Shown: positions 1 through 32,883 of the stretch, piece after piece
How positions within the stretch are numbered: position 1 is the first letter of the stretch
Layout: every line of letters begins with the position of its first letter
From: a virus
Lineage: Duplodnaviria > Heunggongvirae > Uroviricota > Caudoviricetes
Length of the DNA stretch: 32,883 nucleotides
Direction: 5' to 3' (one strand)
IMG/VR virus record: IMGVR_UViG_2802429220_000015
The notes under the pieces: generated by a model
Database searches by the model: none
Told to the model about the DNA's origin: nothing
Seen by the model: only the letters and a program-made list of their open reading frames with translations
Made by a program: the position numbers and the translations under genes

Positions 1-648
1 TTATGCTGATTTCTTGTTTACAGGCTTAGTTTCTTGCTCCGGTGTGACGGGAACGCGATCACCTGGTGTTCCAGCACAGAAAATAGCTTTGGCGCGGCGC
101 AAAATCTCTTTGTCATTTTCCTCATCGCCAGCTAATGCCATGCAAACAGCGTCTTTAAGCGATTGCCTGATGTTCAGGCTTTGAATGGCCTTCCTTTGTT
201 CCTCAAGTTCGCTATCGGCTTGCTTGGTTTGCCTGGTGGGTTGCTGTAGGCGTTCAAGGACTCCTTTGATGCCAATACAACACAGCATATCAATAAGACG
301 CTCTCTATCTTCTGGAGTAGCTCGCCTTAGTATTTCATCGACAATACTTGTGTTTGGGCGGTTAACGTCTTCTGTAGGCACCTTTTTTTCTATTATTGGA
401 TCACGATCGCCCTCACCGTAGACCAGCCATTCCAGTGATACATTCTCTAATTTTGCTATCGTAGCGACCACATTTAGGCCGGGAGTGGTGCCTTTCTCAA
501 AGTAGTTATTTATGGTCGAGTACGGCAACCCCCAGTCTGAGGTGGCTTTACGCAGACTCCTAGTGCCAACCAGTTGCTTGATTCTGTCCTGAATGCTTTC
601 TTTTCTATTCTGAGAAAAGGAAAAATCATCGGCGGTTTGTTTACTCAC
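1..648 (-). CDS. Prophage repressor with XRE-type helix-turn-helix, in the position of the Mu c repressor
   Basis: Only leftward gene, divergent from ner-A-B. Translation has an HTH-like segment (TRSLRKATSDWGLPYSTINNYFEKG...LNVVATIAKLENVSLEWL). Track ORF runs to a TTG at 663; I place the start at the GTG at 648 because GAGGAAAG sits just upstream on the coding strand. No S24 peptidase motif seen in the C-terminal part. Confidence 0.72.
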   Translation of the reverse strand: MSKQTADDFSFSQNRKESIQDRIKQLVGTRSLRKATSDWGLPYSTINNYFEKGTTPGLNVVATIAKLENVSLEWLVYGEGDRDPIIEKKVPTEDVNRPNTSIVDEILRRATPEDRERLIDMLCCIGIKGVLERLQQPTRQTKQADSELEEQRKAIQSLNIRQSLKDAVCMALAGDEENDKEILRRAKAIFCAGTPGDRVPVTPEQETKPVNKKSA

Positions 649-663
649 TTTCTTTCCTCTCAA

Positions 664-816
664 TCTATTGATTTACAACACATTTCTACAAAAAGACTTT
701 CTTTTCACCAAAGCAAGAAAAGAAAGCTTGTAATTTTCTATTTATGGATCAATACTTATATCCGAAGGGATAACACGGCGGTGTTATCCGCACGGATAAC
801 TTTTAAGGGTAACCTA
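664..816. promoter_or_regulatory. Divergent early promoter/operator region between repressor and ner, expected site of the Mu-type transposition enhancer
   Basis: AT-rich 153-bp intergenic stretch. Inverted repeat GGATAACAC-GGCG-GTGTTATCC at about 768..789 and a third GGATAAC half-site at about 794..800. In Mu the operators in this position double as the enhancer (established knowledge, not verified for this sequence). Confidence 0.55.
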
Positions 817-1053
817 ATGATGGTTAGAAATGAAGTAATGAACAAAGACTGGCACCGCGAGTACATCGTTGCCGCTGTGCACACCAAAGGTTTTACATTG
901 CGTGAACTTTCTGAACGCGCTGGTCTAAAAAAAGACTCTTTAAAAAATGCACTGTATCGCTCATGCCCTAAATATGAACGCATCATAGCCGATGCTATTG
1001 GTGTGGAACCTGCGGAGATCTGGCCAAGCCGGTATGCCAGTAAGGCGGCGTAA
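817..1053 (+). CDS. ner: Ner-like DNA-binding early regulator
   Basis: 78-aa product starting at the internal ATG of track ORF 574..1053 (MMVRNEVMNKDWHREYIVAAVHTKGFTLRELSERAGL...), resembling the Ner/Nlp family; lies directly upstream of the transposase and its stop overlaps the MuA start. Confidence 0.85.
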   Translation: MMVRNEVMNKDWHREYIVAAVHTKGFTLRELSERAGLKKDSLKNALYRSCPKYERIIADAIGVEPAEIWPSRYASKAA

Positions 1054-3095
1054 TGTTTTATTCAGCCAATGAGCTGGCCGGTCTTCCTGGTTTGCCCGGT
1101 ACAGTTCAGGGGGTGCGCTGGACGCTCAATCGGATCACAGATACGCACCCGGAATGGAAGCGCAAGCGCGAAGGCACCAAAGCATTCGAGTATCACATCG
1201 ACTGCCTGCCCGCTGAAGCGCAGAAAGTTTTACGTAAGCGCCTGACCCATCAGGTTCTGGAAGATGCACAACTGCCCGCCGTGGTTGAGCAGAAGGCAGT
1301 TAAAAACGTCGCCGTTCGCGATGAACTGGAAGTGATGGTCAAATGCCCGGAACTGGCATTACGCGAAGTCCAGGCACTGACCGACAAGCAAAAGGCCATT
1401 GCTGATGCGCGGATATTGCTGGCTACTGAAGTGCATAAACTGCGTGAATACGCCGGAATGACCAGGAAGGCCGCGTTAAAGCACATCGTTGATGGTGTGC
1501 GCATGGGGGCGTTGCCTGACCGCATTATCGAAGCAGCGAATACTGCAAATGCACGTCAGGGAAAGCGAACCGGTGTCAGCACCGGCAGCCTGGATAGCTG
1601 GTACTCCAGCTGGGTGATGGCGCGCGGTGATGCCAATCAGTTACTGGCGTTACTGGCTCCCGGTCATCATAAGGGAACACCGTGGGAGCAGGTCTGGTGG
1701 TTGAGCGATTTCTTTATGTTCTATCGCTCATGGAAGCGCCCGACCGTTGAATATGCGTATCGCGAGTTTTCAGCCTGGTGGCATGAGAAGCACGCGAACG
1801 ATGCGGGAATGCTGGCGGCACTGCCTTCCGTTCACGCAGTAAGACGGGTATTAAGCAGTGTCCCGGTGATTGTTAAGGAGCGTTTCCGCTCCACCGGTTC
1901 AGCCTGGCGTTCGCTCAATCCCTTTGTGCGACGCGACTGGAGCACATTACCGGTTAATGCGGTATGGGTCGGGGATGGTCACTGTATGAAACTGATGGCA
2001 TTCAGCCCTGCCACCGGGAATACATTCCGGCCAGAAGTGACGCTGGTTATGGATGCAGGACAACGCTTTATTGTGGGCTGGTCGCTGTCCCTGTCGGAGA
2101 ACGTGGTGGCCGTTGCTGATGCATTGCGTCATGGCATGTCACAACACGGAATACCGCTGATTTATTACTCCGATAACGGGGGCGGTGAAAAAAACCGGGT
2201 GCTTGATGCCGATATTACCGGGATTTTGCCCCGGCTGGGTGTGGAACATCACACGGGGATACCAGGTAACCCGCAGGGGCGCGGGGTAATAGAACGGGCA
2301 AACAAAGGAATACCCAAAGATGTGGCTCTGAGTTTCCAGACGTACTGCTCAAAAAATGCAGACAAGGAAACGGTGATGATGCAGCAACGCATCACACAGT
2401 CAGCCATTAAGGCCACCCACAAAGGGAAGGAGCTGACAAAGCGGCAGGTTAAAGCAATGGGAGAAGTCCCCACCTTTGAGCAATTGATGGCCGCAATAGA
2501 GCTGGAGGTAAAACGGTATAACAACCGCCCACACAGCAGCCTTCCCCGCAAAGAGGATGGCGAACATTACAGCCCGGCAGCGTATCGCCGGAAACTGATA
2601 AAAGAGCAGAAAGCTGAAATCGACATGCTGTCGCCGGAAGAACTTCACGAAATGTTCCGACCGGAAAGCATCTGCACAGTGCGACGCGGTGAAGTGGTGT
2701 TATTCAGAAACATCTATTTCTCCACAGAACTGGCAGCAGAGCACGGAAATGAAGTCAGGGTTTGTTACGACATTCACGACGCAAACAGCGTGATTGTCAG
2801 GCGGATGGACGGTTCTTATATCTGCGATGCCATCTGGAACGGTAACAAGGTTGATGCGTTCCCTAAAGCTGTTATCGAACAACAGCAGGAGAAACGCACC
2901 AGAGGCCGCATTGCACGGGCCGCGCAGAAAATCGAAGAGGCTAAACGCGAGCTTACTCCGGCTATTACGCAGAAACCTGACTTTAATTTTGGATTTGGTC
3001 TGGAGCGCCCGGAGAAAAAGGAAAAAGAAGAACTTTATTTATTCGCATCTGAACGCGAACGCAATTTAAAGAAAAACGGCACAAACAACCGTTAA
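1053..3095 (+). CDS. MuA-like DDE transposase
   Basis: 680-aa product; N-terminus MFYSANELAGLPGLPGTVQGVRWTLNR... is typical of Mu transposase A; size and position (after ner, before the B ATPase) match Mu. Confidence 0.93.
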   Translation: MFYSANELAGLPGLPGTVQGVRWTLNRITDTHPEWKRKREGTKAFEYHIDCLPAEAQKVLRKRLTHQVLEDAQLPAVVEQKAVKNVAVRDELEVMVKCPELALREVQALTDKQKAIADARILLATEVHKLREYAGMTRKAALKHIVDGVRMGALPDRIIEAANTANARQGKRTGVSTGSLDSWYSSWVMARGDANQLLALLAPGHHKGTPWEQVWWLSDFFMFYRSWKRPTVEYAYREFSAWWHEKHANDAGMLAALPSVHAVRRVLSSVPVIVKERFRSTGSAWRSLNPFVRRDWSTLPVNAVWVGDGHCMKLMAFSPATGNTFRPEVTLVMDAGQRFIVGWSLSLSENVVAVADALRHGMSQHGIPLIYYSDNGGGEKNRVLDADITGILPRLGVEHHTGIPGNPQGRGVIERANKGIPKDVALSFQTYCSKNADKETVMMQQRITQSAIKATHKGKELTKRQVKAMGEVPTFEQLMAAIELEVKRYNNRPHSSLPRKEDGEHYSPAAYRRKLIKEQKAEIDMLSPEELHEMFRPESICTVRRGEVVLFRNIYFSTELAAEHGNEVRVCYDIHDANSVIVRRMDGSYICDAIWNGNKVDAFPKAVIEQQQEKRTRGRIARAAQKIEEAKRELTPAITQKPDFNFGFGLERPEKKEKEELYLFASERERNLKKNGTNNR

Positions 3096-3113
3096 TTTAA
3101 AAGGTATTTAATT

Positions 3114-4007
3114 ATGAGTTTAATTACGCAATTAAATGACGTAATGGCCCGTCGCGGCTATACGCAGACCCACGTCGCCCGTGCTATTGGTCGTAGCAGC
3201 GCCGTTATCAGCCAGTATTTGCAGGGTAAATATCAGGGCGATATGTCTGATATTGAAGAACGCATTTCTGCCTTTGTGACCCGTGAGCGGGAAAAAGAAA
3301 ACAGCCGCCGTATTAAAGCAAAGTTTGTGACCACCGGTATGGCTGCCAAAGGACTGGAGGTGCTGGCCTACGCTCACCTGGAATGTGAAATCTGTGTGCT
3401 GTATGGCGCAGCAGGTCTTGGCAAAACAATGATTCTGCGTGAATACGCCGCCAGAAACCGGGATGCGGTCCTGATTGAAGCCGACCCGGGCTATACAGCC
3501 AGAACACTGCTTGAGGAGCTGTGCCGCCAGCTGGGGGTAAAAGTTCGCGGCAATATCCACGAACTGATTGATGCATGTGTGCGAGAACTGCGTGATTCCG
3601 GTCGTCTGCTGATGGTGGACGAGGCTGAACTGCTCCCCTATCGCGCACTGGAGGTTCTGCGCCGTCTGCATGACAAAGCGGGTATCGGGGTTGTTCTGGC
3701 GGGTATGCCTCGCCTTCTGATTAACCTCAAGGGGCGTCGTGGTGAGTTCGCCCAGTTATACAGCCGCGTGGCGCTGGCGCTTAACCTGGGCGATACGTTG
3801 TCGCAGGAAGATTTTAACCAGATAGCTACCGGGTTGATGCCGGAAGCAGCAGAGCCGGAAATCAGCGAGGCGCTTTATACACGTTCGCTGGGTAATGCCC
3901 GCCGTCTGTTCAAGCTGGCGCGTGGTGTGTACCGGATTTGTGATATCAGCGATGCGCCGGTCAGTGTGCAGGCCATTGATAAATTCGCAGAAATGTTAAT
4001 TCACTGA
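3114..4007 (+). CDS. MuB-like ATP-dependent target DNA activator (AAA+ ATPase)
   Basis: 297-aa product with N-terminal HTH-like segment and Walker A motif GAAGLGKT; immediately downstream of the transposase. Confidence 0.9.
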   Translation: MSLITQLNDVMARRGYTQTHVARAIGRSSAVISQYLQGKYQGDMSDIEERISAFVTREREKENSRRIKAKFVTTGMAAKGLEVLAYAHLECEICVLYGAAGLGKTMILREYAARNRDAVLIEADPGYTARTLLEELCRQLGVKVRGNIHELIDACVRELRDSGRLLMVDEAELLPYRALEVLRRLHDKAGIGVVLAGMPRLLINLKGRRGEFAQLYSRVALALNLGDTLSQEDFNQIATGLMPEAAEPEISEALYTRSLGNARRLFKLARGVYRICDISDAPVSVQAIDKFAEMLIH

Positions 4008-4246
4008 TGGAGAACAAGACGATGGACAAGCAGACCATTAACGCCGTCCGTTCCCGTGCCCGTGTGGCCATCCACACCACTGGTGGTCGTGTAACGGGAC
4101 AACATCACCGTTTACCTGTGGTTTATGCCTGCCCGCCCGTGGGTGGTCCTGTATGGCCGGTAACGGAAATCATCCAGACATTCAGCGGCCTGCGCCGCGT
4201 GGTTAAAACGTCCTGTATCGACGGCTGCACCGTCGTATGGCAATGA
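4007..4246 (+). CDS. Hypothetical early protein
   Basis: 79-aa ORF; start overlaps the MuB stop (TGATGG); no recognisable motif. Confidence 0.4.
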   Translation: MENKTMDKQTINAVRSRARVAIHTTGGRVTGQHHRLPVVYACPPVGGPVWPVTEIIQTFSGLRRVVKTSCIDGCTVVWQ

Positions 4247-4258
4247 GAGGAAATCAGA

Positions 4259-4474
4259 ATGGCGGTCAAGTTAGAAGTAATTATCTATACCGATGAAAAC
4301 GGTACGCTTCGTGTCAGGAGCATGGGGGCTGTTGATAAAAAAGGATTTACGGATGAAGAGGTCGGAGTAAGACAACGGTTATGGGAGGTAATGAATCAAA
4401 CTCTTAATAAAGAATTTAACGGCGTTGATTTATTTTCTGTTGGCGTGGAACCCTGCGCGCAAAACACACATTAA
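4259..4474 (+). CDS. Hypothetical early protein
   Basis: 71-aa ORF preceded by GAGAGGAAA Shine-Dalgarno-like sequence. Confidence 0.5.
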   Translation: MAVKLEVIIYTDENGTLRVRSMGAVDKKGFTDEEVGVRQRLWEVMNQTLNKEFNGVDLFSVGVEPCAQNTH

Positions 4475-4503
4475 TTTGTAAATATCACTGAGGTAATTTA
4501 ATT

Positions 4504-5148
4504 ATGACGACTGAAAATAAAGTTAAGCAATACACGAAAACTGAAGCGCCTGAAGGTTACTGGGTGGATGCCCGTGGCGTAATGACACCTGAAAGTCTTA
4601 TCAAAGATATTGACCGCGACCGTGAGCAGCTGGTCGGTGAGCTTGTGGAGATGGTGATTGCTGCCTCCGCCTCACTGCGTGAACTGAAACTGCGTGCGTT
4701 TGGTGATATTCAGGCGTTTATTGACCTGTCGGCGGAGAAATACGGCGCTGTGAAAGGCGGTAAAAAAGGGAATATCACGCTTTACAGCTTTGACGGGCGT
4801 TACAAGATTCAGCGCGCCATGCAGGACCGTATCGCGTTTGATGAACGCATTCAGACCGCGAAGTCGCTGATTGATGATTGCCTGGCTGACTGGACGGAAG
4901 GTGCACGTCCTGAAATAAAAGCCATCATCAGCGAAGCATTCAGCACGGACAAGGAAGGCAACATCAACACCGGGCGCGTTCTGGCTCTGCGTCGTCTCGA
5001 TATTACGGAGGAGCGCTGGGATAACGCCATGAAACTGATTGGTGAAGCCGTCCAGGTGGTTGGCAGCAAAAGCTATATCCGCGTGTATGAGCGCGTCGGT
5101 GATTCCGACGAATACCGCGCAATCCCGCTTGATATTGCAGGGGTTTAA
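4504..5148 (+). CDS. Conserved Mu-like early protein, possibly DUF3164 family
   Basis: 214-aa ORF with clean start; family assignment is from memory of Mu-like prophage early proteins, not from a search. Confidence 0.55.
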   Translation: MTTENKVKQYTKTEAPEGYWVDARGVMTPESLIKDIDRDREQLVGELVEMVIAASASLRELKLRAFGDIQAFIDLSAEKYGAVKGGKKGNITLYSFDGRYKIQRAMQDRIAFDERIQTAKSLIDDCLADWTEGARPEIKAIISEAFSTDKEGNINTGRVLALRRLDITEERWDNAMKLIGEAVQVVGSKSYIRVYERVGDSDEYRAIPLDIAGV

Positions 5149-5149
5149 C

Positions 5150-5383
5150 ATGCATCAGGATATCAAAGAGTACAGAGCCGGAAATAGTTGCGCGGCGTAT
5201 TCGCTGGGCGCGTCCAGAGCAGAACAACGCGGCGATTATGCCGAGGCTGAAAAGTTGTGGCGTAAGGCAGCGCAAAGCCCGTGTAGCACCCTGCGCCGCA
5301 TCTGGGCTGAACATCGTGCGGAGTTCTGCGCTAACGCTCACCTGAAGGGATGGAGGCCACGCCATGAATGCGAAGAACTTTAA
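5150..5383 (+). CDS. Hypothetical small protein (weak resemblance to PerC-like regulators)
   Basis: 77-aa product from the internal ATG of track ORF 5039..5383 (MHQDIKEYRAGNS...); segment GDYAEAEKLWRKAA loosely recalls PerC-family proteins. Confidence 0.4.
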   Translation: MHQDIKEYRAGNSCAAYSLGASRAEQRGDYAEAEKLWRKAAQSPCSTLRRIWAEHRAEFCANAHLKGWRPRHECEEL

Positions 5384-5555
5384 TAAGCAGTATCCGCCAG
5401 GGACTCGCTTCATGCACACGGCACATCCGGCGTTGCGCGGTGGCCGGGTGGTGAAAACCGTTGCACCGGCCAGAGATTTTAAATGTGGTTGTGTGGTTGA
5501 AATTAATGTCGAGCCTTATTTCGTAAAAGTCGAAACACTGAAAGCAGCGCATTAA
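5364..5555 (+). CDS. Hypothetical small protein
   Basis: 63-aa ORF overlapping the end of the previous gene. Confidence 0.4.
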   Translation: MNAKNFNKQYPPGTRFMHTAHPALRGGRVVKTVAPARDFKCGCVVEINVEPYFVKVETLKAAH

Positions 5556-5585
5556 TTTAATTCGTTTTTAATTGTTATTTAAAAC

Positions 5586-5623
5586 AGGCGTAAACCCGCC
5601 GGGGCTGGCTTACGCCTGAATCT
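5586..5623 (+). repeat. Intercistronic stem-loop element, copy 1 (GGCGTAAACCCGCCGGGGCTGGCTTACGCCTGAATCTG)
   Basis: 38-nt sequence identical to 6663..6700; stem GGCGTAA/TTACGCC, then CTGAATCTG, then RBS and the start of the 5630 gene. Confidence 0.8.
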
Positions 5624-5629
5624 GGAGAA

Positions 5630-6022
5630 ATGAAAATGAGCGTTACCGTTATCAATGAAATGCTTGGGTGTAAATTCGATAAGGTGTTTACGAATCAAAG
5701 CGCCGAACTTGTTTTTTGTGGTGAACGCCATGGGGATGGCTGGGGTGTTGTATTTACGTTTTTCCACTTTCAGGAATGTTGTGAAAACGTCTGGATTGAA
5801 GACATTGTTGGCGACCTGACAGACCTGGAAGGAGCTGTTCTCACCGAAGCGGAAGTTGTAACTGAATCCAGTGATACAGAAAACGGTAGCCAGACGTGGT
5901 CATTCTTTAAGTTCGGGACATCAAAAGGTTGTGTCGTTGTCAGATGGTGCGGTGAAAGTAATGGTTTTTATTCCGAGCGAGTTTCGCTGAAGCAGCAATT
6001 AACTGACGTTCTGGATTTTTAA
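5630..6022 (+). CDS. Hypothetical acidic, Cys/His-containing protein (accessory)
   Basis: 130-aa ORF; visibly more AT-rich than flanking genes; acidic stretch EDIVGDLTDLEGAVLTEAEVVTESSDTENG. By my base counting the ATG is at 5629 and there is a 1-nt mismatch with the track frame; track coordinates used. Confidence 0.55.
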   Translation: MKMSVTVINEMLGCKFDKVFTNQSAELVFCGERHGDGWGVVFTFFHFQECCENVWIEDIVGDLTDLEGAVLTEAEVVTESSDTENGSQTWSFFKFGTSKGCVVVRWCGESNGFYSERVSLKQQLTDVLDF

Positions 6023-6043
6023 TTCTTATTCATGACTTTTTAT

Positions 6044-6073
6044 GCCGCAGGTAAACAGGTCTGCGCCTGAATC
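6044..6073 (+). repeat. Intercistronic stem-loop element, degenerate copy (CGCAG-GTAAACAGGT-CTGCG + CCTGAATC)
   Basis: Shares GTAAAC in the loop region and CGCCTGAATC with the two 38-nt copies; followed by AAGAGGA and the ATG at 6088. Confidence 0.6.
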
Positions 6074-6087
6074 AAGAGGATTTGTAT

Positions 6088-6633
6088 ATGAAAGATAAAG
6101 TCTGGGATTTTATTGTTACTCCTGAAGGTTTTGCTACCCGTTCATCTGAGAAATTAACCAATGTAACGTTATGGGCGTCATCATTGCTGGGCCATCTGGG
6201 AGCACCTGCCGATTTTATGCATGTGGTACTTGATGCGCAGATTGCCGGAAATGCTGTGGCCAGTAAGGGGGCTTATATTCAGGGGGATTTGTTCGCCATG
6301 ATGGCGAATGACACAGCAGCGCTGTATATCGCCACACGGAACATGCTGACAAGAATATCCATGCTGTCTGACTGTAAGGATATGGAAGACCTCGCATACA
6401 TCCTTGAAGATGATTTGCTCACTATTTCAGGTGTGCAGGAATCCCTCCCGCGTCAGTTGCGGTTTATTGACCTGATGGAGTCATATAAAGATAAGCCTGA
6501 TTTTTTTCAGATTCGATTCAGTGGAATGGAACTGCTGGATGAATATTATCCGCTGGATTCGATTTCCCGTGATGTGAAGGCGTTCGTAAAGTCTGTTGAC
6601 CGCCATTACCGGAAAGCTGAACGTCGTAGTTAA
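6088..6633 (+). CDS. Hypothetical protein (accessory)
   Basis: Track ORF starts at a TTG at 6082; the ATG at 6088 has AAGAGGA 7 nt upstream. AT-rich relative to neighbours. Confidence 0.55.
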   Translation: MKDKVWDFIVTPEGFATRSSEKLTNVTLWASSLLGHLGAPADFMHVVLDAQIAGNAVASKGAYIQGDLFAMMANDTAALYIATRNMLTRISMLSDCKDMEDLAYILEDDLLTISGVQESLPRQLRFIDLMESYKDKPDFFQIRFSGMELLDEYYPLDSISRDVKAFVKSVDRHYRKAERRS

Positions 6634-6662
6634 TAAGTCTGTTTTTAATTTTGTTTGTATAT

Positions 6663-6700
6663 GGCGTAAACCCGCCGGGGCTGGCTTACGCCTGAATCTG
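6663..6700 (+). repeat. Intercistronic stem-loop element, copy 2
   Basis: Exact 38-nt repeat of 5586..5623; followed by GAGGGA and the ATG at 6712. Confidence 0.8.
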
Positions 6701-6711
6701 AGGGATTCATT

Positions 6712-7440
6712 ATGGAAAATAAAAGCAAATATATCGCCAGAATTAAAAAACTGTTACGCCTTGCCAGAGGAACATCAAGCCCGGAAGAAGCCGCTAACGC
6801 TATTGCAAAAGCCCAGGCTTATATGCGCCAGCATGGTATCAGCGAAAACGACGCGGAATTGTTCGACATTCAGGAAGCTGCCAGCGCGGGTGCGCCGAGT
6901 GATGCCAGTACACCGCCGCGTTATATGCACATCCTGTGTGACCTGGTATGTAAAGCCTTCGGTGTCGAGTGTTACATCTCCGGTGAATACCGGGCTTCTG
7001 GTTCACTCAAACGTTACGTTCGTTTTTATGGTCCTGACAGCCGCCCGGAAATTGCGGCCTACGCGTTTGATGTGCTTTCCCGTCAGATGATGGCAGAGCG
7101 TAATCAATATCAGGATAAACACTGTAAGCGTTGCAAACCATCCACGCGGGTGGCCCGTGGCGACCAGTTCTGCGAAGGCTGGGTCTTTGGTGCCCGTGAT
7201 GTCATTGCGGTGTATGACGTCTCCCCGGAAGAAAAAAGCCGCCTTGAGCTTTACAGAGAAAACCTGCACAGGACTAAAGTGCGGCGCGACGGGGATATGC
7301 GCACAGCTAAAGCGTGTCGGGGTGCAGAGTTTGCCGCTACTGCTGGTTTTATCGCCGGGAAAAATGCCAGGTTGCATCAGGGGGTTAATGGTCAGAGCAA
7401 CAGGCCGCTGGCGCTGGGAGGGGATAACGATGGCTTTTAA
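6712..7440 (+). CDS. Conserved early protein, possibly DUF2786-like
   Basis: 242-aa ORF; N-terminal segment KYIARIKKLLRLARGTSSPEEAANA recalls the DUF2786 N-terminal motif (from memory). Confidence 0.55.
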   Translation: MENKSKYIARIKKLLRLARGTSSPEEAANAIAKAQAYMRQHGISENDAELFDIQEAASAGAPSDASTPPRYMHILCDLVCKAFGVECYISGEYRASGSLKRYVRFYGPDSRPEIAAYAFDVLSRQMMAERNQYQDKHCKRCKPSTRVARGDQFCEGWVFGARDVIAVYDVSPEEKSRLELYRENLHRTKVRRDGDMRTAKACRGAEFAATAGFIAGKNARLHQGVNGQSNRPLALGGDNDGF

Positions 7441-7657
7441 ACTTCTCAGTGTCACCGAAGCAATATACCAGCCGCCCGGAGAACGCCACGAATACAGGAT
7501 GAATGACGGTAGCGCGGCGGTTGAGTTTCCCAAATATCCGGGGGCTTCCCGGTGGCGGTTCTATGACAGTGCGGGACGCCGGATTATTAAAAGAACCGTG
7601 CACAACGCCATGAAAGCCGCTGTAGAACGTCACAAAAGAAGGTTTAACTGCAAATGA
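7430..7657 (+). CDS. Hypothetical small protein
   Basis: 75-aa product from the internal ATG of track ORF 7157..7657; start overlaps the end of the previous gene. Confidence 0.45.
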   Translation: MAFKLLSVTEAIYQPPGERHEYRMNDGSAAVEFPKYPGASRWRFYDSAGRRIIKRTVHNAMKAAVERHKRRFNCK

Positions 7658-7884
7658 ATATTGAATTTTATGACTACGGAGTCACCTCAAAAATCATTGT
7701 TACCTGCTGGTTCTGGGAGTTCCGTCGCTATTGCCGGGTTGTGGATGCGGCGTTGTTTGTGGCTCCTGAAGTGCGCCACCAGAGTGGCGGTGGCCTTTTA
7801 ATGAAAACCGTCATCACCGGTAAAACGGTCCCGATGTTACGGGCGTTTAAAGTGGCAAAACAGGAGGCTTGCAATGGTCATTGA
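7654..7884 (+). CDS. Hypothetical small protein
   Basis: 76-aa ORF; ATGA start/stop overlap with the upstream gene. Confidence 0.45.
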   Translation: MNIEFYDYGVTSKIIVTCWFWEFRRYCRVVDAALFVAPEVRHQSGGGLLMKTVITGKTVPMLRAFKVAKQEACNGH

Positions 7885-8164
7885 TAAAACGATAACGATC
7901 GATGTAGCCATGAATACAGGTCTGGCGCTTATCGGTTATGGCTATATCACTTTTATGTCATTCAGGTGGTTGATTTCTTCGTTCTTTAAGCAATGTGAAA
8001 AACGTTGCCGCAAAGACAAGCGCGTGAAGGCACTAAATGCGTTTAATGACGCTTTTGATATTGACCGTATGCAACAGGGAGACCCGGCACGCGTAATTAC
8101 CCAGGGAGATGTCGTGATTTTGGTATACCGGAGTGAAAAAAATGAACAGGAGGCGGCGCAGTGA
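7874..8164 (+). CDS. Hypothetical small membrane protein
   Basis: 96-aa ORF with one hydrophobic segment (GLALIGYGYITFMSFRWLISSFF). Confidence 0.45.
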   Translation: MVIDKTITIDVAMNTGLALIGYGYITFMSFRWLISSFFKQCEKRCRKDKRVKALNAFNDAFDIDRMQQGDPARVITQGDVVILVYRSEKNEQEAAQ

Positions 8165-8469
8165 ACCAGCAAACCAGAATAAGCGATAAGAGCCTGACCA
8201 GACTGATTGCCGATGCTGACAAAATGCTTGATATGCGCGGACCGATTGTAGACAGAGAGTGGTGGATGCTTTTACGGCAGTCCCTGGTTGAACTTCAGGA
8301 ACGCCGGAGTGCTGGAATCATTCCAGTGACGCTGAGAGTAAAGGAGCATCAGGTCAGAGAGCTGGTTAATCAGTTACGAGATGTGGCAATCAAATACCAC
8401 GGAACGCAGCAATTACGGGAGCGTATTGCAACAACAGTCATTTATTCAGAACTGGTTTCAGGGGAATAA
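8161..8469 (+). CDS. Hypothetical protein
   Basis: 102-aa ORF with GTG start overlapping the upstream stop. Confidence 0.45.
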   Translation: MNQQTRISDKSLTRLIADADKMLDMRGPIVDREWWMLLRQSLVELQERRSAGIIPVTLRVKEHQVRELVNQLRDVAIKYHGTQQLRERIATTVIYSELVSGE

Positions 8470-8473
8470 TCAG

Positions 8474-8656
8474 ATGAAAAACCGTAAGGCAAAAATTCTG
8501 TTAGCTCGCAGAAACGGTGTTGGGGTCTGGCGATGGTTGAGGATTAGTAACAGACGAGTGAGGTTGACGGGGTGTCGTGGTGTGATGGGGCACAGTTGTT
8601 GCAAAAAGCCCAGCGCGGCGCAAAACCGCTGGAAGAATCACACTAACGCAAAGTAA
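8474..8656 (+). CDS. Possible small basic protein
   Basis: 60-aa ORF from the internal ATG of track ORF 8381..8656, with AGGGGA upstream; composition rich in R/W/C, so it may not be real. Confidence 0.25.
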   Translation: MKNRKAKILLARRNGVGVWRWLRISNRRVRLTGCRGVMGHSCCKKPSAAQNRWKNHTNAK

Positions 8657-8723
8657 TTAAATAATAACCAATAGCAGACCAAAATATATGTTTTGGTCTG
8701 CCAAAAGCGATGTTTTGGTCATT

Positions 8724-9002
8724 ATGAAGATTGAACAAATCGGAATGGCAGCCTTCCGGCAGCAGGCTGAAAGCGGTGGCGTGGATGAGTTCGTCGTGCA
8801 GAGGTTCGGTGGTGTGTATCACCTCTTCGCTGTGAATCGCCGCGCTGGTGTGTCTTATTTTCTACAGGAACGCCGTGGCGATTACAAGACGTGGCTGTCT
8901 CTTGACCGTGCCGCCGCGTTCCTGTCAGGGATTGGCGTTTCACGTTTTACCGTGCGTTTTGAGGATAACAAACATGCTGAAAAAGATGATCGGAGCCATT
9001 AA
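8724..9002 (+). CDS. Hypothetical protein
   Basis: Track ORF begins at 8688, but that ATG lies in the loop of a strong hairpin (8674..8701); the next in-frame ATG (MKIEQIG...) is used. Start is uncertain. Confidence 0.4.
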   Translation: MKIEQIGMAAFRQQAESGGVDEFVVQRFGGVYHLFAVNRRAGVSYFLQERRGDYKTWLSLDRAAAFLSGIGVSRFTVRFEDNKHAEKDDRSH

Positions 9003-9372
9003 AGCCGGTCAGGCGTATCTGGGGTGGGATGATGTCCTTTATCGCCAGACGCTGGCCCGCCTGACCGGTAAAACCAGCACCACACGCTGCAACCTCGATG
9101 AACTGCGCATCATCCGGGAATACATGCACGAACAGGGATTTCCGCGCAAAGCACCCGCCGGTAAAGGTCGCCGCCCCCGTGTTGCAATGAGCAGAAAATC
9201 AGTATTATCCAAAATTGAAGCGTTGCTGGCTGATGCCGGTCGTTCCTGGGCATATGCAGAAGGGCTGGCATCTCACATGTATAAGCAACATGTGATCGAA
9301 TGGCTGACGGATGAACAGCTTTTTGGGGTAATGGTGGCGCTGGTTAAAGATTCAAGAAGGAGAAATCAATGA
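8974..9372 (+). CDS. gemA: GemA-like (Mu gp16-like) regulatory protein
   Basis: 132-aa product from the internal ATG of track ORF 8848..9372, with GAGGA upstream; segment YLGWDDVLYRQTLARLTGKTS matches my recollection of the GemA/gp16 family; position just before mor as in Mu. Confidence 0.65.
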   Translation: MLKKMIGAIKAGQAYLGWDDVLYRQTLARLTGKTSTTRCNLDELRIIREYMHEQGFPRKAPAGKGRRPRVAMSRKSVLSKIEALLADAGRSWAYAEGLASHMYKQHVIEWLTDEQLFGVMVALVKDSRRRNQ

Positions 9373-9848
9373 TGAAAAAATGGTTGTTTTGTTTAGTAGG
9401 GGTTATTTTCTCTTGTTCTGCGTTGGCTCAGACAGAGGAACAGGCGCAAAAGGAACTGAAACGTTATCAGGATATGAAACCACAGGTTGAGCAACTTCTG
9501 AGGGAAAGCCTGAAACTCTATTATGACATGCCAGACGCTGCATCAGAATATAATAACGGTAACCCTGAAAAATGGCGTAAGGTCATAACAGGCCTGAAGG
9601 AATTCGATAAACAAATAGAGAAAATTGGCGGTAATGGCTTCGATCCTGTTTATAGTTCCTGTGTAAATATGGGGATTCAACTACAGGATTACTGGTCTAA
9701 CGTCCTCGGCAACAACAAACAGTTTCTCGAGCGTTCCAGAAGTTTGTTTATACAGGATCGCATGGATTGCTTTGATCAATTCGTCTTTGGTAAAGAACGT
9801 ATAGAGGCCAGAAAAGACCTTGCCATTGTTAATGTCTGGGATGAATAA
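9369..9848 (+). CDS. Secreted or periplasmic protein of unknown function (moron)
   Basis: 159-aa ORF with N-terminal signal peptide (MMKKWLFCLVGVIFSCSALA-QTEE); strong AGGAG RBS; markedly AT-rich compared with the rest of the window; followed by an intrinsic terminator. Confidence 0.7.
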   Translation: MMKKWLFCLVGVIFSCSALAQTEEQAQKELKRYQDMKPQVEQLLRESLKLYYDMPDAASEYNNGNPEKWRKVITGLKEFDKQIEKIGGNGFDPVYSSCVNMGIQLQDYWSNVLGNNKQFLERSRSLFIQDRMDCFDQFVFGKERIEARKDLAIVNVWDE

Positions 9849-9853
9849 ACAGG

Positions 9854-9880
9854 AACCTCCGCAAACGCGGAGGTTTTTTA
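9854..9880 (+). terminator. Rho-independent terminator
   Basis: Stem AACCTCCGC / GCGGAGGTT with AAAC loop, followed by TTTTTTA. Confidence 0.8.
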
Positions 9881-9884
9881 TGAA

Positions 9885-9915
9885 CTGTACAGGCGATCAT
9901 GTATGGCTATAATAA
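9885..9915 (+). promoter_or_regulatory. Candidate promoter for the mor-like gene
   Basis: TATAAT hexamer at about 9908..9913 with no good -35; palindrome CTGTACAG at about 9885..9892. Confidence 0.4.
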
Positions 9916-9942
9916 CAGTAAGTTACTACCGGAGACGCCATC

Positions 9943-10410
9943 ATGCAGACCTTCAGTGAAACAGATCTTCGCGATGCGCAGGTACTGCTGCCCGATTCCG
10001 TACAGCAACTGATTAGCGTGATTGGCTTCCCCGCCCTGACCCGGTTAATCCGTTCTTTTGGTGGCGTGACGTTAAGCGGTAAAACCGGCGCACACGCCGG
10101 ACGCACCGGCGGTGTCCATGCCCTGTTACATGACGTGCTGACCGAAGACGAAATCAACAAATTGATCCGCTTTCTTGGCGGTGCACCGTTTTACATTCCT
10201 CGTTGCGATCATGCGTTACGTGCCCTGCGTAACACCCGTTTTATGGCTGATTTACAGCAGCATGTAAAAGACGGATGCTCACACCGGCAGGCGCTGGCAC
10301 TACTCTGTCCCCGTTACGGGATTTCAGACCGGTACGCATGGCAACTGATACACCGACGACAAAAACAGACTTCGCTGAAAAGCCCCACCCAGGTGGGGCT
10401 TTTTGATTAA
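9943..10410 (+). CDS. mor: Mor/C-family transcription activator
   Basis: 155-aa product; segment RFLGGAPFYIPRCDHALRALRNTRFMADL aligns by eye with Mu Mor (KHLGGGQVYIPRGQALDSLIRDLRIWNDF, from memory); C-terminal HTH-like region. Confidence 0.8.
   Translation: MQTFSETDLRDAQVLLPDSVQQLISVIGFPALTRLIRSFGGVTLSGKTGAHAGRTGGVHALLHDVLTEDEINKLIRFLGGAPFYIPRCDHALRALRNTRFMADLQQHVKDGCSHRQALALLCPRYGISDRYAWQLIHRRQKQTSLKSPTQVGLFD
10379..10405 (+). terminator. Rho-independent terminator overlapping the 3' end of the mor-like gene
   Basis: Stem AGCCCCAC / GTGGGGCT with 4-nt loop, followed by TTTT. Confidence 0.7.
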
Positions 10411-10435
10411 CAGGCCTCAGAAAAAGGAGACACTT

Positions 10436-10714
10436 ATGACCAACTATACGGCACCAGGCGAGTATACGGCCTACTCAGAGCAGGCCCGGGATGCTGCCGG
10501 ACGCCGCTTCGCTCATATGAAAAATCTGGCCAGCCAGCTAAACCGAATGGCCGAACAACCGGATATGGTTGTTCAGGAAGAAGCGTTGCAGTGTGCCATT
10601 GCTGACATCATCGCCAGCGAAAACGAGATGCGCGCAGCGATGGAAAAGGCGAACGCCTCTGCTCCGCTTTGTAATAAACCTCTTATTACGCCGGATTCTC
10701 TTTCCCGCTTCTGA
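10436..10714 (+). CDS. Hypothetical protein
   Basis: 92-aa product from the internal ATG of track ORF 10403..10714, with AAGGAGA 6 nt upstream. Confidence 0.5.
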   Translation: MTNYTAPGEYTAYSEQARDAAGRRFAHMKNLASQLNRMAEQPDMVVQEEALQCAIADIIASENEMRAAMEKANASAPLCNKPLITPDSLSRF

Positions 10715-10897
10715 TTTAGCACCCCGCCGCGGCGGGGTGCTGAACTCCCCCAGCAGTACCCACCACACCAGACCGTTTACCCTCTCCACTCAGACCACAA
10801 GGCACCTTAAGGGATAGCGCCCGGCAAAAGTCATTCTGTGCCTTTGACCGGGTGTTATTTACGGGCCGTCAGTGGCTCAGATTTACAGGAGAAACTC

Positions 10898-11290
10898 ATG
10901 TCTGAACCCTTATCAGGCGGCGGAGCTGTGGCAGTCACCATCGGTGGTGCCAGTGTGTTTGGTCTTCTCACCAATACCGATTTTGGCGTCGTGGTGGGCG
11001 CGTTTGCCGGGGCGCTTTTTGTTGTCACGCAACAGAAAGAAATCCCGGTGTGGCGAATGGCCATCCACCTGCTCGTCGCGTTTGTGGTTGGCGTTCTGGG
11101 GGCTGGCGTGGCTGCGTCACTGATGCAGTGGCTGACCCACTACAACGACAAGCCGCTCGATGCATTGTGTGCGGTCGGTGTCTCGGCGTTATCCATCAAG
11201 ATACTGACCTTTCTTTATCAACAGGAAATTTCATCGCTGTTCGGCCTGTTTTCCAGACTGCGCGGCGGAGGGGGTGGAAATGGAAAGTAG
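10898..11290 (+). CDS. Multi-pass membrane protein, holin candidate
   Basis: 130-aa product from the internal ATG (MSEPLSGGG...) with AGGAG RBS; three or four hydrophobic helices; first gene of the lysis cluster. Confidence 0.5.
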   Translation: MSEPLSGGGAVAVTIGGASVFGLLTNTDFGVVVGAFAGALFVVTQQKEIPVWRMAIHLLVAFVVGVLGAGVAASLMQWLTHYNDKPLDALCAVGVSALSIKILTFLYQQEISSLFGLFSRLRGGGGGNGK

Positions 11291-11558
11291 CCTTGCCGGT
11301 ATCGTGAATGTCTGGCTGTGTCTCGCCATTGTGCTGGGGTTGTTTGTGTATCGCCGTCACGGTGCGGCGCATAAACCGATGATTACCTGGCTGGCGTACT
11401 GGCTGATGCTCGGCTACATCATCATCCCGTTCCGCTGGCTGTCAGGTACATACACACACTCCAGCTGGCTGGTTGTGGCGCTGAATCTGGTGTTCTGTGC
11501 GCTTATCGTGTGGGCGCACGGGAATTTGTCAAAAATCCTTTCGTTACTGCGGAGGTGA
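11280..11558 (+). CDS. Multi-pass membrane protein, holin or antiholin candidate
   Basis: About 92-aa product with three hydrophobic segments; track ORF starts at a GTG at 11274, but the ATG at 11280 has GGAGGGGG upstream. Confidence 0.5.
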   Translation: MESSLAGIVNVWLCLAIVLGLFVYRRHGAAHKPMITWLAYWLMLGYIIIPFRWLSGTYTHSSWLVVALNLVFCALIVWAHGNLSKILSLLRR

Positions 11559-11560
11559 AT

Positions 11561-11938
11561 ATGTCGGAAAAATTCCGTTTCAGTCAACGTAGCGAGAAAA
11601 ATCTGGCTGGCGTAAAACCACAACTGGTGGCGGTTGTACGCCGTGCGCTGGCGTTGTCGGACGTCGATTTTGGTATTACCGAAGGTTTACGCACGAAAGA
11701 ACGTCAGAAACAACTTGTCGCTGAAGGCAAGAGCCAGACCATGAACAGCCGTCACCTTACTGGCGATGCTGTTGATGTCGTGGCTTACGTTGGTGGCACC
11801 ATTTCATGGGACTGGCCGTTATACGAAAAAATCGCCCGAGCCTTTAAACAGGCTGCCGCAGAGCTGGGTGTCGCCATCGAATGGGGCGGAGACTGGAAAA
11901 CGCTGAAAGACGGGCCTCATTTCCAGTTAAAACGCTGA
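11561..11938 (+). CDS. Endolysin, M15-family zinc peptidase type
   Basis: 125-aa product from the internal ATG (MSEKFRF...) with GGAGGTG RBS; motifs SRHLTGDAVDV and DGPHFQ fit the His/Asp/His zinc site of M15 peptidases. Confidence 0.8.
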   Translation: MSEKFRFSQRSEKNLAGVKPQLVAVVRRALALSDVDFGITEGLRTKERQKQLVAEGKSQTMNSRHLTGDAVDVVAYVGGTISWDWPLYEKIARAFKQAAAELGVAIEWGGDWKTLKDGPHFQLKR

Positions 11939-11951
11939 TGCGGGAGGGATT

Positions 11952-12134
11952 ATGAACAGAAGTCACTGGCCCCACAGAACGCCACGTAAAGCCGTGCGCT
12001 GTGTTCTGGCCCTGTTTCTGGTGATGTTGCTTCCGGTGGGATGCACTGACATTAACAGAGCGGGCCAGCTGTTTGACGCGGCGGCACAGGTCTGCCGGAT
12101 TATCGACGGTATCCGGCAGTGTTCGCAGAACTGA
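11952..12134 (+). CDS. Small lipoprotein, o-spanin-like
   Basis: 60-aa ORF with signal peptide and a Cys at the end of the hydrophobic segment (LLPVGC); immediately after the endolysin; GGGAGGG RBS. Confidence 0.5.
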   Translation: MNRSHWPHRTPRKAVRCVLALFLVMLLPVGCTDINRAGQLFDAAAQVCRIIDGIRQCSQN

Positions 12135-12154
12135 TTTTTTGAAGGTCTGGCACA

Positions 12155-12361
12155 GTGAGCGTTATCAGATTTACAGAATACACAGGTTCAGGAGGTGCAG
12201 GCGCTGTCATGGTGCTCGCTGAACGCATCACCCATTTTTACCGTCAGCACGGTACACATGATGGCACTGTCATTGAACTGGATACCGGGAAAAACGTGTT
12301 CGTTCTTGAAAATCCCGACGAAGTTCAGCGCAGGATTGAACAGGCTCAGAAGGACACTTAA
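12155..12361 (+). CDS. Hypothetical small protein
   Basis: 68-aa ORF with GTG start; stop overlaps the start of the small terminase gene. Confidence 0.4.
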   Translation: MSVIRFTEYTGSGGAGAVMVLAERITHFYRQHGTHDGTVIELDTGKNVFVLENPDEVQRRIEQAQKDT

Positions 12362-12861
12362 TGGCGTGGTCACAGGATATCAGGGACAAAGTCCGTAACG
12401 GGTACATCTTTGACCAGCTTCCGCTGGATATCGTCGCCATGAAGTACGCCGTGCCGCACGATACCGCGCGGCGCTGGAAAACGCAGGCGATGAAGAACGG
12501 TGACGACTGGGACAAGCTGCGGGCCGCTCACGCGCTCGCCGGTGACGGGCTGGAAAGTGTCGCCCGCACCGTGCTTATCAGTCTGGTGGTGAAGTGTCAG
12601 ACGACGCTTGAACGGCTGAACCAGAACCCGGACATCCCGCCGCAGGAGTCCGTCGAACTGCTGGCGAGTCTGTCTGACAGTCTCAGTAAGGCGGTGGCCA
12701 GCAGTAAAAAAATCCTGCCGGAAACCGACCGGCTCGCCACGGCACTGGAAGTGGTGCAGCGGCTCGGCGCGTTCATCAAGGAGCGTCATCCGGCACAGTA
12801 TGCCCCGTTTCTTGAGGTGCTCGAAGGCTTCGCTAAAGAGCTTGAGGATAATTTCAGTTAA
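12361..12861 (+). CDS. Terminase small subunit candidate (Mu gp27-like)
   Basis: 166-aa product; N-terminal region VRNGYIFDQLPLDIVAMKYAVPHDTARRWKTQAMKNGDDWDK fits my recollection of the gp27 family; directly upstream of the large terminase. Confidence 0.7.
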   Translation: MAWSQDIRDKVRNGYIFDQLPLDIVAMKYAVPHDTARRWKTQAMKNGDDWDKLRAAHALAGDGLESVARTVLISLVVKCQTTLERLNQNPDIPPQESVELLASLSDSLSKAVASSKKILPETDRLATALEVVQRLGAFIKERHPAQYAPFLEVLEGFAKELEDNFS

Positions 12862-12895
12862 CCACAGCGGCCCGGTTTTCCGGGCCGTCTGATAT

Positions 12896-14554
12896 TTGTA
12901 TACCAGGTGTGACGTGGCAAAACGTAAACTTTCCATTAAAGAGTTTCAGAGAAGCTTACAGGAGTACATCGCCAACCTCCGCCAGACCATTGAGGCTGAA
13001 TGTCTGGGGTTCGATGTTAACCCGCAGGCCACACAGGCCCGCCGGGCGGCAGTCTGTGACCCGGTGACGGGCTACGATTATTTTGTCGAAAACTATTTCC
13101 CGCACTACGTCCGCAACCCGGCAAAAAGCGAGCTGCATAAATACCTGTTCAGCCGTCTGCCACAGGTTGTGGCAAGCCCGGACCCGGAGAACGACGCCAT
13201 CGCCGCGCCCCGTGGTGAAGCAAAATCCACGCTGGTGACGCAGCTGTTTACCCTGTGGACCATTATCCGGGCCATTAAACATTACCCGGTCATCATTATG
13301 GACAGTATCGACCAGGCTTATCCGATGCTGGAAGCCATCAAGGCTGAACTGGAATTTAACCCCCGTTTAAAAAACGATTTCCCGGAGGTGTGCGGACAGG
13401 GGCGCGTCTGGCGTATGGGGACCATCGTCACGGCCAACAATATCAAGGTGACCGTTGCCGGTAGTGGTAAAAAACTGCGTGGTCTGCGCCACGGTCCGTA
13501 CCGTCCTGACCTGGTTATCCTCGACGACATCGAGAACGACGAGATGGTGCGTAACCCGGAGCAGCGCGACAAGCTGCATGACTGGCTCACCAAAACCGTG
13601 ATGCCGCTGGGTGAGGCTGGCGGTAAAACCGATATTATTTATATCGGGACCATCCTGCATTACGACTCCGTACTGTCGCGCACACTCAATAACCCGATGT
13701 GGAAAACAGCCCGCTTTAAGGCCGTTATTCAGTGGCCTGCCAATATGAAGCTGTGGGACGAGTGGGAAGAACTCATCCGCAACAAACAGCCGGAAGCAGC
13801 GGAGGCACTTTACCGGCAGAACGAAGCCGACATGCTCGCCGGGTCGGTGGTGTCATGGGCGGCGCGTCCCCTGCTGGCGCTGATGAAAATTCGTGTCCGT
13901 GACGGCCATGACACCTTTGATTCTGAATACCAGAACGACCCGGTCAGCGGTGAAGATGCGCTGTTTGCGGGCTGCATTCACTTCTGGGTTAACCGTCTTG
14001 ATGAATGGGTGTTCTACGGTGCGGTTGACCCCAGCCTCGGGAAGAAGAATAAAAACCGCGACCCGTCGGCCATTCTCGTGGGGGGCTTTAACCGTTTTAC
14101 CGGCATTCTGGATGTGGTTGAAGCCGATATCCGCCGACGTCTGCCGAATAAACTTATCGAAGACGTGATTAAGTATCAGCGGGAATATCACTGCCTGTGC
14201 TGGTCGTTTGAGTCCGTCCAGTTTCAGGAGTTTCTGCGTACCGTGCTGGTTGAGCGTTCGGCGGCGCTGGGGGTGCAGGTTCCGGCGCTGCCGGTCATCC
14301 CGCTGGAGGATAAGGCGCTGCGTATTGAATCCCTTCAGCCGCATATGGCCAACGGTCTGATTCGTATCAGTCACACACATCAGACACTGATTGACCAGCT
14401 GCGCCACTACCCCAAAGCCGACCACGATGATGGCCCGGACTGTCTGCACATGCTGTGGACGCTGGCGGTATCGCGCAGCGCAAAATTTCAGATACACACC
14501 CCACGCAGCAGCGGGCGTGACCGTGGCGGGCGTTTTGGTTCAGGAGGATGGTAA
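12896..14554 (+). CDS. Terminase large subunit (Mu gp28-like)
   Basis: 552-aa product with Walker A-like RGEAKST; TTG start as given by the track. Confidence 0.88.
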   Translation: MYTRCDVAKRKLSIKEFQRSLQEYIANLRQTIEAECLGFDVNPQATQARRAAVCDPVTGYDYFVENYFPHYVRNPAKSELHKYLFSRLPQVVASPDPENDAIAAPRGEAKSTLVTQLFTLWTIIRAIKHYPVIIMDSIDQAYPMLEAIKAELEFNPRLKNDFPEVCGQGRVWRMGTIVTANNIKVTVAGSGKKLRGLRHGPYRPDLVILDDIENDEMVRNPEQRDKLHDWLTKTVMPLGEAGGKTDIIYIGTILHYDSVLSRTLNNPMWKTARFKAVIQWPANMKLWDEWEELIRNKQPEAAEALYRQNEADMLAGSVVSWAARPLLALMKIRVRDGHDTFDSEYQNDPVSGEDALFAGCIHFWVNRLDEWVFYGAVDPSLGKKNKNRDPSAILVGGFNRFTGILDVVEADIRRRLPNKLIEDVIKYQREYHCLCWSFESVQFQEFLRTVLVERSAALGVQVPALPVIPLEDKALRIESLQPHMANGLIRISHTHQTLIDQLRHYPKADHDDGPDCLHMLWTLAVSRSAKFQIHTPRSSGRDRGGRFGSGGW

Positions 14555-14557
14555 TTA

Positions 14558-16153
14558 ATGGCACAGCTTGTTGATATTTATGGACGCCCACTGAAACGTG
14601 AGGCACTCAAAACCACGCAGTCGGTCAGAGTGGCGGAACGGCTGCGCATTTATCCCGACCACCCGTCCCGTGGTCTGAACATCAGAAAACTGCCGCGCAT
14701 TCTGGAAGCTGCCGAACGCGGTTATCTTCCGGCGCAGGCGATGCTGTTTGCGGATATGGAAGAACGTGATGGCCATTTGTTCGCCGAGATGGAAAAGCGC
14801 AAAAAAGCGTTGCTGACGCTGGACTGGTCGGTGGAGCCGCCCCGCAATGCCTCGAAGGCAGAAAAGGCGCTGGCCGCCGCCGTGGATGAGTGGCTGCACG
14901 GTATCCCGGATATGGAGGACATCATCCTCAACGGGATGAGCAGTGTCGGTTACGGTTTCAGTTGTCAGGAAATCAGCTGGGCGTTCGTGGATAAAACGTG
15001 GTTACCGGATGCGGTGACGCTGCGACCGCATAACTGGTTTATTACCCTGCCGGAACACAATGACGAACTCCGGCTGGATGACGGCAATCGTGGGGAAGAT
15101 GGTAAAGACGGTTCCGCGCTGTGGCCGTTCGGCTGGCTGGTTCACCGTTACAACGCCCGGTCGGGGTTCCTGGGTTCATCCGGCCTGTTCCGCGTACTGG
15201 TCTGGCCGTATCTGTTCAAAAACTTCGCGCTGCGTGATATGGCGGAATTTCTGGAGATTTACGGCCTTCCGGCGCGCATTGCGTACTATGCACAGGGCAC
15301 CAGTGACGAAGACCGGGACAACATTCTCGAAGCCCTGGTTAATCTGGGCCATGAAGCGGTGGCAGCCCTGCCGCAGGGTAACGAAATCGAGTTCAAGGAA
15401 GCCGCGTCCGGTGGGCCGGAGGCGTTCATGTCGATGGTGGAATGGGCGGAGCGTACCACCTCAAAAGTGATTCTGGGCAGTACGCTGACCAGCCAGGCTG
15501 ACGGTAAAACCTCCACCAACGCGCTGGGTAATGTGCATAACGAGGTCCGGCACGACATTCTGGCCGCCGATGCGCGCCAGCTGTCCGGCATGTTCAGCAG
15601 CCTGATACAGATGATGGCCAGCCTCAACGGCTGGCAGGATATCCCGCCACGCCGTCTGCCGCGTCTGGTGTTTGATGTGCAGCAGGAAGCCGACATTAAG
15701 GGGGTGGCGGAAGCCGTCAGTGTGCTGGTCAACAATGTGGGAATGAAGGATATCCCGGTGTCGTGGGTGCGCAAAAAAACCGGTATCCCCACCCCGAAAG
15801 ACGGCGAAGAGGTACTGGTTCCGGTGGCACAGCGTCTCCCTGTGCAGGCCGGTCTCAGCCAGCTGCGTGAGCGGATGAATGTTGCCGCACTCAGTCAGCA
15901 GGACAACGGGGAGGACGACCCGGCACAGCGCGCCATCGACCGGGCAGCACTTCCGGCAGAGGCCATCGCGCAGGGAATGAACGAACTGGTGGCCCCGCTG
16001 GTGCAGGCCATACAGGAAGGCCGGAATGCAGACGAGGTCATGAACGTACTGGCGGATGCATGGACGGAGCTGCCGGATGACACACTGCGGCAGTTGCTGG
16101 CGCAGGCATTCTTTGTGGCGGATATCTGGGGGCGACTGAATGCCGACAGCTGA
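14558..16153 (+). CDS. Portal protein (Mu gp29-like)
   Basis: 531-aa product; size and position after the terminase. Confidence 0.88.
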   Translation: MAQLVDIYGRPLKREALKTTQSVRVAERLRIYPDHPSRGLNIRKLPRILEAAERGYLPAQAMLFADMEERDGHLFAEMEKRKKALLTLDWSVEPPRNASKAEKALAAAVDEWLHGIPDMEDIILNGMSSVGYGFSCQEISWAFVDKTWLPDAVTLRPHNWFITLPEHNDELRLDDGNRGEDGKDGSALWPFGWLVHRYNARSGFLGSSGLFRVLVWPYLFKNFALRDMAEFLEIYGLPARIAYYAQGTSDEDRDNILEALVNLGHEAVAALPQGNEIEFKEAASGGPEAFMSMVEWAERTTSKVILGSTLTSQADGKTSTNALGNVHNEVRHDILAADARQLSGMFSSLIQMMASLNGWQDIPPRRLPRLVFDVQQEADIKGVAEAVSVLVNNVGMKDIPVSWVRKKTGIPTPKDGEEVLVPVAQRLPVQAGLSQLRERMNVAALSQQDNGEDDPAQRAIDRAALPAEAIAQGMNELVAPLVQAIQEGRNADEVMNVLADAWTELPDDTLRQLLAQAFFVADIWGRLNADS

Positions 16154-17306
16154 CGATGTTGACCTGGGGTATGCGTACACACTGAAACCGGAAGAAGCGA
16201 TTAAGTATTTCGAAAGTAAGGGATACGTTATCGGCTTCCGCTGGCACGATGTGAAGGATATCGCCAACGCCCGGGCGTTCACGGTGGCTGGCGTGCTGAA
16301 ACTGGATGTGCTGAAGGATATCCGTGATGGCCTGACGGCCGCACTGGCTGACGGCGGGACGTTCCGGGAGTTTGCTGCACAACTGGAGCCACTGCTGGAG
16401 AAAAAAGGCTGGCTGGGTAAAAAACTGATTGTGGACGAGGACACCGGCGAACTGCACGGCAGACAGCTGACGCCGCGCCGGTTGCGCACGATATTTGATA
16501 CCAACATTCAGTCGTCCTACAACGCCGGACGTTATCAGCAACAGATGGCGAACGTGGCCGACCGGCCTTATTTTGAGCGCGTGGCGGTGATGGACCTTCA
16601 CACACGCCCGAAACACGCCGCCCTGAACGGCTTTACCGCCCGGGCGGATGACCCGGTCTGGGAGTATTTCTACGCCCCTGACGGGTACGGATGCCGCTGC
16701 CGTATCCGGGCGCGTTCGGCGTCTGATGTGGAGAAATATGGCCTGACGGTGCAGAGCAGCGAGGGGCGACTGGTTGAGGTTGAGCAGGAATATGGCCAGC
16801 CGGGCCTGACCATCAGAACAATGGGACTGAAGATGCCGGACGGCTCCGTGTATACCGCCGACCCGGGCTTCGGATTTAATCCCGGTCGGGTGGCATGGCA
16901 GCCGGAACTGGAGAAATATGATTACCGCAGTGCCCGCCAGTATGTCACCGGCACTCTGACCGGGCCGGATTTTGCCCGGGGACTGGCGAACGTCAGCGAA
17001 CTGGATGCGCGCCAGCGATATCCGCTGGCCATCCGTTCACCGGAACAGGTCGCCGCCACGGGCGCTGCACGGCAGACGGTAAACCTTACGGCTGACGTTA
17101 TGAAGCGCCTCAGTGCAACAGACACGCCCCCGGCCGCCGCCGACTATGTGCTGATGCAGCAGACCATCGAACGGGCGGAGCATGTCACGCAGGACGGCAA
17201 CGCGTGGCGGTATGCGTTACAGTCGGGCGACCGCTGGTCAGTGGCGACGGTTGAGGATGACGTGCTGACAGACTGGGTTATGCAGGATACCCCGGAGGCA
17301 TCATGA
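16140..17306 (+). CDS. Mu F-like head morphogenesis protein (gp30-like)
   Basis: 388-aa product; overlaps the portal stop; position and size as in Mu. Confidence 0.82.
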   Translation: MPTADDVDLGYAYTLKPEEAIKYFESKGYVIGFRWHDVKDIANARAFTVAGVLKLDVLKDIRDGLTAALADGGTFREFAAQLEPLLEKKGWLGKKLIVDEDTGELHGRQLTPRRLRTIFDTNIQSSYNAGRYQQQMANVADRPYFERVAVMDLHTRPKHAALNGFTARADDPVWEYFYAPDGYGCRCRIRARSASDVEKYGLTVQSSEGRLVEVEQEYGQPGLTIRTMGLKMPDGSVYTADPGFGFNPGRVAWQPELEKYDYRSARQYVTGTLTGPDFARGLANVSELDARQRYPLAIRSPEQVAATGAARQTVNLTADVMKRLSATDTPPAAADYVLMQQTIERAEHVTQDGNAWRYALQSGDRWSVATVEDDVLTDWVMQDTPEAS

Positions 17307-17854
17307 GCAACGGTAAACTGGATATTAAGATTGATTTAAGCGCGTATAACACCACGCTGGGGAAACTGATTCGTTCCGTGAAGGACCGGCGCGATCTGAT
17401 GACGGCACTTGCGGGTTCCATGCTGGATGCGGTTGAGACTAACTTTGAACAACAGGGGCGCCCGAAATGGATGGGCTGGAGTCCGGCTTATGCGAAACGG
17501 CGCGGCCCCGGGCAAATCCTTCAGAAATCCGGGCGACTGGCTGCCAGTATCCGCTCTGCGGTTAACAATAACGAGGCCACGGTCGGGACAAACGTCCGTT
17601 ATGCCCGTATCCACAACGAAGGCGGCGAAATCCGCCATCAGGCACGGACGCAGAACCTGTATTTTAAACAGTACAAAAACGGCAGCGTCAGCACCCGCTT
17701 TGTGAAAAAGCGCAACAGTAATTTTGTGCAGAGCGCAACGGTCGGAGCGTATACGGTCAACATGCCCGCGCGCCCCTTCCTTCAGCTTGTACAGGACGAC
17801 ATCGACGAGCTGGAGAACACCGCAAACCGCTATTTTGCGCGTGTGATTGACTGA
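17303..17854 (+). CDS. Mu G-like virion morphogenesis protein (gp31-like)
   Basis: 183-aa product; ATGA overlap with the F gene. Confidence 0.78.
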   Translation: MSNGKLDIKIDLSAYNTTLGKLIRSVKDRRDLMTALAGSMLDAVETNFEQQGRPKWMGWSPAYAKRRGPGQILQKSGRLAASIRSAVNNNEATVGTNVRYARIHNEGGEIRHQARTQNLYFKQYKNGSVSTRFVKKRNSNFVQSATVGAYTVNMPARPFLQLVQDDIDELENTANRYFARVID

Positions 17855-18054
17855 ATGACCACAAACGCGCTGTAATCGTCTGTGGCAACATAAACGCCTC
17901 ACGGATGAGGCATTACAGCACCGCACCCCGTAAATGCTGTCAGAATCGTTTTTAAAAGGGTTTTAAAAACGGTTTTATTTCCCCTTTTATCCTTTCGCGT
18001 TATGGCTGGGTGCTGAACACCCTCCACAGTACCCCGTGTTCCCCTTCCGTCATC
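17855..18054. promoter_or_regulatory. G-I intergenic control region: phased A/T tracts plus candidate late promoter; possible strong gyrase site
   Basis: 200-bp noncoding gap. T/A tracts with about 12-bp period at 17949..17990; small hairpin GCCTCA-CGGA-TGAGGC at 17896..17911; motif GTGCTGAACACCCTC at 18010..18024. In Mu the strong gyrase site and the I-gene late promoter map to the G-I interval (established knowledge; inference for this sequence). Confidence 0.5.
18010..18024 (+). promoter_or_regulatory. Repeated 15-bp motif GTGCTGAACACCCTC, copy upstream of the protease/scaffold gene
   Basis: Exact 15-mer also present at 29930..29944; ends about 30 bp before the candidate start of gene I. 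Confidence 0.5.
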
Positions 18055-19179
18055 ATGCCGCGTATGAAACTGAACATTGCGGCGTTAAGCCTCGAAATTA
18101 CTAAAGCAACCCACAGCGAAATCCAGCTGTTTCCGGCGGGCGAGTTCAGCGCGGTGGATGGTCGCCCACATACCGATGAAGTCGAAAGCGGTAAATGGGT
18201 GCTGACCGCTGAACTGGCCGCGCAGCTTGTCGCGCAGGTGGCCGCCCGTACCACGCCTTTTGTCATTGATTACGAACATCAGACGCTGCGCGCCGTAAAC
18301 AACGGCAAGCCCGCCCCGGCGGCGGGCTGGTTCAGCCAGGTGGAATGGCGAGAAGGCGCGGGCCTGTATGCCACCGGTGTGGAGTGGACGGATAACGCGG
18401 TGGCCATGATTGCCGCCGGTGAGTACAAATTTATTTCCCCTGTTTTTGCCTACAACAAGCGCGGCGAAGTGCTGGAGCTGTTACATGCTGCGCTGACCAA
18501 TACCCCGGCGCTCGACGGTATGGACGCGGTCATGCTGGCTGCGGCCAGCCGTCTGGCGAGTCTGTCAACTGAAACGGAGAACACAACGGTGGATGAAGAA
18601 CTGTTAAACGACTTGCTGTCCAGTCTGCGCTGGATGCTTAACCTCCCGGTTACCTCAACGGCGGAAGATATCAAAAACGAGCTGCAAAAGGTCGTTGACA
18701 TGATTTCGAACGGTCAGGGAACGGCGGCGGCATCCGTCAGCCTGCTGGCCCTGCTGAATCAGAAAGACGAGCAAATCGCCAGCCTGTCAGCCAGTGCCTA
18801 TGACCCGTCAAAACACATTTCCCTTGCGGCCTTTGAAGAACTTCAGGGGCGTTATGCCGCACTGGCGCAACAGTCCGGTGAGGCCGAAGCCGGGGCACTG
18901 ATTCAGGCGGCGCTGTCTGACGGGCGACTGCTTCCGGCGCAGGAAGACTGGGCGAAAGATTACGCCAGCCGCGATATCAACGGCTTTAAGTCCTGGCTGG
19001 ATAACGCACCAAAACTTGTTGCACTCAGTCAGACCCAGACCGGCGGTAAACCACCCCAAACGCCGTCGCCTGCCCCGGCGCAGATTAAAACCGGTGATGA
19101 CATCGATGTCGATATCGCCATTTGTTCAATGATGGGCGTTGATCCAGAGGATGTCGCCCGTTACGCAGGAGACAAGTAA
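18055..19179 (+). CDS. Head protease/scaffold protein (Mu I-like)
   Basis: Large ORF after G, as in Mu; start taken at the internal ATG (MPRMKLNIAAL...) because the track start lies inside the regulatory motif; 18064 is an alternative. Confidence 0.78.
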   Translation: MPRMKLNIAALSLEITKATHSEIQLFPAGEFSAVDGRPHTDEVESGKWVLTAELAAQLVAQVAARTTPFVIDYEHQTLRAVNNGKPAPAAGWFSQVEWREGAGLYATGVEWTDNAVAMIAAGEYKFISPVFAYNKRGEVLELLHAALTNTPALDGMDAVMLAAASRLASLSTETENTTVDEELLNDLLSSLRWMLNLPVTSTAEDIKNELQKVVDMISNGQGTAAASVSLLALLNQKDEQIASLSASAYDPSKHISLAAFEELQGRYAALAQQSGEAEAGALIQAALSDGRLLPAQEDWAKDYASRDINGFKSWLDNAPKLVALSQTQTGGKPPQTPSPAPAQIKTGDDIDVDIAICSMMGVDPEDVARYAGDK

Positions 19180-19575
19180 ATGGATCGCAATACCCCCTAT
19201 CGTGACGGCGAGCTGAACCCGGTGCCGGTTGCCGCTGCGACCGAAATTTTTGGCGGCCATATGGTGGCCGTTAACGCATCCGGTTATGCCGTTCCGGCCA
19301 GTGCCACGGCCTCACAGATTACGCTGGGCGTGTCTGATGGCTGGGTGGATAACAGCACCGGCAGCGATGGCGACGCCACCGTTCTGGTGCGTTGCGGCAA
19401 AGCCTTTCTGATGGCGAACAGCACCTCAGACCCGGTCACGCAATCGCAGGTCGGCAAGGTGTGCTACGTGGAAGACAGCGTGACCGTGGCAAAAACCGAC
19501 AACAGCAGCGCCCGCCCTGTCGCCGGGAAAATAATCGGCATCGGTGACGATGGCGTCTGGGTTCATTTCAGTTAA
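19180..19575 (+). CDS. Hypothetical head-associated protein
   Basis: 131-aa Gly/Ser/Asp-rich product between protease/scaffold and major head genes; function unknown. Confidence 0.5.
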   Translation: MDRNTPYRDGELNPVPVAAATEIFGGHMVAVNASGYAVPASATASQITLGVSDGWVDNSTGSDGDATVLVRCGKAFLMANSTSDPVTQSQVGKVCYVEDSVTVAKTDNSSARPVAGKIIGIGDDGVWVHFS

Positions 19576-19585
19576 GGAGCAAAAC

Positions 19586-20494
19586 GTGATAGTCAACGTT
19601 AAAAACGTCAAACAGATTTTTATCAATCTGAAGGCCACCTTCCAGAAAGCCTTCGACCAGTCACCAACTGACTGGCAGAAGGTGGCAATGGAAGTGCCAT
19701 CAAACGGCAAGGAGAACGACTACAGCTGGTTAAGTCGTTTCCCGAAAATGCGCGAGTGGATTGGTGACAAGGTCGTTAAATCACTGGCGGCATTTAACTA
19801 CACCATCCGTAACAAGGACTGGGAAGCCACGGTTGAAGTCGATCGTAACGACATCGAGGACGACCAGATTATGGGCTATGCCCTTCAGGCGAAAGGGGCC
19901 GGACAGTCGGCGGCAGAGCTACCAGCAGATATTGTGGCGTCCCTTATCAGTAACGGTTTTACCAATCCCTGTTACGACGGCCAGCCGTTCTTTGATACCG
20001 ACCACCTGGTCGCCGGTAAATCGGTGTCCAACAAAGGCACCAAAAAACTCAAAGTTGGCTCGCTTGCCGAGGCGAAAGCCTCCTACGGTGCCGCCCGTAC
20101 ATCCATGCGCAGCCTGAAAGATGACGAAGGCGCATCCCTTAAAATTCGCCCGAATCTGCTGGTTGTGCCACCGGCGCTGGAAGATGACGCGAACTACCTG
20201 ATGACCGCCGAGAAGTTCCCGGACGGTACGCCGAACCCGTACCGCAACACCGCCGACGTGCTGGTGATGCCGGAGCTGGCGTCGGATTCTGCATGGTTCC
20301 TGTTTGACACCACCAAACCGGTGAAACCGCTGATTTATCAGCTGCGTAAAAAGCCTGTTTTTGTGGAGCAGACGGACTACAGCAGCGACAACGTGTTCGC
20401 GCGTAAGAAGTTCCTGTTTGGTGCCGAAGCGCGCTGTAACGGCGGTTACGGCTTCTGGCAGATGGCATTTGGTTCTGATGGTACGACGGAGTAA
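19586..20494 (+). CDS. Major head subunit (Mu T / gp34-like)
   Basis: Motif DWQKVAMEVPSNGKENDYSWLSRFPKMREWIGDK is typical of Mu-like major head proteins; start placed at the GTG at 19586 with AAGGAG 6 nt upstream (track ATG at 19544 is the alternative). Confidence 0.88.
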   Translation: MIVNVKNVKQIFINLKATFQKAFDQSPTDWQKVAMEVPSNGKENDYSWLSRFPKMREWIGDKVVKSLAAFNYTIRNKDWEATVEVDRNDIEDDQIMGYALQAKGAGQSAAELPADIVASLISNGFTNPCYDGQPFFDTDHLVAGKSVSNKGTKKLKVGSLAEAKASYGAARTSMRSLKDDEGASLKIRPNLLVVPPALEDDANYLMTAEKFPDGTPNPYRNTADVLVMPELASDSAWFLFDTTKPVKPLIYQLRKKPVFVEQTDYSSDNVFARKKFLFGAEARCNGGYGFWQMAFGSDGTTE

Positions 20495-20497
20495 TGC

Positions 20498-20839
20498 ATG
20501 GAAAAGGTGATTGAAATTACCGCCCGCCGTGAAGGTTTTCGCCGCTGCGGTGTGGCGCACAGTGCAACCACGAAGGCATGGCCTGCGGATGCGTTCACCC
20601 CGGAACAGCTGGCGGTGCTGAAGGCTGACCCCATGCTGATTGTGGTGGAGCGCGATAAAGCGTCCGGCCAGAACGACGCGCTCCGGGGTGATGAACTGGC
20701 CGCACAGCTTGATGCCGAGCGTCAGAAAGTCAGCGAACTGACGGCGCAACTGGAAGAAGAGCGCCAGAAAGTCAGTGAACTGACCGCACGGCTGAACGCC
20801 GCACAGAAAACACAAAAAGCGGACAAAAAGGAGAAGTAA
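20498..20839 (+). CDS. Hypothetical protein with C-terminal coiled-coil tandem repeat
   Basis: 113-aa product; two 14-aa repeats ERQKVSELTAQLEE / ERQKVSELTARLNA encoded by an imperfect 42-nt tandem DNA repeat. Confidence 0.55.
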   Translation: MEKVIEITARREGFRRCGVAHSATTKAWPADAFTPEQLAVLKADPMLIVVERDKASGQNDALRGDELAAQLDAERQKVSELTAQLEEERQKVSELTARLNAAQKTQKADKKEK

Positions 20840-20842
20840 CCC

Positions 20843-21274
20843 ATGTCTTACGCCACACCGGAACAGTTCATCAGGGCGTTCAGTGAACGCGAGGCACGCA
20901 CACTGACGGATGAAGACATGACGGGATTCATCGACGAAGAAAAGCTGGCCTCCGCGCTTGCGCGTGCCAGTGCCCAGATTGATGGCTATCTGGTGGGGCG
21001 TTACCGGACCCCGTGGCCTGACAGCCCGGGGATTCTGGTGGGTTACTGCTGCGATATCGCCCGTTATCACCTGGCGACCGATTACCGTATCTGCTCAGAA
21101 GAAATTCAGATGCGCTACCGGGACGCCATCCGCTTTCTGGAGAAAGTCGCGGCAGGACAAATCAACCTCGGACGGGATACGTCCGGCAGCGTGATCCAGT
21201 CATCGTCACAGGTGCGTATCCGCTCCGGCTCCCGTCAGTTCGGGCGTGAGTCCACGCGGGGAGGTGCATTCTGA
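20843..21274 (+). CDS. Mu gp36-like protein (DUF1320-like)
   Basis: 143-aa product; features such as AQIDGYLVGRY and CCDIARYHLA fit my recollection of the gp36 family. Confidence 0.72.
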   Translation: MSYATPEQFIRAFSEREARTLTDEDMTGFIDEEKLASALARASAQIDGYLVGRYRTPWPDSPGILVGYCCDIARYHLATDYRICSEEIQMRYRDAIRFLEKVAAGQINLGRDTSGSVIQSSSQVRIRSGSRQFGRESTRGGAF

Positions 21275-21327
21275 TTACTGAAATTGAACGGGCGCTGGTT
21301 GAGCGTCTGCGCTGTGGTCTGGGGCAT

Positions 21328-21924
21328 ATGGTGCAGGATGTCCGCACCTATGCCGGTGAACTGGATGAAGACCCGGGCCGGATTGTTCGCAGCCTTCCGG
21401 CAGCCTGGGTGACGTTCGGCGGCATCGTGAAAACCGAACGCTATTCCACGTCACGCCGGAAATACATTGCCACCGGACGCTTTGTGGTTGTGGTGGGTGA
21501 TTACAACACCCGCAGCGAACAGAGCGCCAGACAGGGAGGCACCGTCCGGGATGAAGTCGGGACAAACCTGCTGGTTGAATCCGTCCGCCGTCTGCTGACC
21601 GGTCAGGATTTGGGGCTGGAGATTGATTATTTCGAACCCGGGCGGGTCAGGACGCTGTTTAACACCGGCGTGGCAGAGCGGGCAATGTCCGTATTTGCCT
21701 GTGAGTTCGATACCCGCTGGGTGGAGCACGCGCTGGAGAACGGCAAATGGCCGGAGCGCGGCGCAGAAGCGGACCGCCTCTTCAACCGCTACCACGGCAG
21801 GCTGTCAGACCCTGACCCGGAACTGCTGAACCTTGGCATCCTGTACCAGATGCAGGACAGCGACGCTGAAATATCAGGGCTGACTGAATTAAGAGAGCAA
21901 CAGCATGAACAAAATGAAGGTTAA
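21328..21924 (+). CDS. Mu gp37-like protein (DUF1834-like)
   Basis: Track ORF from the first in-frame ATG; the in-frame upstream sequence (ITEIERALVERLRCGLGH) looks like the conserved N-terminus of this family, so the true start may be at about 21274 (see findings). Confidence 0.7.
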   Translation: MVQDVRTYAGELDEDPGRIVRSLPAAWVTFGGIVKTERYSTSRRKYIATGRFVVVVGDYNTRSEQSARQGGTVRDEVGTNLLVESVRRLLTGQDLGLEIDYFEPGRVRTLFNTGVAERAMSVFACEFDTRWVEHALENGKWPERGAEADRLFNRYHGRLSDPDPELLNLGILYQMQDSDAEISGLTELREQQHEQNEG

Positions 21925-22147
21925 GGCGGCTCCCGGGATGAAGTTCCCGATGGAGGATAACGCCCGGAAATACATCACCACGGAAGCAGTGACCGTTGAG
22001 AACACCGCTTATTACCGGCGCGCCGTTCAGGACGGTGACCTGATTCTGGTGAAGGATGAGCCTGAAACCACCGTGACGGCTGAACAGGACGCCGTGCAGG
22101 TAAAAGCGAAGGCGAAGAGAGAGAAACAGGTGGATTCCGATGAGTGA
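21905..22147 (+). CDS. Mu gp38-like protein (DUF2635-like)
   Basis: 80-aa product MNKMKVKAAPGMKFPMEDNARKYITTEAVTVENTAYYRRAVQDGDLILV; small gene immediately before the sheath gene. Confidence 0.6.
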   Translation: MNKMKVKAAPGMKFPMEDNARKYITTEAVTVENTAYYRRAVQDGDLILVKDEPETTVTAEQDAVQVKAKAKREKQVDSDE

Positions 22148-23561
22148 AATTCAGTTTGACACCATTTCGGGCGGCATCCGTAAGCCCGGTGTGCATTTTG
22201 AGTTCAATACCCGGCTGGCCGTTAACACGCTGCCGGGTAACGAACAGCGTGTTCTGGTGATTGGCCCGATGCTGTCAGGCGGCACCGCCACGCCCCTGAA
22301 TGCGGTTTCCGTGTATTCCGAAGACGAAGCGGATTTGTATTTCGGGGCCGGTTCGCTGGCCGCTGCAATGGCGCGCGCGGCTATTAATGCCAACAGCTAT
22401 CTGCAACTGGATGTTATCGGTATTGCAGACAGTGGCGCAGGAAAGGCAGCAACCGGCGCGGTTACCGTCAGCGGTACGGCAATCAGCAGCGGCACACTGT
22501 CGGTATGGGTTGCTGGTGAGCAGGTCACGGTGGATGTGGAAACCGGCGATGAACCGTCGAAAATCATTCCTGCACTGGTGGAGGCAATGACGCAGACGCC
22601 ATCGCTTCTGGTCACGGGGGAATACAAATCAGAAGCCTCTCAGCTGACGGTGACCACCCGGACCAAAGGAGCCTGGGGGAATGACATTACCCTGTCAGCA
22701 TCCACCACGGCAGGTGGTCTGACCGTGAGCGCCACGCCGATGGCGAACGGTGAAATGGACCCGGATATTCAGCCCGCACTGGATGCGGTCTTTGCCGCCG
22801 GTCACAACATTCTGATTTGTCCGTTCAGTACCACGCCAGCCCTTGCCGCCCTGAAGCAGCATCTGGAGAAAACCGGGAACGCGATGGAACAGCGCGGCGC
22901 GATTGGCTGTGCGGGCTGGACGGGCAGTCTCGGAAACGGGATCACCCTGGCAGCCGGTGTGAACAGCGGGCGCGTGTCCGTCCCCTGGTATCGCGGCTCC
23001 GTGAAGCTGCCAGCGGTACTGGCTGCCATCTACGGCGCTGTGATGGCGGGCGAGGAAGACCCGGCGCGTCCGCTGAACTCGCTGGCGCTGTCCGGGCTGG
23101 ATGTGGTCGCCATGTCACAGCGTGAAAGCCGTAACGAGCAGGAAAACGCCCTGCATAACGGCCTGACGCCGGTTGAGGTTGGCCCGGGTAACACGGTGCA
23201 GATTGTGCGTGCGGTCAGTACGTACACGGTTAACGCACAGGGCGTGACTGACGTCTCGTTACTGGATATCACGTCCATCAGAACGCTGGACTACACCCGC
23301 AAGGCGTGCCGCGAACGCATCAGCCTTCGCTTCCCGCGCGAAAAACTCAGCACCCGCACTATCGCAAAAGTGGAAAGCGAACTGTATGACGTGCTGATTA
23401 AGCTGGAGGAAGCGGAAATTCTGGAGAACGTGGAAGCGAACAAGGCAAAGCTGCGCGTTCAGCGAAACGGGAAAGATGCAAACCGTCTCGACTGCGTGGT
23501 TCCGGCGGATGTGGTTAACGGCCTGCATGTGTTTGCCGGTCGCATCGACATGATTTTGTAA
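22140..23561 (+). CDS. Tail sheath protein (Mu L-like)
   Basis: 473-aa product in the conserved position before the tube gene. Confidence 0.88.
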   Translation: MSEIQFDTISGGIRKPGVHFEFNTRLAVNTLPGNEQRVLVIGPMLSGGTATPLNAVSVYSEDEADLYFGAGSLAAAMARAAINANSYLQLDVIGIADSGAGKAATGAVTVSGTAISSGTLSVWVAGEQVTVDVETGDEPSKIIPALVEAMTQTPSLLVTGEYKSEASQLTVTTRTKGAWGNDITLSASTTAGGLTVSATPMANGEMDPDIQPALDAVFAAGHNILICPFSTTPALAALKQHLEKTGNAMEQRGAIGCAGWTGSLGNGITLAAGVNSGRVSVPWYRGSVKLPAVLAAIYGAVMAGEEDPARPLNSLALSGLDVVAMSQRESRNEQENALHNGLTPVEVGPGNTVQIVRAVSTYTVNAQGVTDVSLLDITSIRTLDYTRKACRERISLRFPREKLSTRTIAKVESELYDVLIKLEEAEILENVEANKAKLRVQRNGKDANRLDCVVPADVVNGLHVFAGRIDMIL

Positions 23562-23573
23562 GGAGCGCGGTAA

Positions 23574-23948
23574 ATGTCCATTAAAGAATATGTCGGCTCG
23601 ATTGTGCTGGAGGTGGACAGCCAGGAAATCGAGATCACCGACTTCGATGTTCAGATCAACACCGGGCGAAAGCTGGTCAAGACCATGAACAAAACTGGCA
23701 GGGCAAAAGGCTTTGCCCGTGGCATTGCCACTTACGATATTTCAGTTTCGGCGGTTATCCCTGATACCAACGAGCCGGACTGGGAAAATCTGGAAGGTGT
23801 GAAAATTTCAATTTATCCGCTCAGCAACAGCGGCAAGCGCACCTCCTATCTGGACTGCTTCACTGTTGAAGTGGGTGAGAAATACACCGTCGACAGTGAA
23901 GCGAAAATTGATATCAAAATGGCTGCACTCAGGAAGGTGACAGGATGA
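23574..23948 (+). CDS. Tail tube protein (Mu M-like)
   Basis: 124-aa product between sheath and chaperone genes. Confidence 0.82.
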   Translation: MSIKEYVGSIVLEVDSQEIEITDFDVQINTGRKLVKTMNKTGRAKGFARGIATYDISVSAVIPDTNEPDWENLEGVKISIYPLSNSGKRTSYLDCFTVEVGEKYTVDSEAKIDIKMAALRKVTG

Positions 23949-24328
23949 CTTTGATTAATACACAGACCGGCGAACTGTCTGATGGCGTGGTATTTAACGG
24001 CACCGTTCATAAAAACTTTGAGCTGCGTCTGCCGGTCATGCGTGATAACGGGCAGGCACTGGAAGAAACCGAAGAACGCTTTCAGACGGTGGACGGCTTC
24101 GCGGCAGATTATTACTACCGTTGCGCAGTGATGGCGGCAACGCTGGTCCGTCTTGGGGATATCCCGCAGGAAGAACTGACGGCGGATCTGTTGCACGACA
24201 ACATGACGCCGGACGATTTTAATATTCTGCTGGCATCACGCAACGTCCTGAAGGTAAAGCGGAACGGCGGGAATCCCGGCTCGCCGGACTCCGGCTCGCA
24301 GTCCTTATCCTCGGGCGCTACGGAATAA
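23945..24328 (+). CDS. Tail assembly chaperone candidate
   Basis: 127-aa acidic product between tube and tape measure genes, the conserved position for tail assembly chaperones. Confidence 0.6.
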   Translation: MTLINTQTGELSDGVVFNGTVHKNFELRLPVMRDNGQALEETEERFQTVDGFAADYYYRCAVMAATLVRLGDIPQEELTADLLHDNMTPDDFNILLASRNVLKVKRNGGNPGSPDSGSQSLSSGATE

Positions 24329-24342
24329 CCGAAGAGCAAATC

Positions 24343-24501
24343 ATGACCATGAGCCGTCCCGAGCTGGACGGCTGGCTTGCCGCCGTTGACAGGCTGAACG
24401 GCGGCGGTTCAGGAAGAAAGGACACCTCACAGACCACCCGCCAGTCATTTAAATCCCTCAGAAAGAAACGCAGAAAAGGTAAGCAGAAAAATGGCCGGTA
24501 A
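24343..24501 (+). CDS. Small basic ORF in the -1 frame; possible frameshift extension of the chaperone
   Basis: 52-codon ORF not in the track (under 60 aa); the same reading frame is open from about 24223, overlapping the chaperone 3' end; ends inside the tape measure gene start. Confidence 0.3.
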   Translation: MTMSRPELDGWLAAVDRLNGGGSGRKDTSQTTRQSFKSLRKKRRKGKQKNGR

Positions 24502-26731
24502 TTTCAAAGTTGGCATGACCCTGACTGCGAAGGACGAAGCCTCGCAGGTTCTGGAAAAGGGACAAAAACAGGTTATCAAAGCCACCGAAGGTGTAACAAA
24601 GGCAACACGGAAGGCAGGCGCAGAGCAGAAGCGTACCGAGCAGGAAAGCATTAACAGCACGAAAAAGGCCGCAAAAGAGATACAGCGTGCCGCCCGTGCC
24701 CGGGAAACGCTCGGTATTCGTGCAGAACGTGAAATCCGGCGTGAAATTTATCAGACAGTTGCCAGCTATAACCGTCTGGCCCGCGCCGGTTTTGAATCTG
24801 CGCAGGAGCAGGAGCGCGCCATGCAGGCCGCCCGGGAAAAAGCCCGGGCACTCAAGCGTGAACTGGATGGCGTCACTCAGGCTCAGATGAAGATGGCGAA
24901 AACACCTGTTATCCCGGAGCCGGGGCGTTTTGCACGTGCGGCAGCATTTGGCGGGAATGCCGTGACAATAGGTGGTGGTATCGCGGCAGGTGCTGCCATT
25001 ATGGCGCAGCCGGTCAAAAAGCAGATGAGCTACGAACGCCAGCTGGCAATGATGGCCAATACCGCCTTCAGTGATGGCGGACTGGAGGGGCGCAAAGCCG
25101 GTCTTGAGCAGATGAAAAGCAGCATCCGTAACGCGGTGACCTATGGTGGCGGCACAAAAGAGGATGCAGCCGAAACACTGGATGCCCTGCTGAAAGATGG
25201 CGGTATTTCATTTGACACAGCCAGCAAGTGGCTGCCTGAACTGATGAAATACGCCACGGCTTCCGGTGCATCAGCGACAGACCTGGCTAATGTGATGCTT
25301 AAGGGCAAAAAGACTTTTGGATTCAGGGATGAAGATATTTCCACCGTTCTGAATATGGCAATTGCAGCGGGCAAAGAAGGCAGCTTTGAACTGAGCGACA
25401 TGGCCCGATGGTTATCTTCGCAACTGGGGTCAGCGTCAGCTGCGGGGATGAAAGGCAAAGATGATTTCGTCAAGATTCTGGCACTGAATGAAGCTGCTGC
25501 CATCACGGCGGGAAGCAGTGATGAGGCCGGAAATAACGTGTTTAACCTGCTGGCTAAACTGACCAGCCACGATATTGAAACAGCGGCAAAGAGCATTGAT
25601 TACAACGGTAAAGGAATTGATTTTTCCGGTACGCTGGTTCAGGCGCGCGAGCATGGGCTTGATCCGATAGATGCGCTGTCCAGCCTGATAGACAAAATCG
25701 TTGCCAGCGATAAACGCTTTCAGGAGTTGCAAAAGAAACTGGCCTCCGCCCGGGATAAAGGTGAGCAGACGGCTGTTTACGATTCGATGGCAAAACTCCT
25801 TGAAGGCTTTGGTGTCGGGAAACTGGTTGCAGACCAACAGGCGTTAAAAGCGTTGCTGGCTTACCGTAACAACCCTGAATACCGCAAGAAGGTTGAAGAT
25901 GCGGTTAATCAGCAGCGCACCCTGCCGGAAGGTCAGCGCGCGGGTGATGTGGATTTTAACTTCATATCCGGCCTCAATGACTTTAAAACCGAACAGGCTA
26001 AAAACACGCTTGAATTTTCACAAATGGATGGTGTGAAAAAACTGGCTGATGCATCCGGGACTGTGGCCGATGCCATAAGCTGGGCGGGTGAAAAATTTCC
26101 GGGGCTGACCACAGCAGTGGTGACAGCTACCACAGCCATTAAAGCGATGACAGCAGCGGCCGTCACGTTTGCGGGGCTGAAACTTATTACCGGTAATCCA
26201 GTGTCCGGAGGAGCAGATAAGCCCGATGATACTGGGGATACTGCATCCAAAGTTAAAGATATCAGTGAAGTCGCTTCCGGCAATCAGGGACGTCTGGGAA
26301 AAATAATGGGCGCTGCCGGAAAAATTGCAACCATTTACGCAGGCTATGAGGCCGCAGAAGAACTTTATGGGGCTGTTGTTGGCGATACCATCAAGAACTT
26401 TACAGATAATCATGGTTTGTTTTTTGCAGACGATGGCTCCTTGTTCTTTACCCGTGAAGGAATGCTTAAACGGGATAATGAGCTGAAAGCCGCAGCTGAT
26501 GCTCTGCCATCACCGGAGCAGGTGAACACAGCCGCCGGAAACACAACGCCTGAATCAGCATCAAAGCAACCCGGACGCATCACCCAGCCGGAATACCTCA
26601 CGCACTGGGGACCACCTGCCAGCCCCATTAATTTCACCACACAACTGGTGCTCGATGGTCAGGTCGTGGCGGAGGCAGTGAACAAATACAACCTTCAGGA
26701 CGGCAACAGAGGCACGGGAGGAACTTACTGA
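24491..26731 (+). CDS. Tail tape measure protein
   Basis: 746-aa Ala/Gly-rich product with long helical regions; position after the chaperone. Confidence 0.9.
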   Translation: MAGNFKVGMTLTAKDEASQVLEKGQKQVIKATEGVTKATRKAGAEQKRTEQESINSTKKAAKEIQRAARARETLGIRAEREIRREIYQTVASYNRLARAGFESAQEQERAMQAAREKARALKRELDGVTQAQMKMAKTPVIPEPGRFARAAAFGGNAVTIGGGIAAGAAIMAQPVKKQMSYERQLAMMANTAFSDGGLEGRKAGLEQMKSSIRNAVTYGGGTKEDAAETLDALLKDGGISFDTASKWLPELMKYATASGASATDLANVMLKGKKTFGFRDEDISTVLNMAIAAGKEGSFELSDMARWLSSQLGSASAAGMKGKDDFVKILALNEAAAITAGSSDEAGNNVFNLLAKLTSHDIETAAKSIDYNGKGIDFSGTLVQAREHGLDPIDALSSLIDKIVASDKRFQELQKKLASARDKGEQTAVYDSMAKLLEGFGVGKLVADQQALKALLAYRNNPEYRKKVEDAVNQQRTLPEGQRAGDVDFNFISGLNDFKTEQAKNTLEFSQMDGVKKLADASGTVADAISWAGEKFPGLTTAVVTATTAIKAMTAAAVTFAGLKLITGNPVSGGADKPDDTGDTASKVKDISEVASGNQGRLGKIMGAAGKIATIYAGYEAAEELYGAVVGDTIKNFTDNHGLFFADDGSLFFTREGMLKRDNELKAAADALPSPEQVNTAAGNTTPESASKQPGRITQPEYLTHWGPPASPINFTTQLVLDGQVVAEAVNKYNLQDGNRGTGGTY

Positions 26732-28080
26732 TGGGCTGGGCTGAAAACCTGCAAAACGCCTCCTTTCGTGGCGTGCAGTTTGATGTACTGAACACGGATG
26801 AACAAATCAGCCGCGACCATGCGGTCTATGAATACCCGTTTGTTGACGGGGCGGATTTGCACGACCTCGGACGCAAGGCGCGACCGTTCCGCATGACGGC
26901 GTTCCTGTGGGGGGAGTATTACGAATATAAACTTGAAAAGCTGATCGCCGCCCTGGATAAAGGCGGTGATGGTGAGCTGATTCACCCGGTTTACGGCTCC
27001 GTACCGTCGGTGATTGTGACCGGCTACAGCATCCGCCATGACGCAGAAAGCCCGGACAGCTGCACCATCGACATGAGTTTTCTGGAGAACCGCACCGGCA
27101 GCGCGTTGTTCAGCACCCCGTTACCGGAGCTGTTTGCACAGAAGTTATTTGAAGAACTGGATAAGTTACTGGCACAGTTAAGCGAATTATTTGACGCTGT
27201 TACGGCCCCTTTAAAGACCATTAACAGCGTGATTAAAAAAATCCAGACGGTGCGTGCCACGCTGGTGAATACCCTGCTGACATTCAAAAGCGATTTTCTC
27301 TCATCCATCGACAATATGATGTCACTGGCCAGCGAACCCGGAAAGTTCATCGGCGGGCTGGCAGAGGTGCTGGAAATCCACACGTCAGATGTCGGGCACG
27401 CGGTGCCGGTGCTGGAGCGTACTGATTCCGCCACCACGACCGGACTGACCGGGGAAGACAGCGTCGCCAGTTCTGCGACAGTGATGACCTGCTGGAATGA
27501 GGTGATGGCAGATATGGATGAGCTGGTCGCACTGCCGGTCGCACTGGTCAGCGGTGATAAAACGCCGTCTGTGGCACTTCCGCCGGATGCGTCCGTGGAA
27601 GACGTGCAGGACGTGAAAGCGGCATATGCGGTTCTGGCAGCCTCAGAGCTGGCCAGCGTGGCGACGGCGATACTGTCAGATGAGGCCCAGTCAGAGCAGC
27701 TTATACCGGCGGATATCGGGCGACTGGTCGGGGATGTGCGCACCCGCTTACAGGCAGCCATCACGCTGTTCCGTGAACGCTATGAAGGCGAACGCGAACG
27801 GATAACCGAAACCGCATCACCGCTGGGGCTGATGTACCCGGAAATCATTCAGAGCATGAAGAACGTGGCGGCATCCGTGCAGGATGTCGGCCTGCTGGTT
27901 CTGTCTCGCCGCCCACCGCTGACGCAGAAACAGGTGCAGGCGGACAGCTGTCTGCTGTTGCTGGCGTGGCAGTGGTACGGCGATTACAGCCGTGCGGCAG
28001 AGCTGCAACGTCTGAACCCGCAGCTGCGTGACCCGAACAACATAACCGCCGGGATGGTGATTAATGCCTATGCAAAATAA
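26731..28080 (+). CDS. DNA circularisation protein (Mu N-like)
   Basis: 449-aa product following the tape measure gene; N-terminal region matches my recollection of Mu N. Confidence 0.82.
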   Translation: MGWAENLQNASFRGVQFDVLNTDEQISRDHAVYEYPFVDGADLHDLGRKARPFRMTAFLWGEYYEYKLEKLIAALDKGGDGELIHPVYGSVPSVIVTGYSIRHDAESPDSCTIDMSFLENRTGSALFSTPLPELFAQKLFEELDKLLAQLSELFDAVTAPLKTINSVIKKIQTVRATLVNTLLTFKSDFLSSIDNMMSLASEPGKFIGGLAEVLEIHTSDVGHAVPVLERTDSATTTGLTGEDSVASSATVMTCWNEVMADMDELVALPVALVSGDKTPSVALPPDASVEDVQDVKAAYAVLAASELASVATAILSDEAQSEQLIPADIGRLVGDVRTRLQAAITLFRERYEGERERITETASPLGLMYPEIIQSMKNVAASVQDVGLLVLSRRPPLTQKQVQADSCLLLLAWQWYGDYSRAAELQRLNPQLRDPNNITAGMVINAYAK

Positions 28081-29275
28081 CGACGACAAAATCAGCCTGG
28101 TCATTGCCGGAAGGTCGCATTCTGACTGGAGCAGTTATCGTATTGACAGCGATTTCCTGAAAGCCGCCGACGGCTGGCAGCTTCAGCTGGGACTGCCTGA
28201 AAAGGTGTTCCCGGCGGATATCGTCCGGGGTGCGCCGGTCCGTTTGCAGGTGGGAGACGAGACGGTCCTCAGTGGTCGCGTGGACAGCGTGCGCCGCAGT
28301 GTATCCCGTCAGAGCTGCACGCTGACCCTGTCCGGGCGTGATGATGCCGCCATCCTGGTGGACTGTGCCGCACCGGTGTTCAGCGCCAACCAGCTGACAC
28401 TGGACGAGGTCATCGACAGGATAGTCAGACCGCTGGGGATACAGCGCATCCGTATTCAGGCGTCCGGTGTGTCACGTAATGACAAGGTCGTTATAGAGCC
28501 GGGGATGCGTGCGTGGGATGCACTGGCTAAAGCTGCCGCCGGTCGCGGCTTATGGCCGTGGTTTGAGCCTGACGGGACGCTGGTTGTGGGTGGCCCTGAC
28601 TACACCACCACGCCGGTGGACACGCTGATTATGAAGCTGGACGGCACCGGGAACAACGTGATGGAGCTGGACGATACCCGGTCCATTAACGGCTGTTTCT
28701 CCGAGCTGACGGTGCTGGCCCAGAGCCACGCCCGCCGCGCAGACAGCAAGAAACAACTGGCCGTGGTGCCGCTGGATATCTGGAACAAGGACGGCAGCGT
28801 GCGCACATTATCCGGGCAGGACAGCGGTAATACGGACAATGGTCAGACAGGCATTCATAACATGAAAGCCGTGGCCACCGACCCCACCGTGGATTATTAC
28901 CGCCCGCAGATAATCACCCAGGGCGACACCAGTAACATGGAGCAGGTGAACTGGCGCGCCAAAAAAATGATGAGTGATGCCCGCCTGTCGGGGCTGAATA
29001 TCGTCGCACTGGTTGCAGGTTATCGCACGACGGACGGTGTCCTGTGGCAGCCCGGCCAGCGTGTGCGAATTGTCAGCGAACCCCACGGCATTGATTCCAT
29101 CTTTTTCCTGATGGGGCGTGAGTTCAGCGGAGGCCGGAGCGGGCAGACAACCCGGCTCCGCTTTAAGGAGGATGGCGTGTGGATACCAGATGCCTTCCCG
29201 CGCGAGAAGAAACGCCATCACCGCAGGGGCAAAAAGAAAAAAGAGGTCGCCATTGTTAAGGTCTGGGAGAAATGA
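28064..29275 (+). CDS. Tail/baseplate hub protein (Mu P-like, P2 gpD-like)
   Basis: 403-aa product; position and size. Confidence 0.82.
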   Translation: MPMQNNDDKISLVIAGRSHSDWSSYRIDSDFLKAADGWQLQLGLPEKVFPADIVRGAPVRLQVGDETVLSGRVDSVRRSVSRQSCTLTLSGRDDAAILVDCAAPVFSANQLTLDEVIDRIVRPLGIQRIRIQASGVSRNDKVVIEPGMRAWDALAKAAAGRGLWPWFEPDGTLVVGGPDYTTTPVDTLIMKLDGTGNNVMELDDTRSINGCFSELTVLAQSHARRADSKKQLAVVPLDIWNKDGSVRTLSGQDSGNTDNGQTGIHNMKAVATDPTVDYYRPQIITQGDTSNMEQVNWRAKKMMSDARLSGLNIVALVAGYRTTDGVLWQPGQRVRIVSEPHGIDSIFFLMGREFSGGRSGQTTRLRFKEDGVWIPDAFPREKKRHHRRGKKKKEVAIVKVWEK

Positions 29276-29928
29276 TGTGGGACAAGGTTAATCAGCGCAT
29301 ACAGCAGGCACTGGCCGCCGTTCGCCAGGCATTCAGGGTGGTGACCGGTACGGTGGACAGTTCGACCAAAGTACAGTTGCTTCAGCTGAACGGGCTGGCA
29401 GGCGAACAGCTGGACGGTGCGGAGTATTTTCAACATTACGGCCTCACCACATCCCCGCCGCCCGGCTCGATGGGTATTGCCGTTCCGCTGAATGGTAATA
29501 CCTCCCATACCGTCGTCGTGGCCACAGAGCACGGCGCATATCGCCTGACGGAACTGAAACCCGGGGAAGTGGCCCTGTATACCGACGAAGGCGCGAAAAT
29601 TGTGCTGAAGCGCGGACGTGTGATTGAAACGGAGTGTGATATTTACCGGGTGAAATGTAATTCGTTTGAAGTTGAAGCAAAGGACAGCGCTGGTTTTATT
29701 ACTCCCCAACTTACCGCAAGTGAGCAATTAATTGCTGAAGGGAAAATATCCGGTAATGGGGGTATGGCCATTAAAGGCGGCAAAGGAAAATATACTGCCA
29801 CCTTTGAAGGCAATATCAACCACACAAGCGGTGTGATTACCTCCGTTGACGTCACCATTAATGGCGTTAAAATCGGAACGCACAAACACCCGACCCCACA
29901 CGGCATGTCTGACACGCCGGTTAATTAA
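29272..29928 (+). CDS. Baseplate central spike/assembly protein (Mu gp45-like, P2 gpV-like)
   Basis: 218-aa product; ATGA overlap with the P gene. Confidence 0.78.
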   Translation: MMWDKVNQRIQQALAAVRQAFRVVTGTVDSSTKVQLLQLNGLAGEQLDGAEYFQHYGLTTSPPPGSMGIAVPLNGNTSHTVVVATEHGAYRLTELKPGEVALYTDEGAKIVLKRGRVIETECDIYRVKCNSFEVEAKDSAGFITPQLTASEQLIAEGKISGNGGMAIKGGKGKYTATFEGNINHTSGVITSVDVTINGVKIGTHKHPTPHGMSDTPVN

Positions 29929-29929
29929 G

Positions 29930-29944
29930 TGCTGAACACCCTCA
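29930..29944 (+). promoter_or_regulatory. Repeated 15-bp motif GTGCTGAACACCCTC, copy upstream of the gp46-like gene
   Basis: Exact copy of 18010..18024, in the 53-bp gap between the gp45-like and gp46-like genes, 37 bp before the ATG. Confidence 0.5.
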
Positions 29945-29981
29945 CCTGATTCTGACCTGTCCATGCTGCCAGACTGGCGGC

Positions 29982-30332
29982 ATGGACCAGACGATTTCAC
30001 CTGCAACCGGCGACTACGAACGCCGCCGGATTTATACACTCCATAACGCGGTTTATCTGCGACTGGCGACACCGCTTGGCAGTTACTGGGCGGATGCGTC
30101 GCTGGGGTCACGCCTGCACGAACTGAAGCGGGAAAAAGACGTTTCCCGTGTTCACAGGCTGGCGGCGCAGTATGCCAGCCAGGCACTTCAGCCCCTGCTT
30201 GATGACGGGCGGGCAAAATCCATTACCGTTGACACGAAAGCGGGCCAGCGAGGCTGGCTGTTGCTGTTAATCACCGTCACGGATAACGCGGGCACACCGC
30301 AGACGTTTGAACACCCTGTGAGGATTATGTAA
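29982..30332 (+). CDS. Baseplate protein (Mu gp46-like)
   Basis: 116-aa product; position in the baseplate gene block. Confidence 0.7.
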   Translation: MDQTISPATGDYERRRIYTLHNAVYLRLATPLGSYWADASLGSRLHELKREKDVSRVHRLAAQYASQALQPLLDDGRAKSITVDTKAGQRGWLLLLITVTDNAGTPQTFEHPVRIM

Positions 30333-31411
30333 TGCCGTTTCCTGTTCCGGGCGTTGCTGAAAACACAGAACGCCAGCTACGTGATATCGCTAACGCCCTG
30401 CCGGGAGAAACCATCGACACCGGCGCTGACAGCGATTACCGCATTCGAGCAAATGCCGTATCCGGCGTGGCGGACGGACTTTATATGCATCAGGGATGGA
30501 TCCTCCGTCAGGTGTTTCCTGACACGGCAGACCCTGAATATCTGGAGCTGCACTGCCGTACGCGCAATGTTTTTCGTAAAAAAGCAACGGCCTCATCCGG
30601 TCCGGTAGTGATTACCGGCACACCCGGTAAGACGCTGCCAGCCGGTGCGGAAATTCGTGGTGAAGGTGTCAGCGTGGCCACCACAGCAGACTGCACCATC
30701 GGTGATGAAGGCAGCGCAGAGGTGACGGTAAAAAGCACCGCCACGGGTGTACAGACGAACGCATCCGCAACGCAGACGGCAACGCTGGTCAGCCCGCCGG
30801 AAGGCATCAACAGCACGGTGACGATTAAATCCCTGACCGGTGGAACGGACAGGGAAAGTGACACCGACCTGCTGGCGCGTTATCTGGATATCCTGCGCAG
30901 GCCGCCCGCTGGCGGTAACAAATATGATTACAAACGCTGGGCGCTGGAAGTGGATGGCGTTACCTCAGCATATGTGGAGCCGTTACGTCGTGGGTTGGGG
31001 ACGGTTGATGTGGCCATTACGTCAGCCAATGACCTCCCTTCGCAGGAACTGATTAATGCCGTGCTGGCACATATTGAGGAAGTCCGCCCGGTCACAGCGA
31101 AGGACACAATGGTACTGGCCCCGACGAAAAAAGCCGTTGATTTCGTTGTTCGGGTAAAAACCAGCGGCCTGACCGTTGAGCAGATAAAACCGCAGATAAC
31201 TGACGTTATCACGGATTTTATGAACCGGCTGGAGCCGGGGCAGGAATTAATAATTTCACAACTGGAAACCCAGATTTCATTAATTTCCGGTGTCAGTGAC
31301 CGGCGAATCATTACGCCAGCAGACAACGTAAAAGCCATTATTAACGCGTCAACGTGGGAATGGCTGCGCCCGGGAAATATTGATATTCAGTATTTTCCAC
31401 GTGAGGGGTGA
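30332..31411 (+). CDS. Baseplate J-like protein (Mu gp47-like)
   Basis: 359-aa product; size and order. Confidence 0.82.
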   Translation: MPFPVPGVAENTERQLRDIANALPGETIDTGADSDYRIRANAVSGVADGLYMHQGWILRQVFPDTADPEYLELHCRTRNVFRKKATASSGPVVITGTPGKTLPAGAEIRGEGVSVATTADCTIGDEGSAEVTVKSTATGVQTNASATQTATLVSPPEGINSTVTIKSLTGGTDRESDTDLLARYLDILRRPPAGGNKYDYKRWALEVDGVTSAYVEPLRRGLGTVDVAITSANDLPSQELINAVLAHIEEVRPVTAKDTMVLAPTKKAVDFVVRVKTSGLTVEQIKPQITDVITDFMNRLEPGQELIISQLETQISLISGVSDRRIITPADNVKAIINASTWEWLRPGNIDIQYFPREG

Positions 31412-31415
31412 TTTT

Positions 31416-31988
31416 ATGAATATGGTCGATTTATTTCGCGCCATGCTGCCACCTGTCAGTTATGACCTGAACGGGAAATATATTTCCGCAGAACTGACAG
31501 CCGAGGCTGACGTCATGGAGGCCGTGAAGGCCTCAGCGGCGCGCGTTCTGGCACAAATCACCCCGTTGCAGGCATCGATGACGCTGTCCGACTGGGAGCG
31601 CGTGTACAGTGTTGTCCCCCGTGAAGAGGCAACACAACAGGAGCGGCGGCAGAACATTCTGGTAAAAATGGCAGCCACTGGCGGACTGTCAATCCCTTAC
31701 TTTAAGAGCCTTGCCGCCAGTCTGGGCTATACCATCACCATTACGGAGCCGCGACCGTTCCGGGTGGGGATAAACCGCTGCGGCGACCGTCTGCTGATAC
31801 CGGAAATCCGCTGGGCGTGGCAGGTCAACGTTATCGGGACAAAAACACCGGTCTACCGGTTCAGAACGGGCGCATCGGCAACCGGCGAACCTCTGACGGC
31901 CTTTGGTGAATCCATTTTAGAAAACACGTTTAAAGACCTTAAACCGGCTTTTACAGACTGTTATTTTACGTATGAGGTGGAGGAATAA
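31416..31988 (+). CDS. Tail protein (Mu gp48-like, P2 gpI-like)
   Basis: Start at the internal ATG (MNMVDLF...) with GAGGGGTG upstream; track ORF begins at 31380. Confidence 0.7.
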   Translation: MNMVDLFRAMLPPVSYDLNGKYISAELTAEADVMEAVKASAARVLAQITPLQASMTLSDWERVYSVVPREEATQQERRQNILVKMAATGGLSIPYFKSLAASLGYTITITEPRPFRVGINRCGDRLLIPEIRWAWQVNVIGTKTPVYRFRTGASATGEPLTAFGESILENTFKDLKPAFTDCYFTYEVEE

Positions 31989-32791
31989 TGCAGAATTTAA
32001 TGCCCCCGGTGAATACGCCGGATAAGTTATTTCATGATGGTGACCCGACTCAGGGAATTGAGGGAACCATCGTTACTGCTGAATTTATGAATAATCATCA
32101 GGCAGCAACGCGTGATTTGCAGCAGGAGGTGATTAACGTCCTTAAAGAGGCTGGCGTCACCCCTGACCCGGAAAAACAAAACCAGCTGGTTGAGGCGCTG
32201 ACCTCGTTTATTGGTCAGAAAGTCCCGGATGCATCACTGACGCAAAAAGGCGTGGTGCAGCTTAACAGTGCTGTTAACAGTGAATCAGAAACAGAAGCTG
32301 CCACACCAAAAGCGGTCAAAATTGCGATAGATAACGCAAACGCCAGACTGGCAAAAGACCGTAACGGCGCAGACATCCCGAATAAACAGTTGTTTCTGGA
32401 TAACATCAGCGGTGTGCCAAAAGCACGCAAGGTCAACGGTATGGCCCTGACTTCGGATATCACCATCAGCAGCATCAGCGGCAACGCCGGAACAGCAACC
32501 CGCCTTCAGAACGCCCGCAGAATCAACAATGTGCTGTTTGATGGCTCCAGCGATATCACAATCACCAGTACCGATTCTGGTGCTGTGCGTAATTTCCAGT
32601 ATACCAACGAGGTGTTTCATAATCCCGGCGGTACTGAAATTACATGGACATTCCGGGCACCTTCCGGCTGTCAGTTGTCAGGCATTTATGTCCAGGAAAC
32701 GGGAGATAATACAGCAGACAATATCGGTGGTGTGTATTACAAATCCGCGCAGATTTATATCAATGGCTCATGGCGCACCGTATCCGGTTAA
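31988..32791 (+). CDS. Tail fibre protein (short)
   Basis: 267-aa product; N-terminal region with KGVVQLNSAVNSESETEAATPKAVKIAIDNAN, a motif I recognise from phage tail fibre N-terminal domains. Confidence 0.75.
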   Translation: MQNLMPPVNTPDKLFHDGDPTQGIEGTIVTAEFMNNHQAATRDLQQEVINVLKEAGVTPDPEKQNQLVEALTSFIGQKVPDASLTQKGVVQLNSAVNSESETEAATPKAVKIAIDNANARLAKDRNGADIPNKQLFLDNISGVPKARKVNGMALTSDITISSISGNAGTATRLQNARRINNVLFDGSSDITITSTDSGAVRNFQYTNEVFHNPGGTEITWTFRAPSGCQLSGIYVQETGDNTADNIGGVYYKSAQIYINGSWRTVSG

Positions 32792-32805
32792 TTAAGGAGA
32801 AAATA

Positions 32806-32883
32806 ATGGAACTCAGAAACGTCAGTAAGCGACTCGTCAGAACCGTATTGATATTTACTGAGAGCTCAGATCAACTTTCCAGG
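32806..32883 (+). CDS. Start of next tail gene, truncated by the window edge
   Basis: ATG preceded by TAAGGAGA; 26 codons (MELRNVSKRLVRTVLIFTESSDQLS...) run to the window end. Confidence 0.4.
   Translation, partial: MELRNVSKRLVRTVLIFTESSDQLSR

Follow-up and report, generated by a model that had tools for sequence, protein, structure and literature searches.

The divergent repressor-ner region of a Mu-like prophage carries a cluster of inverted GGATAAC half-sites directly in front of ner, which raises the question of what reads them: the Ner-like protein, the prophage repressor, the transposase, a host factor or, if they act as RNA, the early transcript itself. We addressed this question in the window (the whole stretch of DNA that was analysed, i.e. 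32,883 nucleotides, IMG/VR virus record IMGVR_UViG_2802429220_000015) and in related loci.

Genes and prophage context

An earlier description, made from the sequence alone, had assigned this interval to the control region between repressor and ner in a Mu-like element. The neighbouring genes confirm this assignment, with PF07022 on one side and PF13693 followed by MuA- and MuB-like genes on the other:

1 to 648, minus strand: CI-type repressor gene, 215 amino acids from a GTG at 648, Shine-Dalgarno AGGAAAG, PF07022 (E=1.6e-6), RefSeq WP_047088848.1
817 to 1053, plus strand: Ner-like gene, 78 amino acids, HTH_35 (PF13693; E=9.3e-26, 90 bits against a cutoff of 25), Shine-Dalgarno AAGGG at 805-809
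1053 to 3095: MuA-like transposase with PF02316, rve and Mu-transpos_C domains
3114 to 4007: MuB-like AAA ATPase

RefSeq WP_000989761.1 is annotated at the coordinates of the Ner-like gene. A prophage of E. coli 08-00022 shows 100% identity to the window, with RefSeq gene coordinates in agreement, and the window opens exactly at the repressor stop codon. The left end of the prophage (attL) lies ∼310 bp to the left of the window start and carries three TTCTGGGCG-type repeats without GATAAC (L004 2690-3000, L002 1190-1500); these repeats are likely to be the transposase end-binding sites. The 08-00022 prophage is located inside another prophage, and the related prophage of E2348/69 interrupts eutC.

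Four alternating half-sites upstream of ner

Sequence reading and a pattern search both placed copies of GGATAAC at 768-774 (plus strand), 783-789 (minus strand) and 794-800 (plus strand), in accordance with the three alternating half-sites of the sequence-only reading. The inventory of that reading was nevertheless incomplete, as it had missed both a second repeat family at 697-726 (described below) and a fourth, degenerate half-site, TATATCC at 757-763, which brings the array to four half-sites of alternating orientation:

757 to 763, minus strand: half-site 1, TATATCC (reverse complement GGATATA), degenerate, directly after the predicted -10 and over the predicted start of the early transcript
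768 to 774, plus strand: half-site 2, GGATAAC, extending to GGATAACAC (768-776), the left arm of the palindrome
783 to 789, minus strand: half-site 3, GTTATCC, extending to GTGTTATCC (781-789), the right arm of the palindrome
794 to 800, plus strand: half-site 4, GGATAAC, forming an 8-bp inverted repeat (GTTATCCG/CGGATAAC) with half-site 3

The four half-sites are each 4 bp apart, with centres spaced by 11, 15 and 11 bp, and have the consensus RGATAAY; the array ends 4 nt before the Shine-Dalgarno sequence of ner (AAGGG, 805-809). At its centre is a perfect 9-4-9 palindrome, GGATAACAC-GGCG-GTGTTATCC (768-789), which has no other match in the 32.9-kb window when up to 3 mismatches are allowed and which was produced in 0 of 100 dinucleotide-preserving shuffles (0 expected). 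A repeat finder also reported 18-nt arms at 759-776/781-798 with 83% complementarity, together with a 16-nt direct repeat, TATCCGAAGGGATAAC and TATCCGCACGGATAAC, 26 bp apart. The pattern TTATCC-N4-GGATAA is matched at 758-773 (1 mismatch) and at 784-799 (0 mismatches). The array can thus be read in two ways: it may consist of two TTATCC-N4-GGATAA palindromes at a distance of 26 bp, or of one perfect palindrome in the centre with an auxiliary half-site on either side.

The window as a whole contains 17 copies of GGATAAC, compared with 2.5 expected from dinucleotide shuffles. The 14 copies other than those in the array are single and unpaired (e.g. 5019, 7422, 18390, 18999, 19347, 30281 and 32398), no second paired GGATAAC site was found in the window, and 7 of the 10 plus strand copies outside the array are in-frame codons, xxG-GAT-AAC, encoding Asp-Asn. 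The window-wide excess is therefore a coding effect that is separate from the array, and a role for GGATAAC as a dispersed functional motif was rejected because the other copies are single and most of those on the plus strand are such codons. The non-random part is the occurrence of three to four GGATAAC-type sites within 44 bp, inside an intergenic region of 168 bp.

A predicted early promoter next to the array

A strict scan of positions 550-950 for sigma-70 promoters and terminators gave no match. Under relaxed criteria there was a single plus strand promoter candidate upstream of ner in 600-900:

728 to 756, plus strand: predicted early promoter Pe, with -35 TTGTAA at 728-733, a 17-bp spacer and -10 AATACT at 751-756

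This candidate is weak when taken by itself: it matches the consensus at 4/6 + 4/6 positions, which is under the threshold of the strict scan. A -35/-10-like pair with 17-18 bp spacing, ending 58-60 nt before the ner ATG, was present in 9 of 9 loci scanned, with -35 hexamers (TTGTAA, TTTACA, TTGAAG, TTGATT, TTTACT) located in at least five mutually non-homologous upstream sequences. Since the same promoter geometry recurs in nine loci, we take the pair to be the early promoter. The early transcript would then start at ∼762-765, inside half-site 1, and the array would extend from approximately +1 to +40. The relaxed scan gave no convincing candidate for a leftward repressor promoter (Pc). The promoter spacer contains a GATC (Dam) site at 747-750, directly 5' of the predicted -10 (GGATCAATACT), which is kept in 11 of 12 distinct relatives despite their differing upstream sequences, the exception being L081.

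Half-sites are conserved and spacers vary

Relatives of the locus were drawn from E. coli genomes, Yersinia phage vB_YpM_5, two Edwardsiella species, IMG/VR contigs and metagenomes, and 12 distinct versions of the array were aligned (alignment A5). A scan of genome contigs with the Ner alignment found two Edwardsiella loci only, the peptide patterns being narrow; scans of viral and metagenome sequences yielded more.

Across the 12 distinct relatives the mean column entropy of half-sites 1 to 4 was 0.33, 0.39, 0.12 and 0.41, and that of spacers 1 to 3 was 0.54, 0.79 and 0.61. Half-site 3 is the best conserved element, its entropy of 0.12 being the lowest of all blocks. The TATC core of half-site 1 is retained in 10 of the 12, four columns of half-site 2 (G16, A17, T18 and A20 of alignment A5) are invariant, and half-site 4 has the variants AGATAAC, GGATAAT, GGTTAAT and AAATAAC. 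Spacer 1 occurs as GAAG, GTAG, GCAG or ATAC, spacer 2 as GGCG, GCAG, CGCC, CGAC or TGCT, and spacer 3 as GCAC, GTAC, GCGC, GTCC, GCCC or GCAA. In E. hoshinae, whose Ner is 91% identical to that of the window, all four half-sites are retained and all three spacers are unlike those of the window. The sequence-only reading had proposed conservation in relatives as a check on its sites, and in these 12 distinct versions the half-sites have been kept rather than lost. Conserved half-sites separated by freely changing spacers form a pattern typical of a protein site, and the alignment is consistent with the array being one.

The array travels with ner and not with the repressor

The ner gene and the array were found together in 49 of 5426 complete E. 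coli genomes (∼1%), and only 21 of these 49 also have a repressor N-terminus and a left half of the window type. C5 and E2348/69 have a Ner that is identical to that of the window and an array that is identical (C5) or has one base different (E2348/69); their repressor N-terminus is 49-52% identical to that of the window, and the DNA to the left of ∼743 is unrelated to it. At L081 the homology breaks exactly at the left edge of half-site 1. Taking all loci together, the array or one of its variants accompanies ner in at least five different settings of repressor and left-hand DNA.

The variants of the array are shared in the same manner. L034 and L081 (Ner 85-86% identical) have the half-site 4 GGTTAAT in common, with different repressors and left regions, and L022 and L028 (Ner 74% identical) both have AGATTAT as half-site 2 and AGATAAC as half-site 4, again with different repressors. 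In these comparisons, array variants follow the Ner variant and not the repressor type. The most distant loci with GATAA cores have a Ner that is 73-74% identical to that of the window, a repressor N-terminus that is 42-51% identical and a MuA N-terminal region (140 amino acids) that is 42-49% identical; of the three candidate binders, Ner has changed least where the sites persist. The predicted recognition helix of Ner, DSLKNALYR, is invariant in the loci that retain GATAA cores. The sole change beside this helix, from KK to NQ, NK or KQ, coincides with A in place of G as the first base in several half-sites; a tie between the two changes is suggestive only.

Overall, these comparisons favour the Ner-like protein over the repressor as the probable binder. 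None of the complete E. coli genomes had the reciprocal mosaic, in which a different ner accompanies the same repressor and left half, so linkage and function are not fully separable, and the co-inheritance of the sites with ner could reflect mere physical adjacency. The MuA-like gene is as closely linked to the array as ner is.

A separate repeat family follows the repressor

The left half of the intergenic region contains repeats that are unrelated to the GGATAAC array:

697 to 726, no strand assigned: second repeat family, a perfect 10-bp inverted repeat, CTTTCTTTTC-N10-GAAAAGAAAG, which abuts the predicted -35; also listed at 716-733
647 to 655: third copy of the second family, ACTTTCTTT, over the repressor start and its Shine-Dalgarno sequence

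These repeats bear on the possibility that the array is instead the operator of the CI-type prophage repressor, which would bind it in the lysogen and so shut off the early promoter. The predicted start of Pe, where a lysogenic repressor could act, is overlapped by the array, and the repressors of the group are all homologous (PF07022) with similar predicted recognition helices, ST(I/L)NNY. However, little or nothing changes in the array across at least five types of repressor and left region, in which the repressor N-terminus is 42-52% identical, and it is separate repeats that track the repressor type and that abut or overlap the predicted -35 in the window- and C5-type loci examined. Repeats of the CTTTCTTTTC type accompany window-type repressors (L007, L010, L012, L016 and L080-like loci), and TTTTTGCTTT-type repeats take their place in the C5/E2348 immunity types, which have a different repressor N-terminus. 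In addition, were the array the repressor operator, all of the mosaic immunity regions would have to be homoimmune, with no explanation for the diversity of their left halves. We therefore consider it very unlikely that the array is an operator of the repressor. The second repeat family is, judging by this distribution, likely to be the operator of the CI-type repressor and is a better candidate for that role than the GGATAAC array.

The Mu operators O1-O3 and the Mu enhancer are composed of CTTTT(Py)N(Pu)-type repeats, and the N-terminus of the Mu repressor is homologous to the N-terminal domain of MuA. The array does not correspond to a Mu-type c-repressor operator or enhancer of this kind: it has no CTTTT motif, the adjacent repressor belongs to PF07022 and not PF02316, and there is no co-variation with repressor type. 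The CTTT(T/C) character of the second repeat family does recall the Mu operator/enhancer consensus.

The E2348/69 repressor (L002 1501-2148) is chimeric, with a C-terminal half that is near-identical to that of the window and an N-terminal DNA-binding half that is C5-like; there is thus a recombination joint inside the repressor gene, besides the joint at ∼743.

Comparison with known Ner systems

D108 has an inverted repeat with 11-bp arms, CCGTGAGCTAC-N8-GTAGCTCACGG, at 996-1025, directly before ner at 1050. Like the window, this transposable phage has perfect inverted repeats between its divergent repressor and ner genes, just ahead of the ribosome-binding site of ner, and its Ner is 50% identical to that of the window. 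It differs in having 11-bp arms and an 8-bp spacer, compared with 9 bp and 4 bp plus two extra flanking half-sites in the window, and the two sequences are unrelated. The D108 repressor is Mu-c-like, whereas that of the window is CI-type (PF07022).

The Ner operator of Mu comprises 12-bp repeats with the consensus ANPyTAPuCTAAGT, located between Pe and Pc, and was footprinted in the older literature. In the Mu sequence (L005) we found CTAAGT at 1035, ACTTAG at 1047, CTAACT at 1061 and ACTTAG at 1081 (to 1086), in alternating orientation before ner at 1099, with no other copies of CTAAGT/ACTTAG in the first 1.5 kb and with the last copy overlapping the ner Shine-Dalgarno sequence. Mu therefore resembles the window in having four alternating half-sites downstream of the Pe start and upstream of ner, and differs from it in half-site sequence, in spacings and in a Ner that is only 43% identical. 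Ner reportedly represses both Pe and Pc in Mu and D108 (work attributed to Goosen and van de Putte and to Tolias, Kukolj and DuBow). In the GenBank record of Mu, early promoter and Ner-binding region are annotated at 991-1028 and 1063-1101, and published accounts confirm the divergent Pe/Pc arrangement and the role of Ner in general terms only (PMC3820752; PMC9936078).

The array has no similarity to the Ner-site consensus of Mu (ANPyTAPuCTAAGT) or of D108 (CCGTGAGCTAC). A different site sequence is expected, because the Ner proteins are only 43-50% identical and the recognition helix is different; the mismatch argues against the same specificity and not against the same kind of element.

The closest relative with a solved structure is EnrR of Edwardsiella piscicida (7F9H/7F9I), which belongs to PF13693 like the window's Ner (E=6e-17); the structure of Mu Ner (1NEQ) also matches (E=9e-13). 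EnrR is a domesticated protein that binds AT-rich DNA genome-wide and antagonises H-NS, with the consensus AATAAATNATTTATT (PMC9023278). In the crystal, two monomers are bound to the self-complementary CGAAATATCTATAGATATTTCG, with the HTH in the major groove, and the DNA is a palindrome that includes ATATC-TATA-GATAT and thereby TATC-N4-GATA (PMC9023278). Three residues, Arg47, Asn51 and Arg55, make base contacts; the G of GATA is contacted by Arg47 and the central T/A by Arg55, itself stabilised by Asn51 (PMC9023278). The Ner of the window retains the equivalents of Asn51 and Arg55 (N44 and R48) and has Asp40 in place of Arg47, and the TATC/GATA spacing is 6 bp in the array as against 4 bp in the crystal DNA. 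The binding mode of EnrR is a reasonable template for the window's Ner, but its specificity is not transferable.

The closest isolated phages are the Yersinia phages vB_YpM_5 and vB_YpM_6 (Muvirus; MT374853 and MT374854), with a Ner that is 74% identical. Their array, TTTATCT-GTAG-AGATTATCC-GGCG-GTGTTATCC-GCGC-AGATAAC, lies at the same distance from ner as in the window. It differs in half-site 2 and in having A rather than G as the first base of half-sites 1 and 4, which coincides with the change from KK to NQ directly ahead of the recognition helix of Ner. The repressor and left half are unlike those of the window, and the region is annotated with hypothetical proteins only, with no operator described.

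Palindromes ahead of ner are also common among more distant Ner loci (35-58% identity), although they are heterogeneous and several of the loci have none; these loci back the reading of the array as a Ner operator only in a general way. At two of them, L055 and L057 (Ner ∼53% identity), the tblastn match to Ner is preceded, at a distance of ∼60-84 nt, by a pair of AGCTC-N4-GAGCT-type palindromes that lie 23 bp apart. Their half-site resembles the GAGCTAC core of D108, and their arrangement recalls the two-palindrome reading of the array in the window. This suggests that an operator of two palindromes is a recurrent design in the Ner family.

Transposase, RNA and host factors as alternative readers

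The Mu transposition enhancer is located in the repressor-ner intergenic region, where it shares its DNA with the CTTTT-type repressor operators rather than with the Ner site. The array might be all or part of such an enhancer (internal activating sequence), to which the MuA-like transposase would bind through its N-terminal winged-helix domain. The transposase does carry the PF02316 Mu DNA-binding (enhancer/operator-binding) domain (residues 7-140, E=4e-10), the region is equivalent to that holding the enhancer in Mu, and the transposase gene shares the linkage of ner to the array. However, the N-terminal 140 amino acids of MuA are only 42% identical in the Yersinia-type loci that retain GATAA cores, the CTTT(T/C)-rich repeats in the left half of the region resemble the CTTTT-type operators of Mu more than the array does, and the transposase end sites at attL are of the TTCTGGGCG type, without GATAAC. 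The enhancer explanation is very unlikely on this evidence. The array as a transposase end-type site was rejected on the same attL repeats.

The palindromes could also act mainly as RNA, either as a 5' stem-loop (759-798) that stabilises the early mRNA or modulates ner translation, or through alternative hairpins (768-776/781-789 versus 783-789/794-800). The RNA from 757-840 has a predicted folding energy of -29.9 kcal/mol (z = -5.2), which none of 200 shuffles equalled, with a hairpin of 6 bp + 9 bp at the predicted 5' end, and 88% of the hairpin cells are paired across the 12 relatives. Such a fold is nevertheless automatic for any palindromic operator. Four of the 12 sequences, those of the Yersinia type, have lost 3 of the 9 pairs of the inner stem with no compensating change (columns 15, 19 and 22), covariation is weak, with both sides changed in only 5 cells, and the two-palindrome scheme scores about equally (both ∼80-88% paired). 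Moreover, the half-sites retain their GAT(A/T)A core whether pairing is kept or not. Rfam gave no match, the only hit (STnc40, on the opposite strand; E=0.2) being a chance one whose 22.7 bits fall below the gathering score of 45. There is little prospect that RNA is the main form in which the palindromes act; the hairpin may be a side-effect or a secondary function.

GATAAC is similar to the Fur hexamer GATAAT, and CGGATAAC is also present in lacO1. A site for a host factor (a DnaA box, a Fur-like GATAAT array, IHF or a LacI-like protein) or a functionless chance palindrome is the least credible explanation and can be set aside: half-site 3 plus spacer, TTATCCGCA, matches the DnaA box TTATCCACA at 8 of 9 positions, but this is the only such match to the 9-mer TTATNCACA and its CACA part falls in the freely varying spacer 3; the array hexamers are 6-8 bp apart, whereas Fur boxes are contiguous; the nearest IHF-like string, GATCAATACTTAT, carries 2 mismatches and is located in the -10 region; the lacO resemblance fails on spacer variability and geometry; and chance is excluded by 0 of 100 shuffles and by conservation across genera.

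Proposed function as a Ner operator

The array has the position of a Ner operator, lying between the repressor start (648) and the ner ATG (817) and following a predicted -10 that ends at 756. The neighbouring gene belongs to the Ner family (PF13693), and the inverted half-sites are conserved where this Ner is kept. We consider it probable that the array (757-800) is the operator of the Ner-like HTH_35 protein encoded at 817-1053 and serves to repress the early promoter. It would then be a Ner operator, a known kind of element, with a sequence not described until now; the Mu-like prophages of this clade have CI-type repressors.

Ner would most likely act by occluding the early promoter at its start and across the initial transcribed region. 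As the array begins directly after the predicted -10, bound Ner would cover the start site and the first ∼40 nt of the early transcript. Occupancy by Ner would throttle transcription of ner, A and B, i.e. autoregulation, and would probably also reduce leftward transcription of the repressor, as in Mu and D108. 

There is also a slim chance that the Ner operator doubles as a transposition enhancer read by the MuA-like N-terminal domain, with Ner competing directly with the transposase. Such a double role is possible because the CI-type repressor no longer shares its DNA-binding domain with the transposase, and it would couple shut-off of the early promoter to the control of transposition. In a related and similarly improbable variant, the mutually exclusive palindromes (the central one versus the two flanking ones) would constitute a two-state switch for different Ner occupancies.

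The array provides a concrete candidate operator (four RGATAAY half-sites spaced by 11, 15 and 11 bp) for a Ner clade that is present in E. coli, in Edwardsiella and in Mu-like phages of Yersinia pestis, none of which has a described switch. The layout appears modular, with one operator set travelling with the repressor and another with Ner, which would explain the swaps of immunity regions among prophages. The natural variants form a small specificity series for the Ner/EnrR family, e.g. GGATAAC with KK versus AGATAAC with NQ. The array is otherwise an expected feature of a Mu-like lysis-lysogeny switch and leaves the current understanding of that switch unchanged.

At the downstream end of ner, the stop codon overlaps the start of the transposase gene (TAATG, 1050-1055), which suggests that ner and A are translationally coupled.

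Follow-up and report, generated by a model that had tools for sequence, protein, structure and literature searches.

The locus described here lies among the early genes of a Mu-like prophage, in a stretch of 32,883 nucleotides that was analysed as a whole and is referred to below as the window. It occupies the interval between two conserved anchor genes, and all of its features are given on the + strand. The left anchor codes for a basic protein of 63 residues (5364..5555; phrog_5591, E 3e-40) and is the last conserved gene before a hairpin element; the right anchor codes for a DUF2786/DUF7168 protein (6712..7440; phrog_421; Pfam E 1e-29 and 5e-13). Between them are found, in order, a first copy of the hairpin element (5558..5624), ORF1 (5636..6022; cassette 1, 128 residues), a degraded variant of the hairpin designated SL-B (6032..6081, with its stem at about 6045-6066), ORF2 (6088..6633; cassette 2, 181 residues; phrog_7741, E 9e-122) and a second copy of the hairpin element (6634..6700, hairpin at 6664-6693). 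The two full copies represent the direct-repeat family D1, and their covariance model scores are 71 bits (E 3e-19) and 69.9 bits (E 6e-19), compared to 11.5 bits for SL-B. The initial annotation had described both genes as bracketed by copies of a conserved stem-loop; this description holds for the two 67-nt copies, the middle hairpin being merely a degraded relative. Likewise, the first reading frame itself stands, with its start moved from 5630 to 5636 (MSVT...) on the basis of homologue alignment and RefSeq. ORF1, SL-B, ORF2 and one copy of the hairpin together compose a segment of 1076 bp (5625..6700) that constitutes an indel, as detailed below.

The base composition of the segment was computed. 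The GC content of ORF1 is 43.9% and that of ORF2 45.6%, versus 54.1% over the whole window and 48-56% in the adjacent genes, which confirms that the two genes are more AT-rich than their flanks and refutes a uniform GC content. The 1076-nt segment has a GC content of 44.4%, a value as low in only 0.9% of the equal-sized stretches of the window; beyond those overlapping the cassettes, the other equally low stretches are all located in the repressor/ner region (1-1086). Other small early genes are just as AT-rich (41.7%, 44.3% and 40.8% GC). The AT-rich signal of the cassette segment is real and is not unique to it. A 100%-identical copy is present in E. coli RM9088, in which the RefSeq labels are "DUF7448 domain-containing protein" and "hypothetical protein". 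Since RefSeq annotates both genes and their dN/dS values are low (0.08-0.21 for ORF1 and 0.19-0.45 for ORF2), ORF1 and ORF2 are real genes under purifying selection.

ORF1 belongs to the Pfam family DUF7448 (PF24240), by gathering score and by fold. Its score is 63.6 bits (gathering cutoff 27; E 2.6e-17), covering profile positions 24-103 of 104, and the same family is carried by all 25 of its database homologues; the match to phrog_2650 has an E value of 3e-32. Examination of the sequence reveals the two conserved motifs of the family, H-x-Q-x-C-C-E-x-V-W-I-E-D and R-W-C-G-E-S-N-G-Y-Y-S-E, and the conserved core of DUF7448 consists of His/Cys and RWCGESNGYYSE. The AlphaFold2 model of ORF1 (pLDDT 87.5) is all-beta, and in BFVD it matches the DUF7448 proteins of Bacillus phage BigBertha (E 7e-10, TM 0.70), phiEF24C and Providencia phage PR1. 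ORF1 thus does resemble something known, being a member of a family that is widespread in virulent phages; the fold and homology searches led to DUF7448 only, with no match to a protein of known function.

DUF7448 is an all-beta phage family present in 159 cultured phages. ORF1 shares with it the HMM score, the motifs and the fold, whereas the genomic setting differs: the members are mostly found in large virulent phages (Herelleviridae, T5-like and jumbo phages), and a Mu-like prophage is a minority setting. The hosts are both Gram-positive and Gram-negative, including Bacillus, Pseudomonas and Sinorhizobium, and the charged and Cys residues are invariant. The genes reside in regions of small unannotated genes, e.g., the tRNA region of T5-like phages, and no recurrent partner gene was found near them in T5-like, LUZ24-like and Bastille-like phages or in two metagenomic contigs. 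A literature search gave no description of the function of DUF7448. Small toxin-immunity proteins (PIM7, PDB 8owu_E) and an uncharacterised Neisseria protein (5v77) also count among the known systems nearest to the locus.

ORF2 is a predicted all-helical, lineage-restricted near-orphan of E. coli and Salmonella. Among 5.8 billion clusters its relatives occur only in E. coli, at 85% identity or more, and a Salmonella family of relatives shows about 25% identity. Its AlphaFold2 model is unreliable (pLDDT 47), even when the Salmonella relatives are added. ORF2 had no match in Pfam, NCBIfam, PADLOC or the PDB, and tblastn against 50,697 phage records likewise gave none. Two sets of candidate relatives were discarded. 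In a search of 1.84 billion proteins, the matches beyond its own cluster and a fragment were a Gram-positive adhesin and a low-complexity protein, both repeat-driven artefacts; and the WD40 matches of the ORF2 profile originate in a KVWD motif, no stretch passing alone.

For the two proteins together, Pfam, PHROGs, NCBIfam and PADLOC revealed nothing functional beyond DUF7448 and PHROG families of unknown function, and no function emerged from PDB sequence and profile searches or from a Foldseek comparison of the ORF1 model with the PDB. No defence match was obtained with the PADLOC HMMs at E values up to 1 for ORF1, ORF2 or either anchor gene, and megablast of the early region against cultured phages gave no match. 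No helix-turn-helix protein of the Aca regulator type was detected next to the cassettes, their neighbours being the phrog_5591 and DUF2786/DUF7168 proteins, both without an HTH match. Literature searches on DUF7448, DUF2786, Mu early-operon hairpins and anti-defence hotspots of Mu-like phages gave no description of these genes or of the hairpin.

The acidic character of the products had suggested that they might inhibit restriction or CRISPR systems by mimicking DNA, as Ocr, ArdA and AcrF2 do. The acidic tract attributed to ORF1 is indeed present, as are its Cys/His residues (6 Cys and 2 His); the protein has a pI of 4.27 and a net charge of -13 over 128 residues, and it is probably expressed early. 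In addition, a Lar-like restriction-alleviation protein (PF14354, 27.5 bits; phrog_599, E 8e-8) occupies the same slot in other prophages. However, the acidic stretch of ORF1, WIEDIVGDLDDL, appears to belong to the buried or conserved beta core of the model, and not to an array on the surface of a helical rod. On the structural side, ORF1 matches no solved mimic, and no sequence or fold likeness to a known mimic or anti-CRISPR protein was found. The acidity of ORF2 is not unusual, the term "Asp/Glu-rich" having overstated what is a mildly acidic protein (pI 5.07, net -6). The host range of DUF7448 also makes a host-specific target less plausible, although a generic target would be compatible with it. 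On balance, we hold DNA mimicry by either protein to be very doubtful.

The hairpin element is organized as follows. Copy 1 consists of an AT-rich leader with TTAA/TTTAAA motifs, the hairpin GGCGTAAACCCGCCGGGGCTGGCTTACGCC (5588-5617, or 5587-5618 counting the flanking A-T closing pair; fold energy -16.2 kcal/mol) and the tail CCTGAATCTG; copy 2 is followed by the ribosome-binding site of the DUF2786 gene. The two 67-nt copies share 82% identity and have in common an identical core of 43 nt that contains the hairpin. After SL-B come the shared tail GCGCCTGAATC and the ORF2 ribosome-binding site; the match of SL-B has an E value of 2.7 within the window, and it folds no better than shuffled sequence. 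The counterparts of SL-B after ORF1 in other prophages are intact (23.6 bits in locus L003 and 27.7 bits in L005; -14 kcal/mol, z -3.3). The covariance model found no further copies in the 32.9-kb window beyond the three at the locus.

The same hairpin is present in 32 of the 33 enterobacterial-type Mu-like loci sampled (32 of them named for Enterobacterales), and all 47 loci from other taxa lack it; phage Mu carries a homologous hairpin between gam and gp11. Covariation was detected in 6 of the 11 pairs, a result matched by none of 500 shuffles; the paired changes convert GGCGTAA/TTACGCC to GGCGCGA/TCGCGCC in Mu and to GGCGTGA/TCACGCC in Pantoea. Comparison with Rfam gave a best score of 22 bits (thresholds 40-105), with E values of at least 0.26. 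Two identities considered for the element were rejected: a host REP-type element, the hairpin being confined to the 58 genomes with the prophage backbone, and a promoter in the AT-rich leader, which shows no conserved -35/-10 and no promoter-scan match.

These properties lend themselves to an RNA-based explanation, in which the hairpin, transcribed in the + strand early mRNA, would be the main entity at the locus, either as punctuation, through an RNase E-type cut in the AU-rich leader with the hairpin stabilising a 5' or 3' end, or as a translational operator that is recognised by its sequence and sets the expression of the gene behind it. The cassettes would then merely exploit a permissive expression slot that is already equipped. 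In addition to the covariation, the confinement to enterobacterial-type loci and the lack of an Rfam match, this explanation is favoured by the fixed geometry of the hairpin, which lies 30-32 nt past the upstream stop and 16-21 nt before any next start, by the presence of one hairpin per cassette in several loci (see below) and by the alignment, in which 14 G.U cells in the + orientation contrast with 3 A.C cells. The + strand has no U-tract, and read-through is therefore expected. On the other hand, in 25 of 32 copies the better fold is that of the minus-strand RNA (mean -17.2 versus -14.9 kcal/mol on the + strand), the + strand energy z-scores are modest (-2.0 to -2.6), and the very high sequence conservation of both stem and loop would be needless in a mere stabiliser. 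We regard this explanation as a serious possibility, somewhat short of an even chance.

The folding of the minus strand raises a further option, namely that the hairpin is a one-way intrinsic terminator acting leftward, by which antisense transcription would be kept out of the transposition genes and the immunity region. Such antisense transcription would start in the AT-rich variable DNA. The minus-strand stem is longer and more stable, with 14 uninterrupted pairs in several copies, and many copies continue into A-UUUUU-AAA, to which the conserved TTTAAAAAT is reverse-complementary. Nevertheless, the U-tracts of window copy 2 and of the Mu copy are poor, the genes to the right are all on the + strand with no leftward unit evident, and the consensus terminator scan did not flag the element. 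Moreover, at least 9 independent changes produce G.U pairs on the + strand and A.C mismatches on the minus strand, and the sequence of terminators is normally not conserved across genera. A terminator function is accordingly rather unlikely. Since the G.U counts favour the + strand and the per-sequence folding favours the minus strand, we make no firm call on the strand on which the hairpin acts.

The interval between the anchor genes is highly variable. Over 84 loci, the spacer ranges from 80 to 1356 nt, and in "empty" prophages the DUF2786 gene starts 80 nt past the 63-residue protein gene. In 80 of 82 IMG/VR loci, the hairpin is preceded at a distance of 30-32 nt by a homologue of the latter, with protein identity down to 36%. 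In other prophages, at least 15 unrelated families occur directly 3' of the hairpin, among them, besides the Lar-like protein, an HD phosphohydrolase. The number of hairpins equals that of cassettes in L023 and L005 (three for three) and in L080 and L031 (two for two). In L006, L009 and L011, which contain a single cassette, the second hairpin is absent, and duplication of the hairpin is therefore not obligatory. A hairpin is located 3' of ORF1 in all five of the ORF1 loci examined. A 9-nt sequence, CGCCTGAAT, is common to all junctions, and in L031 a cassette is flanked by a duplication of the 3' end of the 63-residue protein gene together with the hairpin.

The origin of the window arrangement can be read from nearly identical prophages. 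Locus L017 matches window positions 1659-5624 at 100% identity and 6634-9907 at 99.6%, and the one 67-nt element that it contains aligns with each of the two window copies; in E. coli 08-00022, both flanks are present at 100% identity, 80 nt apart. The isogenic empty site contains one hairpin copy, and the 1076-bp segment is therefore an indel between repeats, with its junction inside the 43-nt identical core of the two copies. At the population level, 58 of 5426 E. coli genomes bear the backbone; 10 of these contain both genes, 18 contain ORF2 only and at least 2 contain ORF1 only. The syntenic comparison thus reveals genes that vary in presence and absence on the same backbone and are not core. 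Together with the isogenic empty site and the diversity of families in the slot, this bears out the proposal of the initial annotation that they are horizontally exchanged accessory genes inside the early operon.

The same annotation had treated the two genes as one cassette, a view that their independent occurrence contradicts. The locus is composed of two independent single-gene cassettes in an insertion hotspot, and is not a two-gene module. The idea that ORF1 and ORF2 act as one functional pair, e.g., as toxin and antitoxin or as an enzyme and its partner, draws on their adjacency, their common orientation and their joint absence from the isogenic prophage. It is nonetheless highly improbable, in view of the genomes that contain one gene only, the Salmonella loci in which ORF1 is paired with other cassettes, the very different phylogenetic ranges of the two genes and the far greater divergence of the ORF1 alleles (dS of about 1.1, compared to about 0.05-0.2 for ORF2).

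Exchange at a palindromic repeat also invites comparison with integrons. In this case, the hairpin would be a DNA-level recombination or protein-binding site, single-stranded or cruciform, that captures cassettes in the manner of attC. Promoterless cassettes that each lie beside an imperfect palindrome, the recurrence of CGCCTGAAT at the junctions, the duplicated flank of L031 and the ability of both strands to fold are all compatible with such a site. Integrons, however, have the tyrosine recombinase IntI with attI, and attC sites with R/L boxes and a GTTRRRY core: here, the early genes (4007-7440) contain no recombinase-family match in Pfam or PHROG, and the junctions, read by eye, display the core CGCCTGAAT and no core of the GTTRRRY type. 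Ordinary homologous recombination across 43 identical nucleotides fully explains the window indel, and the three single-cassette loci have no second hairpin. An attC-like site is thus unlikely.

With respect to transcription, a consensus scan, the only method applied, found no sigma-70-like promoter on the + strand of 4611-8637, which includes the segment, and the same scan placed terminator matches only inside coding sequence, in a number close to that expected by chance. As no internal promoter was found, early co-transcription from Pe is the simplest reading.

The account that we favour, and consider fairly probable as a whole, is that of promoterless accessory cassettes which are exchanged through hairpin repeats, expressed early and directed at a host or competitor target. 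Two promoterless single-gene cassettes occupy a hypervariable slot of the Pe operon of an enterobacterial Mu-like prophage, extending from the 63-residue protein gene to the DUF2786 gene. The mark of this slot is a conserved hairpin, roughly 30 nt long, with its AT-rich leader. Each window cassette is parted from the next gene by a copy or a diverged copy of the hairpin, the start codon following 16-21 nt on. The prophage comparisons demonstrate that cassettes are gained, lost and swapped through recombination in the repeated hairpin/CGCCTGAAT sequences, and a crossover within the identical 43-nt core accounts exactly for the difference between the window and the otherwise identical prophage. 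Together with A, B and kil, both genes are probably transcribed soon after induction or infection, as indicated by their strand and spacing, by the Shine-Dalgarno site that each possesses and by the absence of a predicted promoter inside the segment. The products are small soluble proteins under purifying selection. Most likely, each protein would act alone and bind a host or competitor protein during early lytic growth, and may thereby serve in host takeover or in counter-defence; it is less likely that they take part in the replication of Mu as such. ORF1 could equally be an enzyme, a metal- or ligand-binding protein or a nucleic-acid-handling protein, and not a host-specific inhibitor, because DUF7448 is maintained in phages whose hosts are Gram-positive as well as Gram-negative, and its charged and Cys residues do not vary.

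A bolder version would make the hairpin a dedicated, sequence-specific signal of an integron-like "plug-in" slot for transposable phages, and DUF7448, which ranges from SPO1-like phages of Bacillus to T5-like and Mu-like phages, a broad inhibitor of a conserved bacterial immune or stress pathway that employs its conserved His/Cys-RWCGESNGYYSE pocket. The hairpin might then be an operator in the RNA, or a site for recombination of single-stranded DNA that becomes exposed in replicative transposition; genes behind a hairpin copy would be captured and expressed early, and DUF7448 could be, for example, a sponge or binder. We consider this version improbable.

In the PeSL (promoter-early stem-loop) cassettes of T4-type phages (Arbiol et al. 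2010, PMC2839356; Comeau et al. 2014, PMC4122927), a short, conserved intergenic motif with a stem-loop is repeated around non-essential, orphan-type genes in the hyperplastic region, and recombination between the repeats leads to insertions, deletions and replacements among near-identical phages. The present locus resembles PeSL in its repeated intergenic stem-loop, the copies of which recombine to give indels, here with the junction inside the 43-nt core. The PeSL element includes a strong sigma-70 promoter and a working terminator and occurs in many copies per genome, whereas for the hairpin studied here no promoter is predicted and the sense strand has no U-tract. Unlike PeSL, this hairpin is present in one to three copies per prophage, at one locus and in the same syntenic position across enterobacterial genera and Mu.

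Accessory regions are also described in Mu-like phages of Pseudomonas (Cazares et al. 2014, cited in bioRxiv 10.1101/2024.10.15.618418). The cassettes resemble morons and other accessory hotspots of temperate phages in their deviant GC content, their presence or absence in close relatives, their fixed slot and their mostly unassigned function. Classical morons, in the sense ascribed to Juhala and co-workers in 2000, reportedly bring a promoter and a terminator of their own, and their expression in the lysogen is frequent. The present cassettes differ in that they are situated in the early lytic operon, and the consensus scan found no promoter or terminator of their own. The semi-essential early region of Mu (kil, gam, the E-genes, gemA and mor) shares the same operon position and its small, tightly packed genes; Mu possesses E5-E8/gam where the prophage has the DUF3164, ANR and 63-residue protein genes. 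None of the annotated early genes of Mu is homologous to ORF1 or ORF2, in line with the initial annotation.

The locus provides a natural isogenic pair, in which the window version can be compared with E. coli 08-00022 and with IMG/VR contig 2718217859_000011, both of which are without the 1076-bp segment. This isogenic set, together with the single-gene variants, would allow the part of each gene in induction, burst size and host range to be tested, and ORF1 links the widespread, uncharacterised DUF7448 to a tractable E. coli system. If none of the above readings holds, the locus would be an ordinary accessory-gene hotspot. The hairpin is a conserved element without an Rfam match, or a description in the few literature searches performed, and is found in nearly all of the enterobacterial Mu-like prophages sampled. 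Should it govern expression or recombination, the way in which transposable phages gain early genes without disturbing a tightly packed operon would be explained.

The window is a Mu-like prophage in which the repressor (1-663) lies on the minus strand, whereas the plus strand carries ner, between the repressor and the transposase gene, an intact Mu-type transposase of 680 aa (1053-3095), MuB (3114-4007), kil (phrog_2679) and small early genes to the right of MuB, the Mor activator (9943-10410) and, to the right of Mor, the holins, endolysin and late genes. ORF1 (5636-6022, 128 aa) and ORF2 (6088-6633, 181 aa), both on the plus strand, lie between a 63-aa gene (phrog_5591, 5364-5555) and a DUF2786 gene (6712-7440). 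E. coli RM9088 carries segment 5556-6711 with 100% identity, and RefSeq labels the products there "DUF7448 domain-containing protein" (ORF1) and "hypothetical protein" (ORF2). Among complete E. coli genomes, only RM9088 (NZ_CP042298, 2077355-2092510) has the cassette at 100% identity, and its prophage is interrupted by two IS1A copies, one of them within the transposase gene, and by ISEc12 further right. As the transposase of the window is intact, the window would represent either another, unbroken copy or DNA from a different genome. Directly upstream of the 63-aa gene, the product of 5150-5383 is labeled in RefSeq an "ANR family transcriptional regulator" (Aar-like AraC negative regulator), an unexpected kind of regulator for a Mu early operon; its Pfam matches are weak and TPR-like only. 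At the start of a 104-aa ORF (region 8672-8720), a 14+14 nt palindrome without mismatches (8674-8701) partly coincides with a direct repeat of 20 nt (8679-8698 and 8701-8720) and was scored as terminator-like on the minus strand in a scan.

Both ORFs exist, and homologue alignment together with RefSeq favors the start of ORF1 at 5636. The initial annotation described an AT-rich pair with acidic products. The GC contents (43.9% for ORF1 and 45.6% for ORF2, versus 54.1% for the window) bear out the first property, but the same AT-richness recurs in a few further small early genes. The 1076-nt segment (44.4% GC) ranks among the lowest 0.9% of equal-sized stretches of the window, and outside the cassette equally low values occur only in the repressor/ner region. 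Acidity holds for ORF1 (pI 4.27, net charge -13, six Cys residues), but ORF2, at pI 5.07, is no more than mildly acidic. Purifying selection acts on both genes (dN/dS 0.08-0.21 for ORF1 and 0.19-0.45 for ORF2). The ORF1 alleles of E. coli prophages (window versus loci L003 and L005) differ with a dS of about 1.1, compared with a flanking backbone that is about 95% identical and an ORF2 dS of 0.04-0.2; the ORF1 alleles are far older than their present neighbors. As first described, the pair is bracketed by stem-loops: 67-nt direct repeats (5558-5624 and 6634-6700) carry the identical hairpin GGCGTAAACCCGCCGGGGCTGGCTTACGCC, and a third, degraded hairpin between ORF1 and ORF2 (SL-B) has the tail GCGCCTGAATC in common with them.

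Empty sites reveal how the segment comes and goes. One IMG/VR contig (L017) matches the window at 100% identity over 1659-5624 and at 99.6% over 6634-9907, and its one 67-nt element can be aligned to each of the window copies; the 1076-bp segment is thus an indel, with its junction within the 43-nt core over which the repeats are identical. E. coli 08-00022 has the same empty site, its flanks being 100% identical and 80 nt apart. The backbone is present in 58 of 5426 complete E. coli genomes, of which 10 contain both genes, 18 ORF2 only, at least two ORF1 only, and the remainder neither. The proposed two-gene cassette is accordingly accessory but not one module: the separate occurrence of ORF1 and ORF2 among the 58 genomes identifies two independent single-gene cassettes, whose evolutionary ranges are sharply different. 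A toxin-antitoxin pair is ruled out, since each gene is found independently of the other. Both ORF1 and ORF2 are optional, selected and of foreign composition, lying in a hairpin-marked hotspot and gained or lost via recombination at the hairpin repeats.

In the 84 related loci compared, the 63-aa and DUF2786 genes are separated by a spacer of 80 nt when the site is empty and of up to 1356 nt when it is occupied. Its occupants include DUF7448, ORF2, a distant Salmonella relative of ORF2, and unrelated small proteins of 60, 59, 88, 125, 71/149 and 53+150 aa. In other genera, the genes 3' of the hairpin code for a 142-aa family, a zinc-binding protein, an HD phosphohydrolase, GemA and a Lar-like protein. 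The last, a 104-aa restriction-alleviation protein located immediately after the hairpin in a Mu-like contig (L046, IMG/VR 2890520432_000008, 2538 onward), is the only occupant with an anti-defence-type annotation (PF14354, 27.5 bits, just below the 28.6 cutoff; phrog_599, E 8e-8). In Photorhabdus cinerea and Xenorhabdus ehlersii, a 178-aa HD-type deoxyribonucleoside 5'-monophosphate phosphatase (phrog_318, E 5e-79) lies behind the hairpin, so that the slot accepts nucleotide-metabolism genes too.

Two loci contain visible traces of the exchange process. In a Salmonella-type prophage (L031, 6340-6450), the 3'-terminal ~30 nt of the 63-aa gene, the leader and the hairpin are duplicated downstream of a 188-aa distant ORF2 relative, thus flanking that cassette, in what looks like a footprint of hairpin-unit copying. 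In the second cassette of L082 (IMG/VR 2778261572_000005), a 123-aa ORF unrelated to ORF2 starts just as ORF2 does, from the 5' untranslated region through codon six (MKDKVW), which indicates a crossover just within the coding sequence. Separately, P0046, a 173-aa E. coli protein, is a fusion of the first 95 ORF2 residues with the C-terminal portion of a DUF1804 protein; in the window the DUF1804 gene lies about 6 kb downstream, and the fusion thus implies that a decaying prophage has lost a large internal piece. The 63-aa protein itself is small, basic (pI 9.8) and always adjoins the hairpin in this prophage lineage. It weakly matches phrog_19503 (E 2.7e-4), which includes the 71/149-aa proteins often found 3' of the hairpin (L028, L039, L051 and L063); paralogues may therefore flank the hairpin on both sides.

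A pattern search located the hairpin in 82 IMG/VR contigs. In 80 of them it lies 30-32 nt beyond the stop codon of a 63-aa gene homologue, at protein identities as low as 36-50%, and the distance to the next start codon is 16-21 nt, whatever gene comes next. An unbiased sample of 80 loci from different species, located via the DUF3164 protein, was examined with a covariance model derived from a diverse set of copies, which detected the hairpin at 32 of the 33 loci of enterobacterial type (32 bearing Enterobacterales names, and one contig named Martelella alba) and at none of 47 from Pseudomonas, Burkholderia, Haemophilus and others. It also occurs in cultured phage VW-6B, and phage Mu carries a homologue (33.7 bits, E 2e-7) between gam and Mu_11/gp11, where the early operon has its one sizeable gap between genes (L170 2857-2912, about 6356-6411 of AF083977), with the same AT-rich leader and CCTGAA tail and no annotation covering it. 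Rfam gave no credible match. Copies accompany cassettes, three for three (L023, L005) or two for two (L080, L031); three single-cassette loci (L006, L009 and L011), however, have only one copy, so that duplication of the hairpin is not obligatory. In all ORF1 loci examined, a member of the hairpin family lies behind ORF1; in E. coli it is of the diverged SL-B type (24-28 bits).

The outer stem GGCGTAA/TTACGCC becomes GGCGCGA/TCGCGCC in Mu, with two compensatory base pairs, and GGCGTGA/TCACGCC in Pantoea. Among 32 diverse copies, double-sided changes affect 6 of 11 pairs, and the covariation values were matched by none of 500 column shuffles and by no slid register. The near-invariant stem and loop across genera suggest sequence-specific recognition. 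No U-tract follows the hairpin on the sense strand, and it should therefore not halt early transcription. Of three readings, we rank first, as a tentative choice, a sense-strand element for mRNA punctuation or translation; G.U counts favor this strand (14 versus 3), but the antisense RNA folds more stably in 25 of 32 copies (mean -17.2 versus -14.9 kcal/mol). That stability, and the A-U5-A3 that follows on the antisense strand in many copies, would fit a leftward terminator, which is nevertheless unlikely: window copy 2 and the Mu copy have no good U-tract, and the DNA to the right of the hairpin contains no leftward gene. A recombination or binding site acting at the DNA level is more doubtful still.

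ORF1 matches Pfam DUF7448 (63.6 bits), and its "acidic tract" in the initial annotation is the conserved segment H-x-Q-x-C-C-E-x-V-W-I-E-D-I-x-G-D-L-x-D-L of that family, which has a second motif, R-W-C-G-E-S-N-G-Y-Y-S-E. The AlphaFold2 model is all-beta and confident (pLDDT 87.5). By tblastn, DUF7448 occurs in 159 cultured phages, including Bacillus Herelleviridae (with the SBSphiJ group), T5-like phages, where it lies in the tRNA/small-ORF region, Pseudomonas podophages and jumbo phages. Its neighborhoods always consist of unannotated small genes, with no recurrent partner found, and the literature searched yielded no mention of it. The sole family match of ORF2 is phrog_7741, and a search of 5.8 billion clusters found relatives in E. 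coli only (at least 85% identity); an exhaustive profile-free search added no genuine ones. The Salmonella family in the same slot shows ~25% identity to ORF2 overall and 38% over the C-terminal 68 residues. ORF2 is predicted to be all-helical, in an unreliable model (pLDDT 47).

The closest analogue of the locus architecture is the PeSL system of T4-type phages (PMC2839356); unlike PeSL, the present locus has no predicted promoter and no sense-strand terminator, and is a single syntenic locus. It is not a classical moron, as a consensus scan gave no transcription signals of its own, nor an integron, there being no recombinase match among the early genes scanned (4007-7440) and no attC core at the junctions read by eye. 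The DNA mimicry put forward initially is not supported. For DUF7448, an enzymatic or ligand-binding role would be as plausible as the binding of a host or competitor protein, in view of its wide host breadth and invariant residues. ORF1 and ORF2 would be transcribed early from the promoter Pe, together with A, B and kil, and each would act independently. Because of their position, accessory pattern, Lar-like neighbor family and weak resemblance to an immunity protein, their most likely role would be the binding of a host or competitor protein in early lytic growth.

Follow-up and report, generated by a model that had tools for sequence, protein, structure and literature searches.

The window analysed here, meaning the whole stretch of 32,883 nt, is an E. 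coli Mu-like prophage, and its early operon contains a repeated stem-loop. The following features were mapped in the part of the operon concerned (5364-7440); the basis of each is given in brackets:

5364..5555, + strand: conserved 63-aa gene of cluster c0, PHROG 5591 (ORF list, PHROGs, gene-order map)
5556..5586, + strand: AT-rich leader of copy 1, with TTTAA(T/A) motifs ~10-12 nt apart (sequence; upstream conservation)
5585..5618, + strand: hairpin copy 1 (fold, family model, covariation), with stem arms CAGGCGTAA (5585-5593) paired with TTACGCCTG (5610-5618), and a 16-nt apical part ACCCGCCGGGGCTGGC composed of an inner stem CC.GC/GC.GG and a loop CGGG
5617..5627, + strand: conserved tail TGAATC of copy 1, then GGAG, which is the SD for the gene downstream (sequence, junction comparison)
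5636..6022, + strand: accessory gene 1, DUF7448, cluster c29 (Pfam, RefSeq start, tblastn, gene-order map)
6044..6073, + strand: decayed hairpin copy 2, here HP' (sequence, family model)
6088..6633, + strand: accessory gene 2, 181-183 aa, cluster c20, PHROG 7741 (ORF list, gene-order map, PHROGs)
6634..6662, + strand: AT-rich leader of copy 3, homologous to 5558-5586 (repeat family D6)
6663..6692, + strand: hairpin copy 3, consisting of GGCGTAA (6663-6669), a 16-nt apical part and TTACGCC (6686-6692) (38-mer match, fold, family model)
6693..6704, + strand: tail TGAATC of copy 3, then GAGGG, which is the SD for the DUF2786/DUF7168 gene (sequence)
6712..7440, + strand: DUF2786/DUF7168 gene, cluster c4 (Pfam, gene-order map)
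5625..6700, no strand: 1076-bp segment holding both cassettes and one repeat unit, precisely missing in the relative L023 (blastn)

The two genes that enclose this arrangement are its usual neighbours elsewhere. Almost every DUF3164-type Mu-like phage has the 63-aa c0 gene before the hairpin, and the c4 DUF2786/DUF7168 gene is the immediate downstream neighbour of the single hairpin in most Mu-like phages. For the cassette genes between them, Pfam and PHROGs returned 'unknown function' only. Homologues of the DUF7448 gene were detected by tblastn in unrelated Bacillus, Acinetobacter, Salmonella and Escherichia phages, and the 183-aa protein had zero matches in phage records. For the gene that follows copy 1, ATG 5636 is a likelier start than ATG 5630, because the SD GGAG (5624-5627) stands only 2 nt from the latter; the RefSeq annotation likewise places the start at ATG 5636.

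The 38-mer GGCGTAAACCCGCCGGGGCTGGCTTACGCCTGAATCTG is found as an exact match at 5587-5624 and 6663-6700, exactly twice in the window, and zero times in shuffles of it. The identical pair had been noticed in the sequence-only reading, with the first coordinate (5586) off by one. Both matches belong to a longer direct repeat of 67 nt (5558-5624 / 6634-6700, 82% identity; repeat family D6), whose start coincides with the stop codon of the preceding gene. The degenerate third copy that was proposed at about 6044..6073 is present as GCCGCAG gtaaacaggt CTGCGCC TGAATC. With the family model, copies 1 and 3 score 71.4 and 69.6 bits, respectively, whereas copy 2 of the window, taken alone, is marginal (12.2 bits, E=1.7); its counterpart in the relative L002 is stronger, having a perfect 7-bp stem GGCGCAG/CTGCGCC (30.8 bits, E=2e-4). 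All three copies have a stop codon upstream and the next SD/ATG downstream, in keeping with the placement first proposed except for the gene start at 5630, and the similar AT-rich stretch described before each of them is borne out by TTTTTAATT, which precedes all three. Within the operon part at 3.1-8.4 kb, the only intergenic gaps of at least 66 nt are those that hold the copies. The 9-mer GCCTGAATC alone showed no significant enrichment in the window (13 matches with at most one mismatch vs 7.3 expected).

In general layout, the element consists of an AT-rich stretch, a hairpin of the form GGCG-NNN-(apex G-Y-C-A/G-GGG)-NNN-CGCC, the tail motif W-R-A-A-W-Y and the downstream SD; the GGCG/CGCC base and the apical motif are nearly invariant across variants. 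On the + strand it folds into a G+C-rich lower stem of 7-9 bp plus an inner stem (-13.9 to -15.1 kcal/mol). The folding check suggested at the outset thus returned a stem-loop, at -15.1 kcal/mol for the 38-mer (z = -1.9), and its thermodynamic significance is modest, copies 3 and 2 folded in context reaching z = -0.98 and -0.03, respectively. Comparison with relatives indicates that part of the 'tail' pairs, which gives copy 1 a 9-bp stem (CAGGCG...CGCCTG), and a second hairpin family has a 12-bp stem, ATTCAGGCGTAA/TTACGCCTGAAT. The apical part is 8, 10, 15, 16 or 17 nt long among the variants, and this variable length is easier to accommodate in a folded strand than in a rigid dsDNA operator. 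Covariation across relatives, the other check proposed, supports the hairpin structure: the pair -1/+1 occurs as UA (15), CG (8) and AU (4), the pair 19-41 as UA (25) and CG (9), and the pair 20-40 as AU (22) and GC (5), while the alignment holds 35 double-change cells against 19.6 ± 3.0 in shuffles, and 0/500 shuffles reach the observed score.

The wobble pairs were also considered as an indicator of the functional strand. With one conserved A.C pair set aside, G.U pairs outnumber A.C pairs on the + strand (21 vs 8). The total counts for the two strand readings are equal (25 vs 25), and the minus strand folds more stably than the + strand in most variants. A loop-tail pairing UCAGG/CCUGA, which inspection had suggested for Mu and a few variants, was discarded, since the main and the AAAATC-tailed variants do not have it. 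Upstream of the hairpin, TTTAA motifs are conserved in position at -9, -19 and -29 (50 distinct upstream sequences), a 10-nt phasing that looks like a DNA-level feature. Downstream, the distance from hairpin to start codon is 18-34 nt.

The element is not confined to this phage, nor is it a repeat of the host. It was found in 59 of 5426 E. coli genomes, at 1-4 places each, and the two regions examined are Mu-like prophages; a host-wide repeat of the REP/BIME or ERIC kind is ruled out by these figures. Rfam contained no relevant family at E up to 10, and the 2.2-kb region was unmatched in GenBank phage records except for a 68%-identical stretch in 'Pseudomonas' phage VW-6B. Among 80 Mu-like viral contigs, whose DUF3164 proteins are 64-100% identical, the family model gave one strong match (50-75 bits) in ~75, always on the operon strand, and the single copy remains ~90% identical where the flanking proteins are only 64-76% identical. 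Phage Mu itself carries the element between gam and gp11 (6368-6397), and the stem there shows compensatory changes (GGCGCGA/TCGCGCC); all Mu-family gam loci were matched by the family model, and the element occurs in prophages of diverse Enterobacterales, the carriers amounting to ~28 genomes of >12 genera. In more distant phages with gam, the position is taken by unrelated hairpins, one of them with A- and U-tracts. Comparison shows one copy as the ancestral state, placed where the conserved left-hand genes of the operon (A, B ... DUF3164 or gam) meet its variable accessory genes. The conservation of the single copy, with compensatory changes, in Mu-like contigs, Mu and Enterobacterales argues that the element is older than the insertions and under selection.

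As regards the three copies in the window, comparison with relatives shows that the DUF7448 and 183-aa genes each bring one at their 3' end. Relatives exist that lack exactly 5625-6700, the DUF7448 gene alone or the 183-aa gene alone, and the presence or absence of accessory genes 1 and 2 is independent of each other. Hairpin type tracks the upstream gene: HP' is in every case the type after DUF7448 (a variant, GCGCAGG tcggcagg CCTGCGC, stands 3' of this gene in L011/L038), and the full hairpin is in every case the type after the c0 and 183-aa genes. In L023, window positions 5000-5624 are 100% identical and 6641-7600 are 98.9% identical by blastn, and the two blocks overlap by 61 nt. The indel junctions in L023, in L024/L027/L032 and in L038 all fall inside hairpin copies. 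The junction of L024 is the 9-nt CGCCTGAAT; this sequence, comprising the tail and the last stem bases, is the crossover zone, and the leader of copy 1 remains linked to its upstream gene in the recombinants. These junctions show, at the level of sequence comparison, that the copies give homology for cassette gain and loss, and that recombination between them adds or removes the accessory genes; the sample is of only three events, each explicable by homology of 9-67 nt.

The Mu-like element is also related, in sequence and in position, to the early-operon terminator of P2 and 186. In 186, tR1 is annotated (GenBank) as the early-operon terminator, and the P2 counterpart, between B and orf80, as a 'putative rho-independent terminator'. 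On these relatives the family model gives 24-29 bits (Kc166BP 28.9, 186 24.1). The 186-type phages have the exact 18-mer GGCGTAAACCCGCCGGGC and the tail AAATC-GGAG in common with the window element. As in the Mu-like phages, the P2/186 element occupies an early-operon gap of ~65-100 nt reaching from accessory/regulatory genes to the next SD; in both groups TTAATT-rich sequence lies upstream and the element marks a module border. This setting, an early-operon gap just before the SD, was confirmed in the annotated phages Midge, ENT90, Kc166BP, 186 and P2. The two types diverge after GGGC, where 186 (ATTCTTTT) and P2 (TTCTTTTT) have a pyrimidine/U-rich 8-mer and the window has TGGCTTAC instead. 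The P2/186 hairpin is a short GGCG/CGCC stem (CGCAC/GUGCG in P2), whereas the Mu-like 3' half TGGCTTAC pairs back with GGCGTAA to form an 11-13-bp hairpin without a U-tract. On the + strand, at least five T in the 8 nt past the stem were found in 0/35 variants (mean 1.8), and on the minus strand in 6/35, copy 3 and Mu not among them. None of the copies was called in a terminator scan that does call the canonical terminator near 9854-9875. The U-tract counts rule out a canonical terminator on either strand, and the initial statement that the copies are 'not classic terminators' holds.

The interpretation preferred here, to which a probability of about one half is assigned, is that a conserved intercistronic RNA hairpin, kin to the P2/186 terminator, marks the 3' ends of early-operon cassettes and forms a boundary in the + strand early transcript. 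The hairpin probably acts as a decay barrier or an attenuator. A structure lacking a U-tract, it would block 3'-to-5' decay of the upstream segment of the transcript; alternatively, it might attenuate or pause transcription. Such a boundary would set differing expression of the genes on either side, and would leave the ribosome-binding site downstream of it unstructured and in constant surroundings. An RNA element acting on the polycistronic early transcript had been proposed from the letters of the window alone, and this proposal fits the orientation, the 18-34 nt spacing, the covariation and the weak G.U excess; processing, stabilisation and translational control are putative modes of its action. 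A more elaborate version, which we consider distinctly doubtful, takes the hairpin for a specific recognition element, read as RNA or folded strand by a conserved host or phage factor through its invariant GGCG/CGCC base and its G-Y-C-A-GGG apex. It would then serve either in terminator resistance or a regulated pause, which would link it to the 'anti-terminated' terminators annotated for 186, or as an accessory-cassette capture site common to Mu-like and P2-like phages.

Several other explanations have to be weighed against the boundary hairpin. Translational control, or insulation, of the downstream gene is unlikely. The hairpin lies 8-14 nt upstream of the SD and presents an SD-like purine loop (AGGAG in Mu; AGGGG/CGGGG elsewhere), by which it would tune ribosome loading downstream, and the constant spacing to the start codon, the SD after every copy, the G-rich loop in all variants and the ability of the copy 3 tail to pair with the SD are all consistent with this; however, hairpin type goes with the upstream gene and not with the downstream one, and the tail-SD pairing is unconserved among variants. 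The nearly invariant half-sites, the three TTTAA motifs spaced at the helical period and the wobble counts without clear strand preference could instead suggest a dsDNA site, at which a phage regulator or nucleoid protein would recognise GGCGTAA/TTACGCC together with the phased TTTAA. This is rather unlikely, given that the spacing of the arms varies from 8 to 17 nt, that the arms covary as base pairs, those of Mu included, while the inner part also stays paired, and that 186-type phages retain the 5' half without its partner; in our reasoning, a common operator would moreover be unexpected among these heteroimmune phages. As to the 'junction scars' of the sequence-only reading, the clean presence and absence of cassettes and the location of all observed indel junctions within the copies directly support the term as a description. 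That the copies are mere non-functional scars or linkers, persisting by descent only, could draw on these junctions and on the decay of copy 2, but is very improbable and largely refuted. The conservation already counts heavily against it: the single copy is ~90% identical despite 64-76% identity of the flanking proteins, carries compensatory changes and is spread over Enterobacterales, and most phages, being single-copy, have nothing to scar.

The remaining explanations find still less room. An intrinsic terminator, whether antisense (minus-strand) or on the + strand as in 186 tR1, could draw on the stabler minus-strand fold of most variants, the TTTT after copy 1 on that strand and the annotation of the 186 and P2 relatives, but the U-tract counts, the minus-strand gap at copy 3 and Mu, and a scan that misses every copy while finding the canonical site make it a highly improbable one. 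We would place even less weight on a unit like the PeSL (promoter-early stem-loop), which would have a sigma-70 promoter in its AT-rich part and use the hairpin as leader or terminator. The layout does match that of the T4-type PeSLs (PMC2839356), and -10-like strings (TAAAAT, AATTAT) directly precede GGCG; yet the promoter scan gave no consensus sigma-70 site at any copy and no conserved -35, a -10 abutting GGCG would put the transcript start inside the 5' arm, and the 186 record annotates no promoter at tR1. Least credible is a site-specific recombination site for cassette capture, attC-like, whose folded strand a putative enzyme would recognise. The hairpin at the 3' end of each cassette, the invariant core and the clustering of crossovers at the 3' edge (CGCCTGAAT) would suit such a site, but the annotation of the 12-kb early regions examined includes no integrase of the integron type, the few events need no more than the 9-67 nt of homology available, and most phages have a single copy.

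The element ranks among the most conserved non-coding pieces of these genomes, and it sits where conserved transposition/replication genes give way to fast-evolving accessory genes. Mu, 186 and P2 are textbook phages, yet the literature searched gave no description of the Mu gam-gp11 hairpin, nor of the 186 tR1 site, and the kinship of the Mu-like hairpin with the P2/186 early terminator appears to be unreported. If it is true that the element sets the relative expression of the two operon halves, it would constitute a simple and easily tested regulatory device. The shared patch of homology could also explain swaps of accessory genes that leave the operon intact, and such swaps could even link unrelated temperate phage families in the same hosts.

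Among known systems, the early RNase III sites of T7 are similar in being stem-loops that recur in a polycistronic phage mRNA from one early gene to the next. They are duplexes of ~20 bp or more with an internal loop, and a T7-type RNase III duplex was rejected here, the stem measuring only 11-13 bp and copies 2 and 3 lacking the extended pairing that is predicted around copy 1. Integron attC sites were rejected too: on reading, the arms GGCGTAA/TTACGCC misfit the core consensus RYYYAAC / GTTRRRY, and the annotated early regions hold no integrase. A further comparison is with intercistronic stem-loops that stabilise the part of the mRNA lying upstream of them, such as REP in malEFG, the puf operon hairpins and others known from selective RNA processing and stabilisation. 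The Mu-like element resembles them in having no U-tract, in lying within a polycistronic transcript and in making differing expression of the flanking genes plausible. The sequence of such stabilising hairpins is little constrained outside the stem, unlike that of the Mu-like element with its nearly constant GGCG/CGCC and apical motif. This near-invariance exceeds the needs of a generic decay barrier, and it points to a putative sequence-specific partner.

Finally, the T4-type PeSLs contain strong sigma-70 promoters and are present in many copies per genome, and transcription termination has been shown for them (Arbiol et al. 2010, PMC2839356). The Mu-like element differs from them in having neither a promoter match nor a U-tract, in being usually present as one copy and in belonging to a temperate transposable phage. 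Both are, however, conserved intergenic combinations of an AT-rich part and a G/C stem-loop that flank non-essential or variable ORFs in a plastic region, and in both, recombination between copies deletes or inserts an ORF, with crossovers within the motif (PMC2839356).

The early region of the window encodes a Mu-type transposase, a MuB-like ATPase, DUF3164, DUF7448, DUF2786/DUF7168, GemA/gp16 and Mor, and therefore represents the early operon of an E. coli Mu-like prophage. It harbours three copies of a hairpin element:

5585-5618, + strand: copy 1, between a 63-aa gene (c0, 5364-5555) and the DUF7448 gene (5636-6022)
6044-6073, + strand: copy 2, a decayed hairpin (HP'), between the DUF7448 gene and a 183-aa gene (6088-6633)
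6663-6692, + strand: copy 3, between the 183-aa gene and the DUF2786/DUF7168 gene (c4, 6712-7440)

The sequence-only reading had described a 38-nt string repeated between genes, and this was confirmed: the string occurs exactly at 5587-5624 and 6663-6700, with zero matches in the shuffled window, as part of a 67-nt direct repeat (5558-5624 and 6634-6700, 82% identity) which includes the upstream part, beginning with the stop codon of the gene before it. The degenerate third copy was also recovered at 6044-6073 (GCCGCAG gtaaacaggt CTGCGCC TGAATC). All three copies are preceded by a stop codon and by TTTTTAATT and followed by the ribosome-binding site (SD) and ATG of the next gene, and apart from the gaps bearing them (75, 66, and 79 nt) the stretch of the operon at 3.1-8.4 kb has no sizeable spaces between genes, the others abutting or overlapping. 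Two in-frame ATGs, 5630 and 5636, could start the gene that follows copy 1 (window 5624-5638); the latter, matching the RefSeq annotation, is the more likely start, since the SD GGAG (5624-5627) lies only 2 nt before ATG 5630. A different type of intergenic hairpin, CAGACCAAAA tatatg TTTTGGTCTG, was observed at 8657-8723, where a second GTTTTGGTC copy (8712-8720) adjoins the following start codon and translation could be switched by alternative pairing. Another repeat, a 42-nt tandem at 20693-20776 (76% identity), lies within late-region coding sequence and encodes a repeated 14-residue motif.

As anticipated from the sequence, the 38-mer forms a stem-loop, in which a stem of 7 bp (GGCGUAA/UUACGCC) carries CC.GC/GC.GG as an inner stem, closed by a CGGG loop (-15.1 kcal/mol); its significance against shuffles is modest (z = -1.9). 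A better fold is obtained for the minus strand, at -18.4 kcal/mol (z = -4.1), and the minus strand is also the more stable one in the majority of variants. Covariation of the stem was seen in a 35-sequence alignment: the pair adjoining GGCG/CGCC on the outer side alternates among UA (15 sequences), CG (8) and AU (4), pair 19-41 between UA (25) and CG (9), and pair 20-40 between AU (22) and GC (5). Double-sided changes occupied 35 cells versus 19.6±3.0 after shuffling, the covariation score was matched by none of 500 shuffles, and sliding the partner columns halved the fraction of paired cells. GGCG, CGCC and the apical motif G-Y-C-(A/G)-G-G-G are near-invariant, a conserved A.C mismatch lies above the lower stem, and the apical part varies in length (8, 10, 15, 16 or 17 nt). 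Wobble totals are equal, with 25 G.U cells per strand; on the minus strand 17 of these 25 derive from the conserved A.C pair alone, and outside that pair the + strand has 21 versus 8.

The earlier statement that the copies are not classic terminators holds on the + strand, where 5 or more T in the 8 nt past the stem were seen in none of the 35 variants (mean 1.8); on the minus strand only 6 of 35 show this. A consensus scan called neither terminator nor promoter at any copy, and the same scan called a canonical terminator stem at 9854-9875, with a run of T after it on the + strand. Within window 9852-9913, this intrinsic terminator (AACCTCCGC aaac GCGGAGGTT TTTTTA) lies 3' of a 159-aa signal-peptide gene, and past it a promoter-like site, TGTACA-16-TATAAT, lies upstream of the Mor-like gene. 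In Mu, Mor stands at the end of the early operon; in the window, given this succession of terminator and promoter-like site, Mor appears to have its own promoter. Comparison of 50 distinct sequences upstream of the hairpin (-33 to -1; window 5556-5586) revealed three conserved TTTAA(A) motifs, at -9, -19, and -29, whose 10-nt spacing matches the helical repeat of DNA; candidate roles are bending of DNA, protein binding or an AU-rich site in the RNA. No conserved -35 was found upstream of the hairpin, and with a -10 abutting GGCG the transcript would start within the 5' arm.

A covariance model built from 29 distinct variants gave a single strong match (50-75 bits) in about 75 of 80 viral contigs collected via the DUF3164 protein (64-100% amino-acid identity), every time on the operon strand and a few hundred bases 3' of DUF3164; two or three copies occur only in close relatives of the window. 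The element is old, and one copy is the norm. In phage Mu it occupies 6368-6397, separating gam (Mup10) from Mup11 (GGCGCGA tacgtcaggagattgc TCGCGCC tgaaac), its stem differing from the window version by two base pairs altered on both sides; no description of this gam-gp11 hairpin was found in the literature searched. Every Mu-family contig found via Gam has the element immediately 3' of gam, relatives with 73-80% identical Gam carry more variants (CGGCGC...GCGUCAGGG...GCGCCG), and Gam-bearing phages farther off have unrelated hairpins in the equivalent position, one with flanking A- and U-tracts.

Scanning one genome per species for the pattern yielded about 28 true matches, identical in layout and all in Enterobacterales, including Morganella, Photorhabdus, Xenorhabdus, Yersinia, Pectobacterium, Brenneria, Pantoea, Edwardsiella, Citrobacter, Kluyvera, Kosakonia, Trabulsiella and others. 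Pseudomonas phage VW-6B (MF975721) carries an enterobacterial-type hairpin at 3487-3540 (73.5 bits) in a Mu-like early region; its recorded host, Pseudomonas fluorescens, is unexpected, since the genome matches were all Enterobacterales. A common host repeat is ruled out, as just 59 of the 5426 complete E. coli genomes had the 75-nt element, each at 1-4 places, and both regions inspected were Mu-like prophages. No matching family was found in Rfam. The E. coli RM9088 prophage (L001), with about 99% DUF3164 amino-acid identity to the window and 100% over the 75-nt element, has two IS1A insertions in its early region (1299-1996 and 4072-4769), one inside the transposase gene, and is probably defective.

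A gene-order map of 83 loci gave the ancestral order DUF3164, c0, hairpin, c4, with variable accessory genes inserted directly 3' of the hairpin in many lineages. In the window's lineage all insert combinations are represented.

Insert combinations among the window and related viral contigs and prophage loci (L-numbers)
No insert: L023
183-aa gene alone: L024, L027, L032
DUF7448 alone: L038
Both accessory genes: window, L001, L002, L029, L037

Mapping by blastn located the indel junctions of these relatives in the hairpin copies. In particular, L023 matches the window at 100% identity as far as 5624 and the match restarts at 6641, the two blocks overlapping by 61 nt in L023, so that exactly 5625-6700, one repeat period, is missing. 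L024, L027, and L032 lack 5622-6063, with a 9-nt junction (CGCCTGAAT), and L038, without the 183-aa gene, shows a 45-nt overlap in hairpin and leader. The hairpin type goes with the gene upstream of it, the short HP' always with DUF7448 and the full form always with c0 and the 183-aa gene, whereas SD and leader track the downstream gene; the unit therefore comprises a gene and the hairpin at its 3' end, and crossovers fall in a zone at the hairpin 3' edge, the CGCCTGAATC tail of the sequence-only reading. DUF7448 homologues occur in unrelated Bacillus, Acinetobacter, Salmonella and Escherichia phages, and horizontal acquisition of this gene would fit. In the E. coli STEC316 prophage (L002, 7145-7522), an annotated 72-aa opposite-strand gene (7216-7434) between the third hairpin copy and the DUF2786 gene looks like an inverted moron at the same insertion hot spot.

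Conserved, base-paired and locked in orientation, the element stands where the conserved part of the early operon meets the variable part; it has been duplicated together with accessory genes, and its copies are the recombination junctions. Of the two roles proposed from the sequence, that of junction scar is supported as a description by the blastn junctions. The copies are more than scars, since most phages keep a single copy with compensatory stem changes. Action on the early transcript would fit the fixed orientation and the covariation. In that transcript the hairpin may mark a boundary, where it would shield the upstream segment from decay or would pause or attenuate transcription, a property handed down from a terminator-like ancestor; this would allow unequal expression of transposition and accessory genes and provide a constant context for the next SD. 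Such a boundary leaves unexplained the invariance of the base and apex sequence and the phased TTTAA motifs, features that would be compatible with a specifically binding protein or with a role at the level of DNA. Conserved in model phages, the element is of interest and easily tested.

Short BLAST and pattern scans revealed that P2/186-type phages (about 100 phage records and at least 120 viral contigs) carry GGCGTAAACCCGCCGGGC attctttt GCCCgAAATCtGGAG in an early-operon gap ahead of a DUF2732 gene, or of orf79 in 186. The 186 GenBank record names it 'tR1', among several terminators there 'anti-terminated during early lytic ...', and the equivalent P2 gap, CGCACttaattGTGCG GGGC TTCTTTTT GCC TGGAG, is annotated 'putative rho-independent terminator'. 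Alignment indicates that the Mu-like, 186, and P2 versions are related in position and sequence. The Mu-like version has TGGCTTAC in place of the U-rich run, and thus a long hairpin was gained and the U-tract lost. An exact 18-mer is common to the window element and 186-type phages despite a different pairing partner, which suggests that the two phage families recombined at CGGGGC. The 186 tR1 and the P2 terminator are the closest, homologous relatives, although their defining U-tract is absent from the Mu-like element. The promoter that defines PeSLs is likewise absent, but the closest analogue in behaviour is the T4-type PeSL cassette, whose AT-rich and stem-loop motifs around ORFans terminate transcription and mediate shuffling (PMC2839356).

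Follow-up and report, generated by a model that had tools for sequence, protein, structure and literature searches.

The 159-aa ORF between gemA and mor in the window, by which the whole analysed stretch of 32,883 nt is meant, is a gene that is functional but dispensable. The slot in which it lies is prone to exchange and is located at the 3' end of the early (transposition and host-takeover) operon in an Escherichia coli Mu-like prophage; the gene product is predicted to be a small exported protein of an orphan family. This genetic and protein description of the cargo gene is considered highly probable. The best explanation of the locus as a whole would be an exchangeable early-operon cargo, which encodes a periplasmic bundle with a role in exclusion or protection. 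This fuller reading is offered tentatively, with somewhat less than even confidence.

The cargo ORF and its neighbours

The first 12 kb of the window share 99.9% identity (over 92%) with a prophage in E. coli strain 08-00022, and the queried gemA-mor segment is 100% identical to it. This prophage is annotated with a repressor, Mu transposase, AAA ATPase, DUF3164, gp16/GemA, Mor, holins, and Mu-type head genes; the RefSeq name 'gp16 family protein' corresponds to gemA. The window is an E. coli Mu-like prophage. The upstream backbone gene is gemA (gp16 family; 8974..9372, + strand; Pfam GemA, 3.5e-18). The downstream backbone gene encodes a Mor-family activator (9943..10410, + strand; Pfam Mor, 1.9e-6; also annotated in RefSeq).

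Between these Pfam-supported neighbours, the 159-aa frame named in the preliminary description is present at 9369..9848 on the + strand. Its ATG (9369-9371) shares bases with the TGA of gemA (9370-9372) to form ATGA, so that the overlap with the gemA stop was also correctly described. A Shine-Dalgarno sequence for the cargo ORF, AAGGAG (9357..9362, + strand), can be read inside the 3' end of gemA, at a distance of 6 nt from the cargo ATG. Alignment of the slot states described below showed that the last ~9 codons of gemA vary with the slot state.

The cargo ORF has 40.8% GC (GC3, 42.5%), compared with 51.9% for gemA, 53.8% for mor, and 54.1% for the whole window. This value ranks within the bottom 0.6% of all 480-bp segments, and the AT-richness reported earlier is thereby borne out (40.8% vs 52-54% GC in the flanks). 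Homologues, together with dN/dS ratios of 0.12-0.17 between alleles, indicate that the cargo ORF is a real gene. A non-coding RNA reading of the region was ruled out, as Rfam gave zero matches anywhere in the window.

Slot states among E. coli prophages

The gemA-mor backbone was found in 58 of 5,426 complete E. coli genomes. The slot states were grouped by match span, and verified on fetched loci (L002-L007) and by alignment. The cargo family is present in 23 of the 58 backbone-sharing prophages, as two old alleles that are 67% identical: 11 genomes carry the window allele, and 12 carry the second allele, as in EPEC E2348/69 (L003). An unrelated 112-aa ORF fills the slot in 12 genomes (L002, L007), and an unrelated 174-aa ORF in five, including strain M8 (L004). 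In 18 genomes the slot is empty, e.g., in strains F163 and tcmA_3, and the gemA stop is followed by the terminator and then mor (L005, L006). The carriers include EPEC E2348/69; isolates named STEC are found among the slot-state relatives.

The comparison with related prophages that lack the insertion was thus available from the 18 empty slots, where gemA leads directly to the terminator and mor. These 18 of 58 close relatives without the gene, the adjoining gemA and mor of phage Mu, and the exported appearance of the product are in agreement with the earlier proposal of an inserted accessory cargo gene.

All three cargo families have a signal peptide. Those of the 112-aa and 174-aa alternative cargos are MKKLLLLILTLCFTGISHA (followed by SD) and VKSKIINSIIIGSLLLSTPVFA (followed by DW), respectively. 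Kinship among the three families was rejected, as the alignment was limited to the signal peptides and the mature parts are unrelated. No direct or inverted repeats were found flanking the cargo. An insertion by a mobile element was rejected on this ground, and cargo exchange presumably occurs by recombination in the conserved flanks. The cargo ORF is optional and replaceable at this site, which is the 3' end of the early operon.

An orphan family at a constant genomic position

The cargo family is small. Among 5.8 billion proteins it forms nine clusters, whose sources are E. coli, Salmonella, Yersinia, and E. albertii, and a profile search retrieved only 12 representatives among 1.84 billion proteins. 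Searches of Pfam, PHROGs, NCBIfam, and PADLOC gave no significant match for the cargo protein. Weak matches to Isy1, phrog_823, and a hemophore-related family were below the cut-off and were rejected; in Pfam at E <= 0.1, the unrelated Isy1 match was the only one. PADLOC also gave no match for the 112-aa alternative cargo, and no PHROG match to any annotated exclusion family was obtained. Nothing was found for the cargo gene in the phage collection by megablast and tblastn, a scan of the GTDB species-representative genomes found no homologue, and the literature search found no paper naming the RefSeq accessions of the cargo protein. Two further members were revealed only by profile comparison. 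These are QBA84959 of Klebsiella phage ST405-OXA48phi1.1 (96.6%, E 6e-10) and gp15 of Haemophilus phage SuMu, when read from an internal start, MKKSLL... (97%, E 8e-11).

The homologues are located between GemA and Mor in loci L008-L013 and in SuMu. They are located directly after Mor and before the lysis genes in L015, L016, L019, and Klebsiella phage ST405-OXA48phi1.1, and upstream of a holin in L017. L015 has two Mor-family genes with the homologue between them; the window mor is more closely related to the second than to the first. All homologues with genomic context are thus found at one and the same regulatory boundary in Mu-like phages, of Enterobacterales and Pasteurellaceae, and the family recurs in the final position ahead of either the early terminator or the next promoter. 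The possibility that the gene is a conserved core gene at this position had been raised in the preliminary description. It is not core, yet it is an old and recurrent resident of this boundary in diverse Mu-like phages. By these sequence comparisons, the family is an old, position-faithful orphan and not a one-off insertion.

Evolution of the cargo and the backbone

The GC content of the gene is 5-17 points below that of the 1.5-kb flanks in all 10 loci examined, and the two alternative cargos are also GC-low. Since the homologues are all GC-poor, down to ~21% identity, the low GC is no proof of recent acquisition; it is a lasting trait of this pool of cargos.

The cargo is hypervariable, on backbones that stay constant. 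Between the window and E2348/69, the identity is 99% for GemA and 98% for Mor, compared with 67% for the cargo. Between L008 and L013, it is 97% and 99%, compared with 29%. The dS between the window and E2348/69 is 1.2 for the cargo and about 0.1 for the flanks. Within the cargo gene, the signal-peptide codons have a low, backbone-like dS (0.19), in contrast to the mature part (1.66). The cargo dN/dS of 0.12-0.17 indicates purifying selection, and, at dS > 1, rapid positive selection was rejected as the source of the hypervariability. The alleles are old and under purifying selection, not fast-evolving, and recombination has reshuffled them onto near-identical backbones, with one junction just past the signal peptide.

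Signal peptide and predicted structure

The signal peptide was read by rule: a basic n-region, an h-region of 7-15 residues, and small residues at -3/-1. The window protein begins with MMKK, followed by a 13-residue hydrophobic core, WLFCLVGVIFSCS, and a cleavage pattern of ALA before Q. The predicted signal peptide (aa 1-20, MMKKWLFCLVGVIFSCSALA, followed by Q) is encoded at 9369..9428 on the + strand. The same n/h/c layout, with small residues at -3/-1, is found in 18 of 18 family members, down to 21% identity, and the earlier claim of a signal peptide on the 159-aa product holds by this rule. The sequence IFSC in the window protein is a loose fit to a lipobox (Cys16). However, Cys16 is replaced by Phe, Thr, Gly, or other residues in the homologues P0006, P0007, P0010, and P0012-P0019. 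The lipoprotein reading (SPase II substrate) was rejected because of these replacements.

The mature protein (~139 aa; 9429..9845, + strand) contains four residues, G64, C98, W109, and C134, which are invariant across the 18 family members. There is also a conserved (D/E)LAI(V/I)xV motif in the C-terminal. The protein ends at residue 159 and has one hydrophobic segment only, at the N-terminal. The AlphaFold2 model (pLDDT 80.5, pTM 0.70) is an up-down helical bundle, consisting of helices 21-62, 67-85, 93-112, 117-139, and 141-157. C98 is placed on predicted helix 3 and C134 on predicted helix 4, and their conservation makes a periplasmic C98-C134 disulfide plausible. With a signal peptide of the SPase-I type and two invariant cysteines, the product most likely leaves the cytoplasm through Sec and, once oxidised, forms a soluble periplasmic four-helix bundle of ~139 residues, stabilised by a disulfide. 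Foldseek returned no match at E <= 1e-3, and the matches listed were generic four-helix bundles. In the PDB profile search, the matches were all to designed helical bundles and had E >= 0.001.

Terminator and promoter-like site belong to the backbone

An intrinsic terminator (9852..9881, + strand) follows the cargo ORF, with a hairpin at 9854-9875 and a T-run at 9874-9879 (T6). The hairpin starts five bases past the cargo stop and has a GC-rich stem of 9-10 bp. It folds at -17 to -19 kcal/mol, with a centroid energy of -17.4 kcal/mol and z = -5.98, and 0 of 200 shuffled sequences folded equally well; the strong terminator described after the ORF is confirmed by these values. It had also been described as the gene's own, and this part was not supported. 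In the alignment, the hairpin and T-run were found in every slot state, and the empty-slot relatives carry them at the same place. Two sequence variants of the hairpin were identified, one common to the window allele and the 112-aa cargo, the other common to the E2348/69 allele, the 174-aa cargo, and the empty slot. The variants do not follow the cargo type.

Between the T-run and the mor ATG, all slot states share an invariant stretch of 75 bp. It contains a promoter-like site, TGTACA-16-TATAAT (9886..9913, + strand), which has 10 of 12 consensus matches, and whose core is kept in the diverged lineages L008, L012, and L013. Judged from the alignments, the terminator and the promoter-like site are elements of the backbone and not of the cargo, the former being the early-operon terminator.

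A similar arrangement is found in phage Mu. At the Mu locus (L033:1669-1760), the mor stop is followed by a hairpin and T-run, and then by a promoter region; gemA is followed directly by mor, as the preliminary description had stated. The window (9846-9943) has the same order of last early gene, hairpin and T-run, promoter region, and next operon. The two phages differ in their genes: in Mu, mor is the last early gene, the early terminator and the middle promoter Pm come next, and there is no exported protein; in the window, the cargo is last, and the sole Mor-family gene lies behind the terminator.

Expression of the cargo gene

The preliminary description had called the gene a moron. Two features of a moron were found: absence from close relatives in which the flanking genes adjoin (18 of 58, and Mu), and a deviant base composition (40.8% vs 52-54% GC, and likewise in every homologue examined). 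The third, an own promoter, was not seen in the window copy. A consensus scan of the + strand from 8665 to 9886 found no sigma-70-like site, and the strict label was not supported for this copy. In the window, as in the E. coli and Salmonella relatives, the cargo gene lacks a promoter-like site and its start overlaps gemA. As the final early cistron, it would be transcribed and translated together with the operon once the phage is induced or infects a cell, and the repressed lysogen would not express it. Expression from the lysogen or early in infection had both been suggested. The early alternative is favoured because of the translational coupling to gemA and the missing promoter-like site, and expression from the lysogen was not supported. 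Judged by layout, the window cargo is probably the final cistron of the early operon rather than a moron expressed by the lysogen.

Other lineages have a different format. The homologues in L012 and SuMu have the classical moron layout, each lying between two terminators, and the 112-aa family cargo of Mannheimia phage 3927AP2 is bracketed in the same way. The spacer before the cargo is 130 bp and AT-rich in L012, where a promoter-like site matches 9 of 12 positions (~2 such sites are expected by chance there); it is about 50 bp in SuMu and about 47 bp in the Mannheimia phage. The cargo family exists both as a stand-alone moron format and as an operon-fused format, and the window copy is of the fused type. 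Expression timing may differ between lineages. It may also be observed that the lysogen would gain no protection from an exclusion protein whose only source is a repressed early operon, and the selective argument usually made for prophage cargo is weakened accordingly.

Comparison with known systems

Morons are extra genes in phage genomes, as known from the lambdoid phages; they bring a promoter and a terminator of their own and are inserted where the two flanking genes adjoin in related phages. Genomic plasticity regions (RGPs A-I) have been described in Pseudomonas Mu-like phages (PMC4378225). Like morons and RGPs, the window cargo is a single optional, GC-poor gene between neighbours that are adjacent in relatives, at a site which holds varied cargos. 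Unlike morons, the window copy lacks an own promoter-like site, is followed by a backbone terminator, and is fused to the early operon by ATGA. The family also differs from both in being kept in one slot across distant Mu-like lineages, and it is not a recent arrival. The cargo is an accessory cassette as in the phage plasticity regions (PMC4378225); the more interesting feature, which those systems do not have, is that all three slot cargos are predicted exported proteins.

Several phage proteins are known to act at the cell envelope. P1 Sim and the Cor proteins of phi80 and N15 are exported and block receptors or DNA entry; Cor is a lipoprotein. The Pseudomonas Mu-like Tip/Aqs1 are early-operon proteins which block pili. 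T5 Llp is an exclusion protein that is made early and exported (PMC9586334; bioRxiv preprint on the FhuA:Llp complex). The cargo, as a phage-encoded protein with predicted export and action at the envelope, is similar to Llp, Cor, and Sim. Llp and Cor are lipoproteins, whereas the cargo family has no conserved lipobox cysteine.

T4 Spackle is an early periplasmic superinfection-exclusion protein (PMC7677548), and its helical fold is known from the literature. Both Spackle and the cargo are small, Sec-exported, helical, periplasmic, and early lytic, and both are encoded by dispensable genes; for the cargo, the export, fold, location, and timing are predicted. The two sequences are different: hhalign aligned only the signal peptides of the cargo and the 97-aa Spackle precursor (probability, 28.6%). 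Membership of the Spackle family was rejected on this alignment and the missing PHROG match, and Spackle was absent from the listed fold matches to the cargo model. Spackle targets the gp5 tail lysozyme, for which no counterpart was identified for the cargo. Membership of the T4 RI antiholin family was also rejected (hhalign probability, 0.3%).

The cargo model resembles the periplasmic four-helix-bundle sensors of the 4HB_MCP type (Tar, PcaY, NarQ, and QseE) in fold only, and the resemblance is not statistically specific. Membership of this family was rejected, as there is no Pfam match, no second transmembrane helix, and no cytoplasmic signalling module. Lacking the last two, the cargo would be a free soluble bundle.

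Proposed function and alternatives

Searches of Pfam, PHROGs, NCBIfam, PADLOC, and PDB sequences gave no homology link of the cargo to any function. Action in the periplasm, as suggested in the preliminary description (superinfection exclusion or host-envelope modification), is plausible. By analogy with the systems above, superinfection exclusion or protection against lysis from without would be the most likely single function, although our confidence in it is low. The protein would bind an envelope component, or a component of an incoming phage, in the periplasm during phage replication. Through such binding, the infected cell would be shielded from superinfection or lysis from without, or the progeny from the receptors of the cell.

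Host takeover or counter-defence in the periplasm seems rather unlikely as an alternative. A sensor-like bundle would bind a host envelope protein, and would blunt the envelope stress response or an anti-phage defence in lytic growth. Candidate partners would be a lipoprotein that acts with a sensor kinase, a PDZ protease, or a component of Tol/Ton. However, the fold matches to sensors lack significance (no Foldseek E <= 1e-3) and are of a kind seen with any four-helix bundle. As the model retains the signal-peptide helix, which looks like a first transmembrane helix, the matches are biased to sensors; no host partner for such a role was identified.

It is unlikely, and slightly more so than counter-defence, that the protein is a lysogenic-conversion factor. 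As the product of a true moron, it would be made by the prophage for the benefit of the host, e.g., resistance to phages, colicins, serum, or envelope stress, or it would be a virulence-associated periplasmic protein. The foreign base composition and the presence/absence polymorphism of the gene are consistent with such a role, as are EPEC E2348/69 among the carriers and the STEC-named isolates among the slot-state relatives. The two-terminator bracketing in L012 (with its 130-bp AT-rich spacer and weak promoter-like site), SuMu, and the Mannheimia phage (112-aa family) also fits. However, the window, E. coli, and Salmonella copies have the gemA overlap and no promoter-like site; the L012 site, with 9 of 12 matches, is of a kind expected about twice by chance in that stretch, and the short spacers of SuMu and the Mannheimia phage leave little room for a promoter.

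A regulator of lysis timing appears improbable. By binding to the part of a holin that lies in the periplasm, or to a membrane-tethered endolysin, it would delay or tune lysis, as T4 RI does by acting on the holin T. Like RI, the cargo is small, helical, and periplasmic, by prediction. The lysis genes of the window (two holins and an M15 peptidase) begin about 1 kb downstream, and in distant phages a lysis cassette lies directly downstream (holin in L017/L018, amidase in L019, and GH19 endolysin in the Klebsiella phage). This adjacency is accounted for by mor being the neighbour of the lysis genes. The carrier phages use unrelated endolysins (M15, GH108, GH24, Amidase_2, and GH19) and varied holins (Phage_holin_8/3_7, holin_2_1, and Holin_2-3), so there is no constant lysis partner. 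Moreover, the cargo is missing or replaced by an unrelated one in close relatives with identical lysis genes, and it has no similarity to RI.

A neutral passenger or non-gene, i.e., an AT-rich filler ORF kept by hitch-hiking, would agree with the 18 empty relatives and with the tiny family (nine clusters and 12 representatives in the searches above), but it is very improbable given the dN/dS at dS > 1, the invariant Cys, Gly, and Trp residues and signal peptides kept down to 21% identity, the position conserved across phages of Enterobacterales and Pasteurellaceae, and the confident AlphaFold fold.

Implications

To our knowledge, few phage proteins that act in the periplasm are understood, the main examples being Spackle, Sim, Llp, Cor, and RI. 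A speculative idea, to which we give a low probability, is that Mu-like phages have a dedicated 'periplasmic accessory locus' at the 3' end of their early operon. It would be a fixed recombination slot for the cassette exchange of unrelated Sec-exported proteins, each blocking a different envelope-level process. If so, the four-helix-bundle family, the 112-aa Sel1-like family, and the 174-aa family would be its cassettes, with the entry of competing phages or periplasm-acting host defences as targets. The locus would then be the envelope counterpart of the anti-CRISPR locus in Pseudomonas Mu-like phages. Of its members, the four-helix-bundle family would be the most widespread, and frequency-dependent selection would maintain the old alleles.

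Without an envelope phenotype, the cargo would be an ordinary accessory gene. Three unrelated exported proteins, as predicted, and an empty state compete for one slot on near-identical E. coli prophages, including that of the EPEC reference strain E2348/69. The slot variants might serve as natural isogenic comparisons, and as a small gene set for the study of superinfection exclusion, lysis control, and interference with envelope signalling.

Putative regulatory sequences around the cargo gene

Downstream of the cargo gene, the sequence contains a hairpin with a T6 run, followed by TGTACA-16-TATAAT (window 9852-9942). Alignment of six E. coli prophages showed no variation in the 75 bp ending at the mor ATG. 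The CTGTACA...TATAAT core is also retained downstream of the homologue in three diverged Mu-like loci (L008, L012, and L013), where Mor identity is only 65% or 38%. From its sequence, mor in the window prophage looks to be preceded by a good sigma-70 promoter. This prophage has only one Mor/C-family gene, located behind the early terminator. Within the cargo gene, TATAATAACGGTAA (window 9549-9562) encodes YNNGN; at 13 of 14 positions it is identical to 9908-9921, where the promoter-like site of mor has its -10 region. No matching -35 was found at the proper spacing from it, and the likeness is probably due to chance.

In the phages that carry the cargo family after Mor, an ACTGAAC(A/C)CC-like motif occurs 2-3 times in the spacer 3' of the cargo-family gene. 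It is followed by a hairpin and a T-run that extend to the ATG of the next gene. Such spacers are located at L015:4469-4560, L016:2664-2755, L017:739-872, L019:4454-4532, and L024:3423-3504. They may be Mor-dependent promoter regions.

Conserved features and homologues of the cargo proteins

In the family alignment, two elements past Cys134 are preserved at identities as low as 21%: a linker of Pro and acidic residues, and a short hydrophobic motif with an alternating pattern, (D/E)LAI(V/I)(D/N)V. This C-terminal segment (residues ~141-159; window 9789-9845) has low AlphaFold confidence, and may be a docking strand.

The annotated start of gp15 (YP_007002923; L022:1471-2325) of Haemophilus phage SuMu lies within gemA, upstream of a terminator. 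The true product probably starts at the internal MKKSLLCLFILSSVAMA, and this shorter product belongs to the window cargo family (hhalign 97%). The COG3023 note on the gp15 record appears unfounded.

One alternative cargo in E. coli is a 112-aa protein (L002:3467-3805; phrog_5882) with a weak Sel1-like motif and two conserved Cys residues. Its homologue in the Mu-like Mannheimia phage vB_MhM_3927AP2, also named gp15 (L023:1337-1684), is directly 3' of gemA, with annotated terminators on both sides. Therefore, the 112-aa cargo family is equally faithful to the slot.

Plasticity and location of the element

The window region ~5150-6700 is a second plasticity region of the early operon, with a GC content of 0.41-0.49. 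About 1.08 kb of it is missing from the strain 08-00022 prophage, which is 99.9% identical elsewhere. This segment contains a DUF7448 ORF (5630-6022; 2.6e-17) and an ORF with no family (6082-6633).

Two of the 58 E. coli backbone matches (NZ_OZ547097.1 and NZ_OZ547049.1), both with an empty slot, are on plasmid records of ~249 kb rather than chromosomes; therefore, the Mu-like element resides in large plasmids too.

Follow-up and report, generated by a model that had tools for sequence, protein, structure and literature searches.

In phage Mu, a cascade of two paralogous activators, Mor and then C, leads to the late genes, with the promoter of C depending on Mor. The window analysed here (the whole stretch of 32,883 nucleotides, or 32.9 kb) is a Mu-like (transposable) prophage of E. 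coli, in which the initial annotation saw a single Mor/C-family gene and suggested that one activator might serve both middle and late genes, possibly regulating itself at a perfect 8-bp palindrome ahead of its gene. The locus raises the question of whether this prophage dispenses with the cascade and, if so, which promoters its activator serves and how the activator gene is itself transcribed. The genes of the + strand run in the order ner, transposase A, B, small early genes, gemA, the mor locus and the lysis genes, followed by DUF1804/terminase, portal, head, tail and baseplate genes. The early control region and the transposition genes are placed as follows:

Left of ner, - strand: c repressor.
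649-816: c/ner control region, which carries the repeats CTTTCTTT and TTATCCG..CGGATAA.
1053-3095, + strand: transposase A.
3114-4007, + strand: B gene.

Prophages of E. coli 08-00022, RM9088 and others carry the segment 8800-11300 with 100% identity; at reduced identity, which mostly exceeds 90%, it is matched by 61 of the 5,426 complete E. coli genomes. A search with 9700-10500 also matched EPEC E2348/69, and carriers of the prophage include this strain and several STEC. In a megablast DNA search of a phage collection no sequenced phage isolate matched, and the prophage is known from bacterial genomes and IMG/VR only. In strain RM9088, the only gene in the right end of the prophage past the window is one for tail-fibre assembly. 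The activator locus comprises the following features:

8848-9372, + strand: gemA homologue (Pfam PF06252 GemA, E 7.6e-18), the last conserved gene of the early operon.
9369-9848, + strand: 159-aa cargo ORF with an N-terminal signal peptide, in a variable slot.
9851-9879, + strand: intrinsic terminator T1 (dG -18.4 kcal/mol, z -6.1), at the end of the early operon.
9885-9892: palindrome CTGTACAG, bases 2-7 of which form a -35-like hexamer.
9886-9913, + strand: predicted sigma-70 promoter P_mor (TGTACA, 16 nt, TATAAT).
9895-9898: GATC (Dam site) in the P_mor spacer, at about -25 to -22.
9943-10410, + strand: Mor/C-family activator gene, 155 aa (PF08765, phrog_836).
10377-10404, + strand: intrinsic terminator T2 (dG -20.6, z -4.3).
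10436-10714, + strand: 92-aa ORF of unknown function (phrog_7152, E 4.6e-42).
10716-10743, + strand: G+C-rich hairpin without a U-run (dG -24.5, z -5.8), which abuts and overlaps the first late-promoter box.

The product of ORF 9943-10410 belongs to the Mor/C family, matching Pfam PF08765 (Mor) over residues 62-143 (E 1.9e-6, 28.3 bits with a cut-off of 24.9) and phrog_836, 'late transcriptional activator', over its full length (residues 6-154, E 4.4e-42). Reciprocally, a profile of Mu Mor and C recovers this ORF at E 2.9e-5. There is only one copy of the gene. When all 150 stop-to-stop ORFs with a length of 80 aa or more were scanned against Pfam, just one matched Mor at E <= 0.1, and subfamily profile HMMs, built with or without Mu Mor and C and run with filters off, gave one match among all six-frame ORFs of at least 30 aa in the window. 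As a control for sensitivity, a profile that contained no Mu sequence still detected Mu C (2e-6) and Mor (3e-3). The same type of profile search found no second Mor/C homologue in the right end of the prophage beyond the window in RM9088, so that the Pfam scan and the profile HMMs bear out the single gene of the initial annotation across the whole prophage. The cargo ORF at 9369-9848, which sits at the position of mor in Mu, was considered as a cryptic Mor and rejected because it carries a signal peptide, matches neither Pfam nor PHROG entries and shows no similarity to Mor/C.

The family hallmark, a glycine-containing beta-strand linker GGxx(F/Y)IP between the dimerisation and HTH domains, is found at residues 78-87 of the activator, where LGGAPFYIPR aligns with LGGGQVYIPR of Mor and LGGRQFYIPC of C, and G79, Y84, I85 and P86 are invariant across the subfamily. 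In the AF2 model the linker contains a strand at 83-85, and helices are predicted at 89-109, 114-125 and 129-145 (pLDDT >90), which are candidates for the C-terminal helix-turn-helix DNA-binding domain of the family; at the sequence level, the activator aligns with residues 58-134 of Mu C. A Foldseek search of the PDB with the AF2 monomer gave no significant match (the top entry, an estrogen receptor at E>1, is noise), perhaps because Mor/C proteins are intertwined oligomers and the query was a monomer, which may therefore match nothing. When the subfamily profile was compared with the PDB, it came nearer to Mu C (9l0x, E 9e-4) than to Mor (1rr7, E 0.78). The activator ends in QVGLF-D, with Q150, L153 and F154 at least 90% conserved, and QVGLF compares with QPDLF of MuC and with the clamp-binding consensus QL[SD]LF. 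Late transcription by Mu C needs its C-terminal clamp-binding motif QPDLF (PMC12867686), and the resemblance suggests that the activator of this prophage may likewise depend on the clamp. Together, the profile comparison and the QVGLF terminus indicate that the activator is most likely C-like rather than Mor-like. Mu C (gp21; PDB 9l0x, 9vw8) is a member of the same Pfam family and the best PDB match of the subfamily profile, and it shares the C-terminal Qxx-LF motif. However, its identity to the activator is only ~20%, and the activator, unlike Mu C, has an extra N-terminal helix-GG-strand module (aa 18-44) and no N-terminal clamp-binding motif.

The gene does lie between two intrinsic terminators, both of them G+C-rich hairpins with U-runs, although T2 falls within the last codons of the ORF and not after it. 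The stem of T1 is formed by 9851-9862 and 9867-9878, with a core of CCUCCGC/GCGGAGG followed by U6, and the U-run at 9874-9879 makes up most of the 3' arm; T1 ends 2 nt left of the start coordinate of the initial annotation. In T2, the stem is formed by 10377-10388 and 10393-10404 with a U-run at 10400-10404, and the 3' arm and U-run encode the QVGLF motif. The T2 stem is retained in Edwardsiella through a compensatory A>G / T>C change, and every relative with P_mor has a hairpin and T-run at the position of T1, with stem sequences that vary. A consensus terminator scan missed both T1 and T2 on the + strand, which we read as a consequence of stem extension having consumed the U-run; from their sequences both hairpins are predicted to act as terminators. 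A permissive-threshold Rfam search of 9300-11000 identified no known RNA element, returning only sub-threshold matches that ride on the terminator hairpins. Upstream of T1, the start of the cargo ORF overlaps the gemA stop (ATGA), and the slot it occupies holds different signal-peptide ORFs, or is empty, in other prophages. PGAP names the gemA homologue 'gp16 family protein' and gives it a later start, at window position 8974. Downstream, the 92-aa ORF lies between T2 and the first late promoter with no space for a promoter of its own, and it is kept after mor in the Salmonella-type locus L043, in L047 and in Edwardsiella.

Between T1 and the gene lies P_mor, with a predicted +1 near 9920, ~23 nt before the ATG, and a Shine-Dalgarno sequence GGAG at 9931-9934. 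Its TATAAT, reported in the initial annotation, is present at 9908-9913 and is one of only two such hexamers in the window. The accompanying statement that the promoter has no -35 goes too far: at 9886-9891, with a 16-nt spacer, stands TGTACA, which agrees with TTGACA at 4/6, even though it lacks the TTG part of the consensus, and P_mor is the best of only two 10/12 promoter sites in the whole window. The sequence CTGTACA-N3-GATCA-N4-TG-N2-TATAAT is invariant across six variants, which are not independent of each other and whose Mor proteins are 53-100% identical. The hexamers and a 23-nt register are kept where the flanks have diverged to ~50%, in E. coli, Salmonella-type and Edwardsiella relatives with 53-92% identical Mor. 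Among 17 IMG/VR contigs an identical P_mor stands behind several different upstream genes and terminators, and where upstream genes differ between prophages, their homology sets in immediately to the left of CTGTACAG. P_mor therefore belongs to the mor module. Its activity is a prediction from sequence, according to which P_mor looks sigma-70-sufficient rather than activator-dependent.

The perfect 8-bp palindrome CTGTACAG is also where it was described, at 9885-9892. By itself it is not beyond chance, as the window holds 89 perfect 8-bp palindromes, or ~1 per 370 bp. Its first seven bases, CTGTACA, are invariant in relatives, but the eighth is C in the Salmonella-type loci L043 and L067 (CTGTACAC), where the 8-bp symmetry is lost and TGTACA is kept, so that the conserved element is the -35-like hexamer and not the palindrome. 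Judged from these alignments, CTGTACAG is essentially the -35-like hexamer with one flanking base on each side, and it would mostly reflect this hexamer at a mosaic junction rather than a site of self-regulation. A second palindrome, AGTAAGTTACT, at the predicted +1 (9917-9927) was considered as an operator and rejected, as it is not conserved in the Salmonella-type and Edwardsiella promoters.

Elsewhere in the window, the box CTGAACNCCNNC has exactly three occurrences (10740, 18013 and 29932), where 0.27 would be expected. Each copy is on the + strand and occupies a short intergenic gap at the head of an operon, before the holin/lysis genes, protease I and gp46, respectively, and a -10 hexamer with A2 and T6 is found exactly 38 nt past the start of the box in 3/3. 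We consider these sites to be predicted late promoters:

10740-10783, + strand: Plys-like late promoter for lysis and packaging, with box CTGAACTCCCCC at 10740-10751 and -10 TACCCT at 10778-10783.
18013-18056, + strand: PI-like late promoter for protease I and the head genes, with box CTGAACACCCTC and -10 CATCAT at 18051-18056.
29932-29975, + strand: late promoter before gp46 for the baseplate and fibre genes, with box CTGAACACCCTC and -10 CAGACT at 29970-29975.

In each of these -35-less predicted promoters the -10 hexamer is weak (TACCCT, CATCAT and CAGACT) and the late box CTGAACnCCnnC spans about -50 to -39, the zone in which Mor and C bind in Mu (PMC2582627). The box has no obvious dyad; Mor and C sites are described as imperfect dyads. 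By analogy with Mu, the activator would bind all three boxes. The longer sequence CTGAAC-N8-CAGTAC occurs exactly twice in the window (10740 and 18013), and its second half, CAGTAC, was rejected as a general part of the box, being missing at 29932 and from most relatives (L047 keeps it). The box and the register recur in at least seven related prophages. A Plys-like box with the 38-nt register follows mor in L043, L047 and the Xenorhabdus, Photorhabdus, Morganella and Intestinirhabdus loci; the -10 after the box is TACACT in L043 and TATTCT in L047. In Xenorhabdus, Photorhabdus and Morganella, CTGAACCCC(n)TCAA precedes TACACT or TATACT, and in Intestinirhabdus it precedes CACAAT. Boxes also stand at three equivalent genome positions in Klebsiella phage ST405-OXA48phi1.1 (CCCACTGAAGCCCnTCAA) and in SuMu (TGTGGAAGTnnTTCC). 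Because boxes share these three positions across the Klebsiella phage and SuMu, the single protein most likely acts as a late activator, like Mu C, with no separate middle class of promoters. The mom/com operon is absent from the window and from the short right-end stretch examined in RM9088, and therefore, unlike in Mu, no fourth late promoter is expected.

Having one activator does not set this phage apart. In the literature, no passage was found that says outright that Mu-like phages mostly carry one Mor/C gene, and for this reason the same profile was run on four phages: it gave one match each in SuMu, Klebsiella phage ST405-OXA48phi1.1 and Pseudomonas MP22, and two in Mu. Published work is in keeping with these counts, as 'the late regulator Mor/C' has been treated as one core protein of reference transposable phages (PMC8705779) and KS10 lists a single Mor after gp16 (PMC2628397). 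By the profile matches, a single activator is ordinary for this group of Mu-like phages, and this type of protein is already called 'late transcriptional activator' by RefSeq and PHROGs. The closest phage homologues of the activator are SuMu gp16, MP22 orf19 (D3112-like) and the protein of the Klebsiella phage, which match over the full length at 31-41% identity. In all three phages the phrog_836 gene is present in single copy between gemA and the lysis genes. However, in MP22 and the Klebsiella phage it adjoins or overlaps gemA and lacks both a terminator and a promoter of its own, and the boxes of the Klebsiella phage and SuMu differ in sequence from CTGAACnCCnnC.

Comparison with Mu itself shows a layout shared with Mu C (terminator, promoter, activator gene, terminator, late promoter and lysis genes) and, as for Mu C, several predicted -35-less targets, two of them at the equivalents of Plys (lysis genes) and PI (protease I). 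The third predicted promoter here, before gp46, is in the role of Mu PP, which lies further upstream, inside gene N. The box CTGAACnCCnnC differs from the TTAT-N5-6-ATAA recognised by Mu C, and the activator gene has a sigma-70-like promoter, whereas the promoter of Mu C is Mor-dependent. With Mu Mor the activator shares the protein family and the position of its gene after gemA. The Mu Pm region also has a terminator hairpin and T-run immediately upstream of a promoter that drives a C-type gene, but there Mor binds the terminator stem itself (GCCGG/CCGGC, 9179-9193), whose centre is near -43.5 of Pm. The T1 stem, in contrast, is centred near -55 and, unlike the Pm dyad, differs in sequence between variants, and is thus not a specific binding site. 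P_mor does not have the form of a Mu-type middle promoter, which lacks a -35 and has a dyad at -43.5, and Mu has two paralogous activators where this prophage has no second one.

A comparison of 60-odd related loci places this arrangement among three wirings of mor. In at least 16 loci (type A), mor adjoins gemA and has no promoter. In type B, gemA, with or without a cargo gene, is followed by a terminator, the conserved P_mor sequence, mor and T2; its members are this prophage, ~20 near-identical IMG/VR contigs, a 92% relative, an 83% relative, and Salmonella-type (65%) and Edwardsiella (53%) loci. In type C (Xenorhabdus, Photorhabdus, Morganella and others), a cargo gene is followed by a late-type box with AATACT in the 38-nt register and then mor, with the predicted start inside the terminator stem. 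The type C relatives probably activate their own mor, and the sequences suggest that they do so through this late-type box and not through a palindrome.

The reading that we prefer, to which we assign a probability of about 0.6, is that the gene is the only Mor/C-family activator of the prophage, functionally late (C-like), with its own sigma-70-type promoter and three late promoters as its targets. Early transcription of the operon from ner, A and B through gemA and the cargo gene would end at T1, and the activator gene would then be transcribed from P_mor. Most mor transcripts would end at T2, and read-through would express the 92-aa ORF. The activator would bind the CTGAACnCCnnC box at each of the three late promoters and recruit RNA polymerase, as Mu C does. 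Of the scheme put forward in the initial annotation, a single activator without a Mor-to-C cascade is thus supported, by one gene and three predicted promoters that share a box.

This reading leaves silence in the lysogen to be accounted for. For a lysogen, a promoter whose -10 is perfect should pose a danger when it stands before the sole late activator, and P_mor looks fairly strong on paper, with its perfect -10 and 4/6 -35-like hexamer. MuC activates late promoters when uninduced and is toxic when overproduced (PMC12867686), and by analogy a constitutive activator should switch on the lysis genes here. P_mor has no operator-like similarity to the c/ner region (649-816), as CTTTCTTT and TTATCCG..CGGATAA are absent from it. 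Control in the lysogen might come from an early or host factor, or from a reliance of activator function on clamp loading.

One proposal for this control is an addition to the preferred reading, not an alternative to it, and we regard it as unlikely: P_mor would sense Dam methylation, and with it replication, through the GATC in its spacer, replacing the Mor-to-Pm step of Mu. The promoter would be low in the fully methylated prophage and fire on the hemi- or unmethylated copies produced by replicative transposition. The Mu mom promoter is Dam-controlled, and classic Dam-sensitive promoters (IS10 pIN) have GATC in a hexamer, unlike P_mor, where the site lies in the spacer. Middle transcription in Mu requires DNA replication (PMC2582627), and GATCA does not change among the six promoter variants, in contrast to the spacer bases next to it, but these variants are not independent. 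GATC is 4.5-fold depleted in the window (29 sites against ~130 expected), which makes the retained P_mor site stand out; locally, however, the depletion is weak, with 9 of the 29 sites clustered in 8988-10207. The broader idea that the phrog_836 late activator is wired in three interchangeable ways, co-transcribed with gemA in the early operon in type A, self-activated behind a terminator in type C, and with the type B promoter as a Dam/replication sensor in place of Mor acting on Pm, is just as speculative.

Alternatively, a non-homologous early phage protein (a functional Mor analogue) or a host factor could control P_mor through CTGTACA...GATCA, so that a two-step cascade would persist with an unrelated first regulator. 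Such a factor would explain why 15 bases around -35 are conserved without the critical TTG, and P_mor must somehow be off in lysogens; the early region codes for several small uncharacterised proteins and an ANR-family regulator that might supply it. No candidate has been identified, though, the motif is not repeated elsewhere in the window, and promoter function alone also accounts for the conserved bases of P_mor, and we judge this explanation to be rather improbable.

It is very unlikely that P_mor is incidental and that the activator arises from early-promoter transcripts (Pe, between c and ner) that partly pass through T1, in the way mor is expressed in Mu and in the relatives whose mor adjoins gemA. 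Terminators are seldom 100% efficient and the type A loci have mor directly after gemA without a promoter, but all variants have a strong T1 hairpin with U6, and the P_mor hexamers and register stay invariant between diverged flanks.

The weakest proposal, autoregulation by binding of the activator to CTGTACAG, can draw on the overlap of the palindrome with the -35 region, the zone bound by Mor/C proteins in Mu (PMC2582627), and on the activator-type box upstream of mor in type C relatives, which indicates that self-activation exists in the subfamily, but it is unsupported and highly improbable here, since the palindrome bears no resemblance to the box of the three predicted late promoters, the T1 3' arm and T-run rather than a late-type box occupy -50 to -39 of P_mor, perfect 8-bp palindromes are common in the window, and the symmetry is gone in the Salmonella-type loci.

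Taken alone, the activator locus has little significance. Read as we prefer, it indicates that a widespread E. coli prophage uses the one-activator scheme of SuMu/D3112-type transposable phages and not the two-step cascade of Mu. Useful by-products are three predicted late promoters, defined by their box and register and open to testing, together with a promoter for the activator gene that is conserved and looks independent of an activator. The three wirings of one activator are a neat case of regulatory rewiring by module exchange, and if the type B promoter does sense methylation, it would couple late transcription to replicative transposition without any protein.

The single Mor/C-family activator gene, mor (9943-10410), lies between two predicted intrinsic terminators, T1 (9851-9879) upstream and T2 (10377-10404) within its last codons, and the features on either side of it are as follows.

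9369-9848: slot between gemA and T1 (equivalents in the related loci L028, L029, L042, L043, L047 and L064)
10436-10714: conserved 92-aa ORF, phrog_7152
10716-10743: strong hairpin lacking a U-run, 3' of the 92-aa ORF and overlapping a predicted late box

The cargo ORFs in the gemA-T1 slot vary among prophages (159, 158, 112, 167, 174 and 175 aa), with an N-terminal signal peptide in every one of those compared. The slot is free of cargo in L026 and Edwardsiella, where the order is gemA, terminator and P_mor, the predicted sigma-70 promoter of mor. Proteins of the mor subfamily repeat internally a module of a helix, GG and a short strand, seen in the mor protein at aa 18-44 (LTRLIRSFGGVTLS) and aa 68-86 (INKLIRFLGGAPFYIP); an AF2 pLDDT of 81 was noted with this module, and the Pfam Mor model spans only aa 62-143. 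The codons for the C-terminal QVGLF (within 10393-10410), which resembles a clamp-binding motif, form the 3' arm and U-run of T2. In Edwardsiella, the T2 stem is retained through paired changes, and two residues are altered (T to A and V to A). The 92-aa ORF begins 32 nt past the end of T2 with a strong Shine-Dalgarno sequence. There is no room for a promoter between the two, and as judged from this layout, its expression requires transcripts that run through T2.

GATC is depleted 4.5-fold in the window, with 29 sites counted against about 130 expected, whereas the depletion in Mu is just about 2-fold. No GATC occurs within 1134-7896 or 10208-17392, and nine of the 29 sites are clustered in the 1.2 kb at 8988-10207 that reaches from gemA through the cargo gene and P_mor into mor. 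The early part of the prophage contains three further features.

649-816 (within): c/ner control region, repeat set 1, CTTTCTTT(TC)/GAAAAGAAAG
649-816 (within): c/ner control region, repeat set 2, two copies of TATCCG-N4-GGATAAC
5150-5383: ORF for an ANR-family (AraC negative regulator) protein, from the PGAP annotation of the identical prophage of E. coli 08-00022

The two repeat sets probably serve as operators for the repressor and Ner. In strain 08-00022 (L002), the same prophage sits within a lambdoid prophage. Relative to the window (at 12861-12896 and about 26700), it has an additional gene, for a DNA methyltransferase, lying between the DUF1804 gene and terL, and its tape-measure gene is interrupted by ISCro1; RM9088 shares this IS.

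At the predicted promoters of protease I (18051-18066) and gp46 (29970-29984), the -10 hexamer ends 8 and 7 nt, respectively, ahead of the ATG that is annotated as the start, and a Shine-Dalgarno sequence is lacking; therefore both mRNAs may be leaderless. The same geometry is found in Klebsiella phage ST405-OXA48phi1.1. In Xenorhabdus, Photorhabdus and Morganella relatives, a box of the late-promoter type, CCACTGAACCCCTTCAAC, is found with AATACT upstream of mor itself (L009, L011, L014, L016 and L069-L086), and the predicted start lies within the 5' arm of a terminator hairpin. This arrangement makes the mor promoter of these relatives look self-activated, and its transcripts appear to evade the terminator that halts early transcription.

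Follow-up and report, generated by a model that had tools for sequence, protein, structure and literature searches.

The G–I intergenic region of an Escherichia coli Mu-like prophage as a probable counterpart of the Mu strong gyrase site joined to a late promoter

Introduction

The closest described system is bacteriophage Mu, in which a strong gyrase site (SGS) lies between genes G and I and the lys and I regions give separate late transcripts. A Mor/C-dependent late promoter has a box centred near -43, a poor -35 and a TAnnnT-like -10. Oram & Pato reportedly tested, in 2004, central sites from O157:H7 Sakai Sp18, N. meningitidis, H. influenzae and S. Typhi; the Haemophilus and S. Typhi sites are said to be cleaved by gyrase yet not to support Mu replication, so that a tract array need not amount to a functional SGS, and only the Sakai site is said to have replaced the Mu SGS well, so that function is not to be assumed from position. 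A site of the Sp18-type prophage has also been described in a published report as able to substitute for the Mu SGS (PMC10052514).

In the Higgins-lab description of the Mu SGS, the DNA bends at +7G+8C and -8G-7C, which places the cleavage centre between Mu positions 17877 and 17878; the left arm, from -65 to -26, can be dispensed with, and the gate segment, from -25 to +25, is critical. In the right arm, protection extends over +26 to +85, and the first 40 nt, with phased bending signals, are essential (PMC6463007). In the cryo-EM structure of gyrase on the Mu SGS, the minor groove of the right-arm A/T repeats is turned toward the GyrA C-terminal domain (PMC11626157), and the gyrase consensus has A/T maxima at about +19, +29.5, +38.5, +49.5 and +61 from the centre (PMC6379681). 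The Mu record AF083977 places the gyrase cut at 17879^17880, has a terminator predicted at 17908-17953 and gives 17977-18043 as the late promoter PI; the four late promoters of Mu (Plys, PI, PP and Pmom) share ccATAAcCCC (Margolin et al. 1989, annotated in AF083977). Please note that the "gyrase cut site 17879..17880" of this record is the cut of one strand, the centre of the 4-bp stagger being 17877/17878, on which the published numbering and the Topo-Seq fragment agree. In one core base, the 133-nt "Mu SGS" fragment given in the Topo-Seq supplement departs from GenBank (GGGT against GGCT).

Here, we report on the G–I gap of a stretch of viral DNA of 32,883 nucleotides (IMG/VR record IMGVR_UViG_2802429220_000015), the whole of which we call the window. 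An earlier note on this DNA had proposed that the gap plays the roles of strong gyrase site and late promoter, as the same interval does in Mu. Judging from sequence comparison, we consider it probable that the gap is a two-module control region, i.e., a counterpart of the Mu SGS followed by the late promoter of the I-T operon.

Results

The window is an E. coli Mu-like prophage

The prophage in the window is present in 55 of 5,426 complete genomes, including EPEC E2348/69, and no O157:H7 genome is among these 55. Pfam and PHROG scans recovered the Mu gene order, i.e., A, B, GemA, a Mor-family gene, lysis, terminase, portal, F, G, I and T, with tail and baseplate genes completing the Mu-type set. 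By blastn, identity between the window DNA and Mu was undetectable, the window lineage being distinct from Mu, and the G–I gap, searched against Mu and phage records, gave 0 matches to Mu.

In E. coli 08-00022, the prophage copy interrupts a gene and is flanked by a CAAGT target duplication. By this copy, window position 1 lies 312 bp inside the left prophage end, and the right prophage end lies 3,541 bp past window position 32791. On the assumption that the right end of the window prophage is the same as in 08-00022, the prophage would be about 36,644 bp long without the IS66 and methylase insertions of 08-00022, and its calculated midpoint would fall near window position 18010, with the tracts described below at 17949-17990. 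By this calculation, the gap sits where the SGS of Mu sits, between G and I at the centre of the phage; in Mu, the Klebsiella phage, SuMu and the Mannheimia phage, the tract arrays are found at 0.487-0.515 of genome length.

Apart from a gene for a DNA methyltransferase, placed between the DUF1804 gene and terL, and IS66/IS21/IS1 insertions, one of them within the tape-measure gene, the copies in 08-00022 and RM9088 are identical to the window. The window has neither the methyltransferase gene nor these IS insertions (window 12861-12896 and 24491-26731 compared). In 08-00022, the prophage is nested inside another prophage.

Borders and contents of the G–I gap

The noncoding gap that the earlier note had described between G and I is real and runs from 17855 to 18054 or 18063, G ending at 17854 and I starting at ATG 18055 or, more likely, at ATG 18064, which is the PGAP start in identical copies and fits the N-termini of the Mu and Klebsiella phage I proteins in an alignment. 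A small-ORF check found no credible ORF in the gap, no Rfam family was found in it, and neither ATG is preceded by a Shine-Dalgarno sequence. A sigma-70 promoter scan of the gap found no promoter, as expected for an activator-dependent one. The coordinates are collected in Table 1.

Table 1. Coordinates of the G–I gap features and of the late-gene elements in the window
Feature	Position	Strand	Basis or remark
Repressor	1-663	-	Pfam/PHROG scans
Mor/C-family activator gene, the window's only one, presumed reader of the three boxes	9943..10410	+	PF08765 (E = 1.9e-06); phrog_836 "late transcriptional activator" (E = 4.4e-42)
Late box copy 2, upstream of holin/endolysin genes	10737..10751	+	exact motif copy
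Gene G (virion morphogenesis)	17303..17854	+	PF05069, E = 2.3e-26; stop is the left border of the gap
Predicted gyrase gate (G) segment	17889..17938	.	predicted solely by applying the Mu offset (first TpA of pair = +40)
Small hairpin GCCTCA-cgga-TGAGGC	17896..17911	+	fold -9.3 kcal/mol, z = -1.9
Phased A/T signals, predicted SGS right arm	17931..17990	.	tracts, alignment, conservation
Six A/T signals	TAAAT 17931-35, AAT 17943-45, T5A4 17949-57, T4A5 17961-69, TTTTATTT 17973-80, TTTTAT 17985-90		
Late-promoter activator box GTGCTGAACACCCTC, predicted counterpart of the Mu C-box	18010..18024	+	recurrence, alignment
Candidate -10 CATCAT	18051..18056	+	41 nt past box start; read from sequence
Gene I (head protease/scaffold)	18064..19179	+	PF10123, E = 1.3e-98; probable start ATG 18064
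Late box copy 3, in the gap upstream of the baseplate gene starting 29982	29929..29943	+	exact motif copy

The small hairpin that had been noticed after G is present and folds as listed in Table 1. It is followed by the tail ATTACAGC with no T-run, the terminator scan makes no call on it, and it falls short of an intrinsic terminator. The stem is kept in the 9 E. coli variants, one C->T change giving a G.U pair. Relatives have canonical terminators (A-run/stem/T-run) at the same post-G position, so the hairpin is probably a degenerate terminator, or else a 3'-end stabiliser, outside both modules.

Phased T(n)A(n) tracts

The T/A tracts at about 12-bp intervals across 17949..17990, as first noticed, are borne out, with starts exactly 12 bp apart at 17949 (TTTTTAAAA), 17961 (TTTTAAAAA), 17973 (TTTTATTT) and 17985 (TTTTAT) and with TpA steps at 17953/54, 17964/65, 17976/77 and 17988/89, i.e., at intervals of 11, 12 and 12 bp. 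With TAAAT and AAT on the left added (Table 1), the mean period over the six A/T signals is about 11 bp. The motif TTTTAAAA occurs twice in 32.9 kb against 0.47 expected, both times in the array, so that the two T4-5A4-5 tracts are its only copies in the window; two copies were reached by 5 of 100 shuffles. In a plain A/T periodogram, the tract stretch is within the top ~0.1% of window positions and is not uniquely first; the phasing alone is therefore notable, not decisive, and the case rests on the comparison with other phages.

A DNA curvature prediction had been suggested as a check, and its outcome is an array of the T(n)A(n) type that is predicted to be flexible and without static curvature. 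The wedge model, run with parameters that reproduce A4T4 repeats as curved and T4A4 repeats as straight, gave 6-21 degrees per 31 bp over the array vs a window mean of 15.5, and curved DNA is ruled out by this low predicted static curvature. By this model, the tracts are predicted to be flexible signals centred on TpA, which fits the "anisotropic bending signals" of Mu, and in this the array has what the right arm of an SGS has, i.e., phased bending signals, here of the flexible T(n)A(n) type.

Comparison with the Mu SGS

In an unguided MAFFT alignment, window 17945-17971 was aligned with Mu GGATTTTTAAACCGGTATTTAACGG, and the counterpart of the array in Mu is 17912-17931, i.e., the tracts at +32 to +51 from the cleavage centre. 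Since these positions are within +26 to +65, which is reported essential, the tract homology concerns the functional arm. MAFFT found no similarity to the Mu SGS core outside the tracts. Of the alignment to the Mu site that the earlier note had proposed, the right-arm part stands, and the cleavage core shows no detectable similarity.

If the Mu offset of Table 1 is applied, the cleavage centre would lie near 17913/17914, to within one helical turn; 17902 and 17893 would be equally in phase. At this offset, the signals of the window are close to the consensus gyrase A/T maxima. We also used an S/W template, a crude proxy made from the published 133-nt gyrase consensus that stands in for the Topo-Seq weight matrix. 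Its best window match is at 17893 (z = 4.45, rank 1), whereas the true Mu SGS ranks only 12th of ~73,000 Mu positions by the same template, and, as the signal comes mostly from the tract pair itself, the template cannot place the cut site.

One observation counts against the gyrase reading. Among the E. coli copies, 12 of the ~50 predicted gate positions vary, which makes this the most variable part of the gap, and the gate segment of Mu is the one described as critical. The combination of a conserved right side and a free left side mirrors Mu genetics.

The tract pair in relatives and among E. coli copies

A scan by I-protein alignment, with one genome per species, gave 80 loci, in 51 of which both G and I could be placed; with the window, Mu and the Klebsiella phage, these make 54 sources. 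The G–I gap is ~190-340 bp in about 40 of the 54 and 0.5-1.4 kb in the rest. A T(n)A(n) pair with its TpA steps exactly 11 bp apart is found 40-150 bp past the G stop in 34 of the 51 distant Mu-like loci, from Enterobacterales, Burkholderiales, Neisseriales and others. Its density is 7.07/kb at the post-G position vs 0.02/kb elsewhere in the same loci, a ~350-fold enrichment. When pair spacings of 8 to 15 bp were scanned, only 11 came up, plus a single 13, and the exact spacing is kept in 37 of the 39 pairs detected across the 54 sources. The flanking G/C positions are conserved as well (cg..TTTAAA.gGGg.TTTAAA..CG), and the G/C spacer is GGGG in enterics or CCCCC in Burkholderia, i.e., it occurs in both orientations, which suits a structural signal. 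The Pasteurellaceae phages have four tracts with spacings of 10, 11 and 10 bp, three phased tracts (TTTTCTAA/TATTTAA/TTTAAAA) are seen in the O157:H7 Mu-like prophage examined, which is presumably of the Sp18 type, and Pseudomonas phage Ab30 has no T(n)A(n) pair. We found no description of this family-wide 11-bp pair in the literature searched, and it is the one point here that is mildly new.

Where the gap of a relative holds an insert of 0.5-1.4 kb, the pair still adjoins G and the box still adjoins I; because the two keep to different neighbours, we take the gap to consist of two independent modules, the tracts not being a promoter element. In the alignment of the 9 E. coli variants, variable columns number 22 of 86 in 17855-17940 vs 2 of 55 in 17941-17995, so that the tract region is ~7-fold less variable than the left half of the gap; 1 of 15 columns varies in the box and 2 of 39 between box and ATG.

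The A/T profile left of the pair across the relatives beats 2000 of 2000 register-scrambled nulls, with a period of 9.5 bp. We discount this profile as gyrase evidence: it comes largely from the conserved post-G terminator, and its period is the 9.5 bp just given.

Alternative readings of the tracts

The array may be read as mainly an intrinsic terminator of the upstream late (lysis-head) transcript, the RNA of 17942-17976 forming an A/U-rich hairpin with a U-rich tail. A transcript end is expected between G and I from the separate lys and I late transcripts of Mu, the RNA of 17940-17995 folds into a 16-bp stem (-12.3 kcal/mol, z = -2.2) that is followed by AUUUCCCCUUUUAU, the other hairpin of the gap has no T-run, and the TransTermHP terminator in the Mu record overlaps the right arm. 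We nevertheless hold this reading to be rather unlikely. The stem has only about 2-3 G-C pairs, and the terminator scan makes no call; in Burkholderiales and Neisseriales, the pair (ccgTTAAAcccccgTTAAAAtc) can form no meaningful hairpin, and in most relatives the pair is closely preceded by a terminator of the canonical, G/C-rich kind, so that what is conserved is the two spaced TTTAAA tracts and no hairpin. In the window phage, the tracts may act secondarily as a terminator.

The near-exact spacing (37 of 39 pairs) and the conserved flanking G/C look more like a protein site than like generic bendability, and IHF, Fis, HU and MuB are likewise needed for the Mu prophage domain (PMC3820752). 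The tracts could accordingly be a site for a protein other than gyrase, a nucleoid protein or a phage factor that bends or marks the prophage centre. To this we give a low probability, since the homologous tracts of Mu lie within the gyrase-protected, functionally essential right arm, and hosts across several proteobacterial orders favor a universal partner such as gyrase. The spacer, moreover, is found in either orientation, the spacing ranges over 10-12 bp in Mu, the Sp18-type prophage and the Pasteurellaceae phages, and by inspection the tracts match neither Fis (A-then-T polarity) nor the IHF consensus.

As the array is 20-60 bp upstream of the box, and A/T-rich upstream DNA often boosts transcription, an UP-like or curved-DNA element of the I late promoter might also be considered; this is very improbable and already largely refuted, given that in relatives whose gap holds 0.5-1.4 kb inserts the pair adjoins G, at a long distance from the I promoter, that the lysis and baseplate promoter copies have no such tracts, and that the wedge model gives the array no static curvature. 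Least credible of all is functionless, A/T-rich intergenic sequence arisen by chance, a reading that the general A/T-richness of intergenic DNA and the not uniquely highest periodogram would allow, but that is refuted by sequence conservation, i.e., the 350-fold positional enrichment in distant relatives, the near-invariance among E. coli copies and the register-scramble test (0 of 2000).

The reading we prefer for the tracts is the right arm of a gyrase site. The strong gyrase site role put forward in the earlier note gains support from the calculated central position of the gap, the alignment of the tracts with the Mu right arm, the pair fixed after G in distant prophages and its conservation in the E. 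coli copies, all of them comparisons between sequences.

Late promoter box and its activator

The motif claimed at 18010..18024 is present as GTGCTGAACACCCTC. We counted three copies of GTGCTGAACNCCC in the window (10737, 18010 and 29929) vs 0 expected, always on the + strand and in gaps before late operons; the box can be written GTGCTGAAC[A/T]CCC, with exactly three occurrences, and the whole prophage copy has three GTGCTGAACNCCC only. MAFFT aligned the window box with Mu GCATAACCCCAG, the PI box. The box is not identical to the Mu C-box ccATAAcCCC; it is a related, distinct sequence. The box keeps its distance from I in relatives, where 50-52 nt lie between the start of its CTGAA and the I ATG, even in a 1.4 kb gap. 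The recurrence before the lysis and baseplate operons and the alignment with the Mu C-box argue for the late promoter role that had been suggested for this region, and the I promoter would work like a Mu late promoter with a regulon sequence of its own.

A hexamer of the form -A---T begins 41 nt after each box start, i.e., TACCCT at 10778, CATCAT at 18051 and CAGACT at 29970, and its I and baseplate copies end 7 nt upstream of the ATG. If CATCAT, a candidate -10, is the one used, transcription would start at ~18063-64, the box would span about -53 to -39 and the I mRNA would have no leader or almost none; this register would give a Mu-like geometry. Alternatively, TACCCC at 18030-35, directly downstream of the box, may be the -10, which would put the box at about -32 to -18 and leave a short leader.

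The product of the activator gene in Table 1 resembles Mu C and Mu Mor only weakly. As the window has a single gene of the Mor/C family, a two-step cascade is suggested rather than the three-step one of Mu (Mor then C).

Some further elements were seen around these genes. A near-consensus sigma-70 promoter, TGTACA-16-TATAAT, precedes the activator gene at 9886-9913, and before it is also a strong hairpin (9854-9875) with T/A runs on both sides, for which a terminator was called on the - strand only. The late box of the lysis operon shares its first bases with a G/C-rich hairpin, caCCCCGCCgcgGCGGGGtg, at 10720-10739, which may be a terminator or an insulator right against the promoter.

Hairpins directly before start codons

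A stem of 7-8 bp with a 3-nt loop that ends on the base directly before the start codon was seen in the window at 29962-29981 (GCTGCCAgacTGGCGGC-ATG), and a stem of this kind is also in the 20 nt before the I ATG of relatives. We counted perfect stems of at least 6 bp directly before the ATG in 44 diverse sequences, i.e., 43 taken upstream of the I ATG of relatives plus the 29962-29981 copy of the window; 26 of the 44 have one, against a mean of 2.0 and a maximum of 7 in the shuffled control. The stems differ in sequence yet stay complementary (GCCCCGCA/TGCGGGGC, GGTTGCCA/TGGCAACC, GTCGCACA/TGTGCGAC). No Shine-Dalgarno sequence was found at these sites, and the I gene of the window itself has no such stem. 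The stem may act in RNA, as a hairpin at the 5' end abutting the AUG, or in DNA, as a hairpin that spans the -10/discriminator of a leaderless promoter.

Insertions in the G–I gap

The gap is also an insertion hot spot. In 14 of the 54 sources, unrelated ORFs of 100-400 aa lie between the pair and the I box. A Pfam scan of genes inserted in the gaps of relatives left 9 of 10 without a family, the one exception being DUF1828. Pseudomonas phage Ab30 carries two anti-CRISPR genes and aca1 in the same slot. In a published remark, gap insertions are connected with illegitimate recombination that gyrase would mediate where the SGS is expected (PMC8705779). In the prophage of O157:H7 NE 1092-2, a "tRNA-OTHER" is annotated at 1256-1335 of the locus, between F and G and on the opposite strand.

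Discussion

We picture the two modules as follows. Module 1 (~17850-18000) would be the counterpart of the Mu SGS. The gate segment bound by the host DNA gyrase would be at about 17890-17940, and the DNA right of the gate would wrap the GyrA C-terminal domain, with T(n)A(n)/TpA signals every ~11 bp, G/C runs between them and the A/T minor grooves toward the protein. The wrapped right arm would then be presented as the transfer segment, and processive supercoiling from the prophage middle would help to pair both ends for replicative transposition. The sequences themselves show where the gap lies, what it is made of, how it is conserved and where its box recurs; gyrase binding, cleavage and a role in synapsis at the gap we infer. 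Module 2 (18010-18063) would be the late promoter of the I-T head operon. The -35 of this promoter would be weak, and the Mor/C-family activator (9943-10410), bound to GTGCTGAACACCCTC, would bring RNA polymerase to it; the activator binding to the box and the exact transcript start are likewise predictions.

A Mu-like centre is what is expected for this prophage, a relative of Mu. The wider value is the comparative signature: a fixed-position, 11-bp-spaced T(n)A(n) pair is concrete and mutable and can be tested in many hosts. The pair site also marks a place of accessory-gene insertion, including anti-CRISPR loci in Pseudomonas phages, and the three-box late regulon is a simple handle for late-transcription mapping in an E. 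coli prophage family that includes EPEC E2348/69.

We also entertain a bolder idea, which we regard as unlikely, that the 11-bp TTTAAA-G/C-TTTAAA pair, ~70-100 bp past G, is a dedicated, sequence-defined "genome-centre" element that goes beyond gyrase-friendly bendable DNA. If true, such an element might be read by a partner other than gyrase, or might set the register and orientation of gyrase so precisely that it chooses the transfer-segment arm; it might also make the spot a hot spot for accessory or anti-defence genes.

Compared with the Mu SGS, the window site shares the gene interval, the central position, and an order of parts in which a variable left side is followed by T(n)A(n) tracts on the right and then by a late promoter. 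The TpA signals of Mu are at +19, +40, +52 and +74, and with the offset of Mu the A/T signals of the window are at about +18, +31, +40, +51, +63 and +75, i.e., six signals against four, and a spacing of 11-12 bp vs 21/12/22 bp in Mu. The TpA steps of the tract pair itself are 12 bp apart in Mu vs 11 bp in the relatives. To the central sites reportedly tested by Oram & Pato in 2004, the likeness is that of a central, G-I-type intergenic site of a Mu-like prophage, while the window prophage belongs to another lineage.

The 130-bp Topo-Seq motif (Sutormin et al. 2019, PMC6379681) has A/T with the minor groove in and G/C with it out, at ~10.75 bp, on the flanks of a central segment. Its consensus right arm, ...cccTTTgggggccTTTAAgggggccTTTT, resembles window cgTTTTTAAAAgggTTTTAAAAAcggTTTTATTT; the window differs in its period of ~11-12 bp and in a central part without a match, as scored by the crude S/W proxy.

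With the late promoters of Mu, the window shares an activator of the Mor/C family and a box before each of three late operons (lysis, I and baseplate), and its box, gCTGAACaCCC, resembles ccATAAcCCC. An -A---T hexamer lies downstream of the box in the window too, and the -35 is predicted to be weak or absent. The window has three such predicted promoters vs four in Mu and a single activator vs the Mor-then-C cascade; the distance from box to ATG is 50 nt, without a Shine-Dalgarno sequence, vs 62-66 nt in Mu.

Follow-up and report, generated by a model that had tools for sequence, protein, structure and literature searches.

A candidate activator box of three predicted late promoters in a Mu-like prophage

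What a short word repeated in front of late gene blocks does for a phage, and which protein might read it, is the question raised by this Mu-like prophage, of which a stretch of 32,883 nucleotides (hereafter, the window) was analysed. In strain OkiPb01701, the prophage is located inside fliH. The first-pass annotation had reported two identical 15-mers upstream of late genes and had taken them for the binding site of the late activator of the phage. Our analysis suggests, with good confidence, that three late promoters dependent on sigma-70 have the motif as their upstream activator box (Table 1).

Copies of the box and their conservation

Two exact copies of the word GTGCTGAACACCCTC are present, the first at 18010-18024, as originally reported, and the second at 29929-29943, one base off from the earlier placement (29930-29944). 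The related copy noted near 10737, before the lysis genes, was found as GTGCTGAACTCCCCC at 10737-10751, which matches GTGCTGAACACCCTC at 13 of 15 positions and overlaps a perfect palindrome as described. A search of the whole 35.7-kb prophage, proposed at the time as a check, returned only these three copies, all intergenic and in the same orientation. Each stands in front of a late gene block, one at the lysis genes, one at the protease gene I and one at gp46; these genes were identified with Pfam, PHROG and PGAP. Five intergenic gaps of at least 40 nt are located after the activator gene, i.e., in the late region, and the box is present in three of them. The geometry given for the motif did not hold up equally well. 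Counted from the first base of the box, the start codon is 53-54 nt away instead of 30-37 bp; counted from the end of the box, the distance is 38 nt at gp46 (ATG 29982) and 39 nt at protease I (ATG 18064), and a 30-nt gap is obtained at protease I only with the out-of-register ATG at 18055. Moreover, the box is longer than 15 bp: conservation runs past the 14-mer used in the search (C at -1, C17, T18 and A20), and the full element measures about 25 bp (motif positions -5 to +21).

Taken by itself, an exact 15-mer direct repeat is within chance and has no significance. When the bases of the window are shuffled, a mean of 0.55 repeated 15-mers is obtained, several other 15-16-mers are repeated in the window inside coding sequence, and a search allowing three mismatches gave 3 matches against 0.93 expected—a number reached in 4 of 100 shuffles. 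These figures would suit a functionless chance repeat, but the three copies share an intergenic position, their orientation and their distance to a -10-like hexamer, and with an intergenic share of 4.15% of the prophage, only about 0.001 repeated 15-mer pairs are expected with both copies intergenic. The word CACTGAACCCCTTC stands at the same three places in relatives with only 50-60% protein identity, belonging to Trabulsiella, Kosakonia, Pectobacterium, Symbiopectobacterium, Serratia and Halothiobacillus, and relatives from at least eight genera have three copies, one ahead of each of the blocks for lysis, head (I) and baseplate (gp46). Presence at homologous positions in related phages, which the proposed motif search was also meant to check, was thus observed. 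Even where the flanking DNA of distant relatives cannot be aligned, the box is kept at orthologous positions, which refutes a chance repeat and leaves it with practically no probability. We count the repeat as real because of its intergenic context together with this conservation. Finally, the same design was found with other box words in Klebsiella phage ST405-OXA48phi1.1, Haemophilus phage SuMu and Pseudomonas phage MP22.

Table 1. Features of the candidate late promoters and of the putative activator gene (positions refer to the window)
Feature	Position	Strand	Detail
Mor/C-family transcription activator gene	9943..10410	+	155 aa; candidate box binder (Pfam, PHROG, linker motif, co-occurrence)
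Perfect 24-nt palindrome AGCACCCCGCCGCGGCGGGGTGCT	10718..10741	+	Directly 3' of the stop codon of ORF 10436-10714
Late-promoter box, lysis cluster	10733..10758	+	Core 10737-10751 GTGCTGAACTCCCCC; homologous third site before lysis genes in relatives
Predicted -10 TACCCT, lysis promoter	10778..10783	+	Motif positions 41-46
Late-promoter box, protease/scaffold gene I	18006..18031	+	Core 18010-18024 GTGCTGAACACCCTC; CACTGAACCCCTTC at the homologous position in relatives
Predicted -10 CATCAT, I promoter	18051..18056	+	Motif positions 41-46
Gene I start codon ATG	18064..18066	+	PGAP start in NZ_AP042598 maps here; fits relatives
Late-promoter box, baseplate gene gp46	29925..29950	+	Core 29929-29943; homologous position kept in relatives
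Inverted repeat GTCCATGCTGCCAG-a-CTGGCGGCATGGAC	29959..29987	+	Encloses the gp46 -10; ends within the first two gp46 codons
Predicted -10 CAGACT, gp46 promoter	29970..29975	+	Motif positions 41-46; cf. Mu Plys TAGACT, Mu PI CAAACT
gp46 start codon ATG	29982..29984	+	Exactly 6 nt between -10 and ATG

Promoter architecture and the candidate activator

The box word reads TGCTGAACACCCTC in the prophage and CACTGAACCCCTTC in relatives. Its core forms an imperfect dyad, TGAA-N4-TTCA (in the prophage TGA-N6-TCA), with a centre 31.5 bp upstream of a -10-like nAnnnT hexamer that lies exactly 26 bp 3' of the box. Of the 76 non-redundant sites taken from Mu-like loci, 69 have A42, 69 have T46 and 68 have both, as compared with both in 13 of a set of 139 chance hits (Fisher p = 3e-33); once one doubtful class is left out, nAnnnT is present at 62 of 70 family sites. 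At the three sites of the prophage, no classical sigma-70 promoter with -35 and -10 could be found, and a -35 is lacking. The weak promoter of the Mu model cited in the first-pass annotation would correspond here to a -10 only, placed for a start at the ATG itself.

The same data bear on the possibility that the late mRNAs carry the box in their 5' leader as an RNA element—a translation enhancer, or a protein-binding or processing site—with transcription starting upstream and the hairpin lying in the leader. Several observations agree with such an element: the constant distance from the box to the I and gp46 start codons; a Halothiobacillus locus (L010) in which the box stays with the I start codon despite a 1-kb ORF lying between it and the upstream intergenic elements; the position of the gp46 box, which begins right after the gp45 stop codon (one base 3' of it); and covarying hairpins that abut the ATG. 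An RNA element nevertheless leaves unexplained why the near-invariant A42 and T46 stand alone in a variable stretch, which is the signature of a -10, and why the box-to-hexamer distance is fixed at lysis-type sites even though the start codon varies there from about 75 to 160 nt away. It would also leave to coincidence a dyad-to-hexamer distance equal to that of Mu C-dependent promoters, and a comparison of the whole window with Rfam 15 gave no match that reached the gathering thresholds. We regard this explanation as very improbable.

The candidate binder of the box is encoded immediately upstream of its first copy. The 155-aa protein matches Pfam PF08765 (Mor) with 28.3 bits (cut-off 24.9) and PHROG 836 ('late transcriptional activator') with E = 4e-42, and it has the linker FLGGxxFYIPR in common with Mu C and Mor. 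It is distant from both of these proteins, with a BLASTP match mainly in the linker and a best PDB match of E = 0.4. Only one recognisable Mor/C gene is present in the window; in relatives, Mor/C homologues adjoin the first box, and they are found throughout the box-bearing relatives. Where relatives contain two Mor/C paralogues, a box-bearing promoter precedes the second one. In such phages, the box before the second paralogue is mostly of the CA type and those at the late genes are of the TG type, with the exception of L420, which has TG-type words at both, and no clean protein-to-word code emerged across the Mor/C paralogues and box words. The Mor/C-family protein of 9943-10410 most likely binds the box; its specificity for this word is something that we infer, rather than transfer from Mu, since the word differs from the Mu C box.

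Some other factor could also use the box as a DNA site, be it a host regulator, the 159-aa protein encoded by ORF 9369-9848, or an alternative sigma factor with GAAC as its -35. The uncharacterised ORF 9369-9848 lies between gemA and the activator gene, where Mu has mor, and the GAAC of the box resembles the sigma-E -35 core. However, this ORF has no homologue in box-bearing relatives except for one weak match, whereas Mor/C homologues occur throughout them. Likewise, there is no conservation 16-17 bp after GAAC, the place of an ECF-type -10, but a conserved hexamer of sigma-70 type 33 bp 3' of it, and the box itself—dyad-like and about 25 bp long—is located where Mu C binds. A factor other than the Mor/C-family protein is, in our estimate, improbable.

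According to the activator-box interpretation, the Mor/C-family protein would bind the box of about 25 bp through its imperfect dyad core. If transcripts start 7 nt after the -10, the box would span about -52 to -33, with its dyad centre at -43.5. The bound protein would recruit or activate host RNA polymerase at a promoter consisting of a -10 only (TACCCT, CATCAT and CAGACT), and the lysis/packaging block, the head block from I and the baseplate/fibre block from gp46 would be switched on as a result. The original reading as a late-activator binding site draws support, at the sequence level, from the fixed -10 spacing, the Mu-like dyad distance, the conserved placement before three late blocks and the Mor/C gene upstream. 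The lysis copy has its weak points: a match of 13/15, a poor -10 (TACCCT) and a distance of 160 nt from the holin start. Its transcript is predicted to start near 10790, which would give a leader of about 108 nt to the holin ATG at 10898 (fold z = -3.2). The palindrome at this site overlaps the first 5 nt of the box core and, as RNA, folds with -25.6 kcal/mol (z = -5.8), with no T-run after it; the hairpin may insulate the late promoter from upstream transcripts or terminate them.

Start codons and inverted repeats at the late promoters

The ATG follows the last base of the -10 by 7 nt at gp46 and by 8 nt at I. Shine-Dalgarno pairing is the weakest of 54 prophage genes for I (+1.2 kcal/mol) and the third-weakest for gp46 (-1.5 kcal/mol), and across the family an ATG was found at motif position 53 or 54 in 37 of 76 sites, as compared with 5 of 139 controls. 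Because the ATGs lie so close to the -10 and there is almost no Shine-Dalgarno sequence, we somewhat favour the prediction that the I and gp46 transcripts start at the A of the ATG, or within 1-2 nt of it, and would be leaderless mRNAs. Two cases speak against this prediction, i.e., gp46 of Klebsiella phage ST405-OXA48phi1.1, which would have GTG at +1, and gene I of SuMu, with an 18-nt leader. To our knowledge, leaderless first genes of activator-dependent late structural operons are undescribed for Mu-like phages, and our search for leaderless late-operon mRNAs in these phages gave no match in the searchable literature.

Additionally, an inverted repeat with covarying arms usually surrounds the -10, which occupies its loop. 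At family sites, stems around the -10 have a mean length of 8.7 bp, against 6.66 +/- 0.23 bp with arms swapped between sites, and none of 200 swaps reached the observed value. The gp46 repeat folds as RNA with -26.2 kcal/mol (z = -5.8), and across 16 relatives 85.8% of its cells are paired, versus 28-52% with the partner slid by 1-3 columns. In transcripts reading through from upstream, the probability that the AUG of gp46 is unpaired is 0.00, which is the minimum among 54 genes, and the median over 37 sites is 0.056, as opposed to 0.52 for prophage genes (p = 2e-7). At the I site of the prophage, no significant hairpin was detected in a 46-nt fold (z = -0.8); the I AUG is 95% paired in a 100-nt read-through context. 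Some copies of the inverted repeat carry a T-run and look like terminators with a stem cut by the transcript start. It is possible, although we would put it below an even chance, that the repeats act on read-through transcripts by burying the AUG, while transcripts from the late promoters would lack the 5' arm.

On a broader scale, the late-promoter signature (box, 26 bp, nAnnnT) would apply to widespread Mu-like prophages of Enterobacterales and beyond, with related versions in Klebsiella, Haemophilus and Pseudomonas phages. It makes the predicted target of an uncharacterised branch of Mor/C activators directly testable, predicts leaderless late mRNAs that are absent in Mu, and flags misplaced start codons where annotation pipelines seek a ribosome-binding site—the MP22 protease start, for instance, is annotated 127 nt too far downstream. 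A further generalization, offered as a speculation that we consider rather unlikely to hold in full, is that the Mu-like group expresses the first genes of its late head and baseplate blocks as leaderless mRNAs from activator-dependent promoters with the -10 in a repeat loop, and that transcripts reading in, whether they come from the host chromosome, from early genes or from inserted accessory genes, either fold the repeat and hide the AUG or terminate. Translation would then proceed only from activator-driven transcripts, amounting to built-in insulation for a phage that inserts randomly into host operons, and suggesting how such a prophage could keep its lysis and structural proteins silent despite incoming transcription. 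To the Mu-like group in this wider sense also belong the Pseudomonas phages of the D3112/MP22/JBD group, which serve as models for anti-CRISPR work.

Comparison with known systems

The predicted transcripts of I and gp46 resemble that of lambda cI from PRM, which is leaderless, in having the start codon ATG at +1 and no Shine-Dalgarno sequence; in the prophage, the likeness is a predicted one and concerns the genes that open activator-dependent late structural operons. Fold-back inhibition protects IS10 and IS50 against outside transcription. As in these elements, the 5' arm at the gp46 site and in most relatives would precede the transcript start that belongs to the element itself, with the 3' arm over the translation start; therefore, only read-through transcripts would fold and hide the AUG. 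The differences from IS10 and IS50 are that the arms flank a -10 hexamer here, that the stem at the I site of the prophage is weak, and that the function is predicted.

The closest comparison is with the late promoters of phage Mu. The Mu C site is a 16-bp imperfect dyad centred at -43.5, with -52 to -34 required and a -10 without a -35 (PMC2582627), and binding just upstream of -35 has been described (bioRxiv 10.1101/2025.05.02.651988). The prophage shares with Mu the family of the activator, encoded just upstream of the lysis promoter, as well as the placement of its predicted promoters at the head (I), baseplate and lysis blocks, a -10 hexamer without a -35, and an imperfect dyad whose C-rich centre is located 31.5 bp upstream of the -10—a distance identical to that in Mu Pmom. 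They differ in the third promoter, which lies in the gp45/gp46 gap here and inside gene N, upstream of P, in Mu, and in the mom promoter, which Mu has and the prophage does not. The transcript from Mu PI has about 26 nt of leader, including a Shine-Dalgarno sequence, whereas I and gp46 of the prophage have their ATGs almost directly after the -10 and no such sequence; the common location of the -10 in an inverted-repeat loop is another difference from Mu. The box promoter before the second paralogue in two-paralogue relatives is reminiscent of the Mor-activated Mu Pm before C, while upstream of the single Mor/C gene of the window, a terminator and a TATAAT promoter that lacks the box are present. 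Finally, CTGAAC boxes are absent from the four late promoters of Mu, and the C-box word of Mu is absent from the window: judged by its word, TGCTGAACACCCTC in the prophage and CACTGAACCCCTTC in relatives as opposed to CCATAACCCC or TTAT-N6-ATAA in Mu, the box is a different specificity inside the same architecture as the Mu late promoters.

Box copies and their gene context

The window is a Mu-like transposable prophage of E. coli, and its gene order matches that of phage Mu. A prophage of STEC strain 08-00022 is 99.5% identical to it, and related DNA is present in 118 complete E. coli genomes. In strain OkiPb01701, insertion into the flagellar gene fliH (L440, the locus in NZ_AP042598; 188-535 and 37426-37773) exposes the prophage to transcription from the host fli operon.

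Identical 15-mers before protease I and gp46 had been reported in the first-pass annotation. We found GTGCTGAACACCCTC exactly where it had been placed before protease I, with the second copy displaced by one nucleotide from its annotated coordinate. The related copy near the lysis genes does overlap a perfect palindrome, as described, and the recommended motif search over the full prophage revealed no good copy beyond these three. The exact repeat alone is not significant: shuffled windows contained on average 0.55 repeated 15-mers, and further 15-16-mers recur within genes. The repeat gains weight, nonetheless, from the small intergenic share of the prophage (only 4.15%), from the absence of other good copies, and from the presence of the box—the conserved element of ~25 bp around the 15-mer—in three of the only five gaps of at least 40 nt located after the activator gene.

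Features of the prophage in window coordinates
Feature	Position	Remarks
Repressor, ner, transposase A, B, then semi-essential region		Early part of the window
Exact 38-bp direct repeat GGCGTAAACCCGCCGGGGCTGGCTTACGCCTGAATCTG	5587-5624 and 6663-6700	Early/semi-essential region
GemA	8848-9372	After the semi-essential region
ORF, no assigned function	9369-9848	Between GemA and activator gene
Segment with intrinsic terminator GGAACCTCCGCAAACGCGGAGGTTTTTT and TATAAT	9853-9913	Precedes activator gene
Perfect TATAAT	9908-9913	Poor -35; putative 'middle' promoter of the activator gene
Mor/C-family activator gene	9943-10410	Pfam Mor above cut-off; PHROG 'late transcriptional activator', E = 4e-42
Small ORF	10436-10714	After activator gene
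Perfect palindrome, 24 nt	10718-10741	Overlaps lysis copy
Lysis copy of the 15-mer	10737-10751	13/15 match
Region of the predicted lysis leader	10784-10900	Structured, z = -3.2
CUCC	10784-10787	Between -10 and predicted start
Holin and lysis genes, terminase, portal, F, G		Between small ORF and protease I
Direct repeat TTTTAAAAGGGTTTTAAAAACGG	17950-17972	G-I spacer
15-mer before protease I	18010-18024	Exact
Protease I	18064-19179	Followed by major head protein and tail genes
gp44/P, gp45, then gp46		
TTGACG-16-TAAAAT	29846-29873	10/12 to sigma-70 consensus; inside gp45 3' end, ~60 nt upstream of gp46 box
15-mer before gp46	29929-29943	Exact
Inverted repeat at gp46	29959-29987	-26.2 kcal/mol, z = -5.8
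gp46	29982-30332	

Conservation of the box and of a downstream hexamer

Neither megablast nor blastn of the phage collection with the region returned matches, and the E. coli relatives, with identities of 95% or more over the G-I spacer, left no useful footprint; loci of relatives were therefore fetched via the capsid protein. In prophages of Trabulsiella, Kosakonia, Pectobacterium, Symbiopectobacterium, Serratia and Halothiobacillus, the proteins flanking the box share only 50-60% identity and the intergenic DNA is otherwise unalignable, yet a near-identical box, CCACTGAACCCCTTC(A/C)nCTgA, occupies positions equivalent to those of the window—in exactly three copies per phage (lysis, I and gp46) where the locus is long enough. 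The window version, TGCTGAACACCCTC, differs from this box at four positions. While the exact core 9-mer GTGCTGAAC is missing at the homologous positions, the alignments show the variant CACTGAAC there, and the proposed motif is hence retained in relatives. Many further Mu-like loci emerged when IMG/VR was scanned with the two words and TGCTGAACCCCTTC. The Halothiobacillus MAG locus (L010) contains an ORF of ~1 kb (~7370-8330) inserted between gyrase-site-like repeats and the I promoter box; it resembles an accessory gene positioned ahead of the late promoter.

Box positions were numbered from the C of CACTGAAC, equivalent to the T of TGCTGAAC (10738, 18011 and 29930 in the window). Conservation extends past the searched 14-mer (C at -1; C17, T18, A20), so the box covers approximately positions -5 to +21. 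Further downstream, positions 41-46 almost always read nAnnnT (e.g., TATTCT, CATTCT, AATACT, TAATCT or TAGTAT), with TACCCT, CATCAT and CAGACT in the window. Among 76 non-redundant sites in Mu-like loci, 69 have A at position 42 and 69 have T at position 46, as against 42 and 48, respectively, of 139 chance matches in non-Mu loci; both occur together in 68/76 versus 13/139 (Fisher p = 3e-33), and the positions around them are variable. Leaving out one doubtful class, the recurrent TGCTGAACACCCTC...TACGAT (L204, L207 and others), the joint count is 62/70, or 67/70 versus 25/139 with a 1-nt shift allowed. A and T at these two places correspond to the two best-conserved bases of a sigma-70 -10 element. 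The loci of the doubtful class (IMG/VR; L204, L207, L211, L215 and others) come from a non-Mu phage that has genes for HNH and terminase proteins, and carry the exact TGCTGAACACCCTC, with TACGAT at positions 41-46, after a GH108-type endolysin gene.

These comparisons support reading the motif as the activator box, with a new recognition word, of late promoters of the Mu type, in agreement with the late-activator site originally suggested. No consensus -35/-10 promoter was found at the three window sites, and Rfam returned no match; the total number of consensus-like sigma-70 sites such as TTGACG-16-TAAAAT in the region is at chance level. Inspection of spacing and conservation led us to reject a sigma-54 or sigma-E reading of the box. 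A further reading placed the 5' end of late transcripts at the box, with starts after TTATGG (18000) or TTAATT (29921) and the T-rich TTTTATTTCCCC as activator site. This reading was dropped because the upstream stretch is not co-conserved, the TTTAAA repeats match the Mu strong gyrase site region and the conserved hexamer lies downstream. The direct repeat in the G-I spacer, which takes the form GTTTAAAA-N-GGTTTAAAA in relatives, likewise resembles that Mu region (cut site 17879/80, GATTTTTTAAAACGCGCCACGGGATTTTTAAACCGG), and probably serves this phage as its central gyrase site rather than as part of the promoter.

The same design, built on other box words, was found in three named phages. 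Klebsiella phage ST405-OXA48phi1.1 has three sites with CACTGAAGCCCnTC, and Haemophilus phage SuMu three with GTGTGGAAG-N3-TTCC. In Pseudomonas phage MP22 (D3112 group), CGTTGAACCCCTTC-N26-CACCAT-TGGCGGC-ATG precedes the protease gene and a second site follows the activator gene. The MP22 protease (L443, NC_009818; site at ~10600-10655 in locus coordinates) is probably annotated 127 nt too short, as its annotated start lies that far downstream of the promoter-linked ATG and protease I of the window can be aligned with the extended N-terminus (MEKNRLLVAIAACSFQLPQLEDGSAWIQVTPAGEF). An anti-CRISPR locus (AcrF3) is located just upstream of this promoter.

Start codons and inverted repeats at the -10 element

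The ATG lies at box position 54 for I and 53 for gp46, i.e., 8 and 7 nt past the last base of the -10, and sigma-70 polymerase usually starts 7-8 nt past this element. An ATG at position 53/54 was detected at 37 of the 76 family sites versus 5 of the 139 controls, and the start codons at 18064 and 29982 had been assigned independently by PGAP. Shine-Dalgarno pairing is weakest for I (+1.2 kcal/mol) and third weakest for gp46 (-1.5 kcal/mol) among 54 prophage genes. Exceptions include a GTG at this position in one relative and an 18-nt leader for the SuMu I gene. The late I and gp46 mRNAs are predicted to be leaderless—unlike Mu PI, which has a ~26-nt leader with a ribosome-binding site. Searches of the accessible literature for the box words, or for any Mu-like phage with leaderless late transcripts, yielded nothing relevant.

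For most sites of the I and gp46 types, an inverted repeat rich in G+C encloses the hexamer in its loop, and the 3' arm of this repeat reaches or contains the ATG. Arm sequences differ from phage to phage and from one site type to the other (e.g., TGTCGCC/GGCGACA, CGCCGA/TCGGCG, GTGGTGCTG/CAGCACCAT and CCATGCTGCC/GGCGGCATGG). Best stems average 8.7 bp versus 6.66 +/- 0.23 bp with arms swapped between sites, and 0 of 200 swaps scored as high. In the gp46-type alignment, 85.8% of cells pair versus 28-52% with the partner slid, with compensatory change in three pairs only. No significant local fold was found at the window I site. At lysis-type sites, the hexamer is directly followed by the hairpin, which either extends to the ATG or includes the Shine-Dalgarno sequence; in the window, CUCC pairs with the holin Shine-Dalgarno GGAG and could hide the holin ribosome site in read-through transcripts only.

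The predicted start falls inside or past the stem at every site examined, and late-promoter transcripts would consequently be unable to form the stem that upstream read-through transcripts could form. When a 100-nt read-through context is folded, no AUG among the 54 genes is more strongly paired than that of gp46 (unpaired probability 0.00), and that of I ranks fourth (0.05); the median is 0.056 at 37 sites versus 0.52 for prophage genes (p = 2e-7). The inverted repeats might alternatively act as a terminator, a pause site or an RNA-stability element. Sites before the second Mor/C paralogue show a terminator-like hairpin followed by a T-run. In five IMG/VR loci (L100, L104, L109, L140 and L171), these directly follow the -10 (TGaAATACT); a terminator there would be invisible to its own promoter, since the predicted start lies inside the terminator 5' arm. 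From the folding analysis, we infer that the stems may insulate late-gene translation from read-through transcription, with leaderless late mRNAs possibly being the ones insulated. Fold-back inhibition is known from IS10 and IS50, and is proposed as an analogue.

The candidate activator and the late promoters of Mu

Homologues of the 155-aa Mor/C-family activator occur at 54 places among the fetched loci (tblastn), usually just upstream of the first box, and the ORF between GemA and the activator gene is essentially without homologue there. Judged by this co-occurrence, the box has a conserved companion in the Mor/C-family gene. Similarity of the window protein to Mu C and Mor is remote, limited to the linker FLGGxxFYIPR plus a weak alignment of the helix-turn-helix, and no late-promoter box lies in front of its gene. 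In relatives with two paralogues, a Mor-type gene is followed ~1 kb downstream by a CACTGAACCCCTTC promoter, then by a C-type gene (44-55% protein identity to the window protein) and, in turn, by TGCTGAAC-type boxes before lysis and I, which looks like a Mu-style Mor-to-C cascade. This order groups the window protein with TG-type boxes. A code pairing CA-type boxes with Mor-type paralogues and TG-type boxes with C-type ones was broken by one relative (L420), which has TG-type words at both levels; a simple protein-word code is therefore absent.

In Mu, Mor and C bind just upstream of the -35 (bioRxiv 10.1101/2025.05.02.651988). The C site is a 16-bp imperfect dyad centred at -43.5, the stretch from -52 to -34 is required, and -10 hexamers are present without -35 hexamers (PMC2582627). 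In the Mu genome as annotated, the word CCATAACCCC (TTATGCCCCAATAA at Pmom) is common to the four late promoters that depend on C, and the dyad centre precedes the -10 (TAAGAT, TAGACT, CAAACT) by 31.5 bp, counted to its first base. The core of the family studied here, TGAA-CCCC-TTCA, is an interrupted palindrome whose centre likewise lies 31.5 bp before the hexamer, and the box spans -52 to -33 if the start is taken 7 nt past the hexamer. The shared distance and the box span point to a Mu C-type promoter architecture with a different recognition word, on which the start-codon spacing, the missing ribosome-binding sites and the inverted repeats would represent a variant design, not described for Mu.

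Follow-up and report, generated by a model that had tools for sequence, protein, structure and literature searches.

A probable CTG start codon, derived from TTG, in the tail terminator gene of a Mu-like Escherichia coli prophage lineage

Background

The best described relatives of the gene treated here belong to two groups, genes with CTG start codons and phage tail terminators. In the rep gene of FIB plasmids, a CTG start combined with a good ribosome-binding site (RBS) holds expression low, and annotations usually place its start at a canonical codon further downstream (PMC11983097). On the E. coli chromosome, verified CTG starts have been described for hda and yfjD (PMC3531124). When measured in E. 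coli reporters, CUG reaches about 1-2% of AUG, and UUG, which falls in the 10-100% group, is approximately 10-fold or more stronger (bioRxiv 10.1101/063800). On the structural side, gp37 of phage Mu is the hexameric tail terminator that caps both tube and sheath; Mu gp36 is a dodecameric adaptor present in 12 copies, and sheath and tube consist of 30 hexameric rings each (PMC11915804).

Here we analyse the gp37-like gene in a 32,883-nucleotide stretch of DNA from a virus of the Caudoviricetes (IMG/VR record IMGVR_UViG_2802429220_000015), which is called the window in the following. Inspection of the letters and open reading frames had suggested that this gene starts at a non-canonical codon, either ATT or CTG, behind a strong Shine-Dalgarno (SD) sequence (the original prediction). 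From the comparisons described below, we conclude that the CTG at 21271 is probably the start of the tail terminator gene, that it was derived from a TTG, and that it would be used through coupled CUG initiation driven by the SD sequence. Genes that start with CTG are already a known kind, and RefSeq uses this very CTG in some records and truncates the protein in others.

Results and discussion

The gp36/gp37 junction

All features described here lie on the + strand. The gene at 20843..21274 encodes a gp36-family head-tail adaptor of 143 amino acids (PF07030, 114.5 bits; PHROG_195, "head-tail adaptor"; "gp436 family protein" in the PGAP annotation). It is followed by gp37, by a DUF2635 gene at 21905-22147 and by the tail sheath gene at 22140-23561, and the same order of adaptor gp36, gp37, DUF2635 and sheath is found in relatives. 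Direct reading of the sequence places an in-frame TGA at 21247-21249, which closes the gp37 frame upstream. The frame then continues with GTC CAC GCG GGG AGG TGC ATT CTG ATT ACT GAA ATT GAA and so on; its translation from 21250 is VHAGRCILITEIERALVERLRCGLGH, followed by the M of the ATG at 21328. As had been noted in the original prediction, the frame is open from 21250 and contains no ATG, GTG or TTG before 21328, which makes this ATG the first canonical start codon. The SD sequence GGGGAGGTG that had been reported at 21258-21266 was also recovered, both by reading and by motif match. Its GGAGG core occupies 21260-21264, and seven of its bases (GGAGGTG, 21260-21266) match the canonical anti-SD complement.

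The CTG that we propose as initiation codon (21271-21273) overlaps the gp36 stop codon TGA (21272-21274), both being on the + strand. The resulting CTGA at 21271-21274, a stop/start overlap of 4 nt that was absent from the original prediction, is the exact analogue of the common ATGA overlap. The last sense codon of gp36, TTC (Phe), lies at 21269-21271, and its third base is the one that separates CTG from TTG in the gp37 frame. A second ATT in the gp37 frame, at 21268-21270, had likewise not been mentioned; as a start codon it was ruled out, since it lies just 3 nt from the SD core.

An open frame of this kind is by itself unremarkable, as 26 sense codons before an ATG are expected by chance in approximately 30% of cases. 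Nor is the number of SD heptamers in the window significant (8 found versus 4 expected). Open frame and heptamer are thus within chance, and it is the homology described in the next section that goes beyond it.

The layout of the junction also bears on a different way of expressing gp37. Its frame is -1 relative to gp36, it is open from 21250, and an SD-like element is found just upstream, which would fit a gp36-gp37 fusion protein made by programmed -1 frameshifting between 21250 and 21272 with GGGGAGG as the stimulator. This candidate was rejected, because the last codons of gp36 (GAG TCC ACG CGG GGA GGT GCA TTC TGA) contain no slippery heptamer of the type X XXY YYZ and because relatives show an ordinary start codon, TTG or ATG, where the fusion would occur. 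Furthermore, gp36 and gp37 are separate proteins in Mu virions, where they are present in 12 and 6 copies, respectively (PMC11915804). We regard a frameshift fusion as extremely improbable.

Position of the family start

The gp37 protein was matched by the Pfam profile Gp37 (PF08873) with 159.6 bits at a cut-off of 25. The match covers profile positions 2-148 of 149 and begins with the Ile encoded at 21274; the match to PHROG_490 (207.5 bits) aligns from residue 1. Among 120 homologous proteins, nearly all have a length of 212-222 amino acids, and most begin with MITxIE or M(I/V/L)ITxIE. Where the homologues read M-I-T-E-I-E, the window reads L-I-T-E-I-E, and the Met of the family thus corresponds to the CTG at 21271. 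Because the homologues begin with M-I-T-x-I-E, the homologous start falls on CTG 21271-21273 and not on ATT 21274. In a 48-sequence alignment, five of the 25 invariant columns of the family (E6, R12, L13, G16 and G18) are situated upstream of Met20, a residue that is itself conserved in at least 90% of the family.

These data allow the original prediction to be refined. Its statement that the sequence from about 21274 looks like the conserved N-terminus of the family holds, given that the Pfam match begins at profile position 2 and that five invariant columns fall into this segment. The alignment with gp37/DUF1834 homologues, which had been suggested as a check, supports the N-terminal extension and puts the start one codon upstream of the ATT. 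Of the two codons that had been considered, the non-canonical CTG is thus retained on the grounds of homology, and the preference for ATT is not, as this triplet would encode Ile2. Proteins that begin at the equivalent of 21328 turned out to be truncated annotations of the same CTG lineage or fragments (e.g. P0007, P0022, P0030, P0053 and RefSeq records), and none of the relatives with a canonical start begins there.

With no canonical start before the conserved residues, and with an SD sequence at a functional spacing from the homologous codon, the gp37 coding sequence most likely begins at CTG 21271-21273 rather than at the first ATG, 21328. The full gp37-family tail-terminator gene would then comprise 217 codons plus stop (21271..21924), as assigned from PF08873, from the Foldseek comparison described below and from the 654-nt coding sequence annotated by PGAP.

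Ribosome-binding context

The GGAGG core is separated from the CTG by 6 nt and from the ATT at 21274 by 9 nt, and the shorter spacing is no worse than the longer one. The optimum of SD spacing is approximately 5 nt. The duplex of the SD sequence with the 3' end of 16S rRNA has a predicted energy of -12.3 kcal/mol before the CTG. Predicted values for other sites are -8.7 kcal/mol for the RBS of gp36 itself, -5.9 kcal/mol for the sheath gene and -4.7 kcal/mol before ATG 21328, where the weak and badly spaced SD sequence consists of GGGG 3 nt upstream. The SD motif is conserved in relatives that start with TTG. Its strength shows no difference between enterobacterial relatives with TTG and with ATG starts, and there is hence no sign of SD compensation among them.

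In predictions of local mRNA folding, the start region was somewhat more paired with the C variant than with the ancestral T variant (probability of being unpaired 0.41 versus 0.71). If this folding holds, initiation would depend more on ribosomes that arrive from gp36.

Initiation at ATT 21274-21276, alone or together with the CTG, would yield a protein that is one residue shorter (fMet-T-E-I-E). The distance of 9 nt between this ATT and the GGAGG core is within the functional range, AUU and CUG belong to the same 1-2% reporter class, and infC and pcnB, the two genes with the best-known confirmed non-canonical starts in E. coli, both use AUU (bioRxiv 10.1101/063800). Against this codon stands its place in the alignment, where it corresponds to Ile2 of the family and to position 2 of the Pfam profile. 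In every relative this residue follows a TTG or ATG start, and its codon varies between ATT, ATC and ATA as would be expected of an ordinary Ile codon. The CTG has the better spacing, is part of the CTGA overlap, and coincides with the homologous start one codon upstream of the ATT. A start at the ATT is consequently judged unlikely, and we retain it as a possible secondary near-cognate start next to the preferred CTG. Functionally, the products of the two starts would be nearly the same.

Origin of the CTG from TTG

The junction was compared in the DNA of 59 relatives, with one genome per species. The gp37 start codons were ATG in 33, TTG in 18 and GTG in eight of these loci, always at a distance of no more than a few codons from the conserved Glu; CTG did not occur. 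Most relatives have a stop/start overlap of the type TTGA, ATGA or TGATG. At 17 species-level loci the arrangement is GGAGG..ATT TTG ATx with a TTGA overlap, and the TTG occupies the exact codon of the CTG in the window. The consensus of the closest clade is GGAGG(T/C)GC (A/G)TT TTG AT(T/C/A). This TTG clade includes Trabulsiella, Intestinirhabdus, Buttiauxella, Xenorhabdus, Photorhabdus, Morganella, Edwardsiella, Serratia, Yersinia, Pectobacterium and others. The nearest proteins from outside Escherichia all start with TTG; they are those of Citrobacter braakii (87% identity), C. freundii (82%) and Yersinia enterocolitica (74%) and those of two metagenome contigs. With 18 of 59 loci, TTG starts are unusually frequent in the enterobacterial branch of the gp37 family, compared to approximately 3-4% of genes genome-wide (bioRxiv 10.1101/063800).

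Since the closest relatives carry TTG at the same codon, the CTG goes back to a TTG start in which T was replaced by C at 21271, a transition. This exchange is synonymous in the last codon of gp36 (TTT to TTC, Phe). A point mutation of the start codon had been listed in the original prediction as one explanation beside non-canonical initiation; the comparison suggests that both describe the same event, with TTG and not ATG as the ancestral codon.

Neighbour joining on codons 2-160 placed all 26 unique core sequences with CTG in one clade, whose maximum nucleotide divergence is 4.5%. This clade is nested in the TTG clade beside the Citrobacter lineages, at a minimum distance of 11.6%. The tree indicates that one substitution occurred on the stem branch and has been retained since. 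Judged by the sequence, this T-to-C exchange may have been neutral, slightly harmful or adaptive.

Distribution and fixation

Of 5,426 complete E. coli genomes, 55-56 contain the 1,082-nt gp36-gp37 region, with identities of 90-100%. Some of these genomes contain two copies, and two copies of the region are located on plasmids. The CTG was present in all 11 RefSeq E. coli records that were sampled over the identity range and in three further Escherichia assemblies. A degenerate pattern that allowed TTG or CTG retrieved 23 IMG/VR contigs, 21 of which carry CTG; the two contigs with TTG have identities of 82% and 72%. In the 20 scorable CTG contigs, gp37 is at least 90% identical to that of the window, and one contig is truncated. 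Using a clade-specific pattern in which the first base was left free, we found C in 10 of 10 metagenome contigs.

Altogether, no T, A or G was seen at position 21271 in approximately 45 sequences of the lineage, i.e. there was no revertant. The absence of revertants is nevertheless uninformative with respect to selection for CTG: in the short stretch concerned, most synonymous sites do not vary either (only about a quarter are polymorphic). Across the assemblies sampled, the CTG is fixed in this Escherichia-associated phage clade.

The distribution also settles the question of a sequencing or assembly error, which had been among the explanations offered and in which CTG would stand for ATG or TTG. 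Apart from the rarity of CTG starts, nothing speaks for such an error, and the same CTG appears in approximately 45 assemblies that are independent of one another and differ in laboratory, platform and sample type. An error was thus excluded, its probability being practically nil.

Fold of the protein and selection on the gene

An AlphaFold2 model calculated from the family alignment has an overall pLDDT of 83. Its first element is a helix of residues 2-20 with a pLDDT of approximately 96. Codons 2-20 (21274..21330), which include the invariant residues described above, would thus encode the N-terminal alpha-helix of the tail-terminator fold, and a start at Met20 would remove exactly this helix. 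When the predicted structure was compared with known structures using Foldseek, the top match was the Mu terminator (9khy, E 1.2e-10, TM 0.70 normalised to the target), and T5 p142, the pyocin R2 collar and lambda gpU came next, all with a probability of 1.00. Searching PDB sequences with a profile of the family alignment yielded no meaningful match, and the Mu terminator was reached by fold comparison only. Together with the profile matches and the gene order, this predicted fold identifies gp37 as a tail terminator of the Mu gp37/K family, carried by a Mu-like transposable prophage.

Among the 27 haplotypes of the CTG clade, codons 20-160 have a piN/piS of 0.20 and the whole gene has one of 0.32. 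By these ratios, gp37 is under purifying selection in the CTG clade, and on the same evidence the gene is functional. Codons 2-19 have a piN/piS of 0.51, a value that is based on only about nine changes and hence underpowered. The non-synonymous changes in this segment are confined to codons 4 and 19, two columns that vary throughout the family; at conserved columns there are four changes (codons 11, 14, 16 and 18), none of which alters the amino acid. Neither a stop codon nor a frameshift was present in gp37 among the approximately 45 sequences. The pattern in codons 2-19 is consistent with translation of the N-terminal extension, but underpowered if taken alone.

An alternative to the CTG start is that functional gp37 is made from ATG 21328 as a protein of 198 amino acids, and that the 19 upstream codons are an untranslated relic left since the exchange of TTG for CTG. 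This ATG is the first canonical start and the choice of PGAP in 6 of 11 records, and the piN/piS of codons 2-19 is higher than that of the core. However, such a start would cost the protein its first helix and five invariant residues, and Met20 (21328..21330) is conserved as an internal residue in relatives that use upstream starts. The SD sequence before this ATG is poor in both predicted energy and spacing. In addition, non-conservative changes at conserved columns are as absent from the approximately 45 sequences as are stops and frameshifts. We therefore consider a functional start at the ATG quite improbable and the CTG the better candidate.

A further possibility is that the prophage lineage is decaying and that the start mutation has abolished or knocked down gp37, so that little or none of the protein is made. 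The disadvantage of CUG relative to UUG, at least approximately 10-fold in reporters (bioRxiv 10.1101/063800), would fit this explanation, as would other lesions in some prophage copies. The prophage of strain 08-00022, for example, which is 99.4-100% identical to the window, has an IS66-family element inserted in its tape-measure gene and lacks approximately 1 kb of the early region. The purifying selection inside the CTG clade argues against decay, as does the wide distribution of the clade in E. coli genomes, on plasmids and in viral and metagenome contigs. Moreover, the open reading frames of the window are long, uninterrupted and in Mu-like order. We give very little credence to a lesion of this kind.

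Annotation

In the 11 RefSeq records that were inspected, PGAP starts gp37 at the CTG in five and at ATG 21328 in six. In about half of them, the protein is thus truncated by 19 residues and its first helix is lost; the conserved internal methionine Met20 serves as the start in these truncated annotations. The protein WP_077788439.1 (217 amino acids) starts at the CTG and comes from a record that is identical to the window across the 1,082-nt gp36-gp37 query. Among the 50 complete coding sequences of the 08-00022 prophage, 44 start with ATG, four with GTG and one with TTG, and CTG is found only in gp37.

With the gp36-gp37 region as query, megablast gave no match among 50,697 phage records, and tblastn against the phage records yielded only seven distant phages, with Mu absent. 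In the literature, we found no paper on the start codon of this gp37 or on the activity of this prophage in E2348/69, and the searches turned up no proteomic, Ribo-seq or mutagenesis results for the gene.

A model for initiation at the CTG

We infer that the codon decoded is the CUG at 21271, where the initiator tRNA would start the protein with fMet. Initiation at this codon would be driven by the very strong SD sequence 6 nt upstream. Due to the CUGA overlap, ribosomes that finish gp36 would be brought onto the gp37 start, either by translational coupling or by re-initiation. The output is expected to be low but sufficient: in Mu, six copies of gp37 stand against 12 copies of the adaptor and a sheath and a tube of 30 hexameric rings each, which puts the terminator among the least abundant structural proteins, and as only six copies per virion are needed, a low output should be tolerable.

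One could go further and assume that the exchange of TTG for CTG was an adaptive down-tuning of terminator dosage, or that relaxed re-initiation at the UGA lets this CUG work far above the 1-2% level. We consider this extension rather unlikely. If it were true, a widespread E. coli prophage would provide a natural system for studying start-codon stringency in termination-reinitiation.

For the CTG start as such, the main value of the result lies in annotation. Its value for translation biology is smaller, and it reveals no new mechanism. What the locus offers is a phylogenetically polarised change from a canonical weak start (TTG) to CTG, which is silent in gp36 and has persisted while an apparently active phage lineage diversified. 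The locus could be used to test how far near-cognate initiation is rescued by a strong SD sequence together with a stop/start overlap.

Comparison with known systems

Mu gp37 (gene K; PDB 9khy / 9lj8) is the best structural match of the protein described here and shares its position after the adaptor gp36, but the sequence identity between the two is only approximately 16%.

With the E. coli genes hda and yfjD (CTG) and infC and pcnB (AUU), gp37 shares a near-cognate start that was recognised from a conserved N-terminal extension and a suitable RBS. These four are host genes, in contrast to gp37, which is a phage structural gene with no known regulatory role. The weak start of infC is autoregulatory via IF3.

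The closest parallel is the rep gene of IncFIB plasmids (P307, F, pO157), which has the same combination of a CTG start, a good RBS and mis-annotation at a downstream codon. It differs from gp37 in that N-terminal sequencing and mutagenesis have confirmed its start, that it encodes a replication initiator, and that it has no stop/start overlap.

The nearest relatives by descent are the TTG-start gp37 (DUF1834) genes of Mu-like prophages in Citrobacter, Yersinia, Trabulsiella, Xenorhabdus, Photorhabdus, Morganella, Serratia and Pectobacterium. They agree with the window in the gene itself, its synteny, the GGAGG SD sequence, the 4-nt overlap and the codon at which the start is located. The difference is confined to the start: these prophages have TTG, a canonical weak start, within TTGA, whereas the clade of the window has CTG within CTGA.

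Initiation region of gp37 and neighbouring genes

The sequence at the start of gp37, the tail-terminator gene, reads ATT CTG ATT, three successive in-frame near-cognate codons (21268-21276) that lie 3, 6 and 9 nt, respectively, downstream of the GGAGG core of the Shine-Dalgarno sequence. Initiation could be shared among more than one of them, in which case the product would show a one-residue heterogeneity at its N-terminus.

The start of the next gene, a small DUF2635 gene (21905-22147), is ambiguous as well. Its ATG at 21905 gives an overlap of 20 nt with the end of gp37, and PGAP, the NCBI annotation pipeline behind the RefSeq gene starts, is inconsistent at this point, choosing the ATG equivalent to 21938 in some records and the equivalent of 21905 in others. 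Upstream, the HI1506-related/FluMu_N gene (20498-20839) sits between the major head gene and the adaptor-family gene gp36 and contains a near-duplicated coiled-coil segment, AQLDAERQKVSELTAQLEEERQKVSELTARL. Because the product differs in length among close relatives (110, 113, 121 and 124 aa), this repeat is suggested to expand and contract.

Insertion element and early-region cassette

The final 60 nt of the window (32824-32883) are identical to the terminus of an ISCro1-like element of the IS66 family. The same element splits the tape-measure gene in E. coli strain 08-00022, which carries a closely matching prophage, and in the IMG/VR contig L091. The insertion site in both corresponds to window positions 26463-26470, and the 8-bp overlap found there looks like a target duplication. 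The tape-measure ORF of the window (24491-26731) is uninterrupted.

Roughly 1 kb of the early region (~5625-6633) is missing from the 08-00022 prophage, which is otherwise 99.4-100% identical to the window. This cassette encodes a DUF7448 protein of 130 aa (5630-6022) and a second protein of ~181 aa (6082-6633), for which there were no Pfam and no PADLOC matches. The cassette could represent an accessory or "moron" module.

Family label and C-terminal variation of gp37

The gp37 family (21271-21924 in the window) is labelled "portal protein" in PHROG_490, and the same name stands under the family match in the RefSeq records of Haemophilus phage SuMu (NC_019455.1) and Mannheimia phage 3927AP2 (NC_028766.1). 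Both the fold predicted for the protein and the cryo-EM structure of Mu (PMC11915804) identify it as the tail terminator, so the portal name looks like a misannotation that has been propagated.

Within the CTG clade, the Escherichia-associated phage sequences with CTG at the gp37 start, the C-terminal third of gp37 (codons ~160-217; window ~21750-21924) is much more variable than the core, with a piS of 0.27 as opposed to 0.06. This higher piS, together with the existence of three length classes (212, 215 and 217 aa), suggests that the C-terminal part is swapped by recombinational exchange. In the Mu terminator, the corresponding part is a beta-hairpin that touches the last sheath ring (PMC11915804).
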